Shown here: one piece after another, positions 1 through 64,000 of the stretch
How the letters are laid out: every line of letters starts with the position of its first letter
How positions within the stretch are numbered: the stretch's first letter is position 1
Source of the DNA: Sedimenticolaceae bacterium
Lineage (GTDB): Bacteria > Pseudomonadota > Gammaproteobacteria > Chromatiales > Chromatiaceae
Length of the DNA stretch: 64,000 bases
Assembly (NCBI GenBank): GCA_050304615.1
Contig: JBNLDW010000002.1
Coordinates: forward strand, 1,630 to 65,629
Reading direction: 5' to 3'
Program-made: the position numbers and the translations under genes
The notes under the pieces: model-generated
Seen by the model: the letters and a program-made list of their open reading frames with translations, nothing else
Database searches by the model: none
What the model was told of the DNA's origin: nothing

Positions 1-2
1 CC

Positions 3-713
3 AATGCCGATGTAAACCTAAAAGACGATTATGGTAGAACTGCGTTGATAATGGCGTCAGGAAATGGTCATAAGGAGATTGTACAGATGCTACTTACTGC
101 CAATGCTGATGCAAACCAACAAGATAATTTAAATATCACTGCATTGATGCTGGCGTCAGAACATGGATATAGGGAGATCGTGCAGACGCTGCTCGCTGCT
201 AATGCCGATGTGAACCGACAAGATCATGTAGATGTCACCGCATTGATTCTGGCAACAGAACATGGGCATCAGGAGATAGTGCAGATGCTGCTAGCTGCCA
301 AGGCTGATGTGAACCTTAAAGCTCGTCGCAGTCGCCATAATACAGCATTGATGGTGGTGTCAGAAAAAGGGCATCAGGAGATCGCGCAGATGTTACTCGC
401 TGCCAATGCAGATGTGAACACAAATGATGGTCTTGGTAATGTAGCATTAATGATGGCATCAAAACGTGGGCATAAGGAGATTGTGCAGATGCTACTTGCT
501 GCCAAGGCGGAGGTAAATTCGCAAGATCATAACGGTAACGCAGCATTGATGCTGGCGTCAGAATATGGGCATAAAGAGATCGTGCAGATGCTGCTTGCCG
601 CCAATGCTGATGTGGGCCAACACGATAATCATGGTAACACTGCACTGTCGGAGGCTGAATCTAAAGGGTACAAGGAGATCGTTGGATTGTTAAAAGATGC
701 TGGGGCAGAGTAA
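3..713 (+). CDS. Ankyrin-repeat protein, 5' end cut by window edge
   Basis: The frame is open from nt 3, upstream of the listed ATG at 45. Seven ~33-aa ANK units (G.TALM.AS..GH.EIVQ.LLAA.ADVN) show 99-nt DNA periodicity. Confidence 0.85.
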   Translation, partial: NADVNLKDDYGRTALIMASGNGHKEIVQMLLTANADANQQDNLNITALMLASEHGYREIVQTLLAANADVNRQDHVDVTALILATEHGHQEIVQMLLAAKADVNLKARRSRHNTALMVVSEKGHQEIAQMLLAANADVNTNDGLGNVALMMASKRGHKEIVQMLLAAKAEVNSQDHNGNAALMLASEYGHKEIVQMLLAANADVGQHDNHGNTALSEAESKGYKEIVGLLKDAGAE

Positions 714-747
714 AAAGCTGTAAGAAGAACCGGATCGGAGCGCTATA

Positions 748-825
748 GGTATTTGGGGTCAGTGTAAAAACTCTTTCTCGATAGGGATTTCTGTGCTTTG
801 TATTTTTACACTGACCCCATTTATC
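748..825. repeat. 78-bp MITE-like repeat, copy 1, with internal 15-bp inverted repeat ggggtcagtgtaaaa/ttttacactgacccc
   Basis: Identical by eye to 1055-1132. Confidence 0.85.
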
Positions 826-889
826 ACTGATTGAGCAATCATTTCGATTTACAGCGCTTGGATCTGAAACCACATTGACTTTTTCTAGT

Positions 890-1030
890 CTAGTGTCAGG
901 TCCATATGGCCCTGCGATTGACAACGTTCGAGTTGATTCAGTACCTATTCCTGCTGCTGCATGGCTTTTCGGGTCAAGTTTACTTGGTATAACGAGACTG
1001 TTCCGTCGCAAAAAAGCCATAACTGCTTAA
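890..1030 (+). pseudogene. Orphan C-terminal fragment of a PEP-CTERM/VPLPA-CTERM-type sorting-signal protein
   Basis: Frame translates ..GPAIDNVRVDSVPIPAAAWLFGSSLLGITRLFRRKKAITA*. There is a stop codon immediately upstream (887-889) and no start codon. Confidence 0.55.
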
Positions 1031-1054
1031 TTGAACTATTTGGGTCAGTGTAAA

Positions 1055-1132
1055 GGTATTTGGGGTCAGTGTAAAAACTCTTTCTCGATAGGGATTTCTG
1101 TGCTTTGTATTTTTACACTGACCCCATTTATC
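1055..1132. repeat. 78-bp MITE-like repeat, copy 2; a partial extra copy lies at 1037-1054
   Basis: Perfect match to 748-825 when read by eye. Confidence 0.85.
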
Positions 1133-1177
1133 GTAAAATTTGTGGTCTGCCCCCTATTGAACACAAGATAAGTACTT

Positions 1178-1414
1178 ATGCCAAAACTAACATGTAAATG
1201 TGGCTATGTTCATAATCTTTCACCAATACCTGATGAAGGCTGGATCACTGTGCTGGATAAAGATTATGAGCAATTAATTGAGGCGGAGACCGATCCTGAA
1301 AATGATAGCTTCTATGTTGCTAACACGGGTGTGATTTATGAGTGCCCTGAGTGCAAAAGAATCATGTGGGAAAAGCCTGGTAAAAAAATATTTATTACCT
1401 ATGTGCCAGAGTAA
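1178..1414 (+). CDS. Small hypothetical protein with CxC...CxxC zinc-ribbon-like cysteines
   Basis: 78-aa ORF with C6/C8 and C56/C59 pairs. I recognise no family. Confidence 0.4.
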   Translation: MPKLTCKCGYVHNLSPIPDEGWITVLDKDYEQLIEAETDPENDSFYVANTGVIYECPECKRIMWEKPGKKIFITYVPE

Positions 1415-1662
1415 ACATAACAATCAGCACCAGTGGAGCGGTTTTCCGCTTCGCTCCAAACCAACCGCAAATGCGGGCGTTGAGAATAATGGGACACTTT
1501 TATTCTTTGCCCTAGGCTCTAAAATCAACCACCCTTAACCCTCCTCCGACGCAGCCGAGTACCGGAACCGCAACAGGATTAGGCCCAAAGGGGCGCCACA
1601 GGGATGTGGCGCCTCCATCGCGGGCAAGGGATTGCCCGTCGATGTAGCCCCTGGGGCGGTGA

Positions 1663-1773
1663 GGAACGGAGGGAACCCGTAGGGCAAGTCGTGGAGCGCG
1701 TTTTTCTTTCGTCCCTTTCTTTTACGCGTATAAAAGAAAGGGACTTGCAGCTAATGTACAGAGGCAAGAGAAA
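1663..1773 (-). repeat. Hairpin-containing intergenic repeat, member A (related to 46252-46362)
   Basis: The reverse complement aligns over ~110 nt with 46252-46362. It contains a 13-bp perfect stem gtccctttctttt/aaaagaaagggac. Confidence 0.7.
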
Positions 1774-1919
1774 GGCTTCGATATGGACAAGCTGCGAAAA
1801 TAATTACCTAACCAACAAAAAGCCACTGGATCCCGCGATCAAGTCGCGGGATGACGATGGTGGCGCAATGCCCGTTGGTTATTGCGCCCTACGTTCTATT
1901 TTTTACTCCCCCTCCTCGC

Positions 1920-2031
1920 CTCCCCCACTAGTGGGGGAGGAAAGGGCGGGTCCCACTAGTGGGGGAGGAAAGGGCGGGTTCCACTAGTGGGTGAGGTAAG
2001 GGCGGGTTCCACTAGTGGGGAGGGAGGGGAA
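1920..2031. repeat. Tandem array of four 28-bp units, each containing the palindrome ccactagtgg
   Basis: cactagtg starts at 1926, 1954, 1982 and 2010, an exact 28-nt period. The array ends 3 nt from the ilvD stop codon. Confidence 0.85.
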
Positions 2032-2033
2032 AA

Positions 2034-3884
2034 TTACCCCTTAAGCTGAGAGATATCCCGCACCGCCCCCCGGGCCGCACTGGTAGTAGTGGCGGCATAG
2101 GCCTGCAGGGCCTTTGAGACCACCCGGTCACGCGCAACCGGCTGCCAGGCCATATCTCCTTTCGACTCCATAGCCGCACGCCGCTGCGCCAGCTCTTCAT
2201 CGCTGACCGCGATAGTAATGGAGCGGTTGGGGATATCGATCTCGATCAGATCCCCCTCCTGGATCAGGCCGATATTGCCTCCCTCCGCCGCCTCGGGCGA
2301 ACAGTGCCCAATAGACAGCCCTGAGGTACCGCCGGAAAAACGCCCATCCGTGATCAAGGCGCAGACCTTGCCCAGCCCCTTGGACTTGAGATAGGTAGTG
2401 GGATAGAGCATCTCCTGCATACCGGGCCCCCCTTTGGGACCCTCATAGCGGATCAGTACAACATCACCCGGCTTGATGGCATCACCGAGGATTCCCTCGA
2501 CCGCCGCATCCTGACTCTCGAAGATACGGGCTGGCCCACTGAATTTGAGGATCGATTCATCCACCCCTGCGGTCTTTACGATACAGCCATCTTTTGCCAA
2601 ATTTCCGTAGAGGACTGCAAGGCCGCCATCCTGGCTATAGGCGTTCGCCTTGTCGCGGATACATCCAGACGTGCGATCCAGGTCGAGTGACGGCCAGCGC
2701 TTGTCCTGACTGAAAGCCTCCAGCGAGGGAACACCACCGGGCCCGGCAGAGTAGCGCAGCTTCGCGGCCTCGTCCTCGCTGCGATTGATATCCCAGCGGT
2801 CGATGGCCGCACCGATGCTCTCGCTATGTACCGTGGGTAGATCCCGATGCAGCAAGCCTGCCCTCTCCAGTTCACCCAAGATACCGATCACGCCACCGGC
2901 CCGGTGTACATCCTCTAGATGGTATTGCTGGGTGGAGGGGGCAACCTTGCAGAGATTGGGCACCTGGCGCGAGAGCCGGTCGATATCGGCCATGGTGAAA
3001 TCCACCTCCGCCTCCTGGGCCGCAGCCAGCAGATGCAGCACTGTGTTGGTAGAACCGCCCATGGCGATATCCAGGCTCATGGCGTTCTCGAATGCCTCGA
3101 ATGTGGCAATACTGCGTGGCAGTACCGTGGCGTCGTCCTGTTCGTACCAGCGCCGCGCCAGCTCCACCACCAGACGGCCCGCCTCTAGAAACAGCTCCTT
3201 GCGGTCGGCATGGGTAGCCACCAGAGAACCATTGCCCGGCAGACTGAGGCCGAGGGCCTCGGTAAGGCAGTTCATGGAGTTGGCGGTAAACATACCGGAA
3301 CAGGAGCCACAGGTGGGACAGGCAGAACGCTCAATCTGTTCCACGCTGTCGTCACTCTCGTTCGGATCGGCCGCAGAGACCATGGCATCCACCAGATCCA
3401 GGTGTACCTCCTCACCGTGAATCTTGGCCTTGCCTGATTCCATCGGCCCACCGGATACGAACACCGCCGGGATATTGAGCCGCAGGGCGGCCATCATCAT
3501 GCCCGGTGTGATCTTGTCGCAGTTAGAGATACAGACCATGGCGTCGGCGCAGTGGGCGTTGACCATATACTCCACTGAGTCGGCGATGATGTCCCGCGAC
3601 GGCAGGGAGTAGAGCATGCCGTCATGCCCCATGGCGATGCCATCGTCGATGGCGATGGTGTTAAACTCCTTGGCTACACCACCCGCCTGTTCGATCTCCC
3701 GCGCCACCAACTGGCCCATATCCTTCAGGTGGACATGGCCCGGCACAAACTGGGTAAAGGAGTTAACCACGGCAATGATCGGCTTATCAAAATCTCCATC
3801 CTGCATACCGGTGGCGCGCCACAAGGCACGGGCACCCGCCATATTGCGTCCATGGGTGGTTGTACGGGAACGATACTGTGGCAT
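2034..3884 (-). CDS. ilvD: Dihydroxy-acid dehydratase
   Basis: [26 protein letters not shown]... is a classic IlvD N-terminus. The start is trimmed from the ORF-track 4025 to the ATG at 3884. Confidence 0.95.
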
Positions 3885-3964
3885 GAATCTCTCCAAAAAA
3901 GTCTTTATCTTGTACCTATGTACATGGATTAAGTTACAATATATCAGAAACAGGAAGCAACAAC

Positions 3965-5299
3965 GTGGCCAGCAAAAAAAACATTCAGCCTGATCCATTC
4001 GTCGACTGGTTTCGCAGTTCGTCACCCTATATCCATGCCCACCGCGGAGGAACCTTTGTCCTCGTTATCGGCGGTGAGGCGGTGGCTGCCCCAAATTTTG
4101 CACATCTAATCCAGGATATCGCCCTATTGCAGGGATTGGGTATCCGGGTGGTACTGGTGCATGGCGCACGGCCACAGGTAGAGGAGCGGCTGCAACAGCA
4201 GGGGGTCGAGATACGGTATGTAGATGGCCTGCGGATCACTGATGATATCGCCCTCACCTGTATCAAAGAGGCCGCTGGGGCAGTGCGAGCTGAGATTGAG
4301 GGGGCCCTCTCCATGGGGGTAGCCAACTCACCCATGGCAGGGGCCAGGATCAGGGTACTCTCTGGTAACTTTGTGACCGCCAGGCCAATCGGTGTGCGCA
4401 ACGGGGTAGATTACTGCCATACCGGAGAGGTGCGGAGAGTAGACGTAGCGGCGATAAGCAGCGCACTGGATAGTGGGGCAACCGTACTTATCCCGCCACT
4501 TGGCTACTCTGCTACTGGCGATCTATTCAACCTAAACGCCACCGATGTAGGTAGTGCTGTGGCGGCCGCTCTGAACGCTGACAAGCTGATCTATCTGAGC
4601 GAGGGTAGAGGCTTGACTAGCCCCCGTGACAAGGTCAGTGGCAGTCTCCTGCCGCCTGAGGTGGAAGCCATACTGCAGCGGCGCAGCAAGCTACCAGATG
4701 AACTGGTACGGCAGCTACGCAATGCGGCAGAGGCCTGTCGGAACGGTGTATCCAGGGCGCATCTTATCAGTCTTCAGCTTGATGGCGCCCTGCTGCGTGA
4801 GCTCTTCACCCGGGATGGCATCGGCACCCTGATCACCGCCGAACCATACGAGACCATTCGCAGCGCCAGCCTGGGTGATGTGGTCGGCATTCTGGAGCTA
4901 CTCTCCCCGCTCGAGGAGAGAGGAATACTGGTGCGTCGTCCACGCGAGTTGCTAGAGACCGAGATCAACCACTTTACCGTAGCCGAACGGGACGGCATGG
5001 TGATAGCCTGCGCCGCTATCTACTGCTATGCCAAAGAACAGATGGCCGAACTGGCATGCGTTGCTGTCCACCCCGAGTATCAGCACCATGGCCTGGGAGA
5101 TAAGCTGCTGACCAAGATGGAGGAGCAGGCCAGAGGGAGAGGGATGCGGCAGATATTTGTCCTTACTACCCAGACCGCACACTGGTTCCGTGAGCATGGG
5201 TTCAAGCAATCGCCATTGAAGTCGTTACCGGTACAACGGCGTCAACTATACAACTACCAACGTAACTCCAAGGTTCTATTCAAGCACCTGGAGGGATAA
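3965..5299 (+). CDS. argA: Amino-acid N-acetyltransferase (N-acetylglutamate synthase)
   Basis: An amino-acid kinase-like N-terminal domain plus a C-terminal GNAT domain, typical of ArgA (FVDWFR...PYI..HRG.TFV). GTG start. Confidence 0.9.
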
Positions 5300-5306
5300 A
5301 AGCGGC

Positions 5307-6419
5307 ATGGCACACGGTTCAAAAAAGGCGGTCATTACCGCCATCATCGCCAACGGTATAGTCACGGTTATTAAATTCCTTGCCGCCATGGTAAGCGGTT
5401 CTACCTCTATGATGAATGAGGCGGTTCACTCCCTAATGGATAGCCTGAACCAGGGATTTCTGTTTCTTGGTCTGCGTGAATCTGAACGCCCTGCCGATCA
5501 GACCTACGCCTTTGGCCACGGCCAAAAAAAGTACCTGTGGAACCTGTGGAGCGCTATCGGTCTATTCTCTATAGGTTCAGGCCTGGGCCTCTCGCACGCT
5601 TGGCATGCATGGCAGCAGATAGAACATACAGAGACGGCCTCTGCAGTAGAGATTATTGGGGTTTCATTCACCCCTCTCAGCATCAATCTAATAGTTCTTT
5701 TTACCGCCCTCCTGCTGGAAGGCTACTCCTTTCTGGTGGCCTTTAGACAGTACTATGTCGCCATGCGCAGGGATGGTTATAGTAATCCGTTCAGCTACCT
5801 GCTACATGCCGATGACCCCACCCTGGTGGCTGTAGTACTGGAGGACTCGATAGCCATGCTGGGGCTGCTATTCGCCGCCCTCGGCATCGGCCTGACCGCC
5901 ATCACCAGTCAACTACTGTGGGATATCTTATTCTCGGCCCTGATCGCAATCATGCTCGGATTTACCGCCTTCTATCTGGGCTGGCTCAACATGCGCTTCC
6001 TGGCCGATATGCGTGATCGCGTGGCGGAAAAAGCCTTTCTTGAGGTAGCGTTGCAGCATGGTGAAGTGGAGCGCTGCCACGATCTGCGCTCGATTGTCCT
6101 GGATGAAAATAACACCATACTGGTGGCCGAGATAGAACTACGGGAAGAGACCATAGTCCCCAGCCTGTACGCACAGATTGAGCAAGAGAGGAGCGCCATC
6201 CTTGAGCAGGTACCGACAGAGCGGCGCAGCGAGGAGGCAATATATCGCTACGCTAGCATGCGTGCATCGGTGACAGCCACCATCTCCCGGACCGAACAGA
6301 TCATCGATGAGCTGGAGGCCGCGGTAAAGAAGTTAGTGCCACGGGTCAGCCATATCACTCTGGAGGTAGAGGGCATCTCGCAACCAATCACGCCGCTAGA
6401 GGATATGGAAAAAATCTAA
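5307..6419 (+). CDS. Cation diffusion facilitator family transporter
   Basis: N-terminus KKAVITAIIANGIVTVIKFLAAMVSGSTSMMNEAVHSL.D is CDF-like. Six TM segments plus a cytoplasmic C-terminal domain. Confidence 0.75.
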   Translation: MAHGSKKAVITAIIANGIVTVIKFLAAMVSGSTSMMNEAVHSLMDSLNQGFLFLGLRESERPADQTYAFGHGQKKYLWNLWSAIGLFSIGSGLGLSHAWHAWQQIEHTETASAVEIIGVSFTPLSINLIVLFTALLLEGYSFLVAFRQYYVAMRRDGYSNPFSYLLHADDPTLVAVVLEDSIAMLGLLFAALGIGLTAITSQLLWDILFSALIAIMLGFTAFYLGWLNMRFLADMRDRVAEKAFLEVALQHGEVERCHDLRSIVLDENNTILVAEIELREETIVPSLYAQIEQERSAILEQVPTERRSEEAIYRYASMRASVTATISRTEQIIDELEAAVKKLVPRVSHITLEVEGISQPITPLEDMEKI

Positions 6420-6423
6420 TCCT

Positions 6424-7428
6424 CTACATGGGCCGACAAATGGGCGGCCCTTTGTCCTCAGGCATCTCCACAACCACCCTGTCTTTACCCTCACGCTTGG
6501 CCTGATAAAGCGCCCTATCCGCGCGTGCCAGGAGCATCTCTGGAAGTTCATCTTCGCTGTGCTGGGCAACACCTATGGATACTGTCACCGTCTGGTAGGC
6601 CAGCGCACCGTCCCGGACGGTTGGCATGTCAGATATACCAGAGCGAATCCGCTCAAATACAGGTATGGCTTCTTGCAGCGAAGTGTCCGGCAGCAATATA
6701 GTGAACTCTTCACCACCGTAGCGCGCCAACAGATCAAACGGTCGGATCAACTCCTGCATGGCCAGCGATATCTTCTGCAAAACAAAATCGCCTGCCTGAT
6801 GGCCATAGTTGTCATTATATTTTTTAAAATCATCTACATCGATCATGCCAAGACACAGCGGGGTCTTATCTATGGTAGCCCTGTGCAGTGCACGAGAAAA
6901 AGTCTTATCCAACCAGCGTCGATTGTGCAGCCCGGTCAGCGCATCGATATTGGCATGGGTCTCCAGGTCGCTGATTGCCACATTACCCAGACGCAGTCGA
7001 TCAACTAGTATATTAACCAGATTACGGGCTATGCCCTCCGTATGATCGATCATAGATTTTAACTGGTCACGACTAATAACCAGGAGTCTGGAATCCTCAC
7101 TGGCCAGTACCCAGGCCGAGGGGTTGTATTGATCAAAAACAGAAAGTTCTCCGACACATTCGCCAGCACCAAAATAGGTTAGTGGCTGGCCGCTGATCTG
7201 GCTAAGATGTACCGTCAACCCCCCGGTGAGAATTATAAACAGACTATCATTCTTCGCCTCAGGTGATAGCAGGACATCCCCGGCCGATAGACGCCTTTCG
7301 GCACACTGTTGCAGAATCGACGTTAGCGCCTTTTTGTCCACACCTCTAAACAGGCTGCTACCGCTAATGACCTCCCGATCCTTAGCAGAGAACCGTGTAT
7401 CTATCTTCTTGACGGATGATTGCACCAC
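6424..7428 (-). CDS. Cyclic-nucleotide-binding domain / GGDEF diguanylate cyclase
   Basis: N-terminal cNMP-binding-like fold (FGAGECVGELS) and a C-terminal GGDEF domain with RYGGEEF. Confidence 0.8.
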   Translation of the reverse strand: MVQSSVKKIDTRFSAKDREVISGSSLFRGVDKKALTSILQQCAERRLSAGDVLLSPEAKNDSLFIILTGGLTVHLSQISGQPLTYFGAGECVGELSVFDQYNPSAWVLASEDSRLLVISRDQLKSMIDHTEGIARNLVNILVDRLRLGNVAISDLETHANIDALTGLHNRRWLDKTFSRALHRATIDKTPLCLGMIDVDDFKKYNDNYGHQAGDFVLQKISLAMQELIRPFDLLARYGGEEFTILLPDTSLQEAIPVFERIRSGISDMPTVRDGALAYQTVTVSIGVAQHSEDELPEMLLARADRALYQAKREGKDRVVVEMPEDKGPPICRPM

Positions 7429-7707
7429 CTACACACCCCTCCATTTCTTAAAGCAGCGACAAACCCTGGCAAAACCAGTCATCGCTTATAATTATAGTTT
7501 GCTTCACTATCTCCCAACGTGAGGGAAATCAAAAAACCGTCATACGGCAACATGAATGTAAAGAACTGTGACAAACTCTTGTGGAAATGAAGGATCGAAA
7601 CGCCTATCCTGTGAGAAGCAGCGCACATCCACCTGATGGAAAGTAACACGATTATCCCGGACGATAACCTCAGGAGCGGCAATATTTAAACTGTGTGAGA
7701 TAGACCC

Positions 7708-7995
7708 ATGAAGAGAGAATTGAATCTAATCCCGAAGGTTGTAGGAGTAGCTGTAATGGCCACAGTGGCCTGGTTTGTCTACACGAATATGCAGCCGAAA
7801 GTGGCACCAGCAGATACAGCAACCATGGAGGTGGCACCAGAGACCACCACTGGGCAGGAGACAGCAGAGGCAGCCCCTAAAACAACCCCCTGGGTGAGTG
7901 GCTACTCGTTAACGCCCAGAGACAACGCGAAGATGACCCCAACAAAGGCAACAGAGAAAACTGCTGCAAACAGTGCCGCGGATCCAGTAAAATAA
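7708..7995 (+). CDS. Hypothetical membrane-anchored protein
   Basis: 95-aa ORF with one N-terminal TM segment and a low-complexity T/A/P-rich tail. Confidence 0.35.
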   Translation: MKRELNLIPKVVGVAVMATVAWFVYTNMQPKVAPADTATMEVAPETTTGQETAEAAPKTTPWVSGYSLTPRDNAKMTPTKATEKTAANSAADPVK

Positions 7996-8074
7996 CCAAA
8001 GTAGAAAGCTAATAAAAAGCTCACTGCCGCTATGACGGCAGCGTCATCAACCCATCCTAAGGAGAACAACAAAC

Positions 8075-8275
8075 ATGAATATAGACCGTCTTGTCATGGC
8101 CTTTGCCGGCCTCGTAATCCTGGTCAGTGTACTCTTGACCAACATACACCACACCAACTGGATGTGGCTTACCGTCTTTGTTGGGGCCAATCTACTGCAG
8201 GCCGCATTCACCGGGTTCTGCCCCTTAGCCACCATCCTTAAAAAGCTCGGCAAAAACAGTGGGGCCGCTTTTTAA
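8075..8275 (+). CDS. DUF2892 (YgaP C-terminal-like) small inner-membrane protein
   Basis: 66 aa, two TM segments, motif [15 protein letters not shown]. Followed by a terminator. Confidence 0.7.
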
Positions 8276-8299
8276 TTTGTGCGTATAGCATGAGATATA

Positions 8300-8333
8300 A
8301 AAACGGCACCACTCTCTATGGTGCCGTTTTTTT
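8300..8333 (+). terminator. Rho-independent terminator
   Basis: Stem aaaacggcacc/ggtgccgtttt followed by a T run. Confidence 0.75.
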
Positions 8334-8460
8334 AAGTCCTGCGATCGCTATATAAACCAAATACTCTCTGCGCCAGAACAGTAGCAATCATATAAAGCAG
8401 GTTGTAAATATTCAGACATAGTTGATAATAGTTAAAGGCTAACCCTTACACAGGAACGGC

Positions 8461-16448: not shown

Positions 16449-18601
16449 GCCACTTCTCCTTGAGCTGCGCGTTGGTGAAAATGTAGCTTGGCATAGATGC
16501 CTCCTTGCTTAAGCAGTGCATCGTGATGGCCTTGTTCTACGATACGGCCTCTATCGACCACCAGAATCCGATTGGCATGCCTGATTGTTGAGAGGCGGTG
16601 AGCAATAATGAAGACTGTTCTACCGTTGCAGATAGCCTGCATGTTCCGCTGGATGATTCGTTCTGACTCATAATCTAGAGCGCTGGTGGCTTCATCGAAG
16701 ATCAAGATGCGTGGGTTATTGAGTAAAGCACGCGCAATGGCGATGCGTTGCTTCTGCCCGCCAGATAAGTTTTTGCCTTGCTCTTCGATTTTAGTGTCGT
16801 AGCCCTCGGGTAATTCGAGAATAAATTCATGGGCCCCCGCCAGTTTGGCGACGTGGATCACCCGATCAATAGGAATACCAGGATCAGTCAGGGCGATGTT
16901 TTCTTTGACGGAACGGCTAAAAAGGTAGTTCTCCTGCAACACCACGCCGACTTGTCTACGCAGCCATGCGGGTTGTACAAGAGATAGATCAACGCCATCA
17001 ATCAGAATGCGTCCGCTTTCAGGTACATAAAGGCGTTGTATCAACTTGGCTAGTGTGCTTTTACCTGAGCCGGAACGGCCCACGATACCAATCACTTCAC
17101 CTGGCTGGATGGCCAAGCTGATATTATTCAGTATTTGCGGTTGGTCAGGATGGTAGCGAAAACTAACATGTTCAAACTGCACATGTCCTTTTATACTGGG
17201 TAAGGTAGTGCGATTGGGATTGTGGCCCGGCTCAATGGGAGAATTGAGGATATCCCCTAATCGCTCGATTGAGATGCCTGCTTGTTGAAAATCCTGCCAT
17301 AGTTGAACTAATCTCAGAATTGGTCCGCTAACTCGGCCGGCGATCATGTTAAAGGCGATTAACTGGCCTACAGTTAGCTCTCCGGTAATTACTAGCTTGG
17401 CACCAAACCAGAGGATCAAAACAGTTACAACCTTATTGATGAATTGAGCAAACTGACTGGCCATATTGCCCAGATTTTGGCTGCGAAAAGAGGAGGAGAC
17501 ATAACCTGCCAATTGCTCCTCCCATTTGCGCTGCATCTGAGGCTCTACAGCCATTGACTTAAGCGTTTCCGCGCCTGCAACTGACTCAATTAGAAAGGCC
17601 TGGTTCTCTGCGCCACGTTTAAATTTTTCATCCAGGCGTTTTCTGAGAATCGGTGTAATAAAAGCCGATAACAGTACGTAGAAAGGGATCGAGGCCAAGA
17701 CGATCGTGAACAAGGTGGTACTGTAATAATACAGCACCGCAAAGAATACAAAGGTAAACAGGATATCAATTACCAGCGTCAGGGCTGAACCGGTAATAAA
17801 GCTACGGATGGTTTCCAGCTCGCGTACACGAGCAACAGTTGTACCCACTTGCCGCGACTGAAAGTAAGCGATAGGCAGATTGATCAAATGTTTAAAAAGA
17901 TTGCTGCCCAGTGAGACATCAATTCGGCTGGCTGTGTGAGAAAACAGATAGGTGCGCAAACCATTCAGCACCACATCAAATAGGGAGATTGTTAATAACC
18001 CAATGGCCAGCACATTCAGTGTGGTTAATCCACGGTGTACCAGAACCTTGTCAATGACTACCTGGAAGAAGAGTGGAGTAATGAGCGCAAATAGCTGTAT
18101 AAAAAATGAAGCCAGCAGTACTTCACCTAATAGTTTCTTATGCTTAATAATCGCAGGGATAAACCAGCTAACGTCAAATTTACCTGTCATGCCGGGTAAT
18201 ATCGAACGCTTGGTGACAAGGATTAATTCACCCGACCAGAGCTTCATCAGTTGCTCTATGGAAAGCGTGCGAGGGCGGTCGGCACCTGGCTCCTGGACTA
18301 ACACCTTCTCTTGCTGGGTATTATACTGAGCCAGTATAAAGTAGCGTCCATCTGTATCCTTAGCAATTGCCGGAAGGGTGATAGATTGTAGCTGCTCAGC
18401 GGTGCATTTGAGTGCTTTGGCTTTTAGCTTTAGATAGGTTGCAGCGCGAAGAATATCAGAGTCAGAGAAAGTTTTGCCGGATTGGCCAAATTGATGAACT
18501 AGGGCTTGGGGATCAGCAGCTATATGATGGAAGCGGGCTAACAACACCAAGGAGATACAACCTGTATCGATGCTTGTACTTCCTTGTTGAGAAAAGTCCA
18601 T
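16445..18601 (-). CDS. hlyB: T1SS ABC transporter (permease/ATPase) with N-terminal C39-like domain, HlyB family
   Basis: Walker A GRSGSGKST, signature LSGGQKQR, Walker B ILIFDEATS, a 6-TM domain, and an N-terminal ~130-aa C39-like region. Confidence 0.92.
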   Translation of the reverse strand: MDFSQQGSTSIDTGCISLVLLARFHHIAADPQALVHQFGQSGKTFSDSDILRAATYLKLKAKALKCTAEQLQSITLPAIAKDTDGRYFILAQYNTQQEKVLVQEPGADRPRTLSIEQLMKLWSGELILVTKRSILPGMTGKFDVSWFIPAIIKHKKLLGEVLLASFFIQLFALITPLFFQVVIDKVLVHRGLTTLNVLAIGLLTISLFDVVLNGLRTYLFSHTASRIDVSLGSNLFKHLINLPIAYFQSRQVGTTVARVRELETIRSFITGSALTLVIDILFTFVFFAVLYYYSTTLFTIVLASIPFYVLLSAFITPILRKRLDEKFKRGAENQAFLIESVAGAETLKSMAVEPQMQRKWEEQLAGYVSSSFRSQNLGNMASQFAQFINKVVTVLILWFGAKLVITGELTVGQLIAFNMIAGRVSGPILRLVQLWQDFQQAGISIERLGDILNSPIEPGHNPNRTTLPSIKGHVQFEHVSFRYHPDQPQILNNISLAIQPGEVIGIVGRSGSGKSTLAKLIQRLYVPESGRILIDGVDLSLVQPAWLRRQVGVVLQENYLFSRSVKENIALTDPGIPIDRVIHVAKLAGAHEFILELPEGYDTKIEEQGKNLSGGQKQRIAIARALLNNPRILIFDEATSALDYESERIIQRNMQAICNGRTVFIIAHRLSTIRHANRILVVDRGRIVEQGHHDALLKQGGIYAKLHFHQRAAQGEVA

Positions 18602-19082
18602 TTAGTACTCGTCCCATGCTATAAGTTATGCCTATTTCTGATACTGCCAATACAGCAATACCGAACTCTGATCGTAACAATCATAAAGACTGGGTGCAAA
18701 TAATTTTCACTGCTATTTATGAAAATGATCACCATCCACACCAATCTCTAGAAATTTCACCTCATACCGTTTCTCAATCACCAAACAGATCTCTGCCTCC
18801 CTCGCAAGCAGGGAAGGAGTTAATCAGAGGTTCCATAGCCTTTTAAATCCCACATCCCAACCCTCGGCTTTGGCCTCCTGCATCACCCTACCTCCCCCAT
18901 CCCTGGAGTTGTCTCCCAGAGCGAGAGTGGAATAAGTGGGACAGCAGTGACTCCCCATACTAACCCTCGGCACCTGCTCCTGCGTTGCTCTAGCGCCTAC
19001 ATACCTGTGGGCGTCCCCGCTAGCAAGCAGGGGAGTCTGAAACAGAGCAGCACAGCAACAGCCCTTATTACACCCAATACAC

Positions 19083-19091
19083 GGGGGGGGG
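19083..19091. repeat. G9 homopolymer tract
   Basis: Read directly: acgggggggggatac. Confidence 0.9.
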
Positions 19092-19124
19092 ATACAGATT
19101 AAGAGTTTAACCAGAAACCGGACT

Positions 19125-20462
19125 CTAACGCTGGAACTGCAGCCGCTGTCCGCGTGGCTCCGAATAGAGCTTCCCCTGCTGATACACTATATTCCCATTG
19201 ACTATAGTCGTATCTACCGTAGAGCGTAGCTGCTCCCCCTCCAGCGGTGACCAGCCACACTTGTAGAGTAGATCATCCCTCTCTACCAGCATGGGATCAT
19301 GCAGATTCACCAGTACCATATCTGCCCAATAACCCTCGCGCAGATAGCCACGATCGACGATATCAAAAAGCTTGGCAGGGGCATGACAAGCCCGCTCTAC
19401 CAGGGTCTCAAGGGATATGTGCTGGTCATGATAGAGCTCTAGCAACATCGGAAGTGCATGTTGCACCAGCGGCAATCCTGATGGGGCCTGGAAGTAACTG
19501 TTCTGCTTCTCTGCCCAGGTGTGGGGAGCATGATCGGTAGCCACCACATCGATGCGTCCATCTTTCAAGGCTTGGCGCAGAGTATCGCGATCAGTAGATG
19601 ACTTGATGGCTGGATTGCACTTGATGAGGGCCCCTTTGCGGTCATAATCTTCATCAGAATAATACAGATGGTGTACACACACCTCGGCGGTGATCATCTT
19701 CTCATCCAGCGGCTTGGCCTCGAAAAGGTCCATCTCCATGGCCGTGGTCAGATGCAACACATGCAGCCTAGTGCCATAGCGCTTGGCTAGCTCCACCGCA
19801 AATGATGATGATAGATAACACACCTCATCACTCCGAATGTGGGGGTGCATAGAGATAGGCACATCTTCTCCATACTTGGCCCGCGCCTCTTCTTCGTTAC
19901 GCTGTATGGCTGGTGAGTCCTCGCAGTGAGTAGCCACCAGAACCGGGGCATCACGGAATATCTGTTCTAGAACCTCTTCCTTGTCCACCAGCATATTTCC
20001 AGTAGAAGAGCCCATGAACACCTTGATCCCACATGCCTGTTTTGGATCAAGGGAACGAATTACATCTATGTTGTCGTTGGTGGCTCCCAGATAGAAGGCG
20101 TAATTGGCCATCGAACGTCCAGCTGCCATGGCATATTTATCTTCCAGTGCCTGCAGCGTAACCGTCTGTGGATTAGTGTTGGGCATATCCATAAAACTGG
20201 TGATGCCACCGGCGACTGCGGCCTGAGACTCGGTATGGATATCACCCTTATCGGTTGCCCCCGGCTCACGAAAGTGGACCTGATCATCGATCATGCCAGG
20301 CATAAGCAGCATGCCATTGGCATCCAGTACTGGGGTAGAGTTATTGACACTGATCGCTGGGGCAATCTGCTCAATCCTCCCATTACGCACCAACAGATCA
20401 CCATGCTTTATACAGCCGTCACTTACCATGTTGGCATGTTTAATCAGGATATCACTGTCCAT
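19125..20462 (-). CDS. Dihydroorotase-type cyclic amidohydrolase
   Basis: PGMIDDQVHFREPG metal-binding motif, ATDHAPH, 445 aa (class I DHOase/allantoinase-like). Confidence 0.7.
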   Translation of the reverse strand: MDSDILIKHANMVSDGCIKHGDLLVRNGRIEQIAPAISVNNSTPVLDANGMLLMPGMIDDQVHFREPGATDKGDIHTESQAAVAGGITSFMDMPNTNPQTVTLQALEDKYAMAAGRSMANYAFYLGATNDNIDVIRSLDPKQACGIKVFMGSSTGNMLVDKEEVLEQIFRDAPVLVATHCEDSPAIQRNEEEARAKYGEDVPISMHPHIRSDEVCYLSSSFAVELAKRYGTRLHVLHLTTAMEMDLFEAKPLDEKMITAEVCVHHLYYSDEDYDRKGALIKCNPAIKSSTDRDTLRQALKDGRIDVVATDHAPHTWAEKQNSYFQAPSGLPLVQHALPMLLELYHDQHISLETLVERACHAPAKLFDIVDRGYLREGYWADMVLVNLHDPMLVERDDLLYKCGWSPLEGEQLRSTVDTTIVNGNIVYQQGKLYSEPRGQRLQFQR

Positions 20463-21241
20463 CAGTCGTACTCCCGGTCTTTCCAGTTACGGATTGCGCG
20501 AAATATCTCGGCCCCGCTATGCAGACTATTACCAATGTAGCGTTCAGCGGCCGCGATGACCCCACTCTCACCACAACGCATAAAGGGATTGGTGTCCAAC
20601 TCCAGTTGTAATGTGGAGGGGACCGTCGGCTCACCCCGCGCACGCTGCCCCTGCGCATCCACCTCCCGCTGTAGCAGTGCCTGATTATCTGGCTCTACCC
20701 ATTTGGCAAAACCGATATTATCCAGCGTGTACTCATGGGCGCAGTAGAGCAAGGTGCCTGCTGGCAGGGCGGCAATCCGTTGGAGCGAATCATACAGCTG
20801 CTCATGGGTACCACTAAAGACCCGACCACAGCCGCAGGCAAACAGTGTATCGCCACAAAACAGGGCACCATCAGCCAGATAGGCCAGATGGCCCTCGGTA
20901 TGACCCGGCAGCTCCATTGTGGATAGGGATAGATCAAGTCCGGCAAGGTGGATAGACTCTCCATCATGCAGCTTCTTGGTGACCACCGAAATCTCCTCAT
21001 TGGCCGGCCCAAAGACCGTGACCTCTGGATATTCCGCCGCCAACTCTCGCACCCCGCCGGTATGATCGCCATGTTTGTGGGTCAACAGGATGGCCTCCAA
21101 CTCCAGCCCCTCCCGTCTTAGCAGCTCGAGTAGCGGCTCCTCATCCCCCGGATCCACTACCGCCACCCGCTTTACCCCGGGCCGACGCAGCAACCAGATA
21201 TAGTTATCATCGAATGCCGATATGGGGGTAATCTCCAACAT
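20462..21241 (-). CDS. gloB: Hydroxyacylglutathione hydrolase (glyoxalase II)
   Basis: DDNYIWLL, THKHGDHTGG and the C-terminal HAGH region. Confidence 0.9.
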   Translation of the reverse strand: MLEITPISAFDDNYIWLLRRPGVKRVAVVDPGDEEPLLELLRREGLELEAILLTHKHGDHTGGVRELAAEYPEVTVFGPANEEISVVTKKLHDGESIHLAGLDLSLSTMELPGHTEGHLAYLADGALFCGDTLFACGCGRVFSGTHEQLYDSLQRIAALPAGTLLYCAHEYTLDNIGFAKWVEPDNQALLQREVDAQGQRARGEPTVPSTLQLELDTNPFMRCGESGVIAAAERYIGNSLHSGAEIFRAIRNWKDREYD

Positions 21242-21243
21242 GT

Positions 21244-21675
21244 CTATTTTCCGTACAGCTCCTTGGGATCGATCAGAGGATCACTGATAACCTCTAGACG
21301 GAGACCGCGCACCGCGCTATAGAAACAGCTCCGCCGCCCGGTGTGACATGCCGGACCAGTCTGATCCACCAGTAGAAGCAAGGTATCTCCATCACAGTCC
21401 ACACGGAGTTCCTGCAGCTGCTGCACCTGCCCGGATGACTCTCCCTTGCGCCACAACTTCTGGCGTGAGCGCGACCAATAACAGACCCGGCCGGTCTCTA
21501 AAGTCTCCTCCAGCGCTATTCGGTTCATCCAGGCCATCATCAGGACTTCGCCCGTATCGTGCTGCTGGGCGATGGCCGGGAGCAGACCATCGGCATTAAA
21601 TGGCAGGCTCTCCACCGCCTTACTCCACGCCACAGACTCGCCACTAGCCAGACCTTCAATCTTCTTCCACATCAT
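21244..21675 (-). CDS. hisI: Phosphoribosyl-AMP cyclohydrolase
   Basis: LLPAIAQQ..TGEVLMMAWMN..AL..T...G...YWSRSR..LW.KGE.SG, C..D..L. Start uncertain: 21675/21672, or the ORF-track 21726. Confidence 0.85.
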   Translation of the reverse strand: MMWKKIEGLASGESVAWSKAVESLPFNADGLLPAIAQQHDTGEVLMMAWMNRIALEETLETGRVCYWSRSRQKLWRKGESSGQVQQLQELRVDCDGDTLLLLVDQTGPACHTGRRSCFYSAVRGLRLEVISDPLIDPKELYGK

Positions 21676-21754
21676 TAAGACTCCTAATCTGCGATGCCCC
21701 AATGATACCACCCTTCCTGTAGTCACCAGAGGAACAGAGTGAGATAATTAGCGA

Positions 21755-22315
21755 ATGAATATTAAACTGCTCTATTCCCTGCTTTTTCTTACTCTGTTGA
21801 GCGGCTGTGGTTCCGATGAGGAGCCGCTGGCCGAACCGGGCGAGCCACCACTTGTTATTGCCGCCGATCTAGGAGATTTGGCCCAACTGGAGTCACTGCT
21901 GGCCACCCAGCAAGATTTAGATGTGCGCGATAGCTGTCAGTGGACTCCACTTATGAAGGCGGCCGTTAACGGCCACACTGCAGTAGCACGAAAACTGCTG
22001 GCCGCAGGGGCCACCACCGGACTGGGGGACAAGGGTGGATACACCGCCATGATGCTGGCCGCATCAAATAACCATGCCGATATTGTAGAACTGCTGCTGC
22101 AACACGGCAGCGACATAAACCACATAGAATCTACCGAGGGTTTCAGCGCCCTAATCTGGGCGGCGCAACGGGGCCACCTAGAGACGGTAGAGGTACTTCT
22201 AAGACACAACGCAAATCGACAATTGCGCGATCATAAAGGGAGGAGCGCCCTCGACTGGGCAAGTCAAAACAACCATCAAAGAGTTATCCAGCTTCTATCG
22301 GGCGACTCTCCATGA
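21755..22315 (+). CDS. Ankyrin-repeat lipoprotein
   Basis: Lipobox LLSGC at residues 14-18, then about four ANK repeats (TPLMKAAVNGH, TAMMLAASNNH, SALIWAAQRGH, SALDWASQNNH). Confidence 0.8.
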   Translation: MNIKLLYSLLFLTLLSGCGSDEEPLAEPGEPPLVIAADLGDLAQLESLLATQQDLDVRDSCQWTPLMKAAVNGHTAVARKLLAAGATTGLGDKGGYTAMMLAASNNHADIVELLLQHGSDINHIESTEGFSALIWAAQRGHLETVEVLLRHNANRQLRDHKGRSALDWASQNNHQRVIQLLSGDSP

Positions 22316-22400
22316 AATATCTGCAGGGTTTCTCCAACAGAAGATCTCGATAGTTACAAATATCGAGAAAAACGCGGTAAGGCAGAGCCGCGAATATTGC

Positions 22401-22692
22401 TATAAAGCCCATTGCTGTCCCACAAACCTTTATTTCAACGCTAAGGCGCAGAGACGCGAAGAACGCAAAGGTTATAACTGTTTGAATACAAGCTAGTATT
22501 TCTTAGCGACCATTGCGCCTTGGCGTCTTCGCCTAAAGGGAAGTAGGCGAGTGGCGTGAGCATGGAGCGGAAGCTTTACGTTAAATAATGCGAATCCATG
22601 TTCCCGCCTCAATGGTTACGGTCGTATGCTCGAGTTTTCAAGCAGTTATCCGCTAAATTTGCATATCTTATGGGACAGCAGTGTATAAAGCC
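22401..22692. mobile_element. MITE-like element with ~12-bp terminal inverted repeats, flanked by direct repeat tataaagccc
   Basis: Left end is tataaagccc|attgctgtccca. Right end is tgggacagcagt|g|tataaagccc. Confidence 0.5.
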
Positions 22693-22774
22693 CGCAAATT
22701 ATTTTGAATATATTCGTAAATATTTGCGGTTTTTTGCGTCCATTTGCGGCTAAATAGTATACAGCCGTATCTGC

Positions 22775-24124
22775 TCAATCCCCTGAAGGGTTATCCCTGA
22801 AATACTCCCTGGTCAGCTTAAATACCACCGGGCTAAGTAACAACAGCGCTATCAGGTTGGGCAATGCCATCAAGGCATTCAGGGTGTCGGCTACCAACCA
22901 GGTAAATTTTAGATTGGCGGTAGCTCCGATCGGTATTGCCATGATCCAGAACAGCCGAAACGGCATGATCGAGCGTACCCCGAACAGATACTCCACGCAC
23001 TTCTCTCCATAGAAACTCCAACCCAATAGGGTGGTAAAGGCGAACAGGGCCAGACCTACGGTGACCACATGGCCGCCTGCACCAGGTAACGCACTCTCGA
23101 AGGCGAGACGCGATAACGAGGCACCGGTCTCGCCACTGTTCCAGACACCGGTAACTATAATAACCAGGCCGGTGATGCTACAGACGATGATGGTATCGAT
23201 AAAGGTCCCGAGCATCGCCACCGTTCCCTGACGCACCGGGTTGTCGGTCTCAGCAGCCGCATGGGCGATGGGGGCACTACCAAGCCCCGCCTCGTTGGAG
23301 AAGATGCCGCGCGCCACACCCCACTGAATGGCAAGCAGCACCCCCGCCCCGGCGAAGCCGCCTGTGGCCGCTGTCGGGGTAAAGGCGTGCTTTACAATCA
23401 GTGCAATGGCAGCCGGAATCTCGGCCGCATGTAGCAGCAACACCAACAGGCCACCGCCTATGTAGGCCGCCGCCATCAGGGGTACCAGCTTGCCGGCCAC
23501 CTCAGCGATGCGGCGGATACCACCGATCAGCACCAGCCCCACCAATACCGCCATGACCATACCGGTCACCAAGGTAGGTAACGAAAAGTTGGAGTTAAGG
23601 GCGTCCGCTACGGAATTGGCCTGTACCGTATTGCCGATACCGAACCCGGCCAACGCCCCAAAGATCGCGAACACGGTGCCGAGCCAGGCCCAACTCTTGC
23701 CCAGACCGTTCTTGATATAGAACATGGGGCCGCCGATATGGTTGCCCTCTTCGTCCAGCTCGCGGTATTTCACCGCCAGCACCGCCTCCGCGTACTTGGT
23801 GGCCATACCAACTAGGGCGGTACACCACATCCAGAACAGCGCACCCGGTCCACCCCAGAAGATAGCAGTGGCAACCCCGGCGATATTACCGGTACCTATG
23901 GTAGCGGAGAGCGATGTCATCAAGGCATTAAAGGGGGTGATATCGCCCTCGCCTACCCCATGGCGACCCCGCCACAACATACGGAAACCATAAACCAGAC
24001 GGGCCAGCGGCATCAGCCGCAGCCCTATCATCAGGAACAATCCAGTACCGAGGATAAGCACCAGCATTGCCGGGCCCCATACCACACCATTGAGCTGTTT
24101 TATGAGTTCGGTCAAGGTCTCCAT
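22775..24124 (-). CDS. Sodium:alanine symporter family (AGCS) transporter
   Basis: N-terminus ...LNGVVWGP.ML.L.LGTGL..., F.A....LS.T.GTGNI.GVA.AI..GGPGA.FWMW. Confidence 0.88.
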   Translation of the reverse strand: METLTELIKQLNGVVWGPAMLVLILGTGLFLMIGLRLMPLARLVYGFRMLWRGRHGVGEGDITPFNALMTSLSATIGTGNIAGVATAIFWGGPGALFWMWCTALVGMATKYAEAVLAVKYRELDEEGNHIGGPMFYIKNGLGKSWAWLGTVFAIFGALAGFGIGNTVQANSVADALNSNFSLPTLVTGMVMAVLVGLVLIGGIRRIAEVAGKLVPLMAAAYIGGGLLVLLLHAAEIPAAIALIVKHAFTPTAATGGFAGAGVLLAIQWGVARGIFSNEAGLGSAPIAHAAAETDNPVRQGTVAMLGTFIDTIIVCSITGLVIIVTGVWNSGETGASLSRLAFESALPGAGGHVVTVGLALFAFTTLLGWSFYGEKCVEYLFGVRSIMPFRLFWIMAIPIGATANLKFTWLVADTLNALMALPNLIALLLLSPVVFKLTREYFRDNPSGD

Positions 24125-24196
24125 AAATCTCTCCGCTATCTACAGTGGAACCTCCGATTAGATCGGTGGTTCGTCATTATTATTTTTTAAACAGTG

Positions 24197-24877
24197 TTAC
24201 TTCTTGCTGCTAGAGATCAACTCTACCTCAAATACCAGGGTCTGGTTAGGAGCGATTGCTGGTGGCGCACCCCGTGCCCCGTAGGCCATGGCTGAGGGGA
24301 TAAAGAGCTTCCACTTGGCCCCTGGACGCATCTTTGACAATGCCTCACTAAATCCAGGGATCACCCCCTCCAGATTAAAGGTCGCAGGCTGGCCACGACT
24401 ATAAGAGCTATCAAACTCTGTACCGTCAAGCAGCGTCCCTCGATAGTGGACGGTGACATCGGCGCCCGCCTTGGGTAGATCCCCTTTCCCCGCCTGCATC
24501 TCTATGTATTGCAGACCACTCTCAAGCTCTACCACGCCCGGCTTGCCTTTGTTCTCCACCAAAAACTTCTGCTCCTGCTCAAGGGCACTTTGGGCCTGCT
24601 TTGCATGCGCCGTGGCAATAAGCGTCTTACCCTCATCTATCGCCTTGGACATCTCATCCATGCTCAACTGTGGCTGCTTCTTCTTTGCCATATCATCAAT
24701 TGCCGCCAACAGCGCCGCCGTGTCGATCTTTATAGGCTGCGCCTCCATCTGCTTGGCGAATATATAGCCAGTGGCATAACTAAACCGCTGTTCTGCGGTC
24801 TTTAACTCTACGCCATGGGCAGTAATGGCGGCCAACAAACCCACCAACAAGAGGGTGAAACGGAGTGGTTTCAGCAT
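24197..24877 (-). CDS. Periplasmic FKBP-type peptidyl-prolyl isomerase (FkpA/Mip-like)
   Basis: Signal peptide, N-terminal helical dimerisation region, and a C-terminal FKBP domain (VHYRGTLLDGTEFDSSY...IPGFSEAL..M..G.KW.L.IP...AYG). Confidence 0.88.
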   Translation of the reverse strand: MLKPLRFTLLLVGLLAAITAHGVELKTAEQRFSYATGYIFAKQMEAQPIKIDTAALLAAIDDMAKKKQPQLSMDEMSKAIDEGKTLIATAHAKQAQSALEQEQKFLVENKGKPGVVELESGLQYIEMQAGKGDLPKAGADVTVHYRGTLLDGTEFDSSYSRGQPATFNLEGVIPGFSEALSKMRPGAKWKLFIPSAMAYGARGAPPAIAPNQTLVFEVELISSSKK

Positions 24878-25065
24878 AACTATTTCCTTTGAGTTGTCGT
24901 CTGTTGTCGCCCAATTTGAGCGGCATTGAGTACCCTAACTACTCATCCGTGAGAACACAATTCCTATATGGCGTCAAAATTAGCCAGCTAGTCACATTTC
25001 TGACGCTTTCGCCTTGGATTTATCCAGAATCAGGCCTACTATTCAGATATAAGAGGCAAAATGCA

Positions 25066-25302
25066 ATGATCGATTCAGTAACATCTTCTGCACTGCAAGG
25101 CATCCGGAGAGGATACCAGGGTATCCGCCGTAGTGCGGCAGAGATAGCCAGTGCAGGTCAGATGCAGGGCACCGCCTCCAGCAGAGACCTAACCCGCTCC
25201 CTGATAGAGATGAAGCAGTACAGCCTGCACACCAAGGCCTCAGTAAAGGTATTGCAGACCTCTAGCGATCTACTTGGAACCCTGCTCGACGTGAAGGCTT
25301 GA
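25066..25302 (+). CDS. Small hypothetical protein (78 aa)
   Basis: The ATG at 25066 is preceded by aagagg. The C-terminal ...KASVKVLQTSSDLLGTLLDVKA loosely resembles rod-protein C-terminal motifs. Confidence 0.4.
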   Translation: MIDSVTSSALQGIRRGYQGIRRSAAEIASAGQMQGTASSRDLTRSLIEMKQYSLHTKASVKVLQTSSDLLGTLLDVKA

Positions 25303-25362
25303 CAAGGGAACCCCCGACCGGCCTATTCCCGCTATTCTGCTCAACCCGGAACTGATCGTCTG

Positions 25363-26202
25363 CTATACAAATCGCATAGATAGATCGACTGCCGTCACGT
25401 TTTTTGTCAGGGCTCCCACCGAGATATCATCTACCCCGGTCTCGGCAATCTCCCTTACTCGTTGCAGTGAAACCCCGCCAGAGGCCTCCAGTCGCGCCCT
25501 GCCGCCATTTAATAGTACCGCCTCACGTAGTTGCTGGAGTGAGAAGTTATCCAATAAAATACGGCGTGCGCCCGCCTCTATCGCCTCCTCCATACCAGCC
25601 AGATCTTCGACCTCCACCTCGATCTCCAATTCTGGTGCATGCCGCATAGCCACCTCTACTGCCGCCTTGATAGAGCCGGCCGCCATAATGTGGTTCTCTT
25701 TGAGCAGGATGGCATCATATAGGCCGATGCGATGATTATGACAACCACCACAGGAAACCGCATACTTCTGCTGTAATCTGAGGCCAGATAGGGTCTTGCG
25801 AGTATCGAGAATACGTACCTTGGTACCCTCAACCGCCTTGGCATAGGCGCGTGCAGTGGTGGCCGTCCCGGAGAGTGTCTGCAGATAATTCAGGGCAGTT
25901 CGTTCGCCACTTAATAGCGCCCTGGTGTTACCATCTAGTTCGCAGATTACCTTGCCTGGCTCCACCTCTGCCCCATCCTGCACAAACCAGTTAATCTGAA
26001 TCGTGGGATCAAGCTGATGAAAGGTCTGATCAAACCAGACCTGTCCACAGATGACTGCCGCCTCCCGACACACCACCTGCACGGAAGATAGTTTATCTGC
26101 GGGAATCAGGATGGCAGTACGATCTCCTGGCCCAATATCCTCGGCCAGTGCCTGGCGCACCTGATCCTGGATTGTCTCTTTGCTCGGTAGTCTTGCTGCC
26201 AT
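25363..26202 (-). CDS. nadC: Nicotinate-nucleotide diphosphorylase (quinolinate phosphoribosyltransferase)
   Basis: Full-length NadC-like protein: ERTALN.LQ..SG.AT, DTRKT.PGLR...KYAV..GG..NHR.GL. Confidence 0.92.
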   Translation of the reverse strand: MAARLPSKETIQDQVRQALAEDIGPGDRTAILIPADKLSSVQVVCREAAVICGQVWFDQTFHQLDPTIQINWFVQDGAEVEPGKVICELDGNTRALLSGERTALNYLQTLSGTATTARAYAKAVEGTKVRILDTRKTLSGLRLQQKYAVSCGGCHNHRIGLYDAILLKENHIMAAGSIKAAVEVAMRHAPELEIEVEVEDLAGMEEAIEAGARRILLDNFSLQQLREAVLLNGGRARLEASGGVSLQRVREIAETGVDDISVGALTKNVTAVDLSMRFV

Positions 26203-26249
26203 CTGTCAAAGTATATTACTTGGAGAGCTTTGAATAAATTCGAGATCCC

Positions 26250-26296
26250 CCAATAAGAAGGGGCCGAAGCCAAGTACTATACCTGACTCCGGCCCC
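26250..26296 (-). terminator. Rho-independent terminator after the DUF1631 gene
   Basis: Minus-strand stem ggggccggag/cttcggcccc followed by ttcttatt. Confidence 0.55.
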
Positions 26297-26313
26297 GCTA
26301 TCACTCAATTAAG

Positions 26314-28605
26314 CTATGCTTCTGCGTTCTGTAGCCCATCCGCGATAGAGGTTAGGGCCCGATCAAGCAGTGGTGTTTCCGCTCCGGCCAGCAGCACCAT
26401 TTTCCCGGTACGCATGGCATCAGCCAGCTTCTCCAGACATACTTCCAGAACTTTGATGCCCTTATTATTCACAAACAGGTGGTTGCCACTCACGCCACTC
26501 TTCCAGGCAAGTTTAATCCGTCTGCTGGTATCATTCTCTCCCTTCAACTCCAACCAGCTCCCCAGTGGTATCTCTTGCGCCTTGCGCAGGTAGATACTGG
26601 TATCGGCGATAGTTCCGGTTTTAATCTGATCACCCGCAGGTTTAATCTGATCTGCTGCAGGTTTTGCCTGTTGCGACCCGCTACTTGCAGTGATACCGGC
26701 TTTACTCTCCTCTTGCTTTGACTGCGTGGCAGCCAGTGTTTTCGGGTCGATCCCCGGTATGCTCTCACCACGTAGGCAGGCCATATGACAGGCCTGCAGC
26801 TCTTTAAACAGGCGTATCATTTTATGCTGGTCAAAGCTGATATTTGTAAGCTCTACGCGCAGCCCCTTGAGCAGTCCCGGTATAATCTGCAACAACTCCC
26901 TCCGCTCATCCAGACTCTTTTTAGGGGTGACACTCCACAGCAGCTGATCCAACATGGTTATTCTTTCTGTCCATTCCTCGCCCTCAACCCCTTGGCGCAA
27001 GGCGGTTAGCATTAGCACATCCTTCCATCCATGCTCTAGTAACTCAACTGCCGCCTTAGGAATGCCATCATACTGCTCAAACCGTTTTGCTATCTCATCG
27101 CCTACCTGCCGTTTGGCAAGTGCCAGCTGCTCTTTACCACGAGTGGCCTGGGTAGCACGCTCTTCAGCCAGGCTGGAGGTACGCTGCTCCGCTTCAAGAT
27201 ATTCCGCAAATTCTTCATTCAGCTCAGTGAACAGCTCGACGTCTTGATCAAACTCTAATAACACCCGGCTGACGATGGCATCAATCATACCGTACAGGCT
27301 CCCAGCCGACCGGTCACCATCATCTGACCAACCCAATGCGGCCTGGGCCAAGCTATTCAGCAGATGCCGTGCCGGATGGCCCTGGCGATAGAAAAACTCC
27401 TTATCAAGCAGTGCAACCTTTACCATTGGAATCTGCAATCTGGCTAGCAGCACCTTCATGGTATCCGGCAGGTTACGATCTTCCAGAATGAATTCGAACA
27501 ACATCGATATCACATCGATCATGTTCTCATCCGACCTCTCCTTGGAGGCAAAAGAGCCAACCGACTGATCAATATTCAGCTCTTGCTGCAGTAGTCCCCG
27601 CAGGTCCTGTACCCCTAACCCAGCCTCGGAGGAGAGATGATCTCCCTGCTGCAGGTTAGAGAGGGCTGCAACTATCTGCCCTGTATCCACAACTACGGCC
27701 TGATTCCCTGGGGAGACATAACTTCGACGCTGATTCAACAACCCCTGCAGGTTGGCAAAAAACTCCCGGTCTACCGCAACCGAATCGCCTGTCGCCAGTA
27801 CATCGTCACTATAATCAGCCTGTGTCGACGCCTGCGCCTGACCGCCTACCGCCGCACCAGAAGAACCACCAACGACAGGAGCGCCAGCATTAGGTTTGAC
27901 TTTAGGCGTCAATTTGGGCAAAACCCCAGCCTGTGCCAATACGTCATTGACACTGTTATAGAGCTTACCCAATCCAGCCATCACCTCTCTATCAAATAGC
28001 TTGTAGACCACCAGTTTTGCCGATAGCTCAAGCTCTAAAGGCTCCAGCGCTCGCTGGAATGACTCACATATCCTGACTGGATCCAGAGGATTATTTTTGC
28101 TATCGACCACCAGGCCGCGAGCCAATGCGCCGAATCTCTGCTCAATAGCGTAGAGTTCACGAGAATAGCGGTTCTCACTCTTGGCGGTCATGCTGGTTAT
28201 GGCCAGGGTATCTTCCAGTTCATCATCGGCAACCAGCAGAAGCTCCTCGCCCTCCTTGTGACCACCCTCAGCGGTTTCAGCATCTGGCTTGCCTGTCTTC
28301 CAGAACCGATCAAAGCCATGCAAAATCCGCCGTTGAAATCCCTCCTGCAGGTTCTCTTGCTCCCTGCGCAACTCACGCATTGCGTGGAAACAGGCTATCT
28401 GCAGATTGCCACTGTCCTTCTTGTTAGAGAGGTCAAACAGGACATCATCCAGCTTCTCAAACATCCCGCCCAGTAGACGCGGCAGGATCCAGGCCGTTAC
28501 CTTGCGGCAACTTTTTACTCCCTCATACTCTTCCTGTTTGAGATTGATATTACTGGCAAACCGCTGGTCGCCATCGAAGGGTAAAATATTGTCACGTTGT
28601 ACCAT
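26314..28605 (-). CDS. DUF1631 family protein
   Basis: 763 aa. The N-terminal ...FEKLDDVLFDLSNK...FHAMRELRREQE..GF pattern is typical of DUF1631. It sits between nadC and ampD, as I recall for pseudomonads. Confidence 0.7.
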   Translation of the reverse strand: MVQRDNILPFDGDQRFASNINLKQEEYEGVKSCRKVTAWILPRLLGGMFEKLDDVLFDLSNKKDSGNLQIACFHAMRELRREQENLQEGFQRRILHGFDRFWKTGKPDAETAEGGHKEGEELLLVADDELEDTLAITSMTAKSENRYSRELYAIEQRFGALARGLVVDSKNNPLDPVRICESFQRALEPLELELSAKLVVYKLFDREVMAGLGKLYNSVNDVLAQAGVLPKLTPKVKPNAGAPVVGGSSGAAVGGQAQASTQADYSDDVLATGDSVAVDREFFANLQGLLNQRRSYVSPGNQAVVVDTGQIVAALSNLQQGDHLSSEAGLGVQDLRGLLQQELNIDQSVGSFASKERSDENMIDVISMLFEFILEDRNLPDTMKVLLARLQIPMVKVALLDKEFFYRQGHPARHLLNSLAQAALGWSDDGDRSAGSLYGMIDAIVSRVLLEFDQDVELFTELNEEFAEYLEAEQRTSSLAEERATQATRGKEQLALAKRQVGDEIAKRFEQYDGIPKAAVELLEHGWKDVLMLTALRQGVEGEEWTERITMLDQLLWSVTPKKSLDERRELLQIIPGLLKGLRVELTNISFDQHKMIRLFKELQACHMACLRGESIPGIDPKTLAATQSKQEESKAGITASSGSQQAKPAADQIKPAGDQIKTGTIADTSIYLRKAQEIPLGSWLELKGENDTSRRIKLAWKSGVSGNHLFVNNKGIKVLEVCLEKLADAMRTGKMVLLAGAETPLLDRALTSIADGLQNAEA

Positions 28606-28917
28606 AACGCACCTATATGGGATTGCACCCCAAACTGCGTCCTTTTAGCTTGGAGAATGCTGGATATCGGTGTAGATCTTCCTGTATGGACTATATACGC
28701 TACACGGAGAATAGCTCGTGAAGTCAATCACACCACCTTATATTTATCTACCGCAAGCGCCTTTCAATAGTTAAAACCGTGACCCCCATCTCAGGGAATC
28801 TACTTCATATCGCAAATTCTCCGGCCAATACCATACCAAGGTCAATATTTTGTCCAACCTGCGAAAATCTCACATTTATACTGAATCTCGCAATCTGTTC
28901 ATGCTATGTTTTGAGTC

Positions 28918-29652
28918 GTGATAAAACTAGTTACGCATATGGGGCATTCGCTGCTGAAAAGCGCACGGGATCTACTCCCTATCATTGGAGTGATCGGCTT
29001 TTTTCAACTATTCGTGCTACAACAGCCAATACCTGATCTACTCAACCTGGCCACGGGTATCATGCTGGTAGTTATCGGCCTGACCCTCTTTATCTACGGC
29101 CTGAAGACCGGCCTCTTTCCTATTGGCGAATCAATGGCCTACGACTTTGCCAGTAAAGGGAGCCTGTCTTGGCTTTTAACCTTTGCCTTTGCCCTTGGAT
29201 TTGGCACCACCATTGCTGAACCGGCCCTGATCGCAGTGGCTGAAGAGGCGGCCACGATAGCTGCGGCTGGAGGTATGATCTTAGATTCGAAACAGGCTAT
29301 GACCGACTACGCCTCAGGCCTGCGTTTTACCGTGGCGCTATCGGTAGGACTGGCCATCATGATTGGTGTAGTGCGAATAATTAAGGGGTGGCCGATACAG
29401 TATCTGATTATCGGCGGATATATAGGCGTTGTCATAATGACCGCCTTCGCCCCACCCGAAATCATCGGCATCGCCTATGATTCCGGCGGTGTAACAACCT
29501 CAACCATCACCGTCCCCCTGGTTACCGCCCTCGGCGTTGGGCTAGCCACCAGTATCAAGGGCCTGAACCCGATGACCGATGGATTCGGACTTATTGCCTT
29601 TGCCTCACTGACCCCGATGATCTTTGTCATGGGCTATGGGATGCTGCTGTGA
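28918..29652 (+). CDS. DUF1538 family membrane protein (copy 1)
   Basis: Multi-TM protein with [12 protein letters not shown] and [17 protein letters not shown] motifs shared with the next gene. GTG start, or the ATG at 28939. Confidence 0.7.
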
Positions 29653-30434
29653 TATCCGGCATGCTCAACTTCCTCGATACCCTACTCAGCACCATGCGGG
29701 ATGTAATCCCGATTACCGCCATCATATTTGGCTTCCAGTTCTTTGTACTCCGCCGCCGGGTCGCCAATCTGCGCCAAATCGTAACCGGCTTTCTGCTGGT
29801 GCTACTGGGGATGGCCTTTTTCCTGCAGGGTCTGGAGCAGGCACTCTTTCCACTCGGCAGACTAATGGCCAGCCAGTTGACTGCGCCAGAGTTCCTTGGA
29901 GTACAGACTGGTTCAGATGTGCATCACTATCTCTGGCTCTACCTGTTTGCTGCTACTATCGGCTTTGCCACGACTATTGCTGAACCGGCCCTTATTGCAG
30001 TGGCAATCAAGGCCAACCAGGTGTCCGCCGGTGCTGTTGGCACCTGGGGCCTGCGCATTGCGGTAGCCTTAGGTGTGGCGTTTGGGGTCGCCCTTGGTTG
30101 TTATCGAATCATCAGCGGCACCCCGCTCCACTACTACATTATTGCCGGTTATATCATGGTTATAATCCAGACCATGTACTGCCCTAAAACCATTATCGCC
30201 CTGGCCTACGACTCTGGTGGTGTTACCACCTCTACAGTAACAGTCCCGCTGATAGCCGCACTTGGACTAGGACTCGCATCTAGTATTCCTGGACGTAATC
30301 CACTACTGGATGGGTTTGGCCTCATCGCCTTTGCCAGTCTGTTTCCAATTATCAGCGTTATGACCTATGCCCAACTCAGTGAGTGGCATGCCAACAGATC
30401 ACCCAAGGTTTCTCTAAATAACAGTGAGGATTAA
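29649..30434 (+). CDS. DUF1538 family membrane protein (copy 2)
   Basis: Paralogue of the preceding gene ([29 protein letters not shown]). 4-nt overlap. Confidence 0.7.
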
Positions 30435-30436
30435 CC

Positions 30437-30787
30437 ATGCACTTTAAACTCATTATTACCCTAGTAGAGGACAAGAAAACCAACCTTGTTCTGGAGGCCG
30501 CTCGGGAGGCCGGTGCAACCGGCTCCACCGTCATAAATCAGGCACGTGGAGAGGGGTTGGAGCAGCATAAAACATTCTTTGGTCTCAGCCTTGAGACCCA
30601 AAGAGACGCGGTCCTACTCCTGGTGGAAGAGCACCTGAGCCGCCATATCCTGGAGACCATTGCAGAGGTAGGGAGGTTTGATGAACAGCCCGACAGCGGT
30701 ATCGCCTTCCAGATAGATGTAGAGGACGCGGTCGGCATCAATCAGCAGATAGCACAGTTAACCCGTAAGGTGGAGGAAGAGATATGA
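30437..30787 (+). CDS. P-II-like signal transduction protein
   Basis: 116 aa. The beta-alpha-beta pattern K.I....V.....L.AAREAGATG.TV...RGEG is reminiscent of the GlnB/PII superfamily. Confidence 0.6.
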   Translation: MHFKLIITLVEDKKTNLVLEAAREAGATGSTVINQARGEGLEQHKTFFGLSLETQRDAVLLLVEEHLSRHILETIAEVGRFDEQPDSGIAFQIDVEDAVGINQQIAQLTRKVEEEI

Positions 30788-31185
30788 AAACCAAAAGCCC
30801 AACCCGTGTACGCGATGTCATGAAAACAGATTTTGACATGGTGGATGGCATGGCGACGGTGCAAGCAGCACTCGACACCATGATGCACATAGAGACCAAG
30901 TCACTGATAGTGAAGCGCCGTCACGATGACGACGAATACGGTATGGTAATGCTGTCAGACATCGCCAAACAGGTGCTGGCAGTAGACCGGGCACCAGATA
31001 GAGTCAACATCTACGAGATCATGTCCAAGCCGGTGATCACGATACACCCGGAGATGGACATCCGTTACTGCGCCCGTCTCTTTGCCCGCTTTGATCTATC
31101 ACGCGCACCGGTGGTTGAAAACCGCGAAGTGATCGGCATCATCAGCTTCACCGACATGGTAGCGAAGGGACTAAGGCAAAAATGA
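30784..31185 (+). CDS. CBS-domain pair protein
   Basis: 133 aa with two CBS motifs (VRDVM......V, ...IYEIMSKPVITI). 4-nt overlaps on both sides. Confidence 0.7.
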   Translation: MKTKSPTRVRDVMKTDFDMVDGMATVQAALDTMMHIETKSLIVKRRHDDDEYGMVMLSDIAKQVLAVDRAPDRVNIYEIMSKPVITIHPEMDIRYCARLFARFDLSRAPVVENREVIGIISFTDMVAKGLRQK

Positions 31186-31727
31186 GTTGCGACATGGATA
31201 TACTGCTCCCGGAGGCATCCCAGCATCACTCGCCGAACCAGGATGAGCGGCCACTCGGAGTGTCCATCAATCTGCTGGTGATCCACAACATCAGTCTGCC
31301 GCCGGGTGAATTTGGCGGCCCCTGGCTAGATGATCTTTTCTGCAATCGGTTAGATCCGGAGGCCCACCCCTACTTCCGCGAGATAGCTGGCATGGAGGTA
31401 TCCCCTCATCTGCTGATCCGGCGTGGTGGCGAATTGATTCAGTACGTACCCCTGCAACAGCGCGCCTGGCATGCCGGCACGTCCACATTCCAAGGGTGTG
31501 AACAGTGTAATGACTTCTCTATCGGGATTGAGCTGGAGGGCACTGACGACAGCCCCTACACCGAACAGCAATACCAGACCCTGGCTACTGCCACTCGCCA
31601 GATCATGGCCCAGTTCCCCGCGATAACAACCGACCGTATCAAGGGACACAGCGACATTGCGCCGCAACGCAAGAGCGATCCGGGACCGGCCTTTGACTGG
31701 GGGCATTTTCTTGAGTTATTGGGATAA
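31182..31727 (+). CDS. ampD: 1,6-anhydro-N-acetylmuramyl-L-alanine amidase
   Basis: LVIH.ISLPPGEFGG, AWHAG.S.F.G...CNDFSIGIELEG.D, GHSDIAP.RK.DPGP.FDW. Confidence 0.9.
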   Translation: MSCDMDILLPEASQHHSPNQDERPLGVSINLLVIHNISLPPGEFGGPWLDDLFCNRLDPEAHPYFREIAGMEVSPHLLIRRGGELIQYVPLQQRAWHAGTSTFQGCEQCNDFSIGIELEGTDDSPYTEQQYQTLATATRQIMAQFPAITTDRIKGHSDIAPQRKSDPGPAFDWGHFLELLG

Positions 31728-32265
31728 AGAGTTTCGTAGCCCTTAGCCCTTATCGCCCGCAGAGCGTTTTCCATTCTCAACCGTATCAGTAATTAATTTC
31801 ACAGCCTTATTAGTTTGAACACTTTTTTACCTCTGCGCATTGGCTGCGAGTCCCTTTTCTGCTCGCCTGTTTGGTAATTAGTTTCGTGGCCTGTTTGATT
31901 TCGGTAGCTAATTTCGTAGCCCTTAACCTGCTAAGGATTATTCTTGTTCCGAGCATCGCAGTTGTAAGTGGGGATAGCCCTTTAGGGGAGCGACAGTGAC
32001 TCGCAGCCGAGCATCGGTGCACATTAAGACAACAAAATGTTGAGGCCGCGAAACTGATTACCGATGTGGTTAAAGTACAAAAGAGCCAATATCCAACTAT
32101 GTAACAAACTGTATCAAACAACCCATGCTGACAACATATGTTACAAATCTGATCCATCCTGACACACCCAAGACACATTTGAAGCGTTAAATAAACCGGT
32201 CGGAAAAACAGCCGCGTCTCAGCTTATGGGACATGAAATAGATAAGTTCATAAGGGGAATTAATC

Positions 32266-32781
32266 GTGAAAATTAAACGTGAATGGGCTACTCCAATAAC
32301 TGCAGGTGCCTTTCTTCTTACAGCCGTTACAGGCGCGCTCATGTTCTTTCATCTGGATATGGGGATCAACAAGGTCGCTCACGAATGGTTAAGTTGGGTC
32401 CTACTGATTGGTGTTGCTTTGCATCTGGTACCCAACTTCAACAAACTCAAGCAATATCTATCAATGCGTAATGGACAATTAATGATAGGCGGGTTTGCGC
32501 TGTTGTTGATATTGAGCTTTGCTCCCATTGGAGGAGATAAAGGCGAGCAACCATTTGTGCAGCCGCTAAACGCCCTCTCCAATGCCCCATTGACTACCTT
32601 GGCGCTGGTCGCAGAAACCACTCCAGAGGAATTGCTTGAGCGTCTGTCCAATTCTGGCATCCCTGTTGAGTCAAAACAGCAGAGCGTAAGTGAACTGGCG
32701 GGCAGCGACTTTCGTAAACGGGTTCGTATTTTAAGCATTCTACTTACACAAGAGAGGAAAATAGCCCCAGTTCTTTTCTAA
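32266..32781 (+). CDS. DUF4405-like membrane protein
   Basis: 171 aa. The N-terminal TM pattern ...LLTAVTGALMFFHL......HEWLSWVLLIGVALHL resembles DUF4405. GTG start with aagggga upstream. Confidence 0.5.
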   Translation: MKIKREWATPITAGAFLLTAVTGALMFFHLDMGINKVAHEWLSWVLLIGVALHLVPNFNKLKQYLSMRNGQLMIGGFALLLILSFAPIGGDKGEQPFVQPLNALSNAPLTTLALVAETTPEELLERLSNSGIPVESKQQSVSELAGSDFRKRVRILSILLTQERKIAPVLF

Positions 32782-32866
32782 GGTCCCCAGCGGCGGCGGC
32801 AAGGGCAACCATAGGAAATCACCCCTTGCCGCCAATCTGAGCTGATCCGAATTCAAGTTGGATTAG

Positions 32867-32882
32867 TGTAACTATTGTTACA
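32867..32882. promoter_or_regulatory. Perfect palindrome TGTAA-N6-TTACA (CRP/FNR-family geometry)
   Basis: tgtaactattgttaca is centred ~70 nt upstream of the ATG at 32945. Confidence 0.4.
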
Positions 32883-32944
32883 GAACTCCCCCGTCTCAAT
32901 TTGTAACCTTGCATCGTGAATCCACTATTACTAAGGAGATTACG

Positions 32945-33250
32945 ATGCAAGCGATGAAGTTTTTTATTGATACCCATGATGTTTCCAACGAGAGTTTTCC
33001 TGCCGGCTTAACCCCTGAGCAGTTCGAGGGCTTTTTCGCTAAGTTTGAACAGGCCTGCTATGCGGAAAATGTGGTGCTGCTACGGGTCCATGTCGGTTAC
33101 GAAGAAGGGCGCGCCTTCTGTTTTACCATGGCACCTGATGCCGATGCGGTGAAACGTGCGCATGTAAATGTAGGACTGCCTTTCGACAGCATTACAGAAG
33201 TTACTACCGCAACGCCTGGCGATACATTTTTCCGGCGCGCTGACGCCTAA
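32945..33250 (+). CDS. DUF4242 (SCO4226-like) small protein
   Basis: MKFFIDTHDV...GLT.EQ......K........V.....V....G.AFC...AP...AV..AH...GL....I.EV pattern. aaggag RBS at 32933. Confidence 0.55.
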   Translation: MQAMKFFIDTHDVSNESFPAGLTPEQFEGFFAKFEQACYAENVVLLRVHVGYEEGRAFCFTMAPDADAVKRAHVNVGLPFDSITEVTTATPGDTFFRRADA

Positions 33251-33260
33251 GTTTCACCGC

Positions 33261-33297
33261 CGCCGCGGTGTCGGCACGCACCGCGGCGCAATCTTTT
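33261..33297 (+). terminator. GC-rich hairpin plus T run between DUF4242 and the peroxidase gene (terminator or attenuator)
   Basis: 10-bp perfect stem cgccgcggtg/caccgcggcg, 8-nt loop, then caatctttt. Confidence 0.5.
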
Positions 33298-33307
33298 GGA
33301 GTAGCCT

Positions 33308-34660
33308 ATGAATCTCGGCATATTCGATATCATTGTTATTGGCTTGATCGCATTGATGATTGGATCACTCGTTATGGTATCAATAGTCTACATGGAGTTG
33401 GGGCCAGCTCAGCAGCTGGCTAAACAGCAACGAAAGCTGTTGGCTGTTGCCTTGTGCTCAGGCATCCTGGCCTTTGCCATCAAGATTGTAATCATCATTA
33501 CAATCGCCAATTTCCCCCAGTACGTCATTAATCCATTCTTGAAGACTCCAGAGATTCCTGAGTACTTGCATGTCAAAGCTAAGCCCGGCCCAGCGCGTTA
33601 TGTTTGGATAGAGTTGCCAGAGCAAAATAATACAGCTACGCCTGAACCGATTGTGTCGCGTGCGCGCTATATCTGGCAGGCGCTGCCAGAACAGGCGCCC
33701 TCCCCCGCAAATAATAGGTCTACACCACAGAAGGTTGCGCTTGGCGAGCAGCTGTTTTTTGATCAGAGATTATCACGCGATGGCACCCTCTCCTGTTCTT
33801 CCTGTCATGACCTGTATGCAAAAGCTGGCGGTGATGGCCGCTCTACCGCACAGGGGATTGACCAACAGATAGGTGGCCGCAATGTGCCTACAGTTTGGAA
33901 TACCGGTTTTCAGACCGAGTTCTTCTGGGATGGACGAGCACCTTCGCTGGAAGAACAGGCCAAGGGCCCGTTGATGAACCCAATTGAGATGGGTATGCCA
34001 TCACCGGAAGAGGTAGAAAACAGGGTAGTACAGCAAGAGCGTTACCAGCAAGCCTTCGCAGAAGCCTTCGGTGCAGAAACCCCAATCACCATTGACCGTA
34101 TCGCAGAGGCAATCGCGGCCTACGAACGCACCCTGATCACACCAGATACCCCCTATGATCGTTTTGTGCGCGGTGATACCGATGCCCTCACTCCGGCCCA
34201 GGTCCGTGGCATGAATCTATTTCAATCGTTTGGCTGTGTCACCTGCCATCATGGTCCGAACTTTAGTGCGGCCAGTGTCTTCGATAGCAGTATGCCGCGG
34301 CGTATCTTTCCATCCAACCCGATACCTCAAGAGCAGCAATACAATTTACTGCTCGAGCACAATGCCAGCACTAGCTCAAACCGTGGCGTGTGGCGTGTGC
34401 CTTCTTTGCGCAACGTGGCGCTCACTGGTCCCTGGCTACATAACGGTGCTGTAGAAAAGCTGGATGAGGTGGTGCGTATCATGGCCGCTGGGCAACTGGG
34501 ACGTGCCGGACACTATCTATTGTGGTCTGATAAAGATGACGTACTGAGCGAACATAATCAACCCAAACCCAGTGACCAGCAGGTGGCGGATATAGTTGCC
34601 TTTCTAAACGCCTTAAGCAGTGACAGGCTAGTAGCAAAAAAATCTGTCAACCAGCATTAA
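33308..34660 (+). CDS. Di-haem cytochrome c peroxidase/MauG family protein with N-terminal membrane anchor
   Basis: Two haem motifs, CSSCH and CVTCH, in a CCP-like context (VPTVWN..F....FWDGRA.SLEEQA.GP..NP.EM). About 90-aa N-terminal extension with 2 TM segments. Confidence 0.85.
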   Translation: MNLGIFDIIVIGLIALMIGSLVMVSIVYMELGPAQQLAKQQRKLLAVALCSGILAFAIKIVIIITIANFPQYVINPFLKTPEIPEYLHVKAKPGPARYVWIELPEQNNTATPEPIVSRARYIWQALPEQAPSPANNRSTPQKVALGEQLFFDQRLSRDGTLSCSSCHDLYAKAGGDGRSTAQGIDQQIGGRNVPTVWNTGFQTEFFWDGRAPSLEEQAKGPLMNPIEMGMPSPEEVENRVVQQERYQQAFAEAFGAETPITIDRIAEAIAAYERTLITPDTPYDRFVRGDTDALTPAQVRGMNLFQSFGCVTCHHGPNFSAASVFDSSMPRRIFPSNPIPQEQQYNLLLEHNASTSSNRGVWRVPSLRNVALTGPWLHNGAVEKLDEVVRIMAAGQLGRAGHYLLWSDKDDVLSEHNQPKPSDQQVADIVAFLNALSSDRLVAKKSVNQH

Positions 34661-34740
34661 AGCCCTGGCTAGGGCTAATGCTTTGCCCAGGGGTAGAGAT
34701 ATGTGATACTTGCCTAATATCGGTCAGTGGTATTAGGCAA

Positions 34741-35427
34741 ATGGCGTCTACTGAGTCAAGCAGCTTTCAAGCGGTAACTGATTTCCTGCACCTCTCGCCT
34801 GAGGGGGTGCAACTACTTGAACGCAAGGTACAGCGCGCCGCATTCACGCAACCGACTGCGGTGATCCACAAGGGACAACCTGTGTCCGGCGCCTACCTTG
34901 TGTTGCGTGGACAGTTGCGTGTCTTCACCTACACCCCACAGGGCACCGAGGCTACTCTCTATTTCATTCGCCCAGGCGAGACCTGCGTTCTGGCGCTCAA
35001 TTGCCTGTTCAACGACCTACGCTATCCGGCCTGGGTGGAGGCATCTGGCGACACCGATGTAGTAGTGATCCCCGGTTCGCTTTACCGTCGCCTGTTCGAG
35101 CGAGAGAATGCAGTACAGGACCTGACCGTCTCTGCCCTCTCCACCCTTGTGTTCCGCCTGATGGATGAACTGGAGCAGATTCACTCCTGCAATCTGGATC
35201 AACGCCTAGCTAATTTTCTTCTCAATAATGCATCAGACGATGGCGTGGTGGCGATGACACAACAAACACTCGCAGGGCATCTTGGCACCACACGAGAGGT
35301 TATCGCCAGACTGATGCAAGGTTTCAGCGCGCAGGGCATGGTCTCGACCGGGAGGGGAACCATCTCAATATTGGATGCAGGGCAGTTGTCGACCATAGCT
35401 GCGCCACAGAGTTCAGACCTATTCTGA
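34741..35427 (+). CDS. Crp/Fnr family transcriptional regulator
   Basis: cNMP-binding-like beta-roll plus a C-terminal HTH (Q.LAGHLGTTREVIARLMQGF). Start trimmed to the ATG at 34741. Confidence 0.8.
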   Translation: MASTESSSFQAVTDFLHLSPEGVQLLERKVQRAAFTQPTAVIHKGQPVSGAYLVLRGQLRVFTYTPQGTEATLYFIRPGETCVLALNCLFNDLRYPAWVEASGDTDVVVIPGSLYRRLFERENAVQDLTVSALSTLVFRLMDELEQIHSCNLDQRLANFLLNNASDDGVVAMTQQTLAGHLGTTREVIARLMQGFSAQGMVSTGRGTISILDAGQLSTIAAPQSSDLF

Positions 35428-35473
35428 GTTGTAATATTATAGGGCAAGTGGCCTGGGCCCTATTACCCTACAG

Positions 35474-35977
35474 CTATAGCTGCCCATGGGGTCTTACGAA
35501 GGTGGTTATTCTAGCCTTCTGCAACAACCAGTTGCCTGAAATATAGCGTAGCTCCATAGAGAGGGTGTATAAATCAGCACTCTTATCTACCGTTGCCAGC
35601 CAAGTGGTTGGATCTTCATACAGCAACTCTAATTCTGGAAGGGACTGCTCCTTCTGCGCAATAAGAAAATTCATCTTTACGCTGGCGCTCTGCTCATCTT
35701 CTGATAGCTTGACCGAGGGCTGCGGGTAGAGAATGCGGAAACTCCCGTACCTTTTGAGCATGACGAATAGTATTCGCCTCGCCTCCTTCCTCGGATGCCC
35801 TCCGGGATCGGCGGTAAAATCAGCCATAGTCAAATCCATCATCCCACCAATGTCATGCGCCTCGGCTAACCGCGCACCTTCCTGGATAAGCTGGTACACC
35901 GCCTCCTCCCTCTCTGTTTTAGAACAAGAAGAAAGGGTTATTAGACTAGAAATCAAACAGATACTGAGTAGGCGCAA
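35474..35977 (-). CDS. Hypothetical lipoprotein
   Basis: Lipobox ITLSSC at residues 13-18. 167 aa. Confidence 0.5.
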   Translation of the reverse strand: MRLLSICLISSLITLSSCSKTEREEAVYQLIQEGARLAEAHDIGGMMDLTMADFTADPGGHPRKEARRILFVMLKRYGSFRILYPQPSVKLSEDEQSASVKMNFLIAQKEQSLPELELLYEDPTTWLATVDKSADLYTLSMELRYISGNWLLQKARITTFVRPHGQL

Positions 35978-36012
35978 GAATCACCTCCAAACAATAGTGG
36001 GCAGATCTCACC

Positions 36013-36285
36013 CTATTTGACCCCTTCCCACAAAGAGTGGTTGTCGGCCCATCTTAAACTCAACCAATACCACGCCGTCATAGCAACCATCATCGCAAAC
36101 CAACTCCAGCCATCAATAAGAAACACCGCTTTGACCCACTCGAGACCGGGAAATAGTGCAGGCCATGGAACGCAATAAACGGTAAATGCTATGCAGCCCC
36201 ACACTAGCCACAACGCGGCCTGCCTATTATCGATACTTGAGAATGCAAGGAAGACCCACAAAGGTGTATTTTCGTTTTTATCCAT
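36013..36285 (-). CDS. Hypothetical Trp-rich small membrane protein
   Basis: 90-aa ORF with 2-3 hydrophobic segments. Confidence 0.4.
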   Translation of the reverse strand: MDKNENTPLWVFLAFSSIDNRQAALWLVWGCIAFTVYCVPWPALFPGLEWVKAVFLIDGWSWFAMMVAMTAWYWLSLRWADNHSLWEGVK

Positions 36286-36406
36286 TACTATATGCCTCCA
36301 TTCTACCCATCACTAAATAGAGATCAAAACAAGCGGACAGCACTTGAAGCTCAATTGCATTAACCCCAACCAGATAGATCTTGCTGGTTATTAAAATCCA
36401 CTAGAA

Positions 36407-36985
36407 CTAACAAATCTGGTTTAATTTTGCATACTGGAGAAGCATGATCGTTTTTCCATCTTTAATCTCTCCCGAGGCAATCATGGCGTAGGCTTCATTA
36501 AAATCGACCTCTAATACCTCAATATCTTCATGCTCATGCTCTAAACCACCTCCGGCAGAAACCCTCATTTCATCTGTATACTCAGCCACAAACAGGCTAA
36601 TTACTTCTGTAACTGCGCCTGGCGACATGTAGGCTTCAAATATTTTTCTGACTTTATCTATCTTGTAGCCCGTCTCCTCTTCTACCTCCTTTTTAATACA
36701 CTCTTCTGGACTGTCTCCCTCCAGCAATCCGGCACATGCCTCGACCATCATGCCATCAGTGTTACCATTCACAAACGTAGGCATCCTGAATTGACGAGTC
36801 AAAATAACACTGCCCTTACGGCTATTATAAAGAAGTATCGCCGCCCCATTACCACGGTCGTAGACCTCACGTTGTTGCCGCTCCCACTCGCCATCAGACC
36901 TTTGATAATCAAATGAATATTTATTTAGCGTGTACCAACTATCCGACAACACCGTTTTTTTAATATTTTTTACTTTGATCTTCAT
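36407..36985 (-). CDS. nudK: GDP-mannose pyrophosphatase (Nudix hydrolase)
   Basis: Collinear with E. coli NudK as I remember it: [24 protein letters not shown], Nudix box [34 protein letters not shown]. Start trimmed to 36985. Confidence 0.8.
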
Positions 36986-37082
36986 ACATTCTCTTTGTAC
37001 GTGTAACGCCAAGCTAATTGGCACTCGCATGCACGCCTAAGCAAGATATGAGCATTGCTGAACTTCTGGTTAAGCTTCTCTT

Positions 37083-37547
37083 TCATTCCCTACGTGATTT
37101 CCCAGAAACATCACTAACAACCATCTTAAACGCACGAGTTTTATCGGTTAGTGCATCTATATACCTCGCGCCGCTTTCAATAAACTTAGATGAATATTTC
37201 TCTAACATTCCTTCAAGTGCTGCCTGCTTTTCGTCACTAAACACTTCGATGGCTTTGCCTGAAACAATGGTACTTTCATACTTCGTTCCGAACTTTGATG
37301 GCAACACCTCGGTTTTACCAACAACACAAAAAGAGACGGATCTATTCTTTTCTAGATTATCTATTTTCCTCCCCTCCATTGCGCAGTGAAAGTAGATATG
37401 GCCATCCATGACACAGAAACTTAATGGGACACCATAAGGCAGCGCTTCCTGCGAGGCAGTTGAAAGAACACCGTATTCAGCGCTACCCAAGATAGATAGT
37501 GCTTCATCTTCCGGTATCTCTCTGTCTTTTCTCCTAAGCTCTTGCAT
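37083..37547 (-). CDS. Pyridoxamine 5'-phosphate oxidase family (NimA-like) flavoprotein
   Basis: MQELRRKDREI.....L.....G.LS......PYGVPLSF....G.IYFH.A..G.K pattern. Confidence 0.7.
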   Translation of the reverse strand: MQELRRKDREIPEDEALSILGSAEYGVLSTASQEALPYGVPLSFCVMDGHIYFHCAMEGRKIDNLEKNRSVSFCVVGKTEVLPSKFGTKYESTIVSGKAIEVFSDEKQAALEGMLEKYSSKFIESGARYIDALTDKTRAFKMVVSDVSGKSRRE

Positions 37548-37663
37548 TGGCCCATTTAGTCTTGTTCACTGAACTTAACACGATAATCAATAAATAGAGT
37601 TACTTGTTTGTCATTCTTTTGCCTATTGTTTTAAACATATGTTTCCTTATTTGGGCGGCATAG

Positions 37664-38056
37664 CTACCATGCTCTTTGCATTGCACCGGCAGGTAGAATC
37701 ATTGCAGTAATCAGGCCTATCGCGACCAGGCCAAAGAAAGTACCTAACATACGATTTTGTTTGTTCCCTTTTGAATAAGCCAGCAGCATAAAAGCTGCGC
37801 CAGCATTTGAAACTGTGCCCATCCATGTGACGCCCCAAGGGAAGAGACCAGCTTCCGCAGCTGGAATACCGAAGGCGTAACCAACGAGCAATGCAGTGAT
37901 TGCAATGCCATACAATCGAAAGAATATGGATGAAGGCGCGTTGATATTTACTGATTGCTCTAGCTTGGTTTTTGGGAGCAGCAGGAACGGCACAGCGACT
38001 AAGGCGCCAGTTACGAATATCTTTGTAATTAGAAGTAACGACAGCCAAGTCATTGT
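37664..38056 (-). CDS. Hypothetical 4-TM membrane protein
   Basis: Hydrophobic ORF. Start uncertain: 38056 or 38104. Confidence 0.45.
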   Translation of the reverse strand, partial: TMTWLSLLLITKIFVTGALVAVPFLLLPKTKLEQSVNINAPSSIFFRLYGIAITALLVGYAFGIPAAEAGLFPWGVTWMGTVSNAGAAFMLLAYSKGNKQNRMLGTFFGLVAIGLITAMILPAGAMQRAW

Positions 38057-38364
38057 GTAACTCCAATTTATGATGCCCAACAGGTAATTATTTAGACGGC
38101 ACAAAATATGTGGTATACCGCATCGGTAATAACCAACACTTAAGATTAAGCTAAGGATGATTTCCTTTGGAGGGAGCGCATCCTGTCATATTTTGATATT
38201 CCCTACTATGTAGCCGAGAGTATCAGACGAAGGGACAGTAAAAAAGATCAGCCAGATGCTCATTATCTGCTGTCAGCCGCCACGCCAGACGGCTGCTGCT
38301 TCATTAATTTATCATTATTTGCTAATATATACCTCTTTTGCCCGACCACCCCCCTGAGGTATCG

Positions 38365-39894
38365 ATGTTTTCCAATTTTGAGTGTACTGACCGCGGCTGT
38401 CCCAAGAATGACATCCTCTCCGGACTTACTGTAGCGCTGGCGCTGGTGCCAGAGGCGGTGGCCTTTGCCTTTGTTGCAGGAGTAGAACCACTGGTGGGGC
38501 TCTACGCTGCCTTTATGGTGGGATTGATCACCGCAGTCGTCGGCGGGCGTCCCGGTATGATCTCTGGGGCTACCGGCGCCCTGGCCGTAGTGATGGTGGC
38601 CCTGGTGGCCCAGCACGGCGTCGAATACCTATTTGCTACTGTCGTCCTAATGGGACTTATCCAGATAATAGTGGGGATACTGCGGCTGGGGAAATTCATC
38701 CGCATGGTGCCACATCCGGTGATGTTGGGCTTTGTAAACGGGCTAGCGATTGTCATCTTCCTTGCCCAACTCAACAGCTTCCAAATTATAGACGCTAACG
38801 GACAGACGCAGTGGCTACAGGGGAACGCCCTCTGGACCATGTTGGGATTCGTAGCCCTGACCATGGCCATCATCCACCTCCTGCCGAAACTGACCAAGGC
38901 GATCCCATCCTCACTAGCGGCCATTGTCACCGTAACTCTGGTAGTCATAGGTCTGGGCATGGATAGCCGCACCGTGGGTGATCTGGCATCTATCGCCGGC
39001 GGATTCCCGCAGTTACACATCCCCATGGTGCCACTCAACTGGGATACCCTGACGATCATCTTCCCCTACTCCGTAATCCTGGCCGCCATTGGCCTGATTG
39101 AATCACTACTTACCCTAAGCCTTATAGATGAGATCACAGACACTCGCGGCAATGGCAACCGGGAGTGTGTCGGTCAGGGCGTAGCCAATACGGTAACCGG
39201 ATTCTTTGGCGGCATGGGCGGCTGCGCCATGATCGGGCAGAGCATGATCAATGTAAACTCCGGTGGACGGGGCCGACTCTCTGGTATCTCCGCCGCCCTG
39301 TTTCTGCTGATATTCATTCTGTTTGCATCCGGCCTGATCGAGATGATCCCGCTGGCCGCCTTGACCGGCGTCATGTTCATGGTAGTGATCGGCACCTTCG
39401 AGTGGTCTAGCCTGCGCATCATGGGCAAGATCCCCCGCGCCGACGCCTTTGTGCTGATCTTGGTATCCGGCGTCACCGTCGCCACCGACTTGGCCATTGC
39501 AGTGGTTGTAGGCATCATCGTCTCCGCCTTGGTATTTGCCTGGGAGCACGCCAAACTGATCAGGGTAAGGACATACAATGGAAAGATGGAATCCAAGGTC
39601 TATGAGCTGCATGGCCCCCTGTTCTTTGCCTCGGTCAACAACTTCCATGAGCTGTTTGATCCTAAGAACGACCCGGATGATGTAGTGGTAGAGTTCCAGC
39701 ATTCGCGGGTAATGGACCACTCGGCCATTGAGGCCATTGACACCCTGGCCGAACGCTATCTGCACGCTGGGAAACGGTTACACCTGCGCCATGTGAGCGC
39801 AGAGTGTCGCCAGCTGCTAACCAAGGCAGGGGATCTGGTCGAGGTAAATGTGATCGAAGACCCGCGCTACCGGGTTGCAGTGGATACGGTGTAA
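38365..39894 (+). CDS. SulP family inorganic anion transporter with C-terminal STAS domain
   Basis: [25 protein letters not shown]. Multi-TM core and a STAS-like tail (YEL.GPLFFAS...F). The ATG at 38365 is preceded by gaggt. Confidence 0.88.
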
Positions 39895-39965
39895 TAGCCA
39901 GCAGCCAGCTATCTGGGTAAAATGCCTTACCTGCAACCCTTAACCAAGCACAATGGAGTAAAATC

Positions 39966-40394
39966 ATGGCGCTCGAACGCACCTTTTCCATCATTAAACC
40001 AGATGCCATTGCCAAGAATGTAATCGGCAAGATCTACAGCCGCTTTGAGGACAACGGCCTCAGGATAATCGCATCCAAGATGCTGCATCTAAGCCGTGAT
40101 CAGGCCGAGGGCTTTTATGCGGTACACAAGGAGCGTCCATTTTTCCAGGAGCTGTGCGATTTCATGACCTCCGGCCCAGTAATGGTCCAGGTGCTGGAGG
40201 GTGAGAATGCCATCGCCAAAAACCGCGAGATCATGGGAGCCACCAACCCCCAGGATGCGGCTGCAGGGACCATCCGCGCCGACTTCGCCCAGACCGTAGA
40301 CGAAAACGCGGTGCACGGCTCCGATGCTCCGGAAACAGCGGCCGTTGAGATCGCATTTTTCTTCCCTGAAGGTGTGTGCGAACGTACCCGCTAA
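39966..40394 (+). CDS. ndk: Nucleoside diphosphate kinase
   Basis: [14 protein letters not shown]...NVIG.I..RFE..GL, NAVHGSD. Confidence 0.95.
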
Positions 40395-40452
40395 TCGGAC
40401 TTCCTTTTTAACCACACAATGATCGCGCTCGTCCGACCATGTTGTTTTGTTG

Positions 40453-41058
40453 CTATGCAAAGCTATCTTTGATTACAACATCGTTAAGATCGAGCTGCCC
40501 AGGTCGTGGCCACGCCGGTTTTGTGCCCTTGCCAATTGCTACAAACATTGCAATTACATGGTCAGCTGGCAAGTTGATAAGTTTAGCCACTTTTTCAAAA
40601 TCGAAACCATCCATTGGGCAAGAATCGTATCCCATTGATTTAGCGGAAAGCATTAATGTCTGTGCTGCTATACCGCAAGATCGCATAGCCTCATCTCTTT
40701 GAACCTGGTCTTTGCCTCGATAGTAATCATCAATCGCTGGAAGGATAAATTCTCGAACTTCTTCTGGTGCATTAATCCAATATCGATCAGGTCTCTTCTC
40801 CCATGATTTCATATCTGCACAGAGAATAATGAACAAAGACGCGTCTGTTACTTGTGCTTGATCCCAAGCCACTTCCCTGATCTGTTGCCGTAACCCTGCA
40901 TCAGTCACCACAACAAAACGCCAGTTTTGAATATTGAATGCAGTAGGAGAGAGAATGGCTAAAGACAGAAGCTCATTTACCTCCTCAGGCGTCATGCTAT
41001 AGTTTGCGTCATAGTGTTTTACGGCCCGTCGTGTTTCTATCGCCTGTTTTGTATCCAT
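40453..41058 (-). CDS. NAD(P)H nitroreductase family protein
   Basis: AIETRR.VK.Y........E....L...A.L.P.AFN.Q.WRF.VV. Start trimmed to the ATG at 41058, with ggagtga upstream. Confidence 0.8.
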   Translation of the reverse strand: MDTKQAIETRRAVKHYDANYSMTPEEVNELLSLAILSPTAFNIQNWRFVVVTDAGLRQQIREVAWDQAQVTDASLFIILCADMKSWEKRPDRYWINAPEEVREFILPAIDDYYRGKDQVQRDEAMRSCGIAAQTLMLSAKSMGYDSCPMDGFDFEKVAKLINLPADHVIAMFVAIGKGTKPAWPRPGQLDLNDVVIKDSFA

Positions 41059-41394
41059 AAATTTCACTCCTTCGTGTTTTTGTTCAATAACACATAATAT
41101 AAACTCACCAAGTGGCAACTTTCCACTGCCAGGACTGCTATTTGCGTGTCGGAACCGAGCCATATGGGTGAAAAGATACGTCTGGATAATCGCCCATGGG
41201 CTAGGCTACTACGAAACAATGCACCCAAACAATCTCCCTGGTAATCAGACCACCATGGCACAAATTCCTTGAAGTTCATGGCTCTGAATAATTCACAACA
41301 ATGATATATGACTAAGATATTTCACCCTAGACTTACCTAGTATGGGCGTCTATCCTTTCTAGCACGCACTTCATGTCAACAAGGATGCTCGTCC

Positions 41395-42513
41395 ATGGGT
41401 CTATTCAGCAAAACGGTCTTGGCCGAGATCAAGGATGAATTCAAGGCAGTCGATGAGATACGCCAGCAGCTTGAACCGGCAGATCTGAAGGCAGTATTGC
41501 TATTCGTTTCCGTCGACTACAACTTAGGCGACCTCGCTAAGGCACTGAAAGATGCCTTTACAGTCCCGGTCTTCGGTTGTACTACTGCTGGCCATATCGG
41601 CCCAGGTGGCTATCGACAGCGCGGACTGCAGGCAACAGGCATATACGGTAGTTCAATATCAGTTAAAATTGAGGTTATCCAGCCACTGGAGCAATGTCAG
41701 GCGATAGTCTCTGCCCTTGGTAAACAGATAGACCCTATCCCGCTAAATAGCGACAGACATAGATTCGGACTACTGTTAGTGGATGGCCTTTCTAGAATGG
41801 AGGAACGGCTAACAGCATCGATACATCACTGCTTCCCAGACATACCATTGATCGGCGGATCAGCTGGAGATGACCTTTCATTTCAATCTACCTATATCTT
41901 CGCCAACGGCCAGTTTATATCCAATGCAGCGGTATTGGCCCTGTTCGAAACAGACGCGCCCTTCGCGGCGTTCAAATTCCAGCATTTTGTTCCAACAGAG
42001 GAGCTATTGGTAGTAACAGATGCTGATGTTGACACACGTACAGTAAAGGAATTCAACGGTGAACAAGCCGCTCTAGTATATGCAAAACGATTAGGGCTTG
42101 CTGTCGATGATTTGTCTCCGGACGTATACTCACGTTTTCCGGTAATGATGAAATTGGGTGCGGATTATTACGTCCGCTCTATTCAGCAGTGCAACGACGA
42201 CCTAAGCCTGACCTTCTATTGCGCCATTGCCTCGGGCATTGTGTTGCGCCTTGGGAACGCGGTCAACCCCATGGAGACAGCAGAAAAGGCGTTTGCTGAC
42301 ATCAAAAGACTGGTTCCCACCCTAAGCCTGATCATAGGATGCGACTGCATATTGCGTCGTTTAGAATTTGAAGGCACTAATCTAAGTGAGCAGATTGGAG
42401 AGCTGCTATCAGCAAACAAGGTGGTCGGTTTTAGTACCTATGGTGAACAGTTCAACGCACTACATATGAACCAGACATTCACTGGCCTTGCGATCGGAGA
42501 ATATAATGAGTGA
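41395..42513 (+). CDS. FIST (N+C) sensory domain protein
   Basis: ...FGCTTAG.I, GGSAGD, STYGEQ......HMNQT pattern typical of FIST_N/FIST_C. Confidence 0.7.
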   Translation: MGLFSKTVLAEIKDEFKAVDEIRQQLEPADLKAVLLFVSVDYNLGDLAKALKDAFTVPVFGCTTAGHIGPGGYRQRGLQATGIYGSSISVKIEVIQPLEQCQAIVSALGKQIDPIPLNSDRHRFGLLLVDGLSRMEERLTASIHHCFPDIPLIGGSAGDDLSFQSTYIFANGQFISNAAVLALFETDAPFAAFKFQHFVPTEELLVVTDADVDTRTVKEFNGEQAALVYAKRLGLAVDDLSPDVYSRFPVMMKLGADYYVRSIQQCNDDLSLTFYCAIASGIVLRLGNAVNPMETAEKAFADIKRLVPTLSLIIGCDCILRRLEFEGTNLSEQIGELLSANKVVGFSTYGEQFNALHMNQTFTGLAIGEYNE

Positions 42514-43510
42514 GAAAGTTAAGGAGCTAAAGCATCAACTCAAGGCTCAGAACAAAACTATTCGAGTGTTATCGGAACGGCTGGAACAACAGATATCCGA
42601 CGATATTACCGGATTTGCGCTGTTTGAACAGAATATTTCATTAGAAAACGTTGTTTCTGCACGCACCCAAGAGCTAGAACGCACCCTGTCAGAACTAAAG
42701 GCAGCCCAGGCAGAACTGCTTCATGCGCAAAAGCAACAGGCCATTGGCCAGTTAGCATCAGGCATAGCACACGAGATCAACACACCGATCCAATACGTGG
42801 GAGATAATATAAAGTTTTTAACTGACTCTTTTGACGAACTACTCCAAACCATAATGTCATGTAAAAGTATGGCTACAGAAGGGAATGATACTGAAGATAT
42901 GGATTACCTTATAAAAGAGGTGCCTCGAGCCCTTAAAGAGAGCGCAGAGGGGGTTGCATATATAGCCAGCATTGTTAGCGCAATGAAGGAGTTCGCCCAT
43001 CCCAGCGGCGATGCTATGCAGCAGATAGATATACATCAACTTATTCAGACAACCATTGCAATATCTCGTAACGAATGGAAACACTCCGCAAATCTAGAGA
43101 CCAATTTCGACCCGGAGCTACCGCCAGTCGATGGCCTTAAGGATGAGCTAGGCCAGGTCTTGCTTAATCTTATAGTAAACGCCGCTCACGCCATTGAAGA
43201 TAACAAAGAGCTGGGTGAGTCGGAGGGGATGATCCGCATCACCACCAGACGTGATAGTGACTGGATCGAAATCCAGGTTGAAGATAACGGTTGCGGCATA
43301 CCAGAGGCACTACGCCAAAAGATATTTGAGCCTTTCTTTACTACCAAAGATGTTGGGCGTGGCTCTGGACAGGGGTTAGCTATCGTGTACAGCATAGTAA
43401 CTGACAAGCATCACGGAAAACTGAGCGTTCAATCAGAACAGGGGAAAGGTTCTATTTTCATTGTGCGCGTGCCTTTGGTAAACACAAAAGCTGAGGCCGC
43501 CTCGCATTAA
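42506..43510 (+). CDS. Cytoplasmic histidine kinase (coiled coil + HisKA-like + HATPase_c)
   Basis: H-box GIAHEINTPIQY, N-box LLNLIVNAAHAI, G1 VEDNGCGIP, G2 GSGQGLAI. The start overlaps the FIST stop (ATGAGTGA). Confidence 0.85.
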   Translation: MSEKVKELKHQLKAQNKTIRVLSERLEQQISDDITGFALFEQNISLENVVSARTQELERTLSELKAAQAELLHAQKQQAIGQLASGIAHEINTPIQYVGDNIKFLTDSFDELLQTIMSCKSMATEGNDTEDMDYLIKEVPRALKESAEGVAYIASIVSAMKEFAHPSGDAMQQIDIHQLIQTTIAISRNEWKHSANLETNFDPELPPVDGLKDELGQVLLNLIVNAAHAIEDNKELGESEGMIRITTRRDSDWIEIQVEDNGCGIPEALRQKIFEPFFTTKDVGRGSGQGLAIVYSIVTDKHHGKLSVQSEQGKGSIFIVRVPLVNTKAEAASH

Positions 43511-43882
43511 AGCAATTAAAAGAGGTTATTTTAATACCCTAGCAAAGCCTTTTTCCTATACAGTCAAAGCCCCCCTAGTCAAGAAGATGCGTCCACACAA
43601 TCGCCCCGGGTGACCGTACTTCTTTAGTGCGCGAAAAAATGGCTAGAGGCCAGCACAATTTAGCGACAATAGTACAGAGCGCGCCCCTTCAGTACACGTG
43701 AATGTTTTGCTGGAGAGGGATGAAAACGGCTTGAATCATGCCTATACTCAGGATGTATATATGGAAGCACGATCGGCAGCTTGATCAAACCTAACGTTAG
43801 GGACGCCATTCTACTTCCGCTCAATCCAAATCACTAGCGAGGCCATGTGTTACTAAATGAAGGCAGTTACAGTAGTACAGGA

Positions 43883-45520
43883 ATGGACGATTTATTTGCC
43901 AGCCTGCGCTATCTGATTATCGATGATTTTGAGCAAATGCGTGTCTCCTTCAAGGGGATGCTGACGAGCTTTGGTGCCGAAAACATTGATACCTGCCAAA
44001 CTGGCGAGCTAGGCATGAAAGCACTCTCCACAAATAGTTACGATGTGGTGATATGTGACTACAACCTTGGGGACGGCAAGGATGGACAGCAGGTATTAGA
44101 AGAGGCACGCTACCTGGGCTATCTGGGCCACGCTTGCAGCTTTTTTATGATCACGGCTGAGAGCAATATGCCGATGGTACTCGGCGCATTGGAACAGCAA
44201 CCTGACGAATATATGGTCAAGCCTATAAACACAGACGCACTACAACACCGCCTCGCAAATACACTGAAACGCAAACAACAACTCAAGGCAGTTGACCAGG
44301 CGCTGATGGAAGGAGACAAAACAAGTGCCATTGATCATTGCCAGGAGCAACGGGGCAAAGATCCTAAAAAGAATTTATATTTGGGAAAACTACAGGCCGA
44401 ACTTTGCATCGATCTTGAGCGTTATGATGAGGCGGAAGTGATTTATAAAGAAGTGTTAAAGATTCGCGGCTTTCCATGGGCGACCTTTGCTTTAGCCAAA
44501 ATCGAATTTTTTCGTAAAAACCTAGTGACCGCAGAGCGCCACTTTCGTGATTTAATTAAGGAGAATGAACACTATGTTGAGGCCTATGATTGGCTGGCAA
44601 TGGTATTGAATGAGAGGGGTGAAACAAAAGAGTCCCAAGAATTACTCCAGCAGGCGGTCAAACTCTCTCCGAAAACGGTCAGTAGACAGCGTAAACTTGG
44701 TGAGCTGGCAGTAAAACATGATGATTTCAAAACAGCTGAGCGCGCTTATCAGGCGGCCGTCCGCTGGGGAGAATACTCCTGTTTTTCCAGCGCTGATGAG
44801 TACCGTCAGCTGACTGATATTTATCTTAAAGGCGGCCAAAATCAAAAGGCGCTCAGACTGCTGGCCGATGGACGTAAGCGATTTAACGGGCGTCCCTCAG
44901 AAGAGATTCAAGTACTGAGCAAGCAGGCCCGAGCTAAACTACTTATCAAAAAGAATGATGATATTGATACCTACCTGAAAAAGATTGATCAGTTAGTCAA
45001 TGCGCACAAGGGTGTAATCGCCGCCGAGGATTTATTAGTCGTCGCCGATGACCTATTTAAGGTTTTTCGGCATGATGAGGCAAAGGCATTGTTGGACGTA
45101 CTACTGTGCAATCACCATGATGACGACAAATGGACAGATCGGGTGCGCCGACTTATGAAGCAACACAACAGAGAAGATGAGGCTGACGCCCTGATCAATA
45201 ATAGCCGTGGCAAATTAAAAAAGATTCATGCCGAGTGCGCTTCACTTTTAGAAGGCGACAACATGGAAAAGGCAATAACCATGTTGAATGAAACCGTTGA
45301 TGAATATCCGGCCAACAGGACACTCGCACTCATGTCGGTCAACGCCATGATTGATTACATGCGAGAACACGGGGTGGACAAAGACCTCCACTTCAAGTGT
45401 CGCTACTCGCTAAATCAGTTATTGGTGAAAAACCCACAGGATACTACTGCTGAGGAGCATCTTCGCATGCTATCTCAACTGTCGACCCAACGAAAAAAGG
45501 AGTATTCAGTTGCAGAATAA
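43883..45520 (+). CDS. Response-regulator receiver domain fused to a long TPR-like helical domain
   Basis: REC motifs: IIDDF, VICDYNLGDGKDG (phospho-acceptor Asp context), MITA, KP. Then about 420 aa of helical repeats. Start at 43883, or the GTG at 43847. Confidence 0.8.
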   Translation: MDDLFASLRYLIIDDFEQMRVSFKGMLTSFGAENIDTCQTGELGMKALSTNSYDVVICDYNLGDGKDGQQVLEEARYLGYLGHACSFFMITAESNMPMVLGALEQQPDEYMVKPINTDALQHRLANTLKRKQQLKAVDQALMEGDKTSAIDHCQEQRGKDPKKNLYLGKLQAELCIDLERYDEAEVIYKEVLKIRGFPWATFALAKIEFFRKNLVTAERHFRDLIKENEHYVEAYDWLAMVLNERGETKESQELLQQAVKLSPKTVSRQRKLGELAVKHDDFKTAERAYQAAVRWGEYSCFSSADEYRQLTDIYLKGGQNQKALRLLADGRKRFNGRPSEEIQVLSKQARAKLLIKKNDDIDTYLKKIDQLVNAHKGVIAAEDLLVVADDLFKVFRHDEAKALLDVLLCNHHDDDKWTDRVRRLMKQHNREDEADALINNSRGKLKKIHAECASLLEGDNMEKAITMLNETVDEYPANRTLALMSVNAMIDYMREHGVDKDLHFKCRYSLNQLLVKNPQDTTAEEHLRMLSQLSTQRKKEYSVAE

Positions 45521-46214
45521 TAAACTGAAAGAAGCTAAATTATGCCTGACCCCGGCCTTCGCCATGGTCTCCCATGACATTAAAAACTCCCTCGGTATTT
45601 TACTGAAGCATATCGGCGCGATCTCGGAACAGTGCAATGTTGAGGTGGGCGGCATAAAGCAAGAGTGCGCAAACATGGAGTATGAGGTCAGACGCATTAA
45701 CAGTAATCTGGTAAAGATGCTTACCCTATTTAAGGTCGAAGAAGGTAACTACATGCTAAATGTTGACGCCCATTCCATGAGCGAGTTTCTCGAAGAAAGC
45801 ATGCTGGAACATGGTGATCTTGCCAAGCAAAAAGGGATTGGTTATGAGATTGATTGTAGTGAAGAGCTGTATTGGTATTTTGACCGAAACCTGATGAGCG
45901 GAGTGGTGAGCAACGCCATCAACAACGCCATGCGTTACACCAATGATTGGCTGAGGATTTCGGCACAAACCACGAATGAGGGACTAGCAATTACCGTAGA
46001 GGATAACGGCGATGGCTTTCCCAAATCGATGCTAGAAAAACAGGGAGAGTTTTTTCGTCCAGAATCTGGGTTTCTCAATAACAATACCGGCCTTGGTCTC
46101 TATTTCACGCAGGTGGTGCTAGATCTTCACCAGCACGATGACAAACAGGGAAAGGTGACGCTCTCCAACGGAGGAGTACTGGGGGGCGGTAGTTGCAGTA
46201 TCCTGCTACCGTGA
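45510..46214 (+). CDS. Sensor-less histidine kinase-like protein
   Basis: H-box MVSHDIKNSL, N-box VSNAINNAMRY, VEDNGDGFP, NTGLGLYF. TTG start after aaaggag, overlapping the upstream stop. An alternative ATG is at 45564. Confidence 0.7.
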   Translation: MQNNKLKEAKLCLTPAFAMVSHDIKNSLGILLKHIGAISEQCNVEVGGIKQECANMEYEVRRINSNLVKMLTLFKVEEGNYMLNVDAHSMSEFLEESMLEHGDLAKQKGIGYEIDCSEELYWYFDRNLMSGVVSNAINNAMRYTNDWLRISAQTTNEGLAITVEDNGDGFPKSMLEKQGEFFRPESGFLNNNTGLGLYFTQVVLDLHQHDDKQGKVTLSNGGVLGGGSCSILLP

Positions 46215-46251
46215 TCGTTGATCAGTTTCGCAGCATATCCAACCCGGATCT

Positions 46252-46362
46252 TTTCTCTTGCCCCTGTATATTAGCTGCGAGCCTATTTCCTTTACTTGTC
46301 TAAAAGAAAATAGGCGAAAGAAAAAGACACTCCACGACTTGCCCTTCGGGTAGAGGGAACGC
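46252..46362 (+). repeat. Hairpin-containing intergenic repeat, member B (related to 1663-1773)
   Basis: See member A. The stem gcctatttcc.../...gaaaataggc replaces gtccctttc.../...gaaagggac. Confidence 0.7.
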
Positions 46363-46366
46363 AGAT

Positions 46367-46876
46367 CTAAACCCCACCCCCCCGGTGTACTATTTCATAA
46401 TAGAGCTTCTCCAACTCTGTTTTGTGCTGGGTCTCTTCGTCAGCCAGAAAGCTGAATAGATCCTTGATCGGGCCAGGACTGGTTGACTCTGCCAGGGCAC
46501 GGTACTGCTCCATGGCGATCTGTTCGCGCCCCAAGGCATACTGCAACACCGCCTGATCATCTACCGTATCTCCCAGTTCAGGTAGCTGAATCGCATCGGA
46601 AAAGTGGCTGTCACTGGCCGGGGTCTCGACCAACCCCTTGAGCTGCTCCTCAAGGTCAGGACGGGCGCGGAGCTCGGTAAACAACGTAAAGTGGCGCTGC
46701 TCCTCCTCCGCTAGCTCTTCCGCTAGGTAACGCATCTGTTTGTTTACCTGCGGTGCCAGAGCAACATAAAAGTCGCGGGCGGTACGCTCAAACTCAATAG
46801 CCACCTCCAAGATCTCGGCCAGAGTTTTCTTGGACCGCAGCTTGTTGTAACCATTGGATGCGCCTTCATCGCTCAT
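46367..46876 (-). CDS. Ferritin-like / rubrerythrin-like di-iron-type four-helix protein
   Basis: Two E...E..H-type segments: AIEFERTARDFY...EEEQRH and ALGREQIAMEQY...DEETQH. Lies 11 nt after the preceding gene. Confidence 0.6.
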   Translation of the reverse strand: MSDEGASNGYNKLRSKKTLAEILEVAIEFERTARDFYVALAPQVNKQMRYLAEELAEEEQRHFTLFTELRARPDLEEQLKGLVETPASDSHFSDAIQLPELGDTVDDQAVLQYALGREQIAMEQYRALAESTSPGPIKDLFSFLADEETQHKTELEKLYYEIVHRGGGV

Positions 46877-46887
46877 GCCGTACCCTC

Positions 46888-48684
46888 CTACTTTCTGTTT
46901 CGGCCACTCAGGTAGCTATCGATACTGGCTGCTGTCCGGTGACCGTCCGCCACCGCATGGACCACATCCGGACCCTTGACGCAATCACCGGCCGCCCATA
47001 ACCATGGCTCTGAGGTGCGCCCGTCACCGTCTACCGTAATACGGCCCCGGTTCCACTCCAGTTTTTCCGTCAGCTCTTCACCCAGCAGACCTACGTCAGA
47101 CATCTGGCCGATGGCCTCGATCACCATGTCACCGGCGTGGAACTGCTCATCGGTTTCATCGTAACTAGGCGCGAACTGGCCCTGCTCATCAAAGATAGAC
47201 TTTACATGCCAGGTTATCAGTCCGGTGACCCTGCCGTCCTCAATGGTTATCTGCTGTGGTCCGCGGGCATCCAGGATCTTAATACCTTCCTCCCCGCACT
47301 CCTTCACCTCTTCCGGATCTGCCAGGAAGTGAGCGAAGTCTTCCAGCGCGGTAACCGTAAGCTTGACCTCGCCGTGCTGCTGTTGCTGCAACCGTGCCAT
47401 ACTGCGGGCGATGTCCATGGCCACGTTACCGCCACCGATCACCACTATTTGGCGAGGTGCCTCGATGGGCTCTCCATCGGTGATGGCGCGCAATAGATCC
47501 ACCGACTTGGGAACATCTTTGTGCTCCGAACCAGGTATCCTGGTGGAACGTCCCAGGTGCAAACCGATAGAGAGTAGCACCGCATCGTACTCTTGGCGCA
47601 ACTGGTCAATGGAGACATCCACACCAACTTGGCTGTTGCAGTGGATCTCCACACCCATGGCGCGGATGACATCTACATCACGGTCGATCATATCGTAAGG
47701 CAGACGGTATTCAGGAATACCGTAACGGGTCATACCGCCGGGGTGTGCCCGCGCCTCATGCACCACCACCTTATGGCCTTTCCGCGCCAGATCGTAGGCG
47801 GTGGTCAGGCCTGCAGGCCCGGCGCCGATGATGGCAATCCTCTTGCCTGTAGCCGGGGCAGGAGCACCAACGATCTCATTGTATTGTTCGTAGGGCACCT
47901 GGTCGGTAATGTGTCGTTTGAGCCAGCGGATGGCGAGCGGATCACCCTCGTGATGCACGGCGCAGACGGTCTCACACTTGTGGGTACATACCCGTCCGCA
48001 CACCTCGGAGAATGGATTGGTCTCGTACAGCAGTTCCAGTCCGTGCTGGTAGTCGCCATCACGCACCGCGGCGATGTAATCGGGGATCGACATATGGGCT
48101 GGGCAGGTGGCAATACAGAGACCACAGGAGACGCAACGGTCCGCCTCAAGCTGGGCCTGCTCCACCGAGTAGCCATGCACGATCTCGTCGAAGGAGCCGA
48201 TACGCACATCAGGCTCCAGTTCACCCATGTGCTCCCTAGTCATTGGAGTTAGGTGATAGCCATCAGGCCGTCTGTAGCCCAGCTTGGCATCGTCCCAAGA
48301 CTTCTTATCGACGCCGGGGATAAAACGGAAGACGTCGGGATCTGCATCCACCCACTTATACTCGTTGGACATGGTGAGCGAGCCGGTCATGCAGATATCC
48401 ACACACAGTGCACACCAGCAGCAACGGCCGTAATCGATACGGGGACGCAGGCCGGAGTCACCCTGCTCCGTTGGAATCCCATCCACCGGCACCATATCAA
48501 TAGCCGCATTCTGACAGATCGCCTCACAGCTGCCGCAACCGATGCACTTATCAACATCGTTCTGGTGGAAGCCACGATAGCGCGCGGCGCCAGGACGCTC
48601 ATTTAGCGGATCGCGGATGGTAACCGGATCGCGAAATAGATTCTTCCACGCGGTAAAGGGTGAGAGGACGTCGCGTATACTCAT
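46888..48684 (-). CDS. Fusion of a NuoI/MbxN-like 2x[4Fe-4S] ferredoxin with a GltD/SudA-like FAD/NAD(P)H oxidoreductase
   Basis: N-terminus has CIGCGSCEAIC and CCWCALCVDIC. Then CVSCGLCIATCP...TNPFSEVCGRVCTHKCETVC, IAIIGAGPAGL (FAD) and VIGGGNVAMD (NAD(P)H). Confidence 0.85.
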   Translation of the reverse strand: MSIRDVLSPFTAWKNLFRDPVTIRDPLNERPGAARYRGFHQNDVDKCIGCGSCEAICQNAAIDMVPVDGIPTEQGDSGLRPRIDYGRCCWCALCVDICMTGSLTMSNEYKWVDADPDVFRFIPGVDKKSWDDAKLGYRRPDGYHLTPMTREHMGELEPDVRIGSFDEIVHGYSVEQAQLEADRCVSCGLCIATCPAHMSIPDYIAAVRDGDYQHGLELLYETNPFSEVCGRVCTHKCETVCAVHHEGDPLAIRWLKRHITDQVPYEQYNEIVGAPAPATGKRIAIIGAGPAGLTTAYDLARKGHKVVVHEARAHPGGMTRYGIPEYRLPYDMIDRDVDVIRAMGVEIHCNSQVGVDVSIDQLRQEYDAVLLSIGLHLGRSTRIPGSEHKDVPKSVDLLRAITDGEPIEAPRQIVVIGGGNVAMDIARSMARLQQQQHGEVKLTVTALEDFAHFLADPEEVKECGEEGIKILDARGPQQITIEDGRVTGLITWHVKSIFDEQGQFAPSYDETDEQFHAGDMVIEAIGQMSDVGLLGEELTEKLEWNRGRITVDGDGRTSEPWLWAAGDCVKGPDVVHAVADGHRTAASIDSYLSGRNRK

Positions 48685-48686
48685 GC

Positions 48687-49862
48687 CTACCTCTCAATCT
48701 CTGGTGGATAGGTGTGCAGTGAAACCATCAGCGCAGCCACATCAGAGATATTTACGTTGACGATCAGCCGCTCCAACAAGGCCATGGCATGGGTGTATGA
48801 TGGTCCACGCACGTTGACTCGACGCGGATAGCCGCTGCCATCGGTAACCAGATAGTAGCCGTATTCGCCGCGTGAGCACTCGCCACGGATATAGGTCTCG
48901 CCACGCGGGATCTTCCAGTGCAACACATTGGGGATCTTGGCCATCAATGGCCCCTCGTTAGGCATCTTGGCCAGTATCTGCCGTATCAGATCTACCGACA
49001 TCAGTAGATCGCGACGGCGCACATCGGCCCGCGCATATACATCCGACTCGGTTGCCACCACCGGCTCAAACTCCAGTTCTGGATAGACCAGATAGGGCTG
49101 ATCCTTGCGCACATCCTTGGCTACGCCGGCGGCACGAGCGACGGGGCCGGTAACACCGTAGGAATCGATCAGTTGCGGATCGACATAACCGAGACCGACA
49201 GTACGCTTCTTAAACACGGCGTTGCAGTACATCACCTCATAGACATCCTTGAGGGTACTCTCGATCTCCTGCAGGGTCTTCTCCATACGTTTTGCAAAGC
49301 CCTGCGGCAGGCCGTCGCGCACCCCGCCAGGAAGAATGAACATATGGTAGATGCGCGCACCGGTCAGCTCTTCGAAACGATCCAGCATCAGATCACGCAC
49401 ATATGTTGTCCACTGACCAATCACACCCTGACCTAAGGCACCAGCCTGACCACCAAGGTACATCAGATAGCTGTTGACCCGTCCCATCTCCAGGATGAGC
49501 GTGCGTATCCAGTCGGCGCGCTCGGGCGACTTGATCCCCGCCAGTTCCTCCACCGCCGCAGCATAGCAGTACTCATTGAAATCCGGCTCCGGCACACAGA
49601 CGCGACAGACTATGGGGAAACACTGGATGAAGGTACGCCGCTCCATCAATTTTTCGAAGCCGCGGTGCAGGTAGCCAACGTGGGTCTTACCTGCGACCAC
49701 TTCATCGCCACAGACGGTAAGCTCCAGTGACATGTTACCGGTGATGCCAGGGTGTTGTGGTCCCTGCCACAGTTTTAGGTATTTGCCCGACGTCAAATCT
49801 ATATCAAGGCTGCCATCAGCCTTTTTCTGCGGGTATTGATTACGTTCCGGTTGATACGTCAT
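48687..49862 (-). CDS. NuoD / [NiFe]-hydrogenase large-subunit-like protein (MbxL-like) lacking C-terminal Ni-Fe ligands
   Basis: GPQHPG..G...L.L...G..V......VGYLHRGFEKL.E. Contains CRVC where hydrogenases have CGxC, and a C-terminus ...SLHTYPPEIER with no Cys. Start trimmed to 49862. Confidence 0.85.
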   Translation of the reverse strand: MTYQPERNQYPQKKADGSLDIDLTSGKYLKLWQGPQHPGITGNMSLELTVCGDEVVAGKTHVGYLHRGFEKLMERRTFIQCFPIVCRVCVPEPDFNEYCYAAAVEELAGIKSPERADWIRTLILEMGRVNSYLMYLGGQAGALGQGVIGQWTTYVRDLMLDRFEELTGARIYHMFILPGGVRDGLPQGFAKRMEKTLQEIESTLKDVYEVMYCNAVFKKRTVGLGYVDPQLIDSYGVTGPVARAAGVAKDVRKDQPYLVYPELEFEPVVATESDVYARADVRRRDLLMSVDLIRQILAKMPNEGPLMAKIPNVLHWKIPRGETYIRGECSRGEYGYYLVTDGSGYPRRVNVRGPSYTHAMALLERLIVNVNISDVAALMVSLHTYPPEIER

Positions 49863-49863
49863 G

Positions 49864-50397
49864 TTATGCACCATCCGGATAGAGTTGTTCTTGCATGTAC
49901 TCCGCCGGATCTTTGCTCTCCCGGCCAGGCCGGTGACCATATGTCTCCTCGGAGTACTTCAAGGTATCGAAGTCACGGCGGTAGGGTGGAATGTCATTCC
50001 AGCCTTCAAGGATGAACTCTTCATCCACCCCGGGGCTATCGGGAAAGTCGATACCAAACATCTCGCGCAATTCGCGTTGATAGGTGGCAGCGGTTGGCCA
50101 GATATCGTGGATACTCTCCATAGTGGCGCTGTCACGAGACAGCATCACCCGCAGGCCAATATCCCGGCCACCCTCCCTGTTGGAGAGCAGATAGGTCAAC
50201 TGAAACTGACCATCTTCAATCCAGTCCACGGCGGTCAATAGAACTAGGTGGCTGTACCCCTCTTGGTCACGCAGATGCAGCAGTAACGAACGCAGCTGTG
50301 CCTGCGCTACGGTAATAAAGGCAAGATCGTCCCGCTGCTCGGTTAGTTCACCGAGTTGAAATCGATCCTTTAGCTGTCTATAGAGTGTTTGCATCAT
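49864..50397 (-). CDS. NuoC (30 kDa)-like subunit (MbxK-like)
   Basis: ...W..A..YQRELREMFGI.F...P... pattern. 177 aa. Confidence 0.75.
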   Translation of the reverse strand: MMQTLYRQLKDRFQLGELTEQRDDLAFITVAQAQLRSLLLHLRDQEGYSHLVLLTAVDWIEDGQFQLTYLLSNREGGRDIGLRVMLSRDSATMESIHDIWPTAATYQRELREMFGIDFPDSPGVDEEFILEGWNDIPPYRRDFDTLKYSEETYGHRPGRESKDPAEYMQEQLYPDGA

Positions 50398-50416
50398 TTA
50401 TATTTTCTATCCGACA

Positions 50417-51058
50417 TCACCAGTTATAATCCGGCATATCCCAATCGTGAATTACCTTTTTTTGGTTCGCCTTGTACCAGTCGAATTCCTCGGCATATTT
50501 ATTGGCACCTTCGCCCTTGCCTGCCCGGATGATCTTCTTCAAATCTTCAAACCCAGCCAGCAACGCCTCGGGGCGCGGCATACAACCGGCGATGTATAGA
50601 TCTACCGGCAGGTAGTCGTCCAGCCGCTTGATGGTGTTGTAGGCGTCCCAGTACATCCCGCCGTTGATGGTGCAAGAGCCAAGGCCAATTACATATTTCG
50701 GGCCCTGCATCTGTTCATAAGAGCGGATCGCCCGCTTCAGCGTCTTCACCGAGAGATAGCCGGAGATGATAAACAGGTTCGCCTGACGCGGGGTTGGGCG
50801 CCACTGCACACCAAAGCGATAGGCATCAAAGCGCGGCGTCATCAATGGGCGCATCTCAATAGCGCCACAGCCGGTACCAAATCCGAGGATCCAGAGAGAT
50901 TCGGAGCGGGCCCAGTTGAACAGCTGCTCAACGATCTTCTGATAGGCGGCAGGCTGCACCGTAGGCGGTGCCTCGCAGTAATAGTCCCGTAGCGGTTCGA
51001 CCTCAAACTCGATCCCGTCGGGCCCTTTTACGATACGTTTTTCAAGCTCTTCTTTCAT
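50417..51058 (-). CDS. NuoB (20 kDa, PSST)-like subunit (MbxJ-like)
   Basis: SLWILGFGTGCGAIEM, PRQANLFIISG, LGSCTINGG, IAGCMPRPE. Start trimmed to 51058. Confidence 0.85.
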   Translation of the reverse strand: MKEELEKRIVKGPDGIEFEVEPLRDYYCEAPPTVQPAAYQKIVEQLFNWARSESLWILGFGTGCGAIEMRPLMTPRFDAYRFGVQWRPTPRQANLFIISGYLSVKTLKRAIRSYEQMQGPKYVIGLGSCTINGGMYWDAYNTIKRLDDYLPVDLYIAGCMPRPEALLAGFEDLKKIIRAGKGEGANKYAEEFDWYKANQKKVIHDWDMPDYNW

Positions 51059-51062
51059 AACC

Positions 51063-51968
51063 TTACACCAGCACGATAGAGACAATGCCCAACGGCACTG
51101 CCCAGATCAAAAACCAACGGATCGACTGCTCCACCCTAAAGCGTGGAAATGCCACACCGACAAACAGCGAGACCATGTAGATCAGAAATACCTTGAGGAA
51201 AAATAGCGGCCAACTCGTCGCCCCACCAAAAAACAGATTCATATAGATCACAATCTTAGCGATGGGGAAGATCACCCGGTTGGTCTGCATCAGCGCCAGA
51301 TAGGAGGAGTGATACTCGGTGGGCGGTCCAATAGGAATCTCCTGGGGCGCCAATACCACATCGAAGGGCGGACGCATCATAGAGCCGAGGAACGACAGCA
51401 TCGCTGCGGCCACCGCAAAGGGGTTGGTAAACAGTGTCCAGTTGAGCATACCGCCCTGCTGCGCAGCCACGATCTCGGTGATGGAGAGGGTCTGGTACTG
51501 CAGCGCCACCGAAAAGATCGCGAGGGCAAAGGGCAGTTCGGCTGCAGTCGTCTGTGATAGACCACGACTTACACCTATGGCCGCATAGGGATGGCCACTC
51601 TCACCCGCCCCCAGCGCCATACCCAATGCACCAAAAAATACGAAATAGAGGGCCAGGATCAGGTCGCCGGCAAAGGAGAGGTTAGAGAACATCTCAGAGC
51701 CGTAGATAGTAGGCACAAACAGCAGCAGACCGACACCACCGGTCAACCGAAAGACCGGGCCGAGGTAGAACATCACACCGTGGGTAATAGAGCTGCGCAG
51801 TGCATAATTCTTTATCAGATCGATGTAGTTTTGATAGATCGGTATACCATGTCGGCGCCCTACCCTCGCCCCAATCTTTTGCATCAGCGCAGCCAGCAAC
51901 AGCCCGAAGTTGATCACAATGAACAGGGTCAGAAGCGAATAGGGAATCTTGATCCACTCAAATTGCAT
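51063..51968 (-). CDS. NuoH / MbxM / HycD-like membrane subunit
   Basis: Eight hydrophobic segments, PFDVV.AP.EI..GP.TEY.S, PRFRVEQ. Start trimmed to 51968. Confidence 0.8.
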   Translation of the reverse strand: MQFEWIKIPYSLLTLFIVINFGLLLAALMQKIGARVGRRHGIPIYQNYIDLIKNYALRSSITHGVMFYLGPVFRLTGGVGLLLFVPTIYGSEMFSNLSFAGDLILALYFVFFGALGMALGAGESGHPYAAIGVSRGLSQTTAAELPFALAIFSVALQYQTLSITEIVAAQQGGMLNWTLFTNPFAVAAAMLSFLGSMMRPPFDVVLAPQEIPIGPPTEYHSSYLALMQTNRVIFPIAKIVIYMNLFFGGATSWPLFFLKVFLIYMVSLFVGVAFPRFRVEQSIRWFLIWAVPLGIVSIVLV

Positions 51969-51970
51969 CA

Positions 51971-54900
51971 CTAGAACCCCACCTTTAGTAGATACACCAC
52001 AACCACAAAGGCCAGCAGGTGAACGGCATAGGTCTGGCCATTGCCACAATAAAGCCGCCGCAACACATCGGAGAGACTATGCAGAAAATCGGTCTGCGCC
52101 TCCCAGAAACGGGTGACCAAAGGCTGAGTGAGAAAACCCAGCGCCTTGCGATAGGGGGCGAAGAAGTTCCAGGCAAAGTGGGTGGTCTCCGGACGGAATG
52201 GCCGCTCGGCAGCATAGACAATATTGAACTGTTTCACCCGCTGCGCCTTGCGGTTAACAAACAGCAACCAGGCCAGCAAGGTAGCGAAGATCACACCGAC
52301 CACCAGCATGATAGAGACGGGACTCCAGTAGCCGAAGTCGCTAGTGATGGTAAGCCCCTCCCAATTGAGCGCACCTTCCGGAAAAAAGCGGCTTAGATAG
52401 CCGTCCACATGGCGCAGCACCAGACCAGGAACCACTGCCACCACCATAAGTATGGCGACGTAGATCATCTGCGGTAGCACCAGCCAGAAAGGCGCCTCTT
52501 TCACCCGCCGGTGTTCATCCTTCATCTGCCCGAGAAACACGGTATGAATCAGCCGGAATAGATAGAGGAAGGCGATAGGCCCGGAGAGAAAAATAACAAT
52601 CATCGGCAGCCGGTACTCGGCAGTCATGATGGCGTTGTAGAAGATCCAACGCCCACCAAAACCAGACAGTGGCGGTACACCGGAAACTGCAATGATACCG
52701 ATCAGGACAGCAATAAAAGAGAGCGGCATCAGGGTGATCAAACCACCCATGCGGTACATGTCACGAGTACCGGTACGCTTGGCTATACCGCCTACAGAGA
52801 GAAACAGCATCGACTTGTATACATAGTGGTTGATCACGAACATCAACGCCATCAACCAGCCGAGATGATTCATCATGGCCAACCCGAACAGGGCGTACCC
52901 CATCTGACCAATAGAGGAGTAGGCAAGCAACCGCTTGGCATCCTCTTGAAAGATCGCCAGCAGATTACCAATCAGCGCCGACAGGGCACCGACCCAGAGC
53001 ATCAGGTGGGTGAGCTCTACCCCATAGAACTCCTGCTTGCGCATATTCATCAGCAATACGAACAGCCCAAACAAGCCCGCCTTGAGCAGGATACCGGATA
53101 CCATGGGTGAGACATCCGTCTCCGCCTCGCTGTGGGCACCAGGCAGCCAGATATGGAAGCCGATGGCGGCAGTCTTGGTCATAAAACCAATGGCAAGCAG
53201 TAGGAAGACCCAACCCGCCAGCGGCTGCGCCACCTGGCTAAGCGCCTGCAGAGGAAAATCCATAACGCCCTGGCTGGCCAGGCCAAATCCCGCCAGAATC
53301 AACATGGCCCCACCGAGAGAGAAAACACTGTAAGAGAGCGCGTGCGGTTCGGAGTGTTTGCCCCGCAAGATCAGAAAATAGGAGCCTACTGTCAATAACT
53401 CCCAGGCGGCAAAGAAGGTGAAGGAGTCAACCGCGGTAACAAGCATGGCTAGACCTGCGTACATAAGCATGGCCGAAGGATAGAAACCGACCCTGCGACC
53501 ATGCGCGGAGTAGCTTGCCAGCAGAATCAGCGCGCCCCCGAGGAGGATAACGGCACCAAATATAACCTGCAATGGATCGTATCCGGGGTAGCAAACAACA
53601 AACCATGCGACCATCCCGACAATAGCTATGGTGTTCTTAACCCAAGCCGGCAACCACTCTATCAGCAGAAAGCCCAAGGCAAACAACAGCGGCAACGCAT
53701 GTAGCAGATTACCGTGGCTGGAGAGACCGCCCCACAGATAGGCCGCTACCCAGCCTGCCAGTACAGCCACATAGACCACATCCACCTTCTGCGGGAGACG
53801 CGCCGCCGGCTCTCCTGTTTGATCCCGCTTGATGATATAGCCAAACCAACGGAACAGATAACCGGCCTCGAGCAGCGTACCAAACAGGATAAGTCCAAGC
53901 AGCGCGATGCGGTCATTGGACGCAAGGATATGGACCAGATCCCACTTGGCATAGAAGCCGGGAAATGGGGGCAGCCCAATCAACATGGCGATAAAGGTGA
54001 CAAAGGCGAAGATGAGCAACGGACGGCCGCGCAAGACGCTCCATGCGGTCAACTCACGCTCAAACACCAACCCAGAGAGCCAGAACAGCCCAGCCTTGGA
54101 TATGGCATGGGCCACCAGAATACCGCCGGCGATAAACAGATAACTATCACCGAGAATTTCGCGCTGACCCAATATCGTCAACACCAAACCTATCTGTGCA
54201 ATTGAAGAGTAGCCTAGCAGACGCCGGTCATTGGTTTGTGACAGGGCAAACAGGTTGGCGCCAACGAAGCTGACAATACCGATACCAGTCGCCACCGGTA
54301 GCCACTGTGCACCACCGATTAGCAACAGTTTATCCACCGCAAACAGGGCCGCAGATGCCGAGGCTGCTGAGAGTATGGCGGAAAGTGCTGGATGGGCCGA
54401 CTCGTAGATATCCAGTACCCAGCCATTCGCTGGAAATGGTTTGATCTCGGCGATAATGGCGATGAACATCAGGAAAAAGACTAGAGCCCCATCCTTAAAC
54501 AGATCCTGGTGCGCAGCGGCCATGCCATCTATATTCAGGGTGCCGGTCGCGTGATAGGAGAAGATGATGCCAATCAACAGCAGCATCGCAATCACCTGCG
54601 ACGCAATCATATATTTGAAACCGGCACTCAGTGCCTGTCTGGCCAAGGAGAGCAAGACTAGGCCACCGGTAGCGATCACCGTCAACTCAAAGAATACAAA
54701 CAGGTTGAACATATCGCGGGTAAGAACAATGCCGCACAGGGCCATAGCAAAGACAAGCAGCACCGCCATGGCGCGCCGCCCCAGCTTTAACATAGTCTCC
54801 TTCAGGTGAAACGCCGAGAGCAGTGCAGTCATACTAATTAGCAGGATCAGTACCGCTTCGGCTAATCCCATACGCAGATTGATCGCAAAAGGCGGTGCGG

Positions 54901-55096
54901 TACCAGCAGTAAAGATATCAACGGTGGTGGCGCCGCCCCAAGCCAGAGATGAGACACTGCTTGCCGCCATCCAGCTCATCGAGGTGAGGGCCGCCAACAT
55001 CACCCAATAGGAGATGGCCCGCCACTCGTCCCGCAACAGACCAAGCAGAAATGCCGCGCCTAATCCGACCGCTATGAAGTAAATGGCACTCACCAT
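51971..55096 (-). CDS. Fused double antiporter-like subunit (two NuoL/M/N-MrpD-type modules; MbxH+H'-like)
   Basis: 1041 aa with two Proton_antipo_M-like cores. The first contains ...EIKPFPANGWVLDIYESAHPALSAILSA. The second contains ...KTAAIGFHIWLPGAHSEAETDVSPMVSGILLKAG. Confidence 0.8.
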   Translation of the reverse strand: MVSAIYFIAVGLGAAFLLGLLRDEWRAISYWVMLAALTSMSWMAASSVSSLAWGGATTVDIFTAGTAPPFAINLRMGLAEAVLILLISMTALLSAFHLKETMLKLGRRAMAVLLVFAMALCGIVLTRDMFNLFVFFELTVIATGGLVLLSLARQALSAGFKYMIASQVIAMLLLIGIIFSYHATGTLNIDGMAAAHQDLFKDGALVFFLMFIAIIAEIKPFPANGWVLDIYESAHPALSAILSAASASAALFAVDKLLLIGGAQWLPVATGIGIVSFVGANLFALSQTNDRRLLGYSSIAQIGLVLTILGQREILGDSYLFIAGGILVAHAISKAGLFWLSGLVFERELTAWSVLRGRPLLIFAFVTFIAMLIGLPPFPGFYAKWDLVHILASNDRIALLGLILFGTLLEAGYLFRWFGYIIKRDQTGEPAARLPQKVDVVYVAVLAGWVAAYLWGGLSSHGNLLHALPLLFALGFLLIEWLPAWVKNTIAIVGMVAWFVVCYPGYDPLQVIFGAVILLGGALILLASYSAHGRRVGFYPSAMLMYAGLAMLVTAVDSFTFFAAWELLTVGSYFLILRGKHSEPHALSYSVFSLGGAMLILAGFGLASQGVMDFPLQALSQVAQPLAGWVFLLLAIGFMTKTAAIGFHIWLPGAHSEAETDVSPMVSGILLKAGLFGLFVLLMNMRKQEFYGVELTHLMLWVGALSALIGNLLAIFQEDAKRLLAYSSIGQMGYALFGLAMMNHLGWLMALMFVINHYVYKSMLFLSVGGIAKRTGTRDMYRMGGLITLMPLSFIAVLIGIIAVSGVPPLSGFGGRWIFYNAIMTAEYRLPMIVIFLSGPIAFLYLFRLIHTVFLGQMKDEHRRVKEAPFWLVLPQMIYVAILMVVAVVPGLVLRHVDGYLSRFFPEGALNWEGLTITSDFGYWSPVSIMLVVGVIFATLLAWLLFVNRKAQRVKQFNIVYAAERPFRPETTHFAWNFFAPYRKALGFLTQPLVTRFWEAQTDFLHSLSDVLRRLYCGNGQTYAVHLLAFVVVVYLLKVGF

Positions 55097-55449
55097 TTCA
55101 GCTCCGTATACTTCGCAATATCTAGGCTGCCCTTGGTCTCATATAGCTTGTAGACAAAGGCAAGCATCAGCGCCGTCGTACCTACGCCGATAACGATGGC
55201 GGTAAGCACCAGCGCCTGCGGGACCGGATCGATGATGCGGGTTACCGCCTCAGATACCGGGACCGCCGCATCCAGGATTGGTGCGGTACGGCCACGCATG
55301 TACCCCACGGAGACCAGAACCAGGTTGACCCCAGCGTTGGCCACAGTAAAAGAGACAATCATGCGTAAAATATTACTATTGGAGAGCGCACCGTATATGC
55401 CGATAAGGATCAGGATAAAGCCGGTTGCCATAGAAATATGCGCAATCAT
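55090..55449 (-). CDS. MrpC/MnhC (NuoK-like) subunit
   Basis: 119 aa, 3 TM segments, DPVPQALVLTAIVIG. Confidence 0.8.
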   Translation of the reverse strand: MIAHISMATGFILILIGIYGALSNSNILRMIVSFTVANAGVNLVLVSVGYMRGRTAPILDAAVPVSEAVTRIIDPVPQALVLTAIVIGVGTTALMLAFVYKLYETKGSLDIAKYTELKW

Positions 55450-56144
55450 GATCCCTCCGCTTCTGAAAGATCGACTAACATGGAGCTAAATTCAGCGCCC
55501 ACCTTAAGACCGATAAAGGAGTAGATTACGGGCATGGCACCGGCGGAAAACAGTTCGCCTAGAGTGCCGATAGGTAGAATTCTGTTGTCCAGAAAACCGG
55601 ATGCGAAAAAGATACCGAGCACACCGATAGTGACAAAGACCAATCCAGAAATAGACTCGAGCACATAGATCAGGCGGTGACTGAAATGTCGTAGCGGATT
55701 AGTCAATAATAGCAATAGAGTCGCCGACGCCAGGATGGCACCACCCTGAAAACCACCGCCCGGGGTTAGGTGACCATTGACGAAGATGTAGACACCGAGC
55801 AACATAATCAACGGCACCAGAATGCGCGTGCCTGTGGTCAGTAGTTCGCCCACCGGCGTGAGCTGGCGTTTTACCGCCCCGCGCCTGCGACCTCTGGCCA
55901 GAACCAAGCCGACGATGGCGGCAGAGAGAAACAGTACCGTTACCTCTCCCAGGGTATCAAGGCCGCGGTAAGTGACGATGATGGCGGTAACAATATTGGC
56001 CGCTCCCAGGTCGGTTGCAGTGTGCTCGGCATAGTAGCGGCCTGTGAGGTTCAGCTCCGCATCTGGCTGGTAGCCAGTTAGTAAATGCCAGAAGGCGGCG
56101 CCAAGCACCAACACCAGCAGCAGGAGTATAAAACGCTTAATCAA
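55446..56144 (-). CDS. MrpB/MnhB-domain subunit
   Basis: GAANIVTAIIVTYRGLDTLGEVTV. Probable TTG start at 56144 overlapping the upstream stop. The ORF-track ATG is at 56198. Confidence 0.75.
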   Translation of the reverse strand: MIKRFILLLLVLVLGAAFWHLLTGYQPDAELNLTGRYYAEHTATDLGAANIVTAIIVTYRGLDTLGEVTVLFLSAAIVGLVLARGRRRGAVKRQLTPVGELLTTGTRILVPLIMLLGVYIFVNGHLTPGGGFQGGAILASATLLLLLTNPLRHFSHRLIYVLESISGLVFVTIGVLGIFFASGFLDNRILPIGTLGELFSAGAMPVIYSFIGLKVGAEFSSMLVDLSEAEGS

Positions 56145-56415
56145 GCTCGTTTTCCTCGTTATTATGTTCGTGCATGCCGCGCACGCGACCGAGTACAAAG
56201 AAGAATAGGAATGTGGTCAAACCGCTGCCGATGGCGGCCTCGGTCATCGCCACGTCTGGCGCAGCCAGGATAACGAACAACACCGAGGCGAAGAGAGTTA
56301 CCAGTCCGCCTGCCAGTATGGCCACCGATAGGCCCTTGGTGCGAATAGCCACCAGGGCCACGACTATCGTAGCCAGCGCCAACAACATGGTCATGACGGT
56401 GATCATACTGCTCAT
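56137..56415 (-). CDS. DUF4040 (MbhD / MrpA C-terminal-like) subunit
   Basis: 92 aa, 3 TM segments, APDVAMTEAAIGSGL hallmark. Confidence 0.7.
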   Translation of the reverse strand: MSSMITVMTMLLALATIVVALVAIRTKGLSVAILAGGLVTLFASVLFVILAAPDVAMTEAAIGSGLTTFLFFFVLGRVRGMHEHNNEENELD

Positions 56416-56759
56416 TGCGGTGGTTCTCCGCTGTCCTCTGCCAAATGGTCCACTATGGTCAGATCACACTTCTTGGTGCCAATGCGATGTGCAGCACGCG
56501 CCAATACGTGTGACGACAGCGGGTTAGTAGACAGAACAAATAGCGCAATCAACAGCAGCTTAGGCCACCACTCAAGTTGCAGGCAAGCGAGACCTATCAA
56601 GGTCAACAAGGTGCCGAGGGTGGTGGTCTTGGTGGCGGCCTGGATGCGGTTGAATACATCTGGCATGCGCACCAGCCCCACACCACCTAAAAACAGAAAC
56701 ACGGCTCCGAATAACAACAATAGTCCACCAAATAAATTAAGAGGGGTATCGGCAAACAT
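56412..56759 (-). CDS. MrpG/MnhG subunit
   Basis: GLVRMPDVFNRIQAATKTTTLG. Confidence 0.8.
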   Translation of the reverse strand: MFADTPLNLFGGLLLLFGAVFLFLGGVGLVRMPDVFNRIQAATKTTTLGTLLTLIGLACLQLEWWPKLLLIALFVLSTNPLSSHVLARAAHRIGTKKCDLTIVDHLAEDSGEPPQ

Positions 56760-57019
56760 TACAGCCCCCGCTCCAGATAGCGCGCCACGGCGATGACGCC
56801 AAGAAAGGAGAGAAATGCATAGACCAACGCCACATCAAGATAGATATTACGACCCTCGACCAAGGCCACCAGGATAATGCCAATGACTGAGAGGATGGTA
56901 AGCACGTCGAATGCCACCACCCGGTCCGGCGCCGTTGGACCGGTAAAAAAGCGCCACAGGGCAAGCAGGAAGGAAACTCCAGCCAGCGTAGCCGACAGGA
57001 AAACCAGCGCATCAACCAT
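56759..57019 (-). CDS. MrpF/MnhF subunit
   Basis: 86 aa, ...RFFTGPTAPDRVVAFD. Confidence 0.75.
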   Translation of the reverse strand: MVDALVFLSATLAGVSFLLALWRFFTGPTAPDRVVAFDVLTILSVIGIILVALVEGRNIYLDVALVYAFLSFLGVIAVARYLERGL

Positions 57020-57509
57020 ACATCACCTCAAGATAGCGCTCGAAACCGGCAACGATGGTAGCCGTTGCAACCTCAACATCATCTGATTCAACAGTTACCC
57101 AGTGGACGTAGAGCCATTCATCAATTAACTCAATGGTCAGCGTGCCCGGTGTCATGGTGATCGCATTGGCCAACAACTCCCGCCCCACTGGACTCTTAAG
57201 CTTGGTGCGTACCTTGACGATACCAGGATTCACCGGCAAAGATGGCGATATTATAATCGCGGCCATCCGCAGGTTTGATACAATCAATTCTTTGAAGAAA
57301 TAGAAAACGAAGATCACCGCGGCGCCTATGGCGCGAGGCGTGGCATTGAAGCCAGAGAGGACACTAATGCCGCGTTTATAAACCAGCGCAATCAGAAAAG
57401 AGGTGATAGCACCCACTATTAGTACATCAGGGGCCAAAGAAGCATTTAGCAGCAGCCAAAACAGGAGCAGGACTACGAACAACCGAATGAAATGTCGCGT
57501 TTTCTGCAT
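57012..57509 (-). CDS. MrpE/MnhE subunit
   Basis: 165 aa. N-terminal TM pair, ...WLLLN.S......VG, MTPGTL. Confidence 0.7.
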   Translation of the reverse strand: MQKTRHFIRLFVVLLLFWLLLNASLAPDVLIVGAITSFLIALVYKRGISVLSGFNATPRAIGAAVIFVFYFFKELIVSNLRMAAIIISPSLPVNPGIVKVRTKLKSPVGRELLANAITMTPGTLTIELIDEWLYVHWVTVESDDVEVATATIVAGFERYLEVMYG

Positions 57510-57623
57510 CCAACCCCCCCGTAGATAACTCAGCCTAATGGAAATATGTACTCACATAGTTTCCCCGGACATAAAGCTTTAAGTTGATCGTATTCGCGGT
57601 ATGAAAGCGATGACAAATATCAA

Positions 57624-58100
57624 TCAGCGCCTCTTCTGAAACACCTCCCCAAAGATAAGATCATACAACATAAGGGCGACACCAAGCACAATGGCTGAGT
57701 CGGCAACATTGAATGCCGGCCAGTGCCAGCCGGAGTAATAGAGATCGACAAAGTCGATGACATGGCCATAGATAACCCGGTCTATCAGATTACCCACTGC
57801 ACCGCCAATAATAAAGCTCAGCGCAACAGCGACCAGCTGCTCCTCTCTACCCAGTCGCCGTAGCCAGGAGATCAATACGGCAATTACTACTAGGGCCAAC
57901 AGAACAAAGAACCAGCGCTGCCATCCCCCCTGATCACTGAGGAAACTGAAGGCAGCCCCCTCGTTATAGACCAGGACTAAATTGAAGTATGGCAACACTG
58001 CCATGGATTCACGCAAGGCAAAGGCCGACTCCACCAACTGCTTGGTGAATTGATCCAGCGCAATAACCAGCAGGGACAACCACAGCCAACGGAACATCAT
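57624..58100 (-). CDS. lspA: Lipoprotein signal peptidase II
   Basis: DQ.TK, ...YN.GAAFSFL, GGA.GN..DR...G.V.DF, FN.AD. Confidence 0.93.
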   Translation of the reverse strand: MMFRWLWLSLLVIALDQFTKQLVESAFALRESMAVLPYFNLVLVYNEGAAFSFLSDQGGWQRWFFVLLALVVIAVLISWLRRLGREEQLVAVALSFIIGGAVGNLIDRVIYGHVIDFVDLYYSGWHWPAFNVADSAIVLGVALMLYDLIFGEVFQKRR

Positions 58101-60931
58101 CAGGCAAACCCTCTCGGCTCACCGTTGCCATCAATATTATCTACACAACGGCTACACAGTTGCGGATGGTCAGGATCGCCACCTACATCCTCACGATGAT
58201 GCCAGCAACGCTCGCACTTGGCGTAGCTGGACGCGGTTACCTGCACGAATAGTCCATCCATCTCTGTCCCTTTCGCTGCGGCTGGCTTCTCGGAAACCGG
58301 ATGCAACCTAGCATATGATGTGATCAGTACGAAGCGCAACTCATCCTGCAGCTTGGACAGGGCGGAATGTAGCTCGCCGTCGCAATATAGATCCACCTCA
58401 GCATCCAGCGAGGAGCCTATGGCGCCCTCCTTGCGAGCTGCTTCCAGCTGTTTGCTCACCTCGGTACGCACCTTAATGACCTGCCTCCAGAACGCATGAT
58501 CACAGGGACCGGCAACGTCCAGCTCAAGCAATCCCTCATACCAGGTCTGGGTAAATACCGTTGTCCCTTCGTCGTGCCCAGGGATATGCCGCCAGATCTC
58601 TTCTGCGGTAAAGCTTAGGATCGGCGCCAGCCAGCGCGCCATCGCCTCTACGATATGGTACATGGCAGTCTGACAGGAGCGCCGCGCCAAGCTATCCTCC
58701 TGGGTGGTGTACTGGCGATCCTTGATAATATCGAGATAGAACCCGCCCATCTCGTTGACACAGAAGTTCTGCACCTTTTGGTAGATTAGATGGAACTGGT
58801 AGTCACTATAGGCTGCAACAACCTCCTGCTGTAGCTGCCCCGCCCGATCCACTGCCCAGCGATCCAGTTCGAGCATATCAGCCGGGGCCACCAGATTCAG
58901 CTGTGGATCAAAGCCATTTAGATTGGCCAGCAGAAAACGGGTGGTGTTGCGAATACGGCGGTAGGCATCAGAGGTGCGCTTGAGGATCTCATCAGAAACA
59001 CTCATCTCCCCGCGATAATCGGTGGCCGCCACCCAGAGACGGATGATATCTGCCCCCAGGTTTTTCATCACCTTCTGTGGAGCAACCACGTTACCCCTCG
59101 ACTTGGACATCTTCTCGCCCTTCTCATCCACGGTAAAACCGTGGGTCAACACCTCCTTGTAGGGGGCGCTACCAGACATGGCAACCGAGGTCAGCAGGGA
59201 TGACTGAAACCAGCCGCGGTGTTGATCCGAGCCCTCCAGATAGAGGTCGGCAGGCGCATATAGTCCTTCCCTCTGCTCCAGCACACAGGCATGAGTCACG
59301 CCAGAGTCAAACCAGACATCCAGGGTGTCAGCCACCTTCTCATACTCTGCGGCGTCAGCTCCCAGTAGCTCCTCCGGCTGCAGCGAGAACCAGGCCTCTA
59401 CACCGGCCTGCTCCACCAGCGTTGCCACCTCTTCGATTAGCCGTGGGGTCTCTGGATGCAGCTCTCCGGTTGCCTTGTGTATAAACAGCGTGATTGGCAC
59501 ACCCCAGGTGCGTTGCCGGGAGATACACCAGTCGGGGCGTCCATCTACCATCCCCTCGATCCGAGCCCGCCCCCAATCCGGTAACCATTTGACCTTGCCA
59601 ATCTCTTGCATTGCCGCCTGACGCAAGCCGTTCTGCTCCATCCCGATAAACCACTGTGGGGTGGCGCGAAAGATGATGGGGGTCTTGTGACGCCAGCAGT
59701 GTGGATAGCTGTGGGTAAGGCGTGCCTGCTGAATAAGCGTGCCCCTCTCCTGCAGGGTGGCTATCACCTTCTCATTGGCCTTGAACACATACTCACCGGC
59801 AAACAACTCCGTGCCCTCGACAAAACAGCCGCTACCGTCCACCGGATTATCTACCGGCAGGTTGTAACGCTGACCAACAATAAAGTCGTCCACACCGTGA
59901 CCCGGAGCAGTATGGACAGCCCCGGTACCAGCATCCAGGGTGACATGCTCACCGAGGATGACCGGCACCTCGCGCGCATAAAAACAGTGTTGTAGCTTTA
60001 GCCCCTCAAAGGCGGAACCCAGACCAGAGGCGATAATCTGGTACTCCTCAATCCCCCAGCGATCCACGGTCGCTTGCAGCAAGCCCTTGGCCAACAACAG
60101 GCGTTCTTTGCCGTTGGCGCCATCGTGCTGTATTAGTACATACTCCAGATCACCATTCAGGGCCACCGCCTGGTTGGCCGGTAGTGTCCATGGGGTGGTG
60201 GTCCAGATCGCCATGGAGATGGGGCCTTCTCCCACCCCTGCTGAAACGTTATCGCAACGCGCCAACAGCTCATCTGGATCGAGCACCAGAAAGCGCACAT
60301 CAATGGCGAATGACTCCTTGTCCTCATACTCCACCTCAGCCTCAGCCAGGGCGGAGCCGCAATCGGTACACCAGTGGACTGGCTTGTAGCCCTTCTGCAC
60401 ATGCCCATTCTCTACGATACGTCCGAGGGAACGGATGATCTCTGCCTCAAACCCAAAATCCATTGTCAGGTAGGGATTCTCCCACTCACCCAACACCCCC
60501 AGACGCTTAAAATCCAGACGCTGCCGCTCCACCTGCTTGGCGGCGTAATCACGACACGCCTCACGAAACCCAGCGGCGCTCACCTTGCGTCCAGGCTTGC
60601 CGATCTTCTTTTCCACCTGCAGCTCTATCGGCAGACCATGGCAGTCCCAACCAGGCACATATGGGGCATCAAAACCATCCAGAGTACGGCTCTTTACAAT
60701 AATATCCTTCAACACCTTGTTGACGGCATGGCCAATATGGATCTCCCCATTGGCATATGGAGGACCATCATGCAGGATAAATTTAGGCCGTCCGGCACAG
60801 GCCTCACGGATCTGCTGATATAGCCCAGACTCCTCCCACTGCCGTAGCATCTCAGGCTCACGCTGCGCCAGACTGCCCTTCATCGGAAAGGTGGTTTTTG
60901 GAAGGTTCAGGGTATCTTTATAATCGGTCAC
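58100..60931 (-). CDS. ileS: Isoleucine--tRNA ligase
   Basis: [20 protein letters not shown] variant [16 protein letters not shown], and a C-terminal Zn-finger (CxxC). Confidence 0.97.
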
Positions 60932-60943
60932 TACTACTCCTCA

Positions 60944-61873
60944 TCAGGTATCGCTAAAATACTCCCGTGCCGCAGCAACATCCAACTTGATCTGTTGACC
61001 CAGCTGCTCAAGGGATTCGAAGCGCTGCTCCGGCCGCAGTTTTTTGCAGAACTCCACCTCTAAATGCTTACCATAGATATTGCGGGAAAAGTCAAATAGA
61101 TGCACCTCCAGCAGATGACGGTCATCACCATCCACCGTAGGGCGGTTGCCGATATTGGCCACCCCCGATCTTGGCTCACCCAGCCCATAGACCATCACGG
61201 CGTAGACCCCGTGCAGTGGACTCACCCTGCGATGCAGGTTGAGATTGGCTGTAGGGAACCCTATGGCGCGCCCCCTCTCGTCCCCGTGGGCCACGCGCCC
61301 ACATATGCGGTAGGGGCGGCCAAGATTATGTTCCGCCACCCGCATGTCTCCACGAGAGAGTGCCTCACGGATCCGGGTACTGCTAACCCGCTCCTCTCCC
61401 AGTAGAAAGGTATTCATATTCTCTACGATAAAGGCGTGCTGATGCCCCACCTGGCGTAACATCTCTATATCACCGGCACGCTCCCGACCAAACCTGAAGT
61501 CATCGCCCACAAAGAGGTACCTGACCCCCAGGCCATCCACCAGTAGCTCCTGCACAAAATCGCCAGCCTCCATGGCGGCCATCTTGGCCCCGAACTCCAG
61601 TAGCACCACCCGATTGATCCCGGCATCCTTGATCGCCTTCAGCTTCTCCCTCATCCTTGTCAGCCTGGCCGGTGCATCCTGAGGGGCAAAGAACTCCATC
61701 GGCTGTGGCTCAAAGGTAACTACCGCAGTGGGCAGGCCCAAGTCCGCCCCCCTCTCCCGCAGGTGGCGAAATACCGCCTGATGGCCGAGGTGCACCCCAT
61801 CAAAATTACCGATGGTGGCCACGCAACCCCGATGCTCAGGACGTAAATTGTGTAAACCGCGAATAATCTGCAT
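60944..61873 (-). CDS. ribF: Bifunctional riboflavin kinase / FMN adenylyltransferase
   Basis: IGNFDGVHLGHQ, RISST.IR, GFPTANL. Start trimmed to 61873. Confidence 0.93.
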   Translation of the reverse strand: MQIIRGLHNLRPEHRGCVATIGNFDGVHLGHQAVFRHLRERGADLGLPTAVVTFEPQPMEFFAPQDAPARLTRMREKLKAIKDAGINRVVLLEFGAKMAAMEAGDFVQELLVDGLGVRYLFVGDDFRFGRERAGDIEMLRQVGHQHAFIVENMNTFLLGEERVSSTRIREALSRGDMRVAEHNLGRPYRICGRVAHGDERGRAIGFPTANLNLHRRVSPLHGVYAVMVYGLGEPRSGVANIGNRPTVDGDDRHLLEVHLFDFSRNIYGKHLEVEFCKKLRPEQRFESLEQLGQQIKLDVAAAREYFSDT

Positions 61874-61920
61874 GGAAACCGAATAAATCCAAAACCGTGA
61901 ATTATATGTGAAGTTCCCGA

Positions 61921-63474
61921 TCAAGTCCCTTTCTGAATGGTTTCGTGTGCCAGAAAATGGTTACGCCGAATGCCCAACAGATAGAGCACAATAAAATAGA
62001 TGGCCCCTCCGGCCAAAACCCAGCCAAGCAGGGCCAGGGCGCGCTCCCATATGCTGGTACCGAGCCAGCTATCCAGACTGCCCACGCCCCAGTAGAGCAG
62101 CAGCCCCATCGCAACCGAGGCAACCAGTCCGCGCAGTATGAGCCAGCCCCAATCCGACTCGGGGTGATAAACCCCCTCCCGACGCAGGCCACGAAACAGC
62201 AGGGTAGCATTGAGGCAGGCGGAGAGTGTGGTGGCCAACGCCAGTCCAGCATGGGCCAAAGGGAAGACCAGGATGATATTGAGCACCATATTGGTGACCA
62301 TGGATATGACAGCGATCTTGACCGGGGTCTTGGTATCCTGCCGCGCGTAGTAACCGGGGGCCAACACCTTGATCAGGATAAACGGCACCAGCCCCAGAGA
62401 GTAGGCCATGAGGCTGCGCTGCGACATGGCCACATCGGTCGCATCGAATACCGCCGATTGGAATAGTGTGGCGATCATTGGGCCTGCCAACAGCAATAAT
62501 CCGACGGCCGCCGGTAGCCCCAGTAGCAACACCCAGCGCAGCGCCCAGTTCAACGTCTGGGAGAATCCCTCGGTAGACTCTGCGGCATGTTTATGTGACA
62601 GGCTGGGCAGAATAACCGTGGCCAGGGCGATCCCCAGGATGCCCAGGGGGAACTCCATCAGCCGGTCGGAGTAATAGAGCCAGGAGATAGATCCCTCCTG
62701 CAGAAAAGAGGCGATCAACACATCCAGTAGCAGATTTATCTGGGTGACAGAGACCCCAAATATGGCCGGCAACATCAGTTTCATGATGCGCCGCACTCCC
62801 TCATCTTTGGGCGCAAAGCGAAATCTTGGCAGTAGTTTCAATTGCTGCAAAAAAGGCAGCTGAAACGCAAACTGGAGGATACCGGCAATCAGCACCCCCC
62901 AGGCCAGGGCGGTGATAGGCTCGGTCATCAAGGGCGACAACCAGAGGGCAGAGACAATCAGTACCACGTTTAGCAGTACCGGGGTGAAGGCAGAAACACC
63001 AAAACGGCCGTATGTGTTGAGTATTCCCCCGGCAAAGGCGGTTAGGGAAATAAATAGGAGATAGGGAAATGTGAGCCGTAACATATCAGCGGCCAACTCT
63101 AGTTTCCCCTCGGTACCGATAAAACCGGGGGCAAACAGCATCACCAATAGCGGCGCCCCCAGTACCCCGATCAGGGTGACTATAAGTAGTATCCCACCCA
63201 GGGTACCGGCTACATGGTCGACCAGCTGTTTTAGCTCAGGAAAACTGCGCTTGCCCTTGTATTCGGCCAAGATCGGAATAAAGGCGACCGAAAATGAGCC
63301 CTCAGCAAACAGGCGGCGCCAGAAATTTGGGATCTTGAAGGCGACAAAAAAGGCATCCGTCTTGGCATCGGCACCAAATACATGCGCCAATACCAGATCG
63401 CGCGCGAAACCGAGCAACCGCGAAAGCAGGGTGTTAGAGCCGACCTTGGTCAGCGATTTCAATAGAGAGGCCAG
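61921..63474 (-). CDS. murJ: Lipid II flippase MurJ (MviN)
   Basis: LLKSLTKVGSNTLLSRLLGFARD... is a classic MurJ N-terminus. There is no in-frame ATG here. Start is probably the CTG at 63474 (aagga 7 nt upstream) or the TTG at 63462. Confidence 0.85.
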   Translation of the reverse strand: MASLLKSLTKVGSNTLLSRLLGFARDLVLAHVFGADAKTDAFFVAFKIPNFWRRLFAEGSFSVAFIPILAEYKGKRSFPELKQLVDHVAGTLGGILLIVTLIGVLGAPLLVMLFAPGFIGTEGKLELAADMLRLTFPYLLFISLTAFAGGILNTYGRFGVSAFTPVLLNVVLIVSALWLSPLMTEPITALAWGVLIAGILQFAFQLPFLQQLKLLPRFRFAPKDEGVRRIMKLMLPAIFGVSVTQINLLLDVLIASFLQEGSISWLYYSDRLMEFPLGILGIALATVILPSLSHKHAAESTEGFSQTLNWALRWVLLLGLPAAVGLLLLAGPMIATLFQSAVFDATDVAMSQRSLMAYSLGLVPFILIKVLAPGYYARQDTKTPVKIAVISMVTNMVLNIILVFPLAHAGLALATTLSACLNATLLFRGLRREGVYHPESDWGWLILRGLVASVAMGLLLYWGVGSLDSWLGTSIWERALALLGWVLAGGAIYFIVLYLLGIRRNHFLAHETIQKGT

Positions 63475-63569
63475 GTTGTTGTCCTTACGATCATTAGATA
63501 TTTGCCATATCCTGACACAGTAGACGGAAATGTCTATGTTAAGGAGGATCTTATCAAGACTGTCTGTTC

Positions 63570-63620
63570 CACTCCCCCTCCTCACCTCCCCCGTAAACGG
63601 GGGAGGGATGTGAGAGCAGG
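63570..63620. repeat. REP-like palindromic element related to the 1905-2031 array
   Basis: actccccctcctcacctcccccgtaaacgggggagg compared with tactccccctcctcgcctcccccactagtgggggagg. Confidence 0.65.
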
Positions 63621-63751
63621 CGCAACATGTAGGGGTAGAGGCCAATCGGCATCCCTCAATCCTGGGCGGAACTCACTATTGACAAATAGGGCTCCAGCCC
63701 GCAAAATGCTGCGTTCTTTTAGGCATTAACCCTATTTTTTGGAGATCGATT

Positions 63752-64000
63752 TTGGCCAATACTTTACAAGCCCGCAAACGCGCACGGCAGGCAGAAAAGC
63801 ATCGCCAGCACAACAGTGCCCAGCGTAGCGCCATGCGCACCACGGTTAAGAACGTGGTAAAAGCAATTGATGCTGGCAACAAGGAAGCTGCTACCGAGGC
63901 TTATAAGCTGGCGGTTCCAGTGCTGGACCGCGCTGCCAATCGTGGTCTAATCCACAAGAACAAGGCTGCTCGTCATAAGAGCCGACTGAATACGCAGATA
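63752..64000 (+). CDS. rpsT: 30S ribosomal protein S20, 3' end cut by window edge
   Basis: (M)[20 protein letters not shown]...RT..K.V..AI..G.K..A.....[26 protein letters not shown] start with ggaga 6 nt upstream. Confidence 0.9.

Follow-up and report, generated by a model that had tools for sequence, protein, structure and literature searches.

A run of plus-strand genes at 28918-31727 of the window, which is the whole 64,000-nucleotide (64-kb) stretch of Sedimenticolaceae DNA that was analysed, encodes two DUF1538 proteins, a P-II-family protein, a CBS-pair protein and AmpD, as read from the ORFs of the window. The run raises the question of what the membrane pair carries, whether the two small proteins are its regulators, and whether the enzyme gene at its end belongs to the same system. 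Our answer, drawn from sequence comparison and from analogy with known systems, is that the locus rather probably encodes a cation/proton antiporter that is gated by two nucleotide sensors, one PII-like and one of the CBS type, with ampD as a passenger.

Layout of the gene run

The earlier note had described five plus-strand genes that either overlap by 4 nt or lie 2 nt apart, and this description held when all ORFs and junctions were re-read. The umpA-like gene for one DUF1538 membrane subunit (28939..29652, +) meets the umpB-like gene for the other (29649..30434, +) in a GTGA overlap at 29649-29652, and a 2-nt gap at 30435-30436 separates the latter from the gene of the PII-like protein (30437..30787, +; 116 aa). 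The sequence, read directly, also showed an ATGA overlap at 30784-30787 between the PII-like gene and that of the stand-alone CBS-pair protein (30784..31185, +; 133 aa), and another at 31182-31185 between the CBS gene and ampD (31182..31727, +), the last gene of the run. Some of the starts are ambiguous: gene callers on identical contigs use ATG 28939 (237 aa) and not GTG 28918 (244 aa) for the umpA-like gene and, depending on the caller, GTG 29649 (261 aa) or ATG 29661 (257 aa) for the umpB-like gene and ATG 31182 or ATG 31194 for ampD. The alternative starts turn two of the 4-nt overlaps into 8-nt gaps, and the five genes are contiguous whichever starts are used.

On the other strand lie a DUF1631 gene, the divergent upstream neighbour of the cassette (26314..28605, -; PF07793, 665 bits), and nadC, encoding quinolinate phosphoribosyltransferase (25363..26202, -; QRPTase_N and QRPTase_C matches). 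The intergenic region between the DUF1631 gene (-) and the umpA-like gene (+), at 28606..28938, presumably holds the promoter of the cassette. It contains a CRP-type palindrome, GTGAAGTCAATCACA, at 28718-28732, which is the sole exact GTGA-N6-TCACA in the 64-kb window and which aligns in 6 of 9 Sedimenticolaceae upstream regions. A promoter scan found no sigma-70-like site on the plus strand of 28606..28938, and the site counts of the promoter and terminator scan did not exceed those of shuffles. The one promoter-like site on the plus strand within the CBS gene (31115-31142) was rejected as unsupported. The Rfam scan of 28400-32400 at E ≤ 1 returned zero matches, and therefore no known riboswitch (e.g., of the Na+ or Li+ class) is present in the leader. 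Since the G+C content of the cassette (0.52-0.55) is the same as that of its flanks and the layout is common to several families, the idea of a recent horizontal insertion was dropped.

A conserved four-gene set and its neighbour ampD

DUF1538 neighbourhoods were surveyed in the best 80 species-level loci, namely those closest to the Sedimenticolaceae query, with gaps between genes extrapolated from tblastn coordinates. Enough DNA was present at 76 of these loci; the four-gene set UmpA-UmpB-PII-CBS stands in the same order in 72 of them, and the PII gene adjoins the DUF1538 pair in 74. The surveyed carriers comprise many gammaproteobacterial families as well as Gallionellaceae, Hydrogenophilaceae and Nitrospirota bins. 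This arrangement is far beyond chance, and the co-occurrence of PII and CBS genes with DUF1538 is conserved elsewhere.

AmpD is the cytoplasmic 1,6-anhydro-N-acetylmuramyl-L-alanine amidase and serves in cell-wall recycling. The protein in the window scores 270.7 bits against NF008758, above the NCBIfam equivalog cut-off of 143, and 108 bits against Amidase_2, and it shares 61% identity with E. coli AmpD over 164 residues. The earlier note had laid weight on its coupling to the cassette, and that weight has to be reduced: AmpD comes next in just 28 of 69 assessable loci, no ampD lies near the cassette in the other 41, and the genes downstream of the cassette in those loci fall into 38 unrelated clusters.

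If AmpD were nevertheless a functional member, the PII-like and CBS proteins might tune peptidoglycan recycling, or the transporter might move a recycling-related solute. We regard this as highly improbable. The junction itself speaks for it, with the 4-nt stop/start overlap found in the window and about 8 relatives, and a CBS-ampD gap of at most 35 nt in 24 of 29 AmpD-linked loci from several families; the spacing is, however, 337-390 nt in four loci. A search for RNA runs containing the window returned none. Contigs of the relative Ca. Thiodiazotropha (L050) span the CBS-ampD junction in 4/4 runs, of which two are metatranscriptomic libraries and two are listed just as probable RNA; these contigs do not prove one RNA, and they may include DNA or join neighbouring transcripts. 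The linkage survives rearrangement as well, ampD standing upstream of the cassette in L062 and nadC-ampD 2-3 kb away from it in L041 and L051. Against such membership, the loci that lack a nearby ampD have mutually unrelated genes in its place, and the distant DUF1538-PII modules examined never have ampD. What counts against a passenger role is that a tight CBS-ampD junction is kept across several families, which pure chance placement would not require.

The position of the cassette explains the link. In E. coli, nadC and ampD-ampE are divergent neighbours, and relatives of the window show the order nadC-(DUF1631)-cassette-ampD-ampE, with nadC upstream of the cassette in many loci and AmpE after AmpD in 20 related loci; the cassette is thus inserted in the nadC/ampD neighbourhood, as had been proposed. 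The window resembles E. coli in that nadC is divergent from a closely similar ampD, but it has four genes (five with DUF1631) between the two, and ampE is absent from the entire 64 kb. A DUF1631 gene separates nadC from the cassette in Sedimenticolaceae, in Thiodiazotropha and in allied loci only; Pseudomonas PA4522-PA4524 are presumably ampD, a DUF1631 gene and nadC as direct neighbours. The divergent nadC/ampDE adjacency is older than the cassette, and ampE has kept its place behind ampD, so that one old insertion is enough to account for the pattern. Since the cassette sits within this old junction, the AmpD link is probably positional, and ampD is probably a neighbour or passenger of the cassette and not its working partner. 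It would owe its last place in the run to the site of the cassette, which has the old nadC-side promoter region on one side and ampD(E) on the other, and it is probably co-transcribed with the cassette while playing no part in transport.

The DUF1538 pair and UmpAB

Both membrane proteins are matched by PF07556 in Pfam, the umpA-like protein with 224 bits over profile positions 1-211 of 211 and the umpB-like protein with 232 bits over positions 1-210 of 211. They are 48% identical in pairwise alignment, which agrees with the suggestion of the earlier note that they are a paralogous transporter pair. The alignments showed an 11-residue insert and a hydrophilic C-terminal tail in the longer umpB-like protein, and a 9-residue insert in the umpA-like one. 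Across the alignment of A and B homologues, E94 (TIAEP) and D214 (DGFG) show no variation and D181 hardly any.

The same note had called the system functionally uncharacterised, and this does not hold for the transporter, since the homologous UmpAB of Halomonas zhaodongensis was shown in 2017 to be a two-component, heterodimeric Na+(Li+,K+)/H+ antiporter made of a DUF1538 pair (Meng et al. 2017, PMC5484666). The NCBIfam UmpA and UmpB models are the best matches of the two window proteins, in the correct order. In the published work, UmpAB alone formed a heterodimer and catalysed Na+/Li+/K+:H+ antiport in E. coli KNabc vesicles, the clone stopped at umpB, and a PII or CBS gene is nowhere mentioned in the text, whereas the clade of the window has both genes (PMC5484666). 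The antiporter assignment depends on this one heterologous study.

The window pair is similar to UmpAB in that the two paralogous DUF1538 genes lie side by side and touch or overlap, in a mutual identity of about 48%, in an extra loop particular to each subunit, and in a shorter A protein and a B protein with the hydrophilic tail, and it keeps the Glu/Asp/Arg and Gly/Phe-rich motifs, including one conserved Glu and two conserved Asp. Unlike UmpAB, it scores under the equivalog cut-offs, with 364.2 bits against a cut-off of 490 for NF041627 (UmpA) and 343.1 bits against 500 for NF041628 (UmpB). Judged by sequence, the two proteins are UmpAB homologues and not equivalogs by NCBI's criterion, and because the scores lie under these cut-offs, equal function is not guaranteed. 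The two subunits would form a heterodimer and swap Na+, Li+ and K+ for protons across the inner membrane.

An AF2 model of the umpA-like protein is all-helical with a pLDDT of 74, and the AF2 models used here are of moderate confidence (pLDDT 74-75). A sequence search of DUF1538 against solved structures gave no match, and the best result of Foldseek with the UmpA model against solved structures was just E 0.62 and TM 0.25. None of the solved folds is similar to DUF1538.

The PII-like and CBS proteins as candidate regulators

The PII-like protein is matched by PF00543 with 44.8 bits against a cut-off of 25, residues 4-102 falling on profile positions 2-99 of 102, and more than 8000 homologues were found. 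A profile of its family aligns full-length with archaeal GlnB (E 0.03). The single sequence had no match among solved structures, and BLASTP failed to align it with an E. coli GlnB sequence, a result to which we give little weight. Canonical GlnB/GlnK proteins have a modification site at Tyr51 of the T-loop, bind 2-oxoglutarate through Gln39 and Lys58, and carry the B-loop G-D-G-K-I-F. The Tyr, the Gln and the B-loop Lys are absent from the PII-like protein as it reads in the alignment: its T-loop, shorter by 3-4 residues, contains no Tyr, Gly occupies the Gln39 position, and the B-loop reads G-(T/D)-G-I-A-F in the family and D-S-G-I-A-F in the window protein, with the Lys lost. The family retains the T-loop-base Arg and the Gly residues of the B-loop G-x-G.

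The CBS protein contains two PF00571 stretches (66.5 bits, Pfam), and its closest solved relative is the CBS module of CBS-CP12 (5nmu, E 7e-24). Two motifs read in its translation, GMVMLSD and GIISFTD, fit the G-h-h-(S/T)-x-x-D ribose-phosphate pattern, and weak NCBIfam matches to the CBS regions of ClcB and MgtE were obtained. CBS modules are known from regulated transporters such as MgtE, ClC, OpuA/OpuC and CorC and from stand-alone sensors such as CBS-CP12 and the c-di-AMP receptors CbpB/DarB. The protein in the window is like MgtE, ClC, OpuA/OpuC, CorC and CbpB/DarB in being a Bateman module with intact ribose-phosphate motifs and an association with an ion transporter, but whereas the module of the MgtE/ClC type is a domain of the transporter, here it is a protein of its own, 133 aa long and encoded by a gene coupled to that of the PII-like protein. 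The retained Arg and G-x-G, the two ribose-phosphate motifs and the CBS-CP12 match make nucleotide sensing by the PII-like and CBS proteins plausible; the residues that the PII-like protein has lost count on the other side.

The association of PII with DUF1538 extends well beyond the surveyed loci. At distant DUF1538 genes of Paraclostridium, Vescimonas, Peptoclostridium, Methylocystis and Chelativorans, a P-II gene overlaps the DUF1538 end at all annotated loci examined; identity at these Clostridia and Alphaproteobacteria loci is about 30%. A plasmid collection yielded distant relatives only. In Campylobacterota, DUF1538-DUF1538-PII forms a single chain of ~655 aa, present in more than 120 protein clusters and in some cases on complete genomes. 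These fusion genes come directly after a K+ channel gene (Ion_trans_2 with TrkA_N/C) and a TrkA_N/C gene, and a CPA2 gene (Na_H_Exchanger with TrkA_N/C) adjoins the cassette in four gammaproteobacterial loci. One representative with two DUF1538 domains carries a cytidylate-kinase-like nucleotide-binding domain in place of PII, which also fits nucleotide sensing. The PII domain of the Campylobacterota fusion is 26% identical to the window protein. In its AF2 model it matches GlnB/GlnK, SbtB and CPII with a Foldseek probability of 1.00 and a TM on target of 0.55-0.79, the SbtB matches including the SbtA-SbtB complex 7egk. Foldseek with the whole fusion model gave nothing but PII matches among the top 50.

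It could be argued that the PII-like and CBS proteins serve general signalling, act on enzymes, transcription factors or other targets away from the transporter, and are just co-expressed with it. Canonical PII proteins do have many targets. The distant DUF1538-PII loci and two Thiomicrorhabdus-type loci have no CBS gene, which means that the transporter can do without the CBS protein at least. We consider this explanation very unlikely, since the PII domain is covalently fused to the transporter in the Campylobacterota clusters, PII adjoins DUF1538 in every clade examined, and the PII-CBS gene overlap is nearly universal in the surveyed clade (66 of 72 four-gene loci). The kept order, the kept overlaps and the natural fusions instead favour the view, already put forward in the earlier note, that both proteins are dedicated partners of the DUF1538 pair. 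No description of a DUF1538-PII or DUF1538-CBS system was found in the literature searched; the new part of the locus is its PII/CBS regulators, and the transporter type was already known.

AmtB-GlnK and SbtA-SbtB are transporters that a PII-family trimer, encoded alongside, plugs. Like them, the DUF1538 system has a PII-family gene adjoining or fused to the transporter gene, and the modelled fusion domain is predicted to share the PII fold of GlnK and SbtB. Unlike these pairs, it uses an unrelated transporter family with cations and protons as the likely substrate, its PII-like protein has the altered T-loop and B-loop and the missing 2-oxoglutarate Gln described above, and the clade of the window adds a second sensor, CBS. 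The genes of PII-NG proteins accompany those of CzcABC-type cation/proton efflux pumps (Sant'Anna et al. 2009, as cited in PMC7726332). They are also divergent PII-family proteins in an operon with a proton/cation antiporter, but the latter is a tripartite RND pump and not a DUF1538 heterodimer.

In the antiporter model that we prefer, the PII-like and CBS proteins would be translated from one mRNA with the DUF1538 pair and would be its dedicated cytoplasmic regulators. The PII-like protein would probably be a trimer that binds adenine nucleotides, docks on the cytoplasmic face of the transporter and gates transport; for this gating, the models are GlnK on AmtB and SbtB on SbtA. The CBS protein may give a second input, by an adenosyl ligand or ionic strength, to the PII protein or the transporter.

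Known PII-transporter pairs move nitrogen or carbon species and not Na+/K+, which we count against the antiporter model. The DUF1538 pair might accordingly carry another solute (bicarbonate or inorganic carbon, ammonium, or a small solute) with the PII-like protein as a one-way valve and the UmpAB antiport as a side activity, a reading that we consider unlikely. Every well-understood PII-transporter pair moves carbon or nitrogen species according to one source (10.1101/2023.08.10.552651). The modelled fusion domain resembles SbtB and CPII as well as GlnK, the window proteins fall short of the UmpA/UmpB equivalog level, and many carriers are sulfur-oxidising or autotrophic (Sedimenticola, Thiodiazotropha, Thiomargarita, Thiomicrorhabdus, Gallionellaceae), although this apparent excess of autotrophs is biased because the survey took the loci closest to a Sedimenticolaceae query. 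On the other hand, the sole experiment on the DUF1538 family gave cation/H+ antiport (PMC5484666), the cassette also occurs in the heterotrophs Thalassotalea, Litorilituus and Motiliproteus and DUF1538 in gut and soil Clostridia, and the genes that recur nearby are those of K+ channels, TrkA and CPA2 antiporters and not carboxysome, Rubisco or nitrogen genes.

For annotation, the DUF1538 genes can be named UmpAB-like and the PII and CBS genes UmpAB-like partners, and ampD should not be counted in the system. Few signal integrators are as widespread as PII proteins, but only a small number of their direct transporter targets are understood. The chances seem about even that DUF1538 is a third broad transporter class under dedicated PII control, after Amt and SbtA, and the first with Na+/K+ and protons as cargo, with CBS making a two-sensor gate. 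If so, CBS would have joined the PII sensor in many Gammaproteobacteria and some Betaproteobacteria, and the two-sensor gate would tie pH and cation homeostasis to the adenylate energy charge or a second messenger. The Campylobacterota proteins, as natural single chains, would lend themselves to a structure that shows a new transporter fold and its PII gate at once. The DUF1538 family, with ~2,750 clusters at 50% identity and no solved structure, would gain a function and a mode of regulation, and the routine annotation of thousands of such proteins as 'nitrogen regulatory protein P-II' would be corrected. If the module works as proposed, PII control would reach beyond nitrogen and carbon uptake to cation/proton homeostasis.

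Gene run and transporter pair

The five plus-strand reading frames described in the earlier note were all found in the window, with their families matched by Pfam and NCBIfam. Two DUF1538 genes, UmpA-like at 28918-29652 (PF07556, 224 bits) and UmpB-like at 29649-30434 (232 bits), both covering the full profile, are followed by a PII-like gene at 30437-30787 (P-II PF00543, 44.8 bits, cut-off 25), a CBS-pair gene at 30784-31185 (two CBS motifs, 66.5 bits) and ampD at 31182-31727 (Amidase_2; NCBIfam AmpD equivalog, 270.7 bits, cut-off 143). The DUF1631 gene (26314-28605) and nadC (25363-26202) lie upstream of this cassette, on the opposite, minus strand. Direct reading of the junctions gave GTGA, a 2-nt gap, ATGA and ATGA in gene order, which bore out the 4-nt overlaps and the 2-nt gap claimed before, and good, Shine-Dalgarno-like purine runs were present 5' of the PII and CBS starts. 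On identical contigs, the first gene was called from ATG 28939, the second from GTG 29649 or ATG 29661, and ampD from ATG 31182 or ATG 31194. These alternative starts turn two overlaps into gaps of 8 nt at most, so the genes are contiguous under either choice. The host is a metagenome-derived Sedimenticolaceae genome bin, and the G+C of the cassette equals that of its flanks.

The transporter had been called functionally uncharacterised, which did not hold, since its homologue UmpAB has been assayed (PMC5484666) and NCBIfam has models for UmpA and UmpB. The umpAB genes, two adjacent DUF1538 genes, were cloned from Halomonas zhaodongensis, and only umpA and umpB expressed together rescued E. 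coli KNabc on NaCl, on LiCl and under alkaline conditions (Meng et al. 2017, PMC5484666). The same study demonstrated a UmpA/UmpB heterodimer by co-immunoprecipitation and pH-dependent Na+, Li+ and K+/H+ antiport in everted vesicles. UmpAB was active in E. coli without partner proteins (PMC5484666), which argues that the partners are regulators, outside the transport path.

UmpA and UmpB were the best NCBIfam matches of the two window proteins, at 364 and 343 bits, short of the respective equivalog thresholds set by the curators, 490 and 500. The window subunits share the published UmpAB hallmarks in being about 48% identical to each other, in the longer B subunit with its hydrophilic tail, in an extra loop peculiar to either subunit, and in one conserved Glu and two Asp, namely E94 (TIAEP), D181 and D214 (DGFG). 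AlphaFold modelling of the UmpA-like protein (pLDDT 74) put E94 at the break between two short helices, D181 in a short helix that runs up to another break, and D214 where the last long helix begins; in a model of this moderate quality, such a placement would resemble the ion-binding sites of many secondary transporters. No solved relative of DUF1538 was found by sequence search or Foldseek, and, at 50% identity, the clusters matching a window DUF1538 protein numbered about 2,750. The window encodes a UmpAB-like, presumably heterodimeric membrane pair.

PII and CBS partners of DUF1538 transporters

The window proteins were mapped onto the 80 best-matching loci kept from a scan of one genome per species (UmpA 69-81% identical to that of the window), 76 of which had enough DNA after umpA. 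UmpA, UmpB, PII and CBS occurred in this order in 72 of the 76, one of them with umpB in a scaffold gap; two lacked CBS alone (Thiomicrorhabdus and Thiosulfatimonas bins), and two had only umpA (Thiomargarita and Parabeggiatoa bins). As judged from extrapolated gene ends, the PII and CBS genes overlapped in 66/72 loci, and UmpA and UmpB were separated by 1-30 nt in 68/74. Carriers came from many gammaproteobacterial families, and also from Gallionellaceae, Hydrogenophilaceae, Accumulibacter and Nitrospirota bins; the cultured Sedimenticola selenatireducens (L012) is among them. At the two umpA-only loci (L016:6107-6808, Thiomargarita; L018:5316-6014, Parabeggiatoa), umpA adjoins nadC and no umpB, PII or CBS gene comes after it, the next gene in L018 encoding a 1236-aa Reg_prop/peptidase-C13 protein; these may represent a decayed cassette or a rearrangement. 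Complete cassettes with a UmpA 76-77% identical to that of the window were also seen on contigs labelled 'Halobacteria archaeon' (L057) and 'Bathyarchaeota archaeon' (L073), which are more likely to be bacterial contigs binned wrongly than archaeal genes.

Among distant DUF1538 proteins of about 30% identity, Paraclostridium, Vescimonas and Peptoclostridium replicons carry a fused DUF1538x2, and Methylocystis and Chelativorans replicons carry two separate genes. In all five genera an overlapping 'P-II family nitrogen regulator' gene follows, and no CBS gene was found at these loci. The P-II proteins after the clostridial fusions (L085:4710-5378) are about 222 aa long, double the usual size, and only their C-terminal half was matched as P-II by Pfam; a degenerate second PII domain may make up the N-terminal half. 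In Campylobacterota, one polypeptide (representative 659 aa) combines DUF1538-DUF1538-P-II, and a search with this representative showed that more than 120 distinct clusters share the architecture, some of them on complete chromosomes. Another DUF1538x2 representative, P0123 (724 aa), has a C-terminal cytidylate-kinase-like/AAA_17-18 nucleotide-binding domain in the place of PII, which suggests that the transporter can be served by different nucleotide-binding modules.

The Campylobacterota fusion argues strongly for an action of the PII domain on the transporter. We regard the PII-like and CBS proteins as dedicated partners of the transporter, and it is very unlikely that they act on other targets. 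Conservation of the DUF1538/PII/CBS association elsewhere, on which the earlier note had staked its reading, was clearly observed in the 72 of 76 loci and, for PII, in distant clades. The results showed that a PII-family partner is kept throughout the DUF1538 family and, in one phylum, fused, and that the CBS partner is specific to this large clade, its gene being coupled to that of PII.

ampD and the flanking region

In E. coli, nadC is divergent from the neighbouring ampD-ampE. In 29 survey loci, AmpD came after CBS in the same orientation; the gap was at most 35 nt in 24 of these (eight with a 4-nt overlap), 337-390 nt in four and 3.3 kb in one, and AmpE came next in 20/29. Since most AmpD-linked loci have nadC, or DUF1631 and nadC, upstream and ampD(E) downstream, the layout is nadC-(DUF1631)-cassette-ampD-ampE. 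The cassette sits within the older nadC/ampD-ampE junction, in agreement with the proposed insertion. The weight given to ampD coupling fared worse: of the 69 loci whose sequence runs on for 1 kb or more beyond CBS, 41 had no ampD there, 38 unrelated clusters were found downstream of the cassette in loci without ampD, in one locus (L062) ampD lay upstream of umpA, and none was found at any distant DUF1538-PII locus examined. For all the tight spacing, the link is probably incidental, functional coupling of AmpD to the cassette appears highly improbable, and we read AmpD as a positional passenger.

ampD is probably co-transcribed with the cassette; direct transcriptional evidence is weak. In a Candidatus Thiodiazotropha relative, contigs spanned the CBS-ampD junction in 4/4 runs (two from metatranscriptomic libraries, the other two catalogued just as probable RNA), including a contig of 351 nt from a gill metatranscriptome, and such contigs may join separate transcripts or include DNA. 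For the window sequence, no RNA run containing the locus was found; a promoter and terminator scan of the locus was uninformative, and no known RNA element was found in the cassette leader.

Several features were observed around the cassette. The intergenic region between DUF1631 and umpA contains a CRP-type palindrome, GTGAAGTCAATCACA, at 28718-28732. It is the sole exact GTGA-N6-TCACA in the 64-kb window and is weak on its own, because 0.6 such sites are expected by chance. The motif aligned in 6/9 Sedimenticolaceae upstream regions and was missing in L043, the sole relative without DUF1631, and it may be tied to DUF1631, not to the cassette. A Crp/Fnr-family gene is located at 34678-35427, at the end of a co-directional group downstream of the cassette (32266-35427) that also encodes a DUF4405/cytochrome-b561-like membrane protein, a SCO4226-like nickel-binding protein and a MauG/MbnH-type di-haem peroxidase, and that is kept on identical contigs. 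A 17-nt direct repeat, TAAnnAGTTTCGTAGCC, occurs three times in the stretch 31725-31928 (from 31725, 31875 and 31905), and the 14-mer TTTCGTAGCCCTTA is found there twice; they fall in about 610 nt 3' of ampD in which gene callers called no gene. No ampE was found in the whole 64-kb window (no tblastn match better than E 0.3). When 31728-32340 was compared with the related locus L035:10830-11726, ampE being present after ampD in 20 related loci, ampE seemed to have been lost in the window's lineage at the site of the present repeats. A 122-aa minus-strand reading frame at 31810-32178 had no Pfam or NCBIfam match, was uncalled on identical contigs and is probably not a gene. At 36000-37500, unlike the remaining region, G+C is 0.43-0.44 and GC skew is strongly negative (about -0.3); this segment has small minus-strand reading frames, including NUDIX and PNPOx-like genes as called on locus L001.

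Putative sensor proteins, cation-transport neighbours and proposed mechanism

The PII-like family is highly conserved internally and far from canonical PII. As a single sequence the protein matched no PDB entry, and the family profile aligned end to end with archaeal GlnB (E 0.03). The Arg at the T-loop base and both B-loop Gly are kept in the family, the window copy having Asp at the first Gly (D-S-G-I-A-F). In canonical PII, Gln39 binds 2-oxoglutarate and the B-loop Lys binds phosphate; the family has Gly and Ile at these positions, and its T-loop is 3-4 residues shorter and lacks Tyr. The short Tyr-less T-loop and the lost Gln39 and B-loop Lys ruled out GlnB or GlnK as its identity. In an AlphaFold model of the Campylobacterota fusion (pLDDT 75.5, pTM 0.65), the C-terminal domain matched GlnB/GlnK, SbtB (including the SbtA-SbtB complex) and CPII by Foldseek with probability 1.00. 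Both motifs of the CBS protein, GMVMLSD and GIISFTD, follow the usual ribose-phosphate pattern, and the CBS module of CBS-CP12, a cyanobacterial protein, was its best solved relative (E 7e-24). Both the PII-like and the CBS protein could plausibly bind nucleotides.

Cation-transport genes were shown to neighbour some of the DUF1538 loci. In two Campylobacterota genomes, the fusion gene lies 20-65 nt downstream of K+ channel (Ion_trans_2 with TrkA_N/C) and TrkA_N/C genes on the same strand, and a CPA2 antiporter with TrkA_N/C domains adjoins the cassette in four gammaproteobacterial loci, two co-directional and two convergent. The order of a K+ channel gene with RCK domains, a separate TrkA_N/C gene and the fused DUF1538-DUF1538-PII gene (L088:2662-6971, L090:2834-6959) is possibly a cation-homeostasis operon. 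These neighbours fit monovalent-cation homeostasis and disagree with carbon or nitrogen uptake; a different substrate, still under a PII valve, is conceivable and rather unlikely.

We propose that the UmpAB-like pair would exchange Na+/K+ for H+, and that the PII-like trimer would bind adenine nucleotides and plug or open the cytoplasmic side through its T-loop. Such action is described for GlnK on AmtB and SbtB on SbtA (10.1101/2023.08.10.552651). The CBS protein would provide a second input, an adenosyl ligand or ionic strength, and ampD would be carried on the cassette's message.

It is already known that the DUF1538 transporter family has one characterised member, and that PII proteins can control transporters encoded beside them; PII-NG proteins whose genes accompany Czc cation/proton pumps have also been recorded (Sant'Anna et al. 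2009, as cited in PMC7726332). In the literature searched, no paper linked DUF1538 or UmpAB to PII or CBS proteins. The DUF1538-PII-CBS module is real and widespread, but apparent from routine annotation; what is new is the transporter family as a proposed PII target, together with the added CBS sensor, and the cargo class is likely new as well.

What the first reader, a model, noticed from the sequence alone, without database searches (positions are those of the whole stretch)
46367..57509. Bacterial Mrp-Mbx/Mbs-type respiratory-like complex with an NAD(P)H-flavoprotein fusion
Thirteen same-strand genes have overlaps or gaps of at most ~19 nt. The order is MrpE, MrpF, MrpG, DUF4040 (MbhD-like), MrpB, MrpC, a double antiporter-like protein, then NuoH-, NuoB-, NuoC-, NuoD- and NuoI-like. 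This matches the mbxABCDFGHH'MJKLN order known from Thermococcales MBX/MBS, where the NuoH homologue comes before the NuoB homologue and there are two H modules. It does not match the mbh, hyc/hyf or nuo orders. Three features differ from mbx. H and H' are fused into one 1041-aa protein. The N subunit is fused to a GltD/SudA-type FAD/NAD(P)H module. A ferritin-like gene is appended. I saw no NuoEFG and no hyp or maturation-protease genes in the window. Together this suggests an ion-translocating complex that couples NAD(P)(H), rather than free ferredoxin, to an unidentified acceptor. Sulfane sulfur is one candidate. The complex could run in reverse, using ion-motive force to drive NAD(P)+ reduction, in a chemolithotroph.
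Basis: partly seen in the sequence, partly recalled or inferred. Interest (0 to 1): 0.88.

Follow-up and report, generated by a model that had tools for sequence, protein, structure and literature searches.

The report
Bacterial Mbx/MBS-type NADH-linked ion pump operon
This is an ordinary member of a widespread bacterial relative of the archaeal sulfur-reducing MBS/Mbx respiratory complex, with a built-in NADH-binding flavoprotein module; the layout was described in 2015, but what it reduces or oxidises has never been tested.

Summary
Thirteen minus-strand genes (57509 to 46367) overlap or lie at most 19 nt apart. Their order is MrpE-F-G, MbhD, MbsE-like, MrpC, fused H-H', then NuoH-, B-, C-, D-like, a NuoI-GltD fusion and a diiron ferritin-like gene. 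Every subunit I tested has P. furiosus MBS (6U8Y) as its closest solved relative.

It is not a hydrogenase: two of the four NiFe cysteine positions are Glu in 77 of 77 relatives. It lacks the complex I quinone ligands. Its NuoB-like subunit keeps only three cluster cysteines, like the catalytic cluster of MBS.

The novelty claim is not supported. The same 12-gene order with the NuoI-GltD fusion appears in all 80 genomes I retrieved, across about ten phyla, and in Thermosipho. NCBIfam PRK13984 spans the fusion. [quoted passage not shown]

Function is untested. My best reading is a reversible, ion-coupled NADH:sulfane-sulfur (S-S bond) oxidoreductase. The NADPH-type 'YRR' motif is replaced by 'LE' in 87 of 91 members. 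The ferritin-like protein looks like a real partner, since a triple fusion exists.

The parts
57012..57509 (-). MrpE / MbsA-like membrane subunit (165 aa)
   Evidence: Pfam MNHE, E=6.8e-36. First gene of the conserved order in 80 loci.
56759..57019 (-). MrpF / MbsB-like (86 aa)
   Evidence: Pfam MrpF_PhaF, E=1.1e-18. Overlaps the MrpE gene by 8 nt.
56412..56759 (-). MrpG / MbsC-like (115 aa)
   Evidence: Pfam PhaG_MnhG_YufB, E=3.1e-26.
56137..56415 (-). MbhD / MbsD-like (92 aa)
   Evidence: Pfam MbhD, E=3.9e-15.
55446..56144 (-). MbsE-like subunit (MbhE + MnhB domains; 232 aa from the corrected start)
   Evidence: Pfam MnhB + MbhE. Best PDB hit is 6u8y_E over its full length, E=4.6e-47. Start taken from the L081 gene call.
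55090..55449 (-). MrpC / NuoK-like / MbsG-like (119 aa)
   Evidence: Pfam Oxidored_q2, E=1.4e-22.
51971..55096 (-). Fused antiporter-like subunits H-H' (1041 aa)
   Evidence: Residues 6-259 match MbsH (6u8y_H) and residues 514-1034 match MbsH' (6u8y_X, E=7e-55). It is a single ORF of more than 950 aa in 58 of 58 complete loci. Most pump residues are conserved (E137, E217, K384; E566, K641, K672, H757, K761). The MbsH K250 position is A/G/S, and MbsH' K399 is Arg here.
51063..51968 (-). NuoH / MbsM-like membrane anchor of the peripheral arm (301 aa)
   Evidence: Pfam NADHdh. Best PDB hit 6u8y_M at 134 bits, against 53 bits for the next hit.
50417..51058 (-). NuoB / MbsJ-like subunit carrying the proximal [4Fe-4S] cluster (213 aa)
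   Evidence: Best PDB hit 6u8y_J, E=1e-64, in an ungapped alignment. MbsJ C28, C93 and C123 are conserved. The non-ligand C25 is Gly here and in 67 of 68 relatives.
49864..50397 (-). NuoC / MbsK-like (177 aa)
   Evidence: Pfam Complex1_30kDa, E=7.9e-25.
48687..49862 (-). NuoD / MbsL-like subunit, not a hydrogenase large subunit (391 aa)
   Evidence: PDB bit scores: 6u8y_L 316, Nqo4 210, MbhL 133, HycE 111. The four NiFe cysteine positions read C, E, Y, E. Positions 88 and 388 are Glu in 77 of 77 relatives. Nqo4 H38 and Y87 align to Thr and Val.
46888..48684 (-). NuoI/MbsN-like 2x[4Fe-4S] domain fused to a GltD/NfnB-type module (2x[4Fe-4S], FAD, nicotinamide-nucleotide site; 598 aa)
   Evidence: Pfam Fer4_7 + Fer4_20 + Pyr_redox_2. 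The N-terminus is closest to 6u8y_N; the C-terminus is closest to the GltD-like chains of 8oh5, 9bov and 9n5u and to NfnB (4ylf_B). All 16 cluster cysteines are conserved in 88-91 of 91 members. The 'YRR' motif is replaced by 'LE' in 87 of 91. NCBIfam PRK13984 covers residues 1-595.
46367..46876 (-). Diiron ferritin-like (rubrerythrin-family, COG1633-type) protein, 169 aa
   Evidence: Pfam Rubrerythrin, E=1.6e-12. The six ligands E30, E59, H62, E118, E148 and H151 are conserved in 29 homologues that follow the fusion gene in Proteobacteria, Spirochaetes, Marinimicrobia and Thermosipho. It is fused to the NuoI-GltD protein in P0121. Closest PDB entries are 2fzf_A and 1vjx_A, both of unknown function.
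57587..57616 (-). Sigma-70-like promoter match in the 114-nt lspA-mrpE spacer (weak)
   Evidence: TTGTCA-18-TACGAT, 9 of 12 matches. The number of such matches in the region is not above the shuffled expectation, so this is only compatible with an operon start.

Best explanation
The 13 genes encode one membrane complex of the bacterial 'Mbx-like' branch of the MBS/MBX family. These are Mrp-linked relatives of complex I and of group 4 hydrogenases.

Shown by sequence:
- There is a complete MBS-type membrane arm: an Mrp module plus two antiporter-like pump units fused into one protein.
- There is an MBS-type peripheral arm.
- The NuoD-like subunit has no Ni-Fe site and no quinone ligands.
- The NuoB-like subunit can bind its [4Fe-4S] cluster with only three cysteines.
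- The N subunit carries four [4Fe-4S] sites, an FAD site and a nicotinamide-nucleotide site on one polypeptide.

Inferred:
- Electrons run NADH <-> FAD <-> 2 [4Fe-4S] (GltD part) <-> 2 [4Fe-4S] (NuoI part) <-> the three-Cys proximal cluster.
- As in P. furiosus MBS, the free iron of that cluster would cleave or form an S-S bond (polysulfide, persulfide or another sulfane-sulfur compound). This would happen in the chamber formed by the NuoD-, NuoB- and NuoH-like subunits and the H' loop.
- That chemistry is coupled to H+/Na+ movement through H-H' and the Mrp module.
- NADH and the sulfur/sulfide couple are nearly isopotential, so the direction would depend on the ion-motive force. With a membrane potential the complex would reduce NAD+ from sulfide or sulfane sulfur. 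Without a respiratory acceptor it would reduce sulfur with NADH.
- The diiron ferritin-like protein is a conserved accessory subunit attached to the flavoprotein module. It most likely scavenges peroxide or O2, or protects or repairs the exposed clusters.

Membership of the family is near certain (about 0.95). The confidence given below is for the whole statement, including the substrate.
For: Identity:
- The gene order equals mbsA-N.
- MBS chains are the best solved relatives of the NuoD-, NuoB-, NuoH-, MbsE-, H-, H'- and NuoI-like parts, by wide margins.
- The order is conserved in 80 of 80 retrieved loci and in Thermosipho.

Catalytic site:
- In MBS the proximal cluster is held by C28, C93 and C123 of MbsJ. 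C25 is not a ligand, and C25, MbsL C85 and MbsL C385 are dispensable for polysulfide reduction (PMC7684303).
- Here C28, C93 and C123 are invariant while C25 is Gly in 67 of 68 relatives.
- The MbsL C85 and C385 positions vary freely: C/A/S and Y/C.

Electron wire:
- All 16 cysteines of four clusters are conserved, and the FAD motif is invariant.

Nucleotide:
- The 'YRR' of NADPH-using NfnB, GltD and the 8oh5, 9bov and 9n5u chains aligns to 'LED' here.
- The motif is 'LE' in 87 of 91 family members, while 4 distant members keep 'YRRR'.

Physiology from the literature:
- T. maritima mbxA rises 4.4-fold on S0 (PMC9431562).
- The Endoriftia 'Mrp-Mbx' is co-expressed with the rTCA cycle and hydrogenases, not with the Calvin cycle (PMC11636981).

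Ferritin-like partner:
- Its diiron ligands are conserved.
- It is translationally coupled or adjacent across several phyla.
- It is fused to the flavoprotein in P0121.
Against: - No activity has been measured for any bacterial member, so the substrate is assigned only by analogy with one archaeal enzyme.
- Energetics (textbook midpoint potentials, my own knowledge): NADH at about -320 mV to polysulfide or S0 at about -260 to -270 mV yields only about 10-12 kJ per 2 e-. That is too little to drive two pump units forward, whereas ferredoxin gives MBS about 40 kJ. A higher-potential S-S compound or another acceptor may be the real substrate.
- The family also occurs in organisms not known for sulfur metabolism: aerobic Rhodobacterales such as Celeribacter and Tropicimonas, Rhodoferax, and many Bacteroidales.
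- In 21 Bacteroidota loci a DHO_dh-like flavoprotein replaces the ferritin-like gene. This hints at other chemistry at the flavoprotein end.
- Some pump residues differ from MBS: the MbsH K250 position is A/G/S, and MbsH' K399 is Arg in 25 of 58 loci.
- The NADH preference rests on a motif rule, not an assay.
Confidence: 0.45

Rival explanations
1. Ion-translocating ferredoxin:NAD(P)+ oxidoreductase. This is the original MBX model, applied to the bacterial mbx-like operon by Degli Esposti (2015). Reduced ferredoxin would be oxidised and NAD(P)+ reduced at the GltD module, or the reverse would be driven by ion-motive force to make reduced ferredoxin for the rTCA cycle or nitrogenase.
For: It has been proposed in print for exactly this architecture (PMC4758237). 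MbsN is the ferredoxin-docking subunit in MBS (PMC7684303). The GltD part is closest to modules of ferredoxin-linked bifurcating enzymes (NfnB 4ylf_B and 5jca_L; the 8oh5, 9bov and 9n5u chains). The Endoriftia Mrp-Mbx is co-expressed with the ferredoxin-dependent rTCA cycle (PMC11636981).
Against: Electrons passing between ferredoxin and the FAD would bypass the NuoB-like proximal cluster and the NuoD/NuoH chamber. In all complex-I-type machines that is where redox chemistry is coupled to the membrane arm. Yet this site is the most conserved part of the operon: NuoB-like 61-90% and NuoD-like 53-87% identity across the 80 loci, with three invariant cysteines. The model also gives no role to a site-differentiated cluster. 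The P. furiosus enzyme on which the model was based was later shown to reduce polysulfide, not NADP+ (PMC7684303).
Confidence: 0.13
2. The same complex and electron wire, but the acceptor at the proximal cluster is another compound of higher potential, so that NADH oxidation can drive the pumps forward. Candidates are tetrathionate or thiosulfate, an organic di- or persulfide, arsenic-sulfur species, or something not yet considered.
For: Energetics favour an acceptor more positive than S0/H2S (my own knowledge of midpoint potentials). The family is present in many non-sulfur specialists. T. maritima mbxA also responds to thiosulfate (PMC9431562). The accessory gene differs between phyla: ferritin-like or DHO_dh-like.
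Against: There is no positive evidence for any specific alternative. The catalytic-site features that can be read from sequence are those of MBS.
Confidence: 0.2
3. An alternative NADH:quinone oxidoreductase. This would be a complex I analogue in which the GltD module replaces NuoEFG and Mrp-type subunits replace NuoA/J/K/L/M/N.
For: NCBIfam names the subunits NuoD (above its cut-off), NuoB, NuoH and NuoI. It has a complete NADH-to-proximal-cluster wire and a NuoH/NuoD/NuoB module. There is no NuoEFG in the window.
Against: The quinone ligands His38 and Tyr87 of Nqo4 align to Thr and Val. The tandem-Cys motif of complex I NuoB is Gly-Cys here. All subunits are much closer to MBS than to any quinone reductase.
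Confidence: 0.08
4. A group 4 membrane-bound [NiFe] hydrogenase (Mbh, Hyc/Hyf or Ech type) coupled to NAD(P)H.
For: There is homology of the NuoD- and NuoB-like subunits to hydrogenase large and small subunits.
Against: Two of the four Ni-Fe cysteine positions are Glu in 77 of 77 relatives, and a third is Tyr in this window. MbhL and HycE are the weakest PDB matches. There are no hyp or protease genes in the window.
Confidence: 0.01

Closest known systems
[quoted passage not shown]
   Same: It has mrp genes followed by NuoH-, B-, C- and D-like genes. NuoI is replaced by, or fused to, a gltD-type flavoprotein, and the operon ends with a rubrerythrin-family gene. I verified this directly in Thermosipho melanesiensis and in 80 genomes.
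   Different: Nothing essential. Compared with Thermotogae, H and H' are fused here. That fusion is the rule in the Proteobacteria and Bacteroidota clade (58 of 58).
P. furiosus MBS, formerly MBX: membrane-bound sulfane sulfur reductase, PDB 6U8Y (PMC7684303)
   Same: The gene order is the same. All tested subunits have MBS as their closest solved relative; by my reading of the printed alignments, the NuoD-like subunit is about half identical and the NuoB-like about 60% identical. Also shared: a three-Cys proximal cluster, loss of the Ni-Fe site, two pump units, and an MbsE-type MbhE+MnhB fusion.
   Different: MbsN is a free ferredoxin-accepting subunit, whereas here it is fused to an FAD/NADH module. 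The MbsJ C25 and MbsL C385 positions are lost. H and H' are fused. An extra diiron protein is present. The host is mesophilic and proteobacterial. The substrate is untested.
GltD / NfnB / SudA-type flavoprotein modules (glutamate synthase small subunit; NfnB 4YLF and 5JCA; GltD-like chains of 8OH5, 9BOV and 9N5U)
   Same: The Fer4_20 domain has eight conserved cysteines, and the FAD and dinucleotide folds are present. E-values are 1e-64 to 1e-77.
   Different: The NADPH-type 'YRR' is replaced by 'LED'. There is no NfnA or GltB partner gene in the cluster. The module is covalently joined to a NuoI-type dicluster domain.
Respiratory complex I and Ehr (energy-converting hydrogenase-related) complexes
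   Same: There is a NuoB/C/D/H/I-like module without a Ni-Fe site, joined to antiporter-like subunits.
   Different: There are no NuoEFG subunits, no quinone ligands and no tandem-Cys N2 motif. The membrane arm is a full Mrp set.

Membership tests
MBS/MBX (Thermococcales membrane-bound sulfane sulfur reductase) | Gene order mbsA-B-C-D-E-G-H-H'-M-J-K-L-N, with the NuoH homologue before the NuoB homologue and two H modules | tested here: met
   Searches give the order, and searches show an MbsH-like half followed by an MbsH'-like half. H and H' are fused into one ORF.
MBS/MBX (Thermococcales membrane-bound sulfane sulfur reductase) | Subunits are closer to MBS than to MBH, FHL, NDH or complex I | tested here: met
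   Bit scores, MBS chain against the next best solved relative: NuoD-like 316 vs 210; NuoB-like 222 vs 130; NuoH-like 134 vs 53; MbsE-like 164 vs 66; NuoI part 81 vs 52.
MBS/MBX (Thermococcales membrane-bound sulfane sulfur reductase) | Proximal [4Fe-4S] cluster held by three cysteines only (MbsJ C28, C93, C123), in a shortened loop | tested here: met
   The alignment to MbsJ is ungapped. The three cysteines are conserved. The C25 position is Gly here and in 67 of 68 relatives. Actual coordination is not testable with these tools.
MBS/MBX (Thermococcales membrane-bound sulfane sulfur reductase) | Large subunit has lost the Ni-Fe site (two of the four cysteines absent) | tested here: met
   Positions 88 and 388 are Glu in 77 of 77 relatives. 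In this window position 385 is also lost (Tyr).
MBS/MBX (Thermococcales membrane-bound sulfane sulfur reductase) | Free MbsN subunit that accepts electrons from ferredoxin | tested here: not met
   The N homologue is the N-terminal 115 residues or so of a 598-aa NuoI-GltD fusion. Use of ferredoxin cannot be tested here.
MBS/MBX (Thermococcales membrane-bound sulfane sulfur reductase) | Polysulfide or dimethyl-trisulfide reductase activity coupled to ion translocation | not testable with these tools
   This needs enzyme assays. Only indirect transcript data exist for bacterial relatives (PMC9431562, PMC11636981).
Bacterial mbx-like operon (Degli Esposti 2015) | mrp genes + NuoH/B/C/D homologues + a gltD-type flavoprotein in place of NuoI + a terminal rubrerythrin | tested here: met
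   for the window. for relatives, including Thermosipho. The description is in PMC4758237.
Group 4 [NiFe] hydrogenase | L1 (RxCGxC) and L2 (DPCxxC) cysteine motifs in the large subunit, plus hyp maturation genes | tested here: not met
   The motifs read RVCVPE and HTYPPE. There are no Hyp or protease families among the window ORFs.
Respiratory complex I (Nuo/Nqo) | NuoEFG NADH module, quinone ligands His38/Tyr87 (Nqo4), and tandem cysteines for cluster N2 | tested here: not met
   There is no NuoE/F/G in the window. His38 aligns to Thr and Tyr87 to Val. The tandem-Cys position reads Gly-Cys.
NfnB / GltD NADPH-dependent flavoproteins | Two [4Fe-4S] sites (Fer4_20), an FAD site, an NADPH site with 'YRR', and a partner subunit (NfnA or GltB) | tested here: inconclusive
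   The Fe-S and FAD motifs are met. 'YRR' is replaced by 'LED', so that feature is not met. There is no NfnA- or GltB-like gene in the cluster. It is a homologous module, not an Nfn or a glutamate synthase.

The most novel reading that the evidence does not exclude
In sulfur-oxidising and sulfur-storing Proteobacteria this complex may be a proton- or sodium-motive-force-driven sulfide/sulfane-sulfur:NAD+ oxidoreductase. It would make NADH directly from reduced sulfur at a cost of about one to a few ions per pair of electrons. That bypasses the quinone pool and reverse complex I. Under anoxia it would run the other way, as the unidentified enzyme of NADH-dependent respiration on stored sulfur. 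The diiron subunit would be an integral redox partner.
Probability: 0.15. Interest if true: 0.85.

Novelty: new member of a known kind. Interest (0 to 1): 0.38.

Why it matters
The window adds nothing new in kind. Its cluster is one more copy of an operon found in hundreds of genomes and noted in the literature since 2015.

The family itself is still worth attention. It is a complete complex-I-type ion pump, found from Thermotogae to Proteobacteria and Bacteroidota, and its substrate has never been measured.

This analysis sharpens four sequence features. The catalytic cluster is three-Cys, as in MBS. The nucleotide motif is NADH-type. The diiron partner is conserved and sometimes fused. A DHO_dh-like partner replaces it in Bacteroidota.

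Together with several cultured carriers (T. maritima, Thermosipho, Thiothrix caldifontis, Magnetospira sp. QH-2, Magnetovibrio blakemorei, Celeribacter, Prolixibacter denitrificans), these make the question directly testable. If the reverse, sulfide-to-NAD+ reading were true, it would change energy budgets for sulfur chemolithoautotrophs and symbionts.

Tried and rejected
- Exact look-up of the window's fusion protein in public assemblies found nothing. The nearest is a 95%-identical MAG protein (GCA_050288325.1), so the organism is only placed as a gammaproteobacterium near Sedimenticolaceae-type MAGs.
- The Schut et al. 2013 and 2016 reviews, the likeliest earlier descriptions of bacterial Mbx, are not held. 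The JBC 2021 review says nothing on bacterial homologues.
- Literature searches combining Mbx with names of sulfur oxidisers, iron oxidisers, magnetotactic bacteria or FCB-group taxa gave no further discussion.
- Clustering of flanking genes over 80 loci found no conserved sulfur, nitrogenase or carbon-fixation neighbours. It found only the ferritin-like, DHO_dh-like, CBS and Crp/Fnr genes.
- The promoter and terminator scan gave counts no higher than shuffled sequence, so operon ends are defined only by gene spacing.
- I rejected the hydrogenase reading (no Ni-Fe ligands) and the complex I reading (no quinone ligands, no NuoEFG).
- I did not run structure prediction. The tool returns no coordinates, so cluster-to-cluster distances, the only informative output, could not be obtained.
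- I did not build a formal NuoD phylogeny.

Full report
**The observation**

The region 46367-57509 carries 13 consecutive genes on the minus strand. Pfam assigns them, in transcription order, to:
- MNHE (MrpE)
- MrpF_PhaF
- PhaG_MnhG
- MbhD
- MbhE+MnhB
- Oxidored_q2 (MrpC/NuoK)
- a 1041-aa protein with two Proton_antipo_M halves
- NADHdh (NuoH)
- Oxidored_q6 (NuoB)
- Complex1_30kDa (NuoC)
- Complex1_49kDa (NuoD)
- a 598-aa protein with a NuoI-type dicluster domain followed by Fer4_20 and Pyr_redox_2
- a 169-aa Rubrerythrin-family protein

The mechanical ORF list over-extends four genes. I took the gene calls of a 95%-identical, fully syntenic relative (L081, GCA_050288325.1). The starts then fall at 56144, 51968, 51058 and 49862.

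Upstream on the same strand lie lspA, ileS, ribF and murJ. These are housekeeping genes, separated from the cluster by a 114-nt spacer with a weak promoter-like match. Downstream, on the other strand, lies a set of sensor-kinase, response-regulator and FIST genes. None of the ORFs of at least 150 aa in the window belongs to a NuoE/F/G, Hyp or hydrogenase-protease family.

**What it is related to**

Each subunit I compared with the PDB has the P. furiosus MBS complex (6U8Y) as its best solved relative, by a wide margin:
- NuoD-like: MbsL 316 bits, Nqo4 210, MbhL 133, HycE 111
- NuoB-like: MbsJ 222 bits, NdhK 130, MbhJ 92
- NuoH-like: MbsM 134 bits, next hit 53
- MbhE+MnhB protein: MbsE over its whole length
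- N-terminus of the 598-aa protein: MbsN
- 1041-aa protein: N-terminal half to MbsH, C-terminal half to MbsH'

The order is therefore mbsA-B-C-D-E-G-(H-H')-M-J-K-L-N. No solved structure of a bacterial member turned up in the 2026 PDB copy.

**The catalytic end**

The four Ni-Fe cysteine positions of hydrogenase large subunits read Cys, Glu, Tyr, Glu in the window. Across 77 relatives, the second and fourth positions are always Glu. The other two vary: C/A/S and Y/C. Hydrogen chemistry is excluded.

The two quinone ligands of T. thermophilus Nqo4 (His38, Tyr87) align to Thr and Val.

In MBS the proximal [4Fe-4S] cluster is bound by only three cysteines of MbsJ (C28, C93, C123). C25 is too far away to bind. 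C25, MbsL C85 and MbsL C385 can all be mutated without loss of polysulfide reduction, and the free iron is proposed to cleave the S-S bond (PMC7684303). The window's NuoB-like protein aligns to MbsJ without gaps. It keeps the three ligands and has Gly at the C25 position. The same holds in 67 of 68 relatives.

So the pattern of conservation in the bacterial family follows the MBS mutagenesis closely. What is dispensable in MBS is variable or lost, and what is essential is invariant.

**The electron-input end**

The 598-aa protein carries four complete four-cysteine motifs: C47/50/53/57, C89/91/94/98, C184/187/190/194 and C229/233/237/241. They are conserved in 88-91 of 91 family members. It also has an invariant GAGPAGL FAD motif and a second dinucleotide fold.

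Its C-terminal 440 residues are most similar to the GltD-like domains of the large Fe-S flavoproteins in 8OH5, 9BOV and 9N5U, to NfnB (4YLF, 5JCA) and to GltD. In all of those, the strand after GGGNTAMD ends in 'YRR'. By my own knowledge, this is the usual 2'-phosphate site of NADPH-dependent members. The window has 'LED' at that place. Of 91 family members, 87 have 'LE' and four distant ones keep 'YRRR'. I infer that NADH rather than NADPH is the usual partner. This is a motif-based inference, not a measurement.

**The membrane arm**

Most residues of the MBS proton-pump axes are conserved in all 58 full-length H-H' proteins:
- H half: Glu137, Glu217, His330, Lys334, Lys384
- H' half: Glu566, Lys641, His648, Lys672, His757, Lys761

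There are two exceptions. The MbsH K250 position is A/G/S throughout. MbsH' K399 is Arg in the window and in 25 of 58 loci. The pump may therefore differ in stoichiometry from MBS, but I cannot test this.

**How common it is**

A search of 5.8 billion proteins found thousands of homologues. The 120 best are all full-length fusions, 71-95% identical. They come from Ca. Kentron, Ca. Thiodiazotropha, Gallionella, Sideroxyarcus, Rhodoferax, Thiohalocapsa, Magnetospira, Magnetovibrio, Magnetococcales and Varunaivibrio.

The 80 loci kept all encode the full-length fusion. They span:
- Alpha-, Beta- and Gammaproteobacteria and Magnetococcales
- Bacteroidota, Chlorobiota and Neomarinimicrobiota
- Spirochaetes, Cloacimonadota, Aminicenantes, Fermentibacteraceae and a deltaproteobacterium

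In every locus long enough, the 12 genes from MrpE to NuoI-GltD are in the same order. H-H' is a single ORF in 58 of 58 complete cases.

In the library clustered at 50% identity, the full-length fusion forms roughly a dozen clusters. One of them is Thermosipho melanesiensis. There H and H' are separate genes, while the NuoI-GltD fusion (616 aa) and a following ferritin-like gene (167 aa) are present. So the N-GltD fusion and the ferritin-like gene appear ancestral to the bacterial family, and the H-H' fusion appears derived.

NCBIfam already has a 611-position model, PRK13984 'putative oxidoreductase'. It covers the whole fusion at 905 bits, just under its cut-off of 946.

**The ferritin-like gene**

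It is more than an appended stress gene:
- A Rubrerythrin-family ORF follows the fusion gene in the proteobacterial loci.
- One also follows, overlapping by 4 nt, in Marinimicrobia, Spirochaetes and Cloacimonadota loci, and in Thermosipho.
- Its six diiron ligands are conserved in 29 sequences.
- In one lineage it is fused to the C-terminus of the NuoI-GltD protein. That protein is P0121, 764 aa, seen in two assemblies.
- Its closest solved relatives are two structural-genomics proteins of unknown function, 2FZF and TM1526.

In 21 Bacteroidota loci a DHO_dh-like flavoprotein takes its place.

**What the literature already says**

[quoted passage not shown] He also states that the operon often terminates with rubrerythrin. 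He interprets the complex as a ferredoxin:NAD(P)+ oxidoreductase.

For T. maritima, mbxA rises 4.4-fold after S0 addition, and the complex is proposed to be a sulfur reductase (PMC9431562). In the Riftia symbiont, a 'putative Mrp-Mbx complex' is co-expressed with the rTCA cycle, hydrogenases and a V-type ATPase rather than with the Calvin cycle. Its function is listed as unknown (PMC11636981). I found no purification, assay or structure of a bacterial member.

**Mechanism**

The sequence-supported parts are the wire (FAD, four clusters, three-Cys proximal cluster), the absence of hydrogen and quinone sites, and a complete ion-translocating arm.

The most economical inference is an NADH-linked version of the MBS reaction on an S-S bond. 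The main difficulty is energetic (my own knowledge of midpoint potentials). NADH and S0 or polysulfide differ by only about 50-60 mV, which is far less than the ferredoxin-driven MBS reaction.

That leaves two options. The other is a different, more oxidising substrate.

The ferredoxin:NAD(P)+ model is less attractive because it bypasses the proximal cluster and chamber. These are the best-conserved parts of the operon.

**Verdict**

The finding is real and correctly recognised as Mbx/MBS-type. It is a routine member of a large, already described but biochemically uncharacterised family. Nothing in the window shows that the host is a chemolithotroph. The ankyrin-repeat and RTX genes would be compatible with a host-associated lifestyle.

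Noticed in passing
L039 6967-7956 and 20 other Bacteroidota loci (L033-L079): A 329-aa DHO_dh-like (PF01180) flavoprotein gene follows the NuoI-GltD gene after 12 nt, in place of the ferritin-like gene. The GltD + PyrD-like pairing recalls dihydropyrimidine dehydrogenase (PreT/PreA). This suggests a different reaction at the flavoprotein end in that phylum.
   Followed up: partly
L082 10001-12295 (GCA_054029235.1) and L083 (SRR33956859): This is a triple fusion of NuoI, GltD and Rubrerythrin (P0121, 764 aa), in a cluster where H (479 aa) and H' (620 aa) are separate genes. It suggests that the ferritin-like protein binds the flavoprotein module.
   Followed up: partly
window 51971-55096 (H-H' protein), residues 247 and 816: The position of MbsH K250 (central pump lysine) is Ala here and A/G/S in 58 relatives. 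MbsH' K399 is Arg here and in 25 of 58 relatives, and Lys in 33. The number of working pump channels may differ from MBS.
   Followed up: partly
window 10414-18601: This stretch holds a 1325-aa RTX/haemolysin-type calcium-binding protein with a HlyD-family protein and a C39-peptidase ABC exporter (type I secretion). GC falls to 0.42 around 14-16 kb, which may indicate acquired DNA.
   Followed up: no
window 45-713 and 21755-22315: Two ankyrin-repeat proteins. These are unusual in free-living bacteria and common in host-associated ones.
   Followed up: no
window 41395-46214 (+ strand): A FIST-domain protein, a histidine kinase, a response regulator with TPR repeats and a second HATPase protein lie next to the operon. 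The arrangement is conserved in the 95%-identical relative L081 but not in the other loci. They could be local regulators.
   Followed up: partly
window 33308-35427: A di-haem cytochrome c peroxidase/MauG-family gene is followed by a Crp/Fnr-type regulator. Crp/Fnr genes also sit upstream of the mbx-like cluster in 7 other loci.
   Followed up: no
window 28918-30434: A tandem pair of DUF1538 membrane proteins of unknown function.
   Followed up: no
window 36001-38000: A local GC dip (0.437) with strong negative GC skew (-0.21). The stretch contains NUDIX and pyridoxamine-phosphate-oxidase-like genes.
   Followed up: no

What the first reader, a model, noticed from the sequence alone, without database searches (positions are those of the whole stretch)
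46888..48684. NuoI/MbxN-like di-cluster ferredoxin fused to a GltD/SudA-like NAD(P)H oxidoreductase
The first ~110 aa carry CIGCGSCEAIC and CCWCALCVDIC, the position and style of NuoI/MbhN. The rest is a complete GltD-type module: CVSCGLCIATCP...VCGRVCTHKCETVC, a GAGPAGL FAD fold and a GGGNVAMD NAD(P)H fold. A single polypeptide would therefore wire a pyridine-nucleotide site directly into the Fe-S chain of the membrane complex. That replaces both the NuoEFG input module of complex I and the ferredoxin-docking role of MbhN/MbxN.
Basis: partly seen in the sequence, partly recalled or inferred. Interest (0 to 1): 0.78.

Follow-up and report, generated by a model that had tools for sequence, protein, structure and literature searches.

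The report
NADH-binding flavoprotein fused to MbsN/NuoI subunit
The gene is real and encodes a NuoI-type iron-sulfur subunit fused to an NADH-binding flavoprotein at the end of a 13-gene membrane "Mbx/MBS-like" operon, but this arrangement is widespread, already described in the literature, and still has no measured activity.

Summary
A 598-aa ORF on the minus strand (46888-48684) carries a NuoI/MbsN-type 2x[4Fe-4S] module. It is fused to a complete GltD/NfnB-type module with 2x[4Fe-4S], an FAD fold and an NAD(P)H fold. It is not a frameshift or assembly artefact. Full-length orthologues sit directly after the NuoD-like gene of the same 13-gene Mrp-linked operon in more than 50 species. The family also includes Thermotogota, Spirochaetota and WOR-3, and all 16 cluster cysteines are invariant.

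The architecture is already known. NCBIfam NF010590 (PRK13984) models the whole fusion. Degli Esposti 2015 described Thermotoga and proteobacterial mbx-like operons whose NuoI is a gltD-related flavoprotein, followed by rubrerythrin.

New details from this work:
- The closest solved relative of the partner subunits is Pyrococcus MBS. The NuoB-like protein has the MBS-type three-cysteine proximal cluster, and the NuoD-like protein lacks the quinone His/Tyr.
- The NADPH-specifying YRR motif is replaced by ALE, which predicts NADH.
- A relative fuses the diiron protein onto the same polypeptide.

Most likely function: the built-in NAD(H) entry/exit module of an ion-translocating MBS-type oxidoreductase. 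Its substrate is untested and may be sulfane sulfur.

The parts
46888..48684 (-). The finding: a 598-aa fusion protein at the 'N' subunit position of the complex, NuoI/MbsN module + linker + GltD/NfnB-type Fe-S flavoprotein
   Evidence: ORF. Pfam and NCBIfam matches. Full-length orthologues.
48310..48684 (-). NuoI/MbsN-type module (aa 1-125). Two [4Fe-4S] motifs: C47/50/53/57 and C88/91/94/98. There is an extra Cys89.
   Evidence: NuoI NCBIfam models match aa 6-123. The best PDB match is the MBS subunit 6u8y_N, 7.5e-22, aa 7-110. The cysteines are invariant in 52 sequences.
47896..48201 (-). Fer4_20 domain (aa 162-263). Two further [4Fe-4S] motifs: C184/187/190/194 and C229/233/237/241.
   Evidence: Pfam PF14691, 9e-28. 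All eight Cys are invariant, also in relatives at 37-50% identity.
46954..47841 (-). FAD and NAD(H) Rossmann domains (aa 282-577). FAD fold GAGPAGL at 287-293, nucleotide fold GGGNVAMD at 417-424. A446-L447-E448 sits in place of the NADPH-binding YRR.
   Evidence: Pfam PF07992, 1.3e-27. Alignment to Stn/Nfn chains. YRR role from PMC7596348. Conservation. Foldseek matches to 5jca_L and 4ylf_B.
46367..46876 (-). Last gene of the operon: a 169-aa ferritin-like diiron protein (Pfam Rubrerythrin) with no rubredoxin domain and no cysteine
   Evidence: PF02915, 1.6e-12. E59, H62, E118, E148 and H151 are invariant. It follows the fusion gene in about 45 loci. It is fused to it in P0121. Nearest structures are 2fzf and TM1526 1vjx.
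48687..49940 (-). NuoD/MbsL-like subunit. The true start is probably an internal Met near 49862-49874, because the listed ORF overlaps the NuoC-like gene.
   Evidence: PF00346, 5e-61. 6u8y_L, 3.2e-93. T67 and V116 stand at Nqo4 H38/Y87. C115 corresponds to MbsL C85, and Y411 stands at MbsL C385.
49864..50397 (-). NuoC/MbsK-like subunit
   Evidence: PF00329, 7.9e-25.
50417..51085 (-). NuoB/MbsJ-like subunit carrying the proximal [4Fe-4S] with only three Cys ligands (C73, C138, C168)
   Evidence: 6u8y_J, 1e-64, gap-free alignment. MbsJ C25 corresponds to G70. The second Cys of the complex-I tandem CC corresponds to G74. These positions are invariant in 42 sequences.
51063..52049 (-). NuoH/MbsM-like membrane anchor
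   Evidence: PF00146, 4e-44.
51971..55096 (-). 1041-aa protein made of two antiporter-like (MrpD/NuoN-NuoM type) halves, corresponding to MbsH + MbsH' fused
   Evidence: PF00361 in two stretches. The N-half matches PRK08377 and the C-half PRK08668. The two halves are separate genes of 479 and 620 aa in L065.
55090..55449 (-). NuoK/MrpC-like subunit
   Evidence: PF00420, 1.4e-22.
55446..56198 (-). MnhB/MbhE-like subunit
   Evidence: PF04039 and PF20501.
56137..56415 (-). MbhD-like small membrane subunit (92-aa ORF)
   Evidence: ORF. tblastn finds it at the same position in 33 related loci. A PF13244 MbhD gene sits at this position in L065.
56412..56759 (-). MrpG/MnhG-like subunit
   Evidence: PF03334, 3e-26.
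56759..57019 (-). MrpF/MnhF-like subunit (86 aa)
   Evidence: ORF. Conserved in 41 loci. A PF04066 gene sits at this position in L065.
57012..57509 (-). MrpE/MnhE-like subunit, first gene of the operon
   Evidence: ORF. Conserved at the 5' end of the cluster in about 40 loci. PF01899 in L065.

Best explanation
The gene encodes the 'N' subunit of a 13-gene, Mrp-linked member of the complex I / membrane-bound hydrogenase superfamily. The nearest characterised relative is the Pyrococcus MBS (formerly Mbx) complex.

The usual small two-cluster NuoI/MbsN ferredoxin-like subunit is covalently extended by an NfnB/GltD-type module with two more [4Fe-4S] clusters, FAD and a nicotinamide site. Electrons are proposed to pass NAD(H) <-> FAD <-> two GltD-type clusters <-> two NuoI-type clusters <-> the proximal cluster on the NuoB-like subunit. 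Substrate turnover there is coupled to H+/Na+ movement by the Mrp-type membrane arm. No diffusible ferredoxin and no NuoEFG module would be needed.

Shown: the domain set, intact ligands, conservation, operon position and MBS-type catalytic-site features.

Inferred:
(a) NADH rather than NADPH is the cofactor in this lineage, because ALE replaces YRR.
(b) The substrate at the three-cysteine proximal cluster is not quinone. By analogy with MBS it is sulfane sulfur/polysulfide.
(c) NADH lies only about 50-60 mV below polysulfide, so the reaction would run close to equilibrium. It could work either as NADH-driven sulfur reduction that conserves a little energy, or in reverse as ion-gradient-driven NAD+ reduction in sulfur-oxidising hosts.
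(d) The downstream diiron protein is a bound partner of the flavoprotein, probably removing O2 or H2O2.
For: Architecture and intact cofactor sites.

One ORF placed directly after the NuoD-like gene, in a syntenic 13-gene operon, in more than 50 species of Alpha-, Beta- and Gammaproteobacteria and in Cloacimonadota. Relatives at 37-50% identity occur in Thermosipho, Spirochaetaceae and WOR-3.

No separate NuoI gene and no NuoEFG genes in the operon.

The partner subunits are closest to MBS: 6u8y_L 3e-93, 6u8y_J 1e-64, 6u8y_N 7.5e-22.

The NuoB-like protein has exactly three cluster cysteines. It aligns without gaps to MbsJ, whose three-Cys proximal cluster is the proposed catalytic site.

The NuoD-like protein lacks Nqo4 H38/Y87 and the NiFe cysteine set.

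The YRR motif that binds the 2'-phosphate in NfnB, and that marks NADP(H)-specific DsrL-2, is A446-L447-E448 here. It is invariant among the proteobacterial sequences.

A NuoI-GltD-rubrerythrin triple fusion is the last gene of the same operon in two independent assemblies.

In T. maritima, mbxA is induced 4.4-fold by S0.
Against: No activity of this complex has been measured in any organism, as far as the searched literature shows.

The AlphaFold model is unreliable for the NuoI module (pLDDT below 50 for aa 5-128). The contact between the two halves, and the cluster spacing, are therefore not supported by any structure.

Many hosts (Rhodoferax, Dechloromonas, Paracoccaceae, Hyphomicrobiales) are not classical sulfur reducers or sulfur-storing bacteria.

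A driving force of 50-60 mV looks small for a membrane arm with two antiporter-like pumps.

Sulfide or polysulfide oxidation at an Fe-S cluster (the reverse direction) has no precedent.

The published reading of these operons is ferredoxin:NAD(P)+ oxidoreductase.
Confidence: 0.55

Rival explanations
1. Ion-translocating ferredoxin:NAD(P)+ oxidoreductase, working like Rnf. This is the published reading. Reduced ferredoxin would donate to the Fe-S chain and the GltD-type flavin would reduce NAD(P)+. In reverse, the ion gradient would drive NADH-dependent ferredoxin reduction for N2 or CO2 fixation.
For: Degli Esposti 2015 states this for the Thermotoga and proteobacterial mbx-like operons. The Mesotoga study cites Schut 2013 for Mbx as an NADP:ferredoxin oxidoreductase. 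Many hosts are diazotrophs or autotrophs that need low-potential ferredoxin (taxa; their physiology is from general knowledge).
Against: The Pyrococcus precedent was revised. The complex is a sulfane-sulfur reductase whose chemistry occurs at the proximal cluster.

A ferredoxin -> NuoI -> flavin route would bypass the NuoB/NuoD/NuoH chamber, where redox chemistry is coupled to ion movement. Yet that chamber's MBS-type features are strictly conserved.

The ferredoxin-facing end of the NuoI module is where the fused GltD module is expected to sit (inference).
Confidence: 0.17
2. Alternative NADH:quinone oxidoreductase: a complex I whose NuoEFG module is replaced by a single GltD-type flavoprotein, pumping ions while reducing ubiquinone or menaquinone.
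For: Most hosts are respiratory proteobacteria. The MBS chamber opening is as wide as that of complex I. The large NADH-to-quinone potential drop would match a multi-pump membrane arm (general knowledge).
Against: The quinone head-group ligands Nqo4 H38 and Y87 are Thr and Val.

The proximal cluster lacks the tandem-Cys ligation of N2 and has the MBS three-Cys pattern.

The same complex, with the same fused subunit, occurs in Thermotogota, which are fermenters generally reported to lack respiratory quinones (the quinone statement is from general knowledge).
Confidence: 0.15
3. The flavoprotein mainly serves the diiron protein. NAD(P)H would reduce the rubrerythrin-like partner, giving an NADH peroxidase or oxidase, and the membrane complex would be secondary.
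For: The diiron gene follows the fusion gene in about 45 loci and is fused to it in P0121. NCBIfam PRK12775 is another GltD-type protein with a ferritin domain. A C. difficile rubrerythrin-locus preprint that mentions gltD 56 times appeared; it was not read.
Against: The diiron gene is missing in the Cloacimonadota loci, which keep the fused subunit and the whole membrane operon. The NuoI module and the 11 membrane/peripheral-arm genes would be unexplained.
Confidence: 0.06
4. Frameshift or assembly artefact joining two separate genes.
For: None found.
Against: Fifty-one independent uninterrupted orthologues from different assemblies, including isolate genomes such as Thiothrix caldifontis DSM 21228, T. 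fructosivorans ATCC 49748 and Halochromatium roseum DSM 18859. A curated full-length NCBIfam model exists.
Confidence: 0.01

Closest known systems
'mbx-like' operons of Thermotoga and proteobacteria (Degli Esposti 2015, Genome Biol Evol, PMC4758237); protein family NCBIfam NF010590 / PRK13984 'putative oxidoreductase'
   Same: Same operon: Mrp genes, NuoH/B/C/D, a gltD-related flavoprotein in the NuoI position, and rubrerythrin last. The window protein matches the PRK13984 profile end to end. Thermosipho P0123 is 48% identical over the full length and scores above the model's cutoff.
   Different: The paper says NuoI is 'substituted'. In fact the NuoI module is retained and fused.

The window protein scores 905.5 bits, below the 946-bit cutoff, so NCBI names such proteins only 'FAD-dependent oxidoreductase'.

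The proposed function (ferredoxin:NAD(P)+) rests on a Pyrococcus model that has since been revised.
Pyrococcus furiosus MBS, membrane-bound sulfane sulfur reductase (PDB 6U8Y; PMC7684303)
   Same: Collinear 13-subunit layout. It is the best PDB match for the NuoD-, NuoB- and NuoI-like parts. It shares the three-Cys proximal cluster with the same loop length. The quinone His/Tyr and the MbhL catalytic Glu context are absent. The vestigial Cys85 equivalent is kept.
   Different: MbsN is a free 2x[4Fe-4S] subunit that takes electrons from ferredoxin. Here it carries a 470-aa NAD(H) flavoprotein extension. MbsH and MbsH' are fused here. MbsJ C25 is Gly and MbsL C385 is Tyr. A diiron protein gene is added. 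The hosts are mesophilic proteobacteria.
NfnB / NfnI-L / GltD / SudA family of Fe-S flavoproteins (PDB 4YLF_B, 5JCA_L, 6S6S)
   Same: Fer4_20 two-cluster domain plus FAD and NAD(P)H Rossmann domains. Sequence E-values are 1e-50 to 1e-65. Foldseek TM is 0.81-0.85 on the target.
   Different: No NfnA/SudB or GltB partner gene is present. The N-terminus carries a NuoI module. All eight Fe-S ligands are Cys. YRR is replaced by ALE, and a 'LQxQxxG' insertion follows the GGGNVAMD fold.
DsrL-1 of sulfur oxidisers (PMC7596348)
   Same: A GltD/NfnB-type Fe-S flavoprotein that lacks YRR, prefers NAD(H), is joined to an extra two-cluster ferredoxin domain, and links NAD(H) to a sulfur-converting Fe-S enzyme.
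   Different: In DsrL the ferredoxin domain is C-terminal and the partner is soluble rDsrAB. Here the ferredoxin module is N-terminal, of NuoI type, and the partner is a membrane complex.
Respiratory complex I (Nuo/Nqo)
   Same: Homologous NuoB, C, D, H, I, K and antiporter-like subunits.
   Different: No NuoEFG, NuoA or NuoJ genes in the operon. No quinone-binding His/Tyr. No tandem-Cys N2 ligation. The membrane arm is of Mrp type with MrpE/F/G/B-like subunits.

Membership tests
NCBIfam NF010590 (PRK13984) NuoI-GltD fusion oxidoreductase | End-to-end collinear match to the 611-position profile | tested here: met
   aa 1-595 against profile positions 6-609, E = 1.3e-272.
NCBIfam NF010590 (PRK13984) NuoI-GltD fusion oxidoreductase | Score at or above the curated equivalog cutoff of 946 bits | tested here: not met
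   905.5 bits. Proteobacterial relatives score 890-914, and Thermosipho scores 1194.7. The window protein is therefore a homologue outside the curated equivalog boundary.
NuoI / MbsN / MbhN subunit of the complex I superfamily | Two CxxCxxCxxxC [4Fe-4S] motifs in a ~100-aa module with a NuoI-type N-terminal segment | tested here: met
   C47/50/53/57 and C88/91/94/98 are invariant. NuoI models match aa 6-123. 6u8y_N, 7.5e-22.
NuoI / MbsN / MbhN subunit of the complex I superfamily | Encoded directly after the NuoD/L gene, as the only such subunit of the operon | tested here: met
GltD / NfnB / DPD-type Fe-S flavoprotein | Fer4_20 domain with ligands for two [4Fe-4S] clusters | tested here: met
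   PF14691, 9e-28. Eight invariant Cys.
GltD / NfnB / DPD-type Fe-S flavoprotein | FAD GxGxxG fold and second dinucleotide fold | tested here: met
   GAGPAGL at 287-293 and GGGNVAMD at 417-424, both invariant. Foldseek match to 5jca_L and 4ylf_B.
NADPH-specific subclass (NfnB, DsrL-2) | YRR motif binding the 2'-phosphate | tested here: not met
   A446-L447-E448 stand at that position. The role of the motif is given. The YRR-bearing sister subfamily includes Cloacimonadota and a Spirochaetaceae-containing cluster.
MBS-type membrane-bound sulfane sulfur reductase | Proximal [4Fe-4S] on the NuoB/MbsJ subunit with only three Cys ligands in the shortened loop | tested here: met
   C73, C138 and C168 only. 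Gap-free alignment to MbsJ. Invariant in 42 sequences. The criterion comes from PMC7684303.
MBS-type membrane-bound sulfane sulfur reductase | NuoD/MbsL without a full NiFe cysteine set and without the quinone His/Tyr | tested here: met
   T67 and V116. C115 is kept and Y411 stands at the C385 position.
MBS-type membrane-bound sulfane sulfur reductase | Free MbsN subunit taking electrons from ferredoxin | tested here: not met
   The subunit is fused to an NAD(H) flavoprotein.
MBS-type membrane-bound sulfane sulfur reductase | Polysulfide/DMTS reductase activity coupled to ion translocation | not testable with these tools
   Requires biochemistry.
Respiratory complex I (NADH:quinone oxidoreductase) | NuoEFG NADH-oxidising module | tested here: not met
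   No such genes in the operon here or in any related locus.
Respiratory complex I (NADH:quinone oxidoreductase) | Quinone head-group ligands (Nqo4 H38, Y87) and tandem-Cys ligation of cluster N2 | tested here: not met
   Thr and Val at the ligand positions. GC instead of CC.
Group 4 membrane-bound [NiFe] hydrogenase | Four Cys ligands of the NiFe site in the large subunit | tested here: not met
   The C-terminal motif is absent (Y411, no Cys). Only vestigial C112/C115 remain.
Canonical rubrerythrin (downstream gene) | Diiron four-helix bundle ligands E...ExxH...E...ExxH | tested here: met
   E59, H62, E118, E148 and H151 are invariant. PF02915, 1.6e-12.
Canonical rubrerythrin (downstream gene) | C-terminal rubredoxin-type Cys4 domain | tested here: not met
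   The 169-aa protein contains no cysteine (sequence). Its nearest structures are uncharacterised ferritin-like proteins, 2fzf and TM1526.

The most novel reading that the evidence does not exclude
In sulfur-oxidising and sulfur-storing proteobacteria this complex would be a reversible, ion-motive NADH:sulfane-sulfur oxidoreductase, that is, an MBS with a built-in NADH module. It would let cells respire stored sulfur with NADH under anoxia. In reverse, it would use the membrane potential to move electrons from sulfide/polysulfide directly onto NAD+, bypassing the quinone pool and reverse-running complex I. A more speculative variant: the NfnB-like flavin bifurcates, sending one electron to the bound diiron protein (O2/H2O2) and a low-potential electron into the Fe-S chain.
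Probability: 0.15. Interest if true: 0.8.

Novelty: already known. Interest (0 to 1): 0.33.

Why it matters
The fusion shows how a complex-I-type ion pump can be plugged straight into the pyridine-nucleotide pool with one flavoprotein, in place of the three-subunit NuoEFG module or a diffusible ferredoxin. The family is abundant in sulfur- and iron-oxidising, magnetotactic and symbiotic proteobacteria, yet no activity has been measured.

If the MBS-type catalytic site is functional, the complex could explain two things in chemolithotrophs: anaerobic reduction of stored sulfur, or cheap NADH generation.

For this window specifically, it is one more orthologue, 95% identical to a protein already in NCBI, of a gene cluster already drawn in a 2015 paper.

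Tried and rejected
- AlphaFold2 of the whole fusion. The GltD part is confident, but the NuoI module and linker have pLDDT below 50, so no statement on inter-module geometry or cluster spacing is possible. Foldseek therefore only recovers Nfn/GltD/DPD. Multi-chain docking on NuoB/NuoD cannot be run with these tools.
- A search for conserved neighbours outside the operon found none. The two-component/FIST genes at 41-46 kb and ileS/lspA are not linked to the operon elsewhere. No flanking ORF family recurs in more than 5 of about 55 loci. There are thus no context clues to the substrate.
- A compositional sign of recent transfer was not found. The operon's GC of 0.52-0.56 equals that of the neighbouring ileS/ribF/murJ genes.
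- The terminator/promoter scan downstream of the last gene was uninformative. It gave one weak hit, at the chance level.
- The exact-sequence look-up of the window protein found nothing on record, so the source organism is not identified. The closest genome is a Gammaproteobacteria MAG at 84%, and an unnamed NCBI protein is 95% identical.
- Literature searches for a biochemical or structural study of the fused complex, or for any paper linking Mbx/MBS to Thiothrix, Sedimenticola, Thiodiazotropha, Magnetococcus or Gallionella, found nothing. Wu et al. 2018 (PMC6204914) is not held. Schut et al. 2013 could not be read; its content is cited only through.
- The rest of the window holds housekeeping, RTX/T1SS and transporter genes, with no metabolic clue.
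Full report
OBSERVATION. The interval 46888-48684 is one ORF on the minus strand: 598 aa, ATG start, stop included. The plus strand of the same interval is closed by many stops. Pfam places Fer4_7 at aa 46-101, Fer4_20 at aa 162-263 (9e-28) and Pyr_redox_2 at aa 282-577 (1.3e-27). NuoI-specific NCBIfam models match aa 6-123. NF010590/PRK13984 'putative oxidoreductase' matches the protein end to end, 905.5 bits against a curated cutoff of 946. The ATG lies 2 nt after the stop of the NuoD-like gene and is preceded by GAGAGG.

NOT AN ARTEFACT. A search of about 5.8 billion proteins returned 6949 hits at E <= 1e-10. The best 120 are all ~600 aa, 71-95% identical and cover 98-100% of the query. They come from Kentron, Thiodiazotropha, Gallionella, Sideroxyarcus, Rhodoferax, Magnetospira, Magnetovibrio, Magnetococcales, Varunaivibrio, Thiohalocapsa and others.
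- In one-genome-per-species contigs, 64 loci encode a relative. About 50 of them show the full-length protein immediately after the NuoD-like gene of the same operon. These include the isolates Thiothrix caldifontis DSM 21228, T. fructosivorans ATCC 49748 and Halochromatium roseum DSM 18859.
- Fifty-one uninterrupted orthologous ORFs were extracted. All 16 cluster cysteines, the FAD fold and the GGGNVAMD fold are invariant.
- An exhaustive HMMER scan of 1.84 billion representatives found about 13 clusters at 37-50% identity with the same full-length architecture. Named members are Thermosipho melanesiensis, a Spirochaetaceae MAG and WOR-3.

CONTEXT. The gene is the twelfth of a 13-gene minus-strand operon. 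In order:
- MrpE-like (57012-57509)
- MrpF-like (56759-57019)
- MrpG-like (56412-56759)
- MbhD-like (56137-56415)
- MnhB/MbhE-like (55446-56198)
- NuoK/MrpC-like (55090-55449)
- a 1041-aa fusion of two antiporter-like subunits (51971-55096)
- NuoH-like (51063-52049)
- NuoB-like (50417-51085)
- NuoC-like (49864-50397)
- NuoD-like (48687-49940)
- the fusion (46888-48684)
- a 169-aa ferritin-like diiron protein (46367-46876)

The order is collinear with P. furiosus MbsA-N. There is no NuoEFG and no separate NuoI. Genes outside the operon are not conserved among relatives.

WHAT THE PARTNER SUBUNITS SAY. The closest solved structure for all three peripheral-arm homologues is the Pyrococcus MBS complex 6U8Y. 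The NuoD-like protein matches chain L at 3.2e-93, the NuoB-like protein matches chain J at 1e-64, and the NuoI module matches chain N at 7.5e-22.

The MBS paper (PMC7684303) defines the enzyme by two features. The first is a proximal [4Fe-4S] held by only three cysteines (MbsJ C28, C93, C123) in a shortened loop, which leaves one iron open for polysulfide reduction. The second is the absence of the quinone ligands Nqo4 H38/Y87.
- The window's NuoB-like protein aligns to MbsJ without a gap. It has exactly C73, C138 and C168. The non-ligating MbsJ C25 is Gly70, and the second Cys of the complex-I tandem pair is Gly74. These positions are invariant in 42 sequences.
- In the NuoD-like protein, H38 and Y87 correspond to T67 and V116. 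MbsL C85 is kept as C115. MbsL C385 is Y411.
- The catalytic site is therefore of MBS type. It is neither complex-I type nor hydrogenase type.

THE FLAVOPROTEIN MODULE. Residues ~150-596 match NfnB (4ylf_B, 3e-65), NfnI-L (5jca_L, 8e-64), GltD (6s6s_G, 4e-50) and the NfnB-like parts of Stn/NfnABC (8oh5_C, 9bov_A, 9n5u_A). The AlphaFold model of this part is confident. It superposes on 5jca_L and 4ylf_B with TM 0.81-0.85 normalised to the target.

In NfnB the 2'-phosphate of NADPH is held by Y310-R311-R312. DsrL-2 enzymes with YRR use NADP(H), and DsrL-1 enzymes without it use NAD(H) (PMC7596348). In the window protein these positions are A446-L447-E448, by alignment to 8oh5_C. E448 is found in 49 of 52 family members.

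Across the deep family there are two subtypes:
- An 'LE' type with a 'LQxQxYG' insertion after the dinucleotide fold: the window, Thermosipho, WOR-3 and others.
- A 'YRR' type without the insertion: Cloacimonadota, a cluster that includes a Spirochaetaceae MAG protein, and others.

I infer NADH specificity for the window protein. This is a prediction from an established motif rule, not a measurement.

THE DIIRON PROTEIN. The last gene has invariant E59/H62/E118/E148/H151. It has no cysteine and hence no rubredoxin domain. It resembles uncharacterised ferritin-like proteins (2fzf, TM1526 1vjx). It follows the fusion gene in about 45 loci but is absent in the two Cloacimonadota loci.

In P0121 (764 aa) it is fused to the C-terminus of the NuoI-GltD protein. 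That protein is the last gene of the same operon and is seen in two independent assemblies. This argues that it is a physical partner of the flavoprotein. Its role is inferred: probably O2/H2O2 removal next to an oxygen-sensitive Fe-S chain in microaerophiles, as Degli Esposti also suggested.

MECHANISM. Shown: one polypeptide combines an NAD(H)/FAD site with four [4Fe-4S] sites, and it occupies the place of the subunit that feeds the proximal cluster in MBS, MBH and complex I.

Inferred: electrons run NAD(H) <-> FAD <-> four clusters <-> the proximal three-Cys cluster, where a non-quinone substrate turns over, coupled to ion movement. By analogy with MBS I take sulfane sulfur as the most likely substrate. 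In T. maritima, which according to one search has the gltD-type subunit, mbxA rises 4.4-fold with S0.

Energetics rest on standard potentials from general knowledge. NADH (-320 mV) to polysulfide (about -260 mV) gives roughly 10-12 kJ per 2 e-. That is similar to the 12 kJ quoted for MBH and far below the 42 kJ of ferredoxin-driven MBS. The reaction would thus be near equilibrium and reversible. It could conserve a little energy during NADH-driven sulfur reduction. In sulfur oxidisers it could use the ion gradient to reduce NAD+ from sulfide/polysulfide. This last idea is speculative.

RIVALS.
- Ferredoxin:NAD(P)+ oxidoreductase, the published reading. It rests on the superseded Pyrococcus Mbx model, and its electron path would bypass the conserved coupling site.
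- NADH:quinone oxidoreductase. It fits the respiratory hosts, but it is contradicted by the missing His/Tyr, by the three-Cys cluster, and by the presence of the same complex in Thermotogota.
- A primary NADH:diiron (peroxidase) role. It leaves the membrane operon unexplained and fails in Cloacimonadota.

COMPARISON WITH WHAT IS KNOWN. The architecture is already known. [quoted passage not shown] NCBIfam holds a full-length model built on Thermotogota members.

Four points are not stated in the papers read here:
(i) NuoI is retained and fused rather than substituted.
(ii) The proteobacterial complexes keep the MBS-type three-Cys proximal cluster.
(iii) The family splits into YRR and non-YRR subtypes.
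(iv) The triple fusion with the diiron protein exists.

No paper in the searched library links MBS/Mbx to sulfur-oxidising bacteria or reports any activity.

VERDICT. The feature is real, well conserved and correctly read by the first stage, but it is an orthologue of an already described, uncharacterised family. Interest is modest for the finding itself (0.33). It would be higher only if the sulfur-linked or reverse-electron-flow reading proved true.

Noticed in passing
L065 10001-12295 and L066 10001-12295 (protein P0121): A 764-aa NuoI-GltD-rubrerythrin triple fusion is the last gene of an otherwise identical 13-gene operon. It is seen in two independent assemblies (GCA_054029235.1 and SRR33956859).
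   Followed up: partly
window 47341-47349 (aa 446-448) and the alignment: The fused-subunit family splits into two subtypes. One lacks the NADPH-binding YRR motif and carries a 'LQxQxYG' insertion: the window, Thermosipho, WOR-3. The other has YRR and no insertion: Cloacimonadota and a cluster that includes a Spirochaetaceae MAG protein. This suggests NADH- and NADPH-linked versions of the same complex.
   Followed up: partly
window 51971-55096 (-): The two antiporter-like subunits (MbsH and MbsH' equivalents) are fused into one 1041-aa polypeptide here and in most proteobacterial loci. They are separate genes of 479 and 620 aa in L065.
   Followed up: no
window 48418-48420 (Cys89 of the fusion protein): An extra cysteine next to the first ligand of the second NuoI-type cluster (the CC pair) is invariant in 52 proteobacterial and Cloacimonadota sequences. 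It is Ser in Thermosipho and two other distant members, so it is probably not a cluster ligand.
   Followed up: partly
window 49596-49607 (NuoD-like C112-R-V-C115): A CxxC pair sits at the vestigial NiFe site of the NuoD-like subunit. C115 equals MbsL C85. C112 is present in 24 of 26 sequences and is Pro in the other two. The C-terminal vestigial Cys is Tyr in those 24 and Cys in the other two.
   Followed up: partly
window 41395-46214 (+): A cluster of a 372-aa protein (unscanned; FIST-like by my reading), two histidine kinases and a response regulator with TPR-like repeats lies convergent with the operon. Its GC is lower (0.46 against 0.54). It is not found next to the operon in any related locus.
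   Followed up: partly
window 10414-18601 (-): A 1325-aa RTX-type calcium-binding repeat protein lies with its type I secretion genes (HlyD-like adaptor and HlyB-like ABC exporter).
   Followed up: no
window 28918-30434 (+): A pair of genes matches the UmpA/UmpB Na,Li,K/H+ antiporter subunits, both below the curated cutoffs.
   Followed up: no
window 33308-34660 (+): A MauG/MbnH-family di-haem enzyme is followed by a gene with a below-cutoff match to the transcriptional activator FtrB (34678-35427).
   Followed up: no
window 48687-49940 (-): The mechanical ORF of the NuoD-like gene overlaps the NuoC-like gene by 77 nt. Homology to MbsL begins at aa 55. The real start is probably the internal Met at about 49862-49874.
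   Followed up: no

What the first reader, a model, noticed from the sequence alone, without database searches (positions are those of the whole stretch)
48687..49862. Large subunit retains only half of the [NiFe] ligand set
At the L1 position, where hydrogenases have R.CG.C and NuoD has none, the protein reads IVCRVCVPEP, so the N-terminal CxxC is kept. At the C-terminus, hydrogenases have DPCxxCxxR and NuoD has D.V.GE.DR. Here the sequence ends SLHTYPPEIER with no cysteine. The protein is therefore neither a standard hydrogenase nor a standard quinone-site NuoD. It looks like an intermediate state whose active-site chemistry is unknown.
Basis: partly seen in the sequence, partly recalled or inferred. 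Interest (0 to 1): 0.65.

Follow-up and report, generated by a model that had tools for sequence, protein, structure and literature searches.

The report
Bacterial MBS/Mbx-type complex large subunit
The gene encodes the hydrogenase-derived large subunit of a known type of membrane-bound, Mrp-linked "Mbx/MBS-like" respiratory complex of proteobacteria; it keeps only one of the four old nickel-iron cysteines, because the reported CxxC pair is three residues out of register with the hydrogenase motif.

Summary
The sequence is as described: ...IVCRVCVPEP... and a cysteine-free C-terminus ...SLHTYPPEIER.

Alignment with E. coli HycE, about 25 true group-4 hydrogenases, P. furiosus MbsL and Thermus Nqo4 fixes the register. 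R87-V-C89-V-P-E92 corresponds to the hydrogenase motif R-x-C-G-x-C. C89 is therefore the first [NiFe] ligand position. The second is Glu92, the third Tyr385 and the fourth Glu388. C86 lies before the conserved Arg and is not a ligand position. The protein keeps one of four ligand cysteines, not two.

The protein is an MbsL/MbxL homologue: E 2.6e-93 to PDB 6u8y_L, and the model superposes on that chain at 1.4 Å. It sits in a 13-gene operon:
- Mrp-like genes and a fused MbsH–MbsH' subunit;
- NuoH/B/C/D-like genes;
- an MbsN::NfnB/GltD flavoprotein fusion;
- a rubrerythrin-like gene.

The operon is syntenic across the 80 related α/β/γ-proteobacterial species genomes fetched. This type of operon, with its vestigial cysteines, was described by Degli Esposti (2015).

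The small subunit has only three cysteines for the proximal [4Fe-4S] cluster, as in MBS. The most likely function is an NADH-linked, ion-translocating sulfane-sulfur reductase, possibly reversible. That function is inferred, not shown.

In sister lineages each of C86, C89 and C385 has been lost somewhere.

The parts
48687..49862 (-). Large subunit, MbsL/MbxL-like (NuoD/[NiFe]-hydrogenase large-subunit fold), 391 aa
   Evidence: Pfam Complex1_49kDa, 4.2e-61. Best PDB sequence match is 6u8y_L (MbsL), E 2.6e-93 over the full length; Nqo4 gives 4.8e-61 and MbhL 8.9e-38. AF2 model has pLDDT 94.4. Foldseek match to 6u8y_L: rmsd 1.4 Å, TM 0.91/0.95, 42% identity.
49587..49607 (-). L1-equivalent segment C86-R87-V88-C89-V90-P91-E92. 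C89 is the only retained [NiFe]-ligand position. C86 is a Cys outside the motif, specific to the bacterial flavoprotein-linked lineages. E92 replaces the second ligand Cys.
   Evidence: Alignment with HycE (DRVCGIC), MbsL (LRICVPE), Nqo4 (PRMDYLH) and about 25 'CCCC' hydrogenases. Codon positions checked.
48690..48722 (-). C-terminal L2-equivalent SLHTYPPEIER. Y385 replaces the third ligand Cys (MbsL C385) and E388 the fourth. The protein ends at the Arg where hydrogenases are cleaved.
50417..51085 (-). Small subunit, MbsJ/NuoB-like. It has only three Cys for the proximal [4Fe-4S] cluster: C73 in GFGTGCGAIEM, C138 and C168 (numbering of the 222-aa ORF; public gene calls start at M10, giving 213 aa).
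   Evidence: Best PDB match is 6u8y_J, E 1e-64. MbsJ reads FC25TGC28GGIEM where the query reads FGTGCGAIEM. The motif is the same in 76/76 readable orthologous loci and in nearly all sister-clade loci.
49864..50397 (-). NuoC/MbsK-like subunit
   Evidence: Pfam Complex1_30kDa, 7.9e-25. Syntenic in the related loci.
51063..52049 (-). NuoH/MbsM-like membrane anchor (public gene calls give 301 aa)
   Evidence: Pfam NADHdh, 4.1e-44. 74-90% identical in orthologous loci. Gene call.
51971..55096 (-). 1041-aa fusion of two antiporter-like subunits: MbsH-like N-terminal half and MbsH'-like C-terminal half
   Evidence: PDB matches: residues 6-259 to 6u8y_H (1e-38) and residues 514-1034 to 6u8y_X (7.4e-55). 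Pfam Proton_antipo_M in two stretches.
55090..57509 (-). Mrp-type module: MnhE (57012-57509), MnhF (56759-57019), MnhG (56412-56759), MbhD-like (56137-56415), MnhB/MbhE-like (55446-56198), MnhC/NuoK-like (55090-55449)
   Evidence: Pfam and NCBIfam hits. Same gene order in the related loci.
46888..48684 (-). 598-aa fusion. The N-terminal part is an MbsN/NuoI-like 2x[4Fe-4S] domain. It is followed by an NfnB/GltD-like domain with 2x[4Fe-4S], FAD and a nicotinamide-nucleotide site. The NADPH 2'-phosphate motif YRR is replaced by A446-L-E-D449.
   Evidence: Pfam Fer4_7, Fer4_20 and Pyr_redox_2. PDB: residues 7-110 match 6u8y_N (7.5e-22); residues 150-595 match StnC, NfnB and GltD. Alignments show YRR in all five PDB relatives against ALED here. 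(A/S/C)LE is conserved in orthologues and most sister lineages. NCBIfam PRK13984: 905 bits, just under the 946 cut-off.
46367..46876 (-). Rubrerythrin-like di-iron protein (169 aa, no rubredoxin domain), last gene of the operon
   Evidence: Pfam Rubrerythrin, 1.6e-12. Found directly downstream of the flavoprotein gene in about 60 of the 80 loci; many of the rest are contigs that end before that position. Absent from the sister-clade loci, apart from one weak match.

Best explanation
The ORF encodes the MbsL/MbxL-type large subunit of a proteobacterial 'Mrp-Mbx' (MBS-like) membrane complex. It is a former group-4 [NiFe]-hydrogenase subunit that no longer binds Ni-Fe.

Shown by the alignments:
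- Only C89 occupies a [NiFe]-ligand position (the first).
- The other three positions are Glu92, Tyr385 and Glu388.
- C86 is a cysteine outside the motif.

Inferred mechanism:
1. NADH is oxidised at the FAD of the NfnB/GltD-like domain fused to the MbsN-like subunit. NADH rather than NADPH is predicted because the YRR 2'-phosphate motif is replaced by ALED.
2. Electrons pass through four [4Fe-4S] clusters of that fusion protein to the proximal [4Fe-4S] cluster of the small subunit.
3. That cluster has only three cysteine ligands, as in P. furiosus MBS, which leaves one iron open. It is taken to be the catalytic site for reduction of a hydrophobic sulfane-sulfur substrate (polysulfide or stored S0).
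4. Turnover is coupled, through the NuoH-like anchor, the fused MbsH-MbsH' antiporter-like subunits and the Mrp module, to H+/Na+ translocation. The reaction may run in reverse in lithoautotrophs.

On this reading the C86/C89 pair lines the vestigial Ni-Fe pocket and is not the catalytic centre.
For: Homology and structure. The large, small, anchor-adjacent, antiporter and ferredoxin-like subunits all match chains of the MBS structure 6u8y best. The AF2 model superposes on MbsL at 1.4 Å.

Register of the cysteines. It agrees with PMC4758237, which places the 'first and third' ligands at Thermus positions 86 and 403. These map to query positions 89 and 385.

Three-Cys small subunit. The motif is the same in 76/76 readable orthologues and in almost all sister lineages. 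This is the feature to which PMC7684303 assigns catalysis. The same paper shows that the C85A/C385A MbsL mutant stays active.

Pocket cysteines are individually dispensable across lineages that share the same operon. The 86/89/385 patterns found are I/V-C-C, C-C-C, C-C-Y and C-T/S-Y.

Operon. It is syntenic across the 80 species genomes fetched. Among those with a genus or family name, sulfur- and iron-oxidising, phototrophic or magnetotactic proteobacteria are prominent.

Literature. The T. maritima mbx operon, an MBS homologue, is induced 4.4-fold by S0 (PMC9431562). The Riftia symbiont 'Mrp-Mbx complex' is co-expressed with sulfur-globule and rTCA genes (PMC11636981).

NADH prediction..
Against: - No biochemical data exist for any proteobacterial member. 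The substrate and the direction of the reaction are inferred from a 42%-identical archaeal enzyme that uses ferredoxin, not NAD(P)H.
- NADH to polysulfide releases little energy under standard conditions (E0' about -320 against about -260 mV, from general knowledge). It is not obvious that this can drive two antiporter-like modules plus an Mrp module.
- Many hosts are sulfur or iron oxidisers rather than sulfur reducers.
- C86 and C89 are unchanged in about 200 orthologues, so a role for the pair in this clade cannot be excluded.
- MbsL C385, conserved in archaea, is absent here.
- No coordinates of the model could be read, so the pocket geometry was not measured.
Confidence: 0.55

Rival explanations
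1. The remodelled pocket is functional. C86-x-x-C89, perhaps with H383, Y385, E92 and E388, forms a redox-active dithiol/persulfide relay or a new mononuclear metal site. This site, not the proximal cluster, is where the substrate is transformed.
For: - C86 and C89 are unchanged in 120 of 120 database homologues and in the 80 species-genome loci.
- Loss of C385 always coincides with presence of C86 and with His383 (the H-T-Y motif).
- Lineages without C86 always keep C385. Nearly every lineage therefore retains a cysteine pair at this site.
Against: - 47% of all positions are invariant in the same set, so invariance is weak evidence.
- Three close sister loci with the same operon (L129, L130, L141; 67-69% identity) have Thr or Ser at position 89.
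- In MBS the corresponding C85A/C385A mutant keeps activity (PMC7684303).
- The geometry could not be measured.
Confidence: 0.12
2. The complex is a variant complex I. It would be an NADH:quinone oxidoreductase that uses a one-subunit GltD-type NADH module in place of NuoEFG, with a non-canonical quinone site.
For: - The flavoprotein has an NADH-type motif.
- The hosts are quinone-containing proteobacteria.
- NADH to quinone would pay for two antiporter-like pumps plus an Mrp module.
- The MBS chamber is as wide as the quinone chamber (PMC7684303).
- NCBIfam scores the protein just above the cut-off of its NuoD model PRK06075.
Against: - All three quinone-headgroup residues are absent: H38->T, Y87->V, D139->A.
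- The small subunit has a single Cys where complex I has the tandem CC ligands of cluster N2.
- Every subunit is closer to MBS than to complex I.
Confidence: 0.15
3. In vivo the enzyme runs in reverse. The ion-motive force drives electrons from sulfide, polysulfide or another donor up to NAD+, supplying reductant for CO2 fixation in sulfur- and iron-oxidising autotrophs.
For: - Carriers include Chromatiaceae, Sedimenticolaceae and chemosynthetic symbionts, Thiothrix, Gallionellaceae and Magnetococcales.
- The complex is co-expressed with the rTCA cycle in Endoriftia, where its direction is explicitly listed as unknown (PMC11636981).
- The redox span between NADH and polysulfide is small, which makes reversal easy.
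Against: - No direct evidence.
- The Thermotoga homologue is induced under sulfur-reducing conditions (PMC9431562).
- These organisms are expected to possess other routes for reverse electron flow (general knowledge; not examined here).
Confidence: 0.15

Closest known systems
[quoted passage not shown]
   Same: - 42% identity over the full length; the model superposes on 6u8y_L at 1.4 Å.
- R-[IV]-C-V-P-E-P-D motif, with the first [NiFe] Cys retained and Glu at the second position.
- Ends at ...PP[DE]I[DE]R.
- The partner small subunit has three Cys ligands for the proximal cluster.
- Mrp module plus MbsH and MbsH'.
   Different: - The third-ligand Cys (C385) is Tyr here.
- There is an extra Cys (C86) three residues before C89.
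- The small subunit lacks even the non-ligating C25.
- MbsH and MbsH' are fused.
- MbsN is fused to an NfnB/GltD-type flavoprotein, so the donor or acceptor is a nicotinamide nucleotide rather than ferredoxin.
- A rubrerythrin-like gene is appended.
- The hosts are bacterial: none of the named carriers is a hyperthermophile, and the complex is thought of as mesophilic (temperature range not tested).
[quoted passage not shown] Endoriftia (PMC11636981)
   Same: - pha/mrp genes plus nuoH/B/C/D-like genes.
- A gltD-related flavoprotein in the NuoI position.
- A terminal rubrerythrin.
- Vestigial Cys in the NuoD homologue.
The window operon fits this description point by point.
   Different: The following details were worked out here and were not found in the passages of the papers read:
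- the exact register (one of four ligand positions retained);
- the C86 / Tyr385 / His383 combination;
- the NADH-type ALED motif;
- the lineage-by-lineage turnover of the three cysteines.
Group 4 [NiFe] hydrogenase large subunits (HycE, MbhL, EchE)
   Same: Same fold. The conserved Arg of L1, the first L1 Cys and the C-terminal Arg are shared.
   Different: Three of the four metal ligands are missing. There is no C-terminal extension for protease maturation. The Gly and His of RxCGxCxxxH are absent.
Complex I NuoD/Nqo4
   Same: Same fold and the same position in the module. About 35% identity.
   Different: Lacks H38, Y87 and D139. Retains a Cys where Nqo4 has D86. The partner NuoB lacks the tandem cysteines. 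There is no NuoEFG module.

Membership tests
Group 4 [NiFe] hydrogenase large subunit | Four metal-ligand cysteines: L1 R-x-C-G-x-C-x-x-x-H and L2 D-P-C-x-x-C-x-x-[HR] | tested here: not met
   Only the first position is Cys (C89). The others are E92, Y385 and E388. The Gly and His of L1 and the Asp-Pro of L2 are absent.
Group 4 [NiFe] hydrogenase large subunit | C-terminal extension removed by a maturation protease, as in HycE (not universal in group 4); hyp genes | tested here: not met
   The protein ends at R391, the residue aligned with the HycE cleavage-site Arg. hyp genes were not searched for systematically; none is among the 40 window ORFs scanned.
Complex I NuoD/Nqo4 (quinone site) | Quinone-headgroup residues H38, Y87 and D139 (Thermus numbering) | tested here: not met
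   T41, V90 and A142 at the aligned positions.
Complex I NuoD/Nqo4 (quinone site) | Partner NuoB with tandem Cys-Cys ligands of cluster N2; NuoEFG NADH module | tested here: not met
   A single Cys (GTGCGA) where NdhK and complex I have CC. The operon carries a GltD/NfnB-type flavoprotein instead of NuoEFG.
MBS/MBX complex (MbsL) | Closest sequence and structure relative is MbsL; R-I-C-V-P-E-P-D motif | tested here: met
   E 2.6e-93 and 42% identity to 6u8y_L. Foldseek rmsd 1.4 Å. The query reads R-V-C-V-P-E-P-D.
MBS/MBX complex (MbsL) | Two vestigial cysteines, C85 and C385 | tested here: not met
   The C85 equivalent (C89) is present. The C385 equivalent is Tyr385. The mutant data in PMC7684303 indicate that these residues are not needed for activity.
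MBS/MBX complex (MbsL) | Proximal [4Fe-4S] cluster with only three Cys ligands in the small subunit | tested here: met
   By sequence only: C73, C138 and C168, with Gly at the MbsJ C25 position. The actual coordination cannot be tested with these tools.
MBS/MBX complex (MbsL) | Mrp-type module plus two antiporter-like subunits, MbsH and MbsH' | tested here: met
   MnhE, F, G, B and C plus MbhD-like genes, and a 1041-aa protein matching 6u8y_H and 6u8y_X.
MBS/MBX complex (MbsL) | Stand-alone MbsN that accepts electrons from ferredoxin | tested here: not met
   The MbsN-like domain is the N-terminus of a 598-aa NfnB/GltD-type flavoprotein.
MBS/MBX complex (MbsL) | Polysulfide/sulfane reductase activity coupled to ion translocation | not testable with these tools
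   Needs enzyme assays. The only indirect support is from the literature (PMC9431562, PMC11636981).
Bacterial mbx-like operon (Degli Esposti 2015) | mrp/pha genes plus nuoH/B/C/D-like genes, a gltD-like flavoprotein in the NuoI position, a terminal rubrerythrin, and vestigial Cys in NuoD | tested here: met
   All elements are present in this order at 46367-57509 (-). The same order is seen in the related species genomes. The description is in PMC4758237.
Ehr complexes (Marreiros et al. 2013) | Group-4-hydrogenase-related complexes that lack the Ni-Fe ligands; membership is defined by phylogeny | not tested
   The defining paper was not available in the library. PMC6349859 treats Mbx as one kind of Ehr.

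The most novel reading that the evidence does not exclude
In the proteobacterial clade the dead Ni-Fe pocket may have been rebuilt into a new thiol- or metal-based site. The candidate residues are C86, C89, H383 and Y385, with E92 and E388. Such a site could handle sulfane sulfur, or sense redox state, beside an open-iron [4Fe-4S] cluster. The whole complex would then be an NADH-linked, reversible sulfur:NAD(H) energy converter that supplies or consumes reductant in sulfur- and iron-oxidising autotrophs and chemosynthetic symbionts.
Probability: 0.12. Interest if true: 0.65.

Novelty: new member of a known kind. Interest (0 to 1): 0.3.

Why it matters
The finding as stated (half of the [NiFe] ligand set retained) is a mis-registration of a known vestigial feature. 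It does not reveal new active-site chemistry.

The gene does belong to a widespread complex: 508 matching stretches in the species-representative genome collection. The complex is very strongly conserved and has not been characterised biochemically in any proteobacterium. It occurs in sulfur- and iron-oxidising, phototrophic, magnetotactic and symbiotic proteobacteria.

Knowing its substrate and direction would fill a gap in models of energy and reductant supply in these organisms, including tubeworm and clam symbionts. The sequence-level predictions made here give concrete targets for mutagenesis and assays:
- a three-Cys proximal cluster;
- an NADH-type flavoprotein;
- pocket cysteines that are individually dispensable across lineages.

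Tried and rejected
1. Reading C86xxC89 as the L1 CxxC. Rejected by the ungapped alignment from C89 to the PERA motif against HycE and about 25 true hydrogenases.
2. A functional [NiFe] hydrogenase. Rejected: one of four ligands, no C-terminal extension.
3. A canonical complex I quinone site. Rejected: H38, Y87 and D139 are all replaced, and NuoB has no tandem Cys.
4. Using invariance of C86/C89 as proof of function. Set aside, because 47% of positions are invariant in the same 120 sequences.
5. Measuring Cys-Cys and Cys-cluster distances in the AF2 model. Not possible: the tool returns no coordinates and nothing is written to /data. No heterodimer model could be built.
6. A four-Cys site formed by C81, C86, C89 and C99. 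Considered, but C81 is Val or Asn in about 9% of close homologues, C99 is Leu in a few, and neither is conserved in sister clades.
7. Literature search for a biochemical study of a proteobacterial or GltD-linked MBX. None found. The hits gave only genomic or transcriptomic mentions.
8. Identifying the source organism. The exact protein occurs on short contigs of an SRA run and on contigs of a GenBank assembly, GCA_050294065.1, whose organism name was not shown. The nearest named relatives are Sedimenticolaceae and unclassified Gammaproteobacteria MAGs. The organism was not resolved further.
Full report
**Observation**

The ORF at window 48687-49862 (minus strand) encodes a 391-aa protein. Its ATG overlaps the stop codon of the upstream NuoC-like gene (ATGA). 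Public assemblies call the same 391-aa product.
- ...FPIVC86-R87-V-C89-VPEPD...;
- a C-terminus ...SLH383-T-Y385-PPE388-IER391 without cysteine.

**Register of the cysteines**

I aligned the protein with the following sequences (MAFFT, 253 sequences):
- E. coli HycE (taken from NC_000913);
- P. furiosus MbsL and Thermus Nqo4 (sequences read from the HMMER alignments);
- 120 close and about 130 distant homologues, including about 25 genuine group-4 hydrogenases with the full four-Cys signature.

From C89 to the downstream PERA motif the query aligns to HycE C241...PERA without a gap. Shared residues along this stretch include Tyr, Val-Glu, Gly-Ile and Pro-Glu-Arg-Ala. R87 is the Arg of the hydrogenase motif R-x-C-G-x-C. 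The correspondence is:

| Query | [NiFe] ligand position | HycE | MbsL | Nqo4 |
|---|---|---|---|---|
| C89 | first | C241 | C85 | D86 |
| E92 | second | C244 | Glu | – |
| Y385 | third | C531 | C385 | V403 |
| E388 | fourth | C534 | Asp | – |

C86 sits just before the Arg, where HycE has Asp, MbsL Leu and Nqo4 Pro. The protein therefore keeps one of four ligand positions. The 'CxxC' is shifted by three residues relative to the hydrogenase CxxC. This matches PMC4758237, which states that the vestigial ligands are the first and third, at Thermus positions 86 and 403.

**What the protein is**

- The best solved relative by sequence is MbsL of the membrane-bound sulfane sulfur reductase (6u8y_L, E 2.6e-93, full length). 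It is well ahead of Nqo4 (4.8e-61), MbhL (8.9e-38) and HycE (6.7e-31).
- An AlphaFold2 model built on a 148-sequence alignment has mean pLDDT 94.4. It superposes on 6u8y_L with rmsd 1.4 Å and TM 0.91/0.95.
- The three quinone-headgroup residues of Nqo4 are replaced: H38->T41, Y87->V90, D139->A142.

It is therefore neither a hydrogenase nor a canonical NuoD. It is an MbsL/MbxL homologue.

**The operon**

On the minus strand from 57509 to 46367 lie thirteen genes:
1. MnhE-, MnhF- and MnhG-like genes.
2. MbhD-like, MnhB/MbhE-like and MnhC/NuoK-like genes.
3. A 1041-aa protein. Its N-terminal half matches MbsH (6u8y_H) and its C-terminal half matches MbsH' (6u8y_X).
4. NuoH-, NuoB-, NuoC- and NuoD-like genes.
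5. A 598-aa fusion protein.
6. A 169-aa rubrerythrin-like protein.

Residues 7-110 of the fusion match MbsN (6u8y_N). Residues 150-595 match the NADPH-binding FAD and 2x[4Fe-4S] subunits StnC, NfnB and GltD. The cysteine motifs for four [4Fe-4S] clusters can be read directly in the sequence.

All five solved relatives carry Y-R-R at the end of the second Rossmann beta-strand, the NADPH 2'-phosphate site. The window protein has A446-L-E-D449 there. (A/S/C)-L-E is conserved in the orthologues and in most sister lineages. A few more distant lineages keep YRR. From the usual rule for Rossmann folds, an acidic residue at this position predicts NADH. This is an inference.

**The small subunit**

It matches MbsJ best (6u8y_J, 1e-64). 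MbsJ reads F-C25-T-G-C28-G-G-I-E-M, and complex I/NDH has tandem Cys-Cys. The window protein reads F-G-T-G-C73-G-A-I-E-M. With C138 and C168, only three cysteines are available for the proximal [4Fe-4S] cluster.

This motif is the same in 76 of 76 readable orthologous loci and in nearly all sister-clade loci. In MBS a three-Cys proximal cluster with one open iron is the proposed site of polysulfide reduction. The MbsL C85A/C385A and MbsJ C25A mutants remain active (PMC7684303). So the feature that defines MBS chemistry is present here and is the most conserved one. The pocket cysteines are the feature shown to be dispensable in the archetype.

**Distribution and conservation**

A scan of one genome per species found 508 matching stretches. 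The best 80 loci are 82-90% identical. They come from:
- Sedimenticolaceae, including clam symbionts;
- Chromatiaceae (Halochromatium, Lamprobacter, Thiohalocapsa) and Thiothrix;
- Gallionellaceae and Rhodocyclaceae/Azonexaceae;
- Magnetovibrio, Magnetococcales, Rhodospirillaceae and Rhodobium.

All 13 genes occur in the same order wherever the contig is long enough. The large, small and NuoH-like subunits (74-91% identity) are clearly more conserved than the flavoprotein (61-83%) or the rubrerythrin (50-77%).

C86, C89, E92 and E388 are unchanged in all 120 close homologues, and together with Y385 in the 80 genome loci. Y385 is Ser in one of the 120. But 182 of 391 positions are invariant in that set, so this invariance says little.

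**Sister lineages**

I took the 62%-identical representative P0121 from the exhaustive search. With it I fetched 80 metagenomic loci that are 43-69% identical to the window protein. Wherever the DNA downstream of the large-subunit gene is present, it encodes the MbsN::flavoprotein fusion. Rubrerythrin is essentially absent. The residues at 86/89/385 are:

| Pattern at 86/89/385 | Where found |
|---|---|
| I/V-C-C | the majority; MbsL-like |
| C-C-C | L145-L147, L152, L154, L155 |
| C-C-Y | the window clade, L148, L149 |
| C-T/S-Y | L129, L130, L141 (67-69% identity; sister to the window clade in the NJ tree) |

On a rough NJ tree rooted with HycE, the C-C-C lineages branch first within the bacterial flavoprotein-linked group. 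This suggests a three-Cys ancestor from which C86, C385 or C89 was later lost in different branches. Tyr385 always comes with His383 (H-T-Y) and with C86. Lineages without C86 keep C385. Most lineages thus keep a cysteine pair, but the C-T/S-Y group does not. This argues against an indispensable CxxC dithiol, though it does not exclude a role in the window's own clade.

**Comparison with what is known**

[quoted passage not shown] There NuoI is replaced by a gltD-related flavoprotein, the operon often ends with rubrerythrin, and the NuoD homologue shows vestigial Ni-Fe cysteines.
- PMC11636981 reports a 'putative Mrp-Mbx complex' in the Riftia symbiont. It is co-expressed with the rTCA cycle, hydrogenases, V-type ATPase and sulfur-globule genes. 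Its function and direction are unknown.
- In T. maritima the 13-subunit mbx operon is induced 4.4-fold by S0 (PMC9431562).
- No biochemical study of a flavoprotein-linked bacterial member was found.

**Most likely mechanism**

The steps below are inferred unless marked as shown.
1. NADH is oxidised at the FAD.
2. Electrons pass through four [4Fe-4S] clusters of the fusion protein to the three-Cys proximal cluster.
3. A hydrophobic sulfane-sulfur substrate is reduced at the open iron of that cluster.
4. Turnover is coupled to ion translocation by the NuoH-like anchor, the fused MbsH/MbsH' subunits and the Mrp module. It may be reversible.

Shown here:
- the homology of every subunit to MBS;
- the cysteine register;
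- the three-Cys motif;
- the fusion architecture;
- the synteny;
- the cysteine turnover across lineages.

Not shown:
- the substrate;
- the nucleotide specificity;
- the direction of the reaction;
- the real coordination of the cluster;
- the geometry of C86 and C89.

**Rival explanations**

- A rebuilt thiol or metal site in the old Ni-Fe pocket (about 0.12).
- A non-canonical NADH:quinone oxidoreductase (about 0.15).
- Physiological operation in reverse, to make NADH in lithoautotrophs (about 0.15). This concerns direction rather than chemistry and is compatible with the main explanation.

**Verdict**

The sequence observation is real, but the 'half ligand set' reading is a three-residue register error. 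The protein is a new member of an already described kind, the bacterial Mrp-Mbx/MBS-like complex with a GltD/NfnB-type flavoprotein. Interest is modest (0.3). The complex is widespread and uncharacterised. The analysis yields testable predictions, but nothing here departs from the known MBS framework.

Noticed in passing
window 46888-48684 (-), residues 446-449 (47338-47349): The flavoprotein fused to the MbsN-like domain lacks the Y-R-R NADPH 2'-phosphate motif found in all five solved relatives (StnC, NfnB, NfnA). It has A-L-E-D instead. (A/S/C)-L-E is conserved in orthologues and most sister lineages, while a few distant lineages keep YRR. This predicts NADH rather than NADPH specificity.
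   Followed up: partly
window 50417-51085 (-), Cys73/138/168: The small subunit has only three cysteines for the proximal [4Fe-4S] cluster, with Gly where MbsJ has the non-ligating C25. The motif is the same in 76/76 readable orthologues. This is arguably more informative about the chemistry than the large-subunit cysteines.
   Followed up: yes
window 51971-55096 (-): A single 1041-aa ORF fuses homologues of the two antiporter-like subunits MbsH (N-terminal half) and MbsH' (C-terminal half, with the lateral-helix region). These are separate chains in 6u8y. The related loci align to 97-100% of this ORF, which suggests the fusion is conserved.
   Followed up: partly
window 46367-46876 (-): A rubrerythrin-like di-iron protein without a rubredoxin domain ends the operon. 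It is present in most proteobacterial orthologous loci but is essentially absent from the sister-clade metagenomic loci (one weak match, L145). It may protect an oxygen-labile open-iron cluster in microaerophiles.
   Followed up: partly
L129, L130, L141 (large-subunit match at about 6342, 10034 and 10007): Loci 67-69% identical to the window large subunit, which group as sister to the window clade in the NJ tree and have the same operon, carry Thr or Ser at position 89. They therefore have no cysteine at any [NiFe]-ligand position, yet keep C86, H383 and Y385.
   Followed up: partly
L082-L128 subset (for example L082, L084, L101): Some I/V86 lineages carry a Cys one residue earlier (P-T-C-[IV]-R-M-C). 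A cysteine just upstream of the conserved Arg has therefore arisen or moved more than once.
   Followed up: no
window 48687-49862 (-), C81 and C99: Two further cysteines flank the pair (C81-x4-C86-x2-C89-x9-C99). They are nearly, but not fully, conserved in the clade: C81 is Val or Asn in about 9%, and C99 is Leu in about 2%. Both are absent from MbsL. Their spatial relation could not be measured.
   Followed up: partly
window 51063-52049 and 50417-51085 (-): The longest ORFs of the NuoH-like and NuoB-like genes overlap their upstream neighbours by 79 and 23 bases. Public gene calls use later starts (301 aa and 213 aa), so the true starts are probably internal.
   Followed up: partly
window 41395-46214 (+): A FIST-domain sensor protein, two histidine-kinase-type ATPase proteins and a response-regulator/TPR protein converge on the 3' end of the operon. 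A regulatory link to the operon was not examined.
   Followed up: no
window 10414-18601 (-): A type I secretion cluster: a 1325-aa RTX/haemolysin-type calcium-binding protein, a HlyD-family membrane fusion protein, and a C39-peptidase ABC exporter.
   Followed up: no
window 57624-63645 (-): The housekeeping cluster murJ-ribF-ileS-lspA lies directly upstream of the first operon gene (MnhE-like), so the operon is chromosomal. A di-haem cytochrome c peroxidase/MauG-like gene (33308-34660), a Crp-family regulator (34678-35427) and a SulP transporter (38338-39894) lie further downstream.
   Followed up: no
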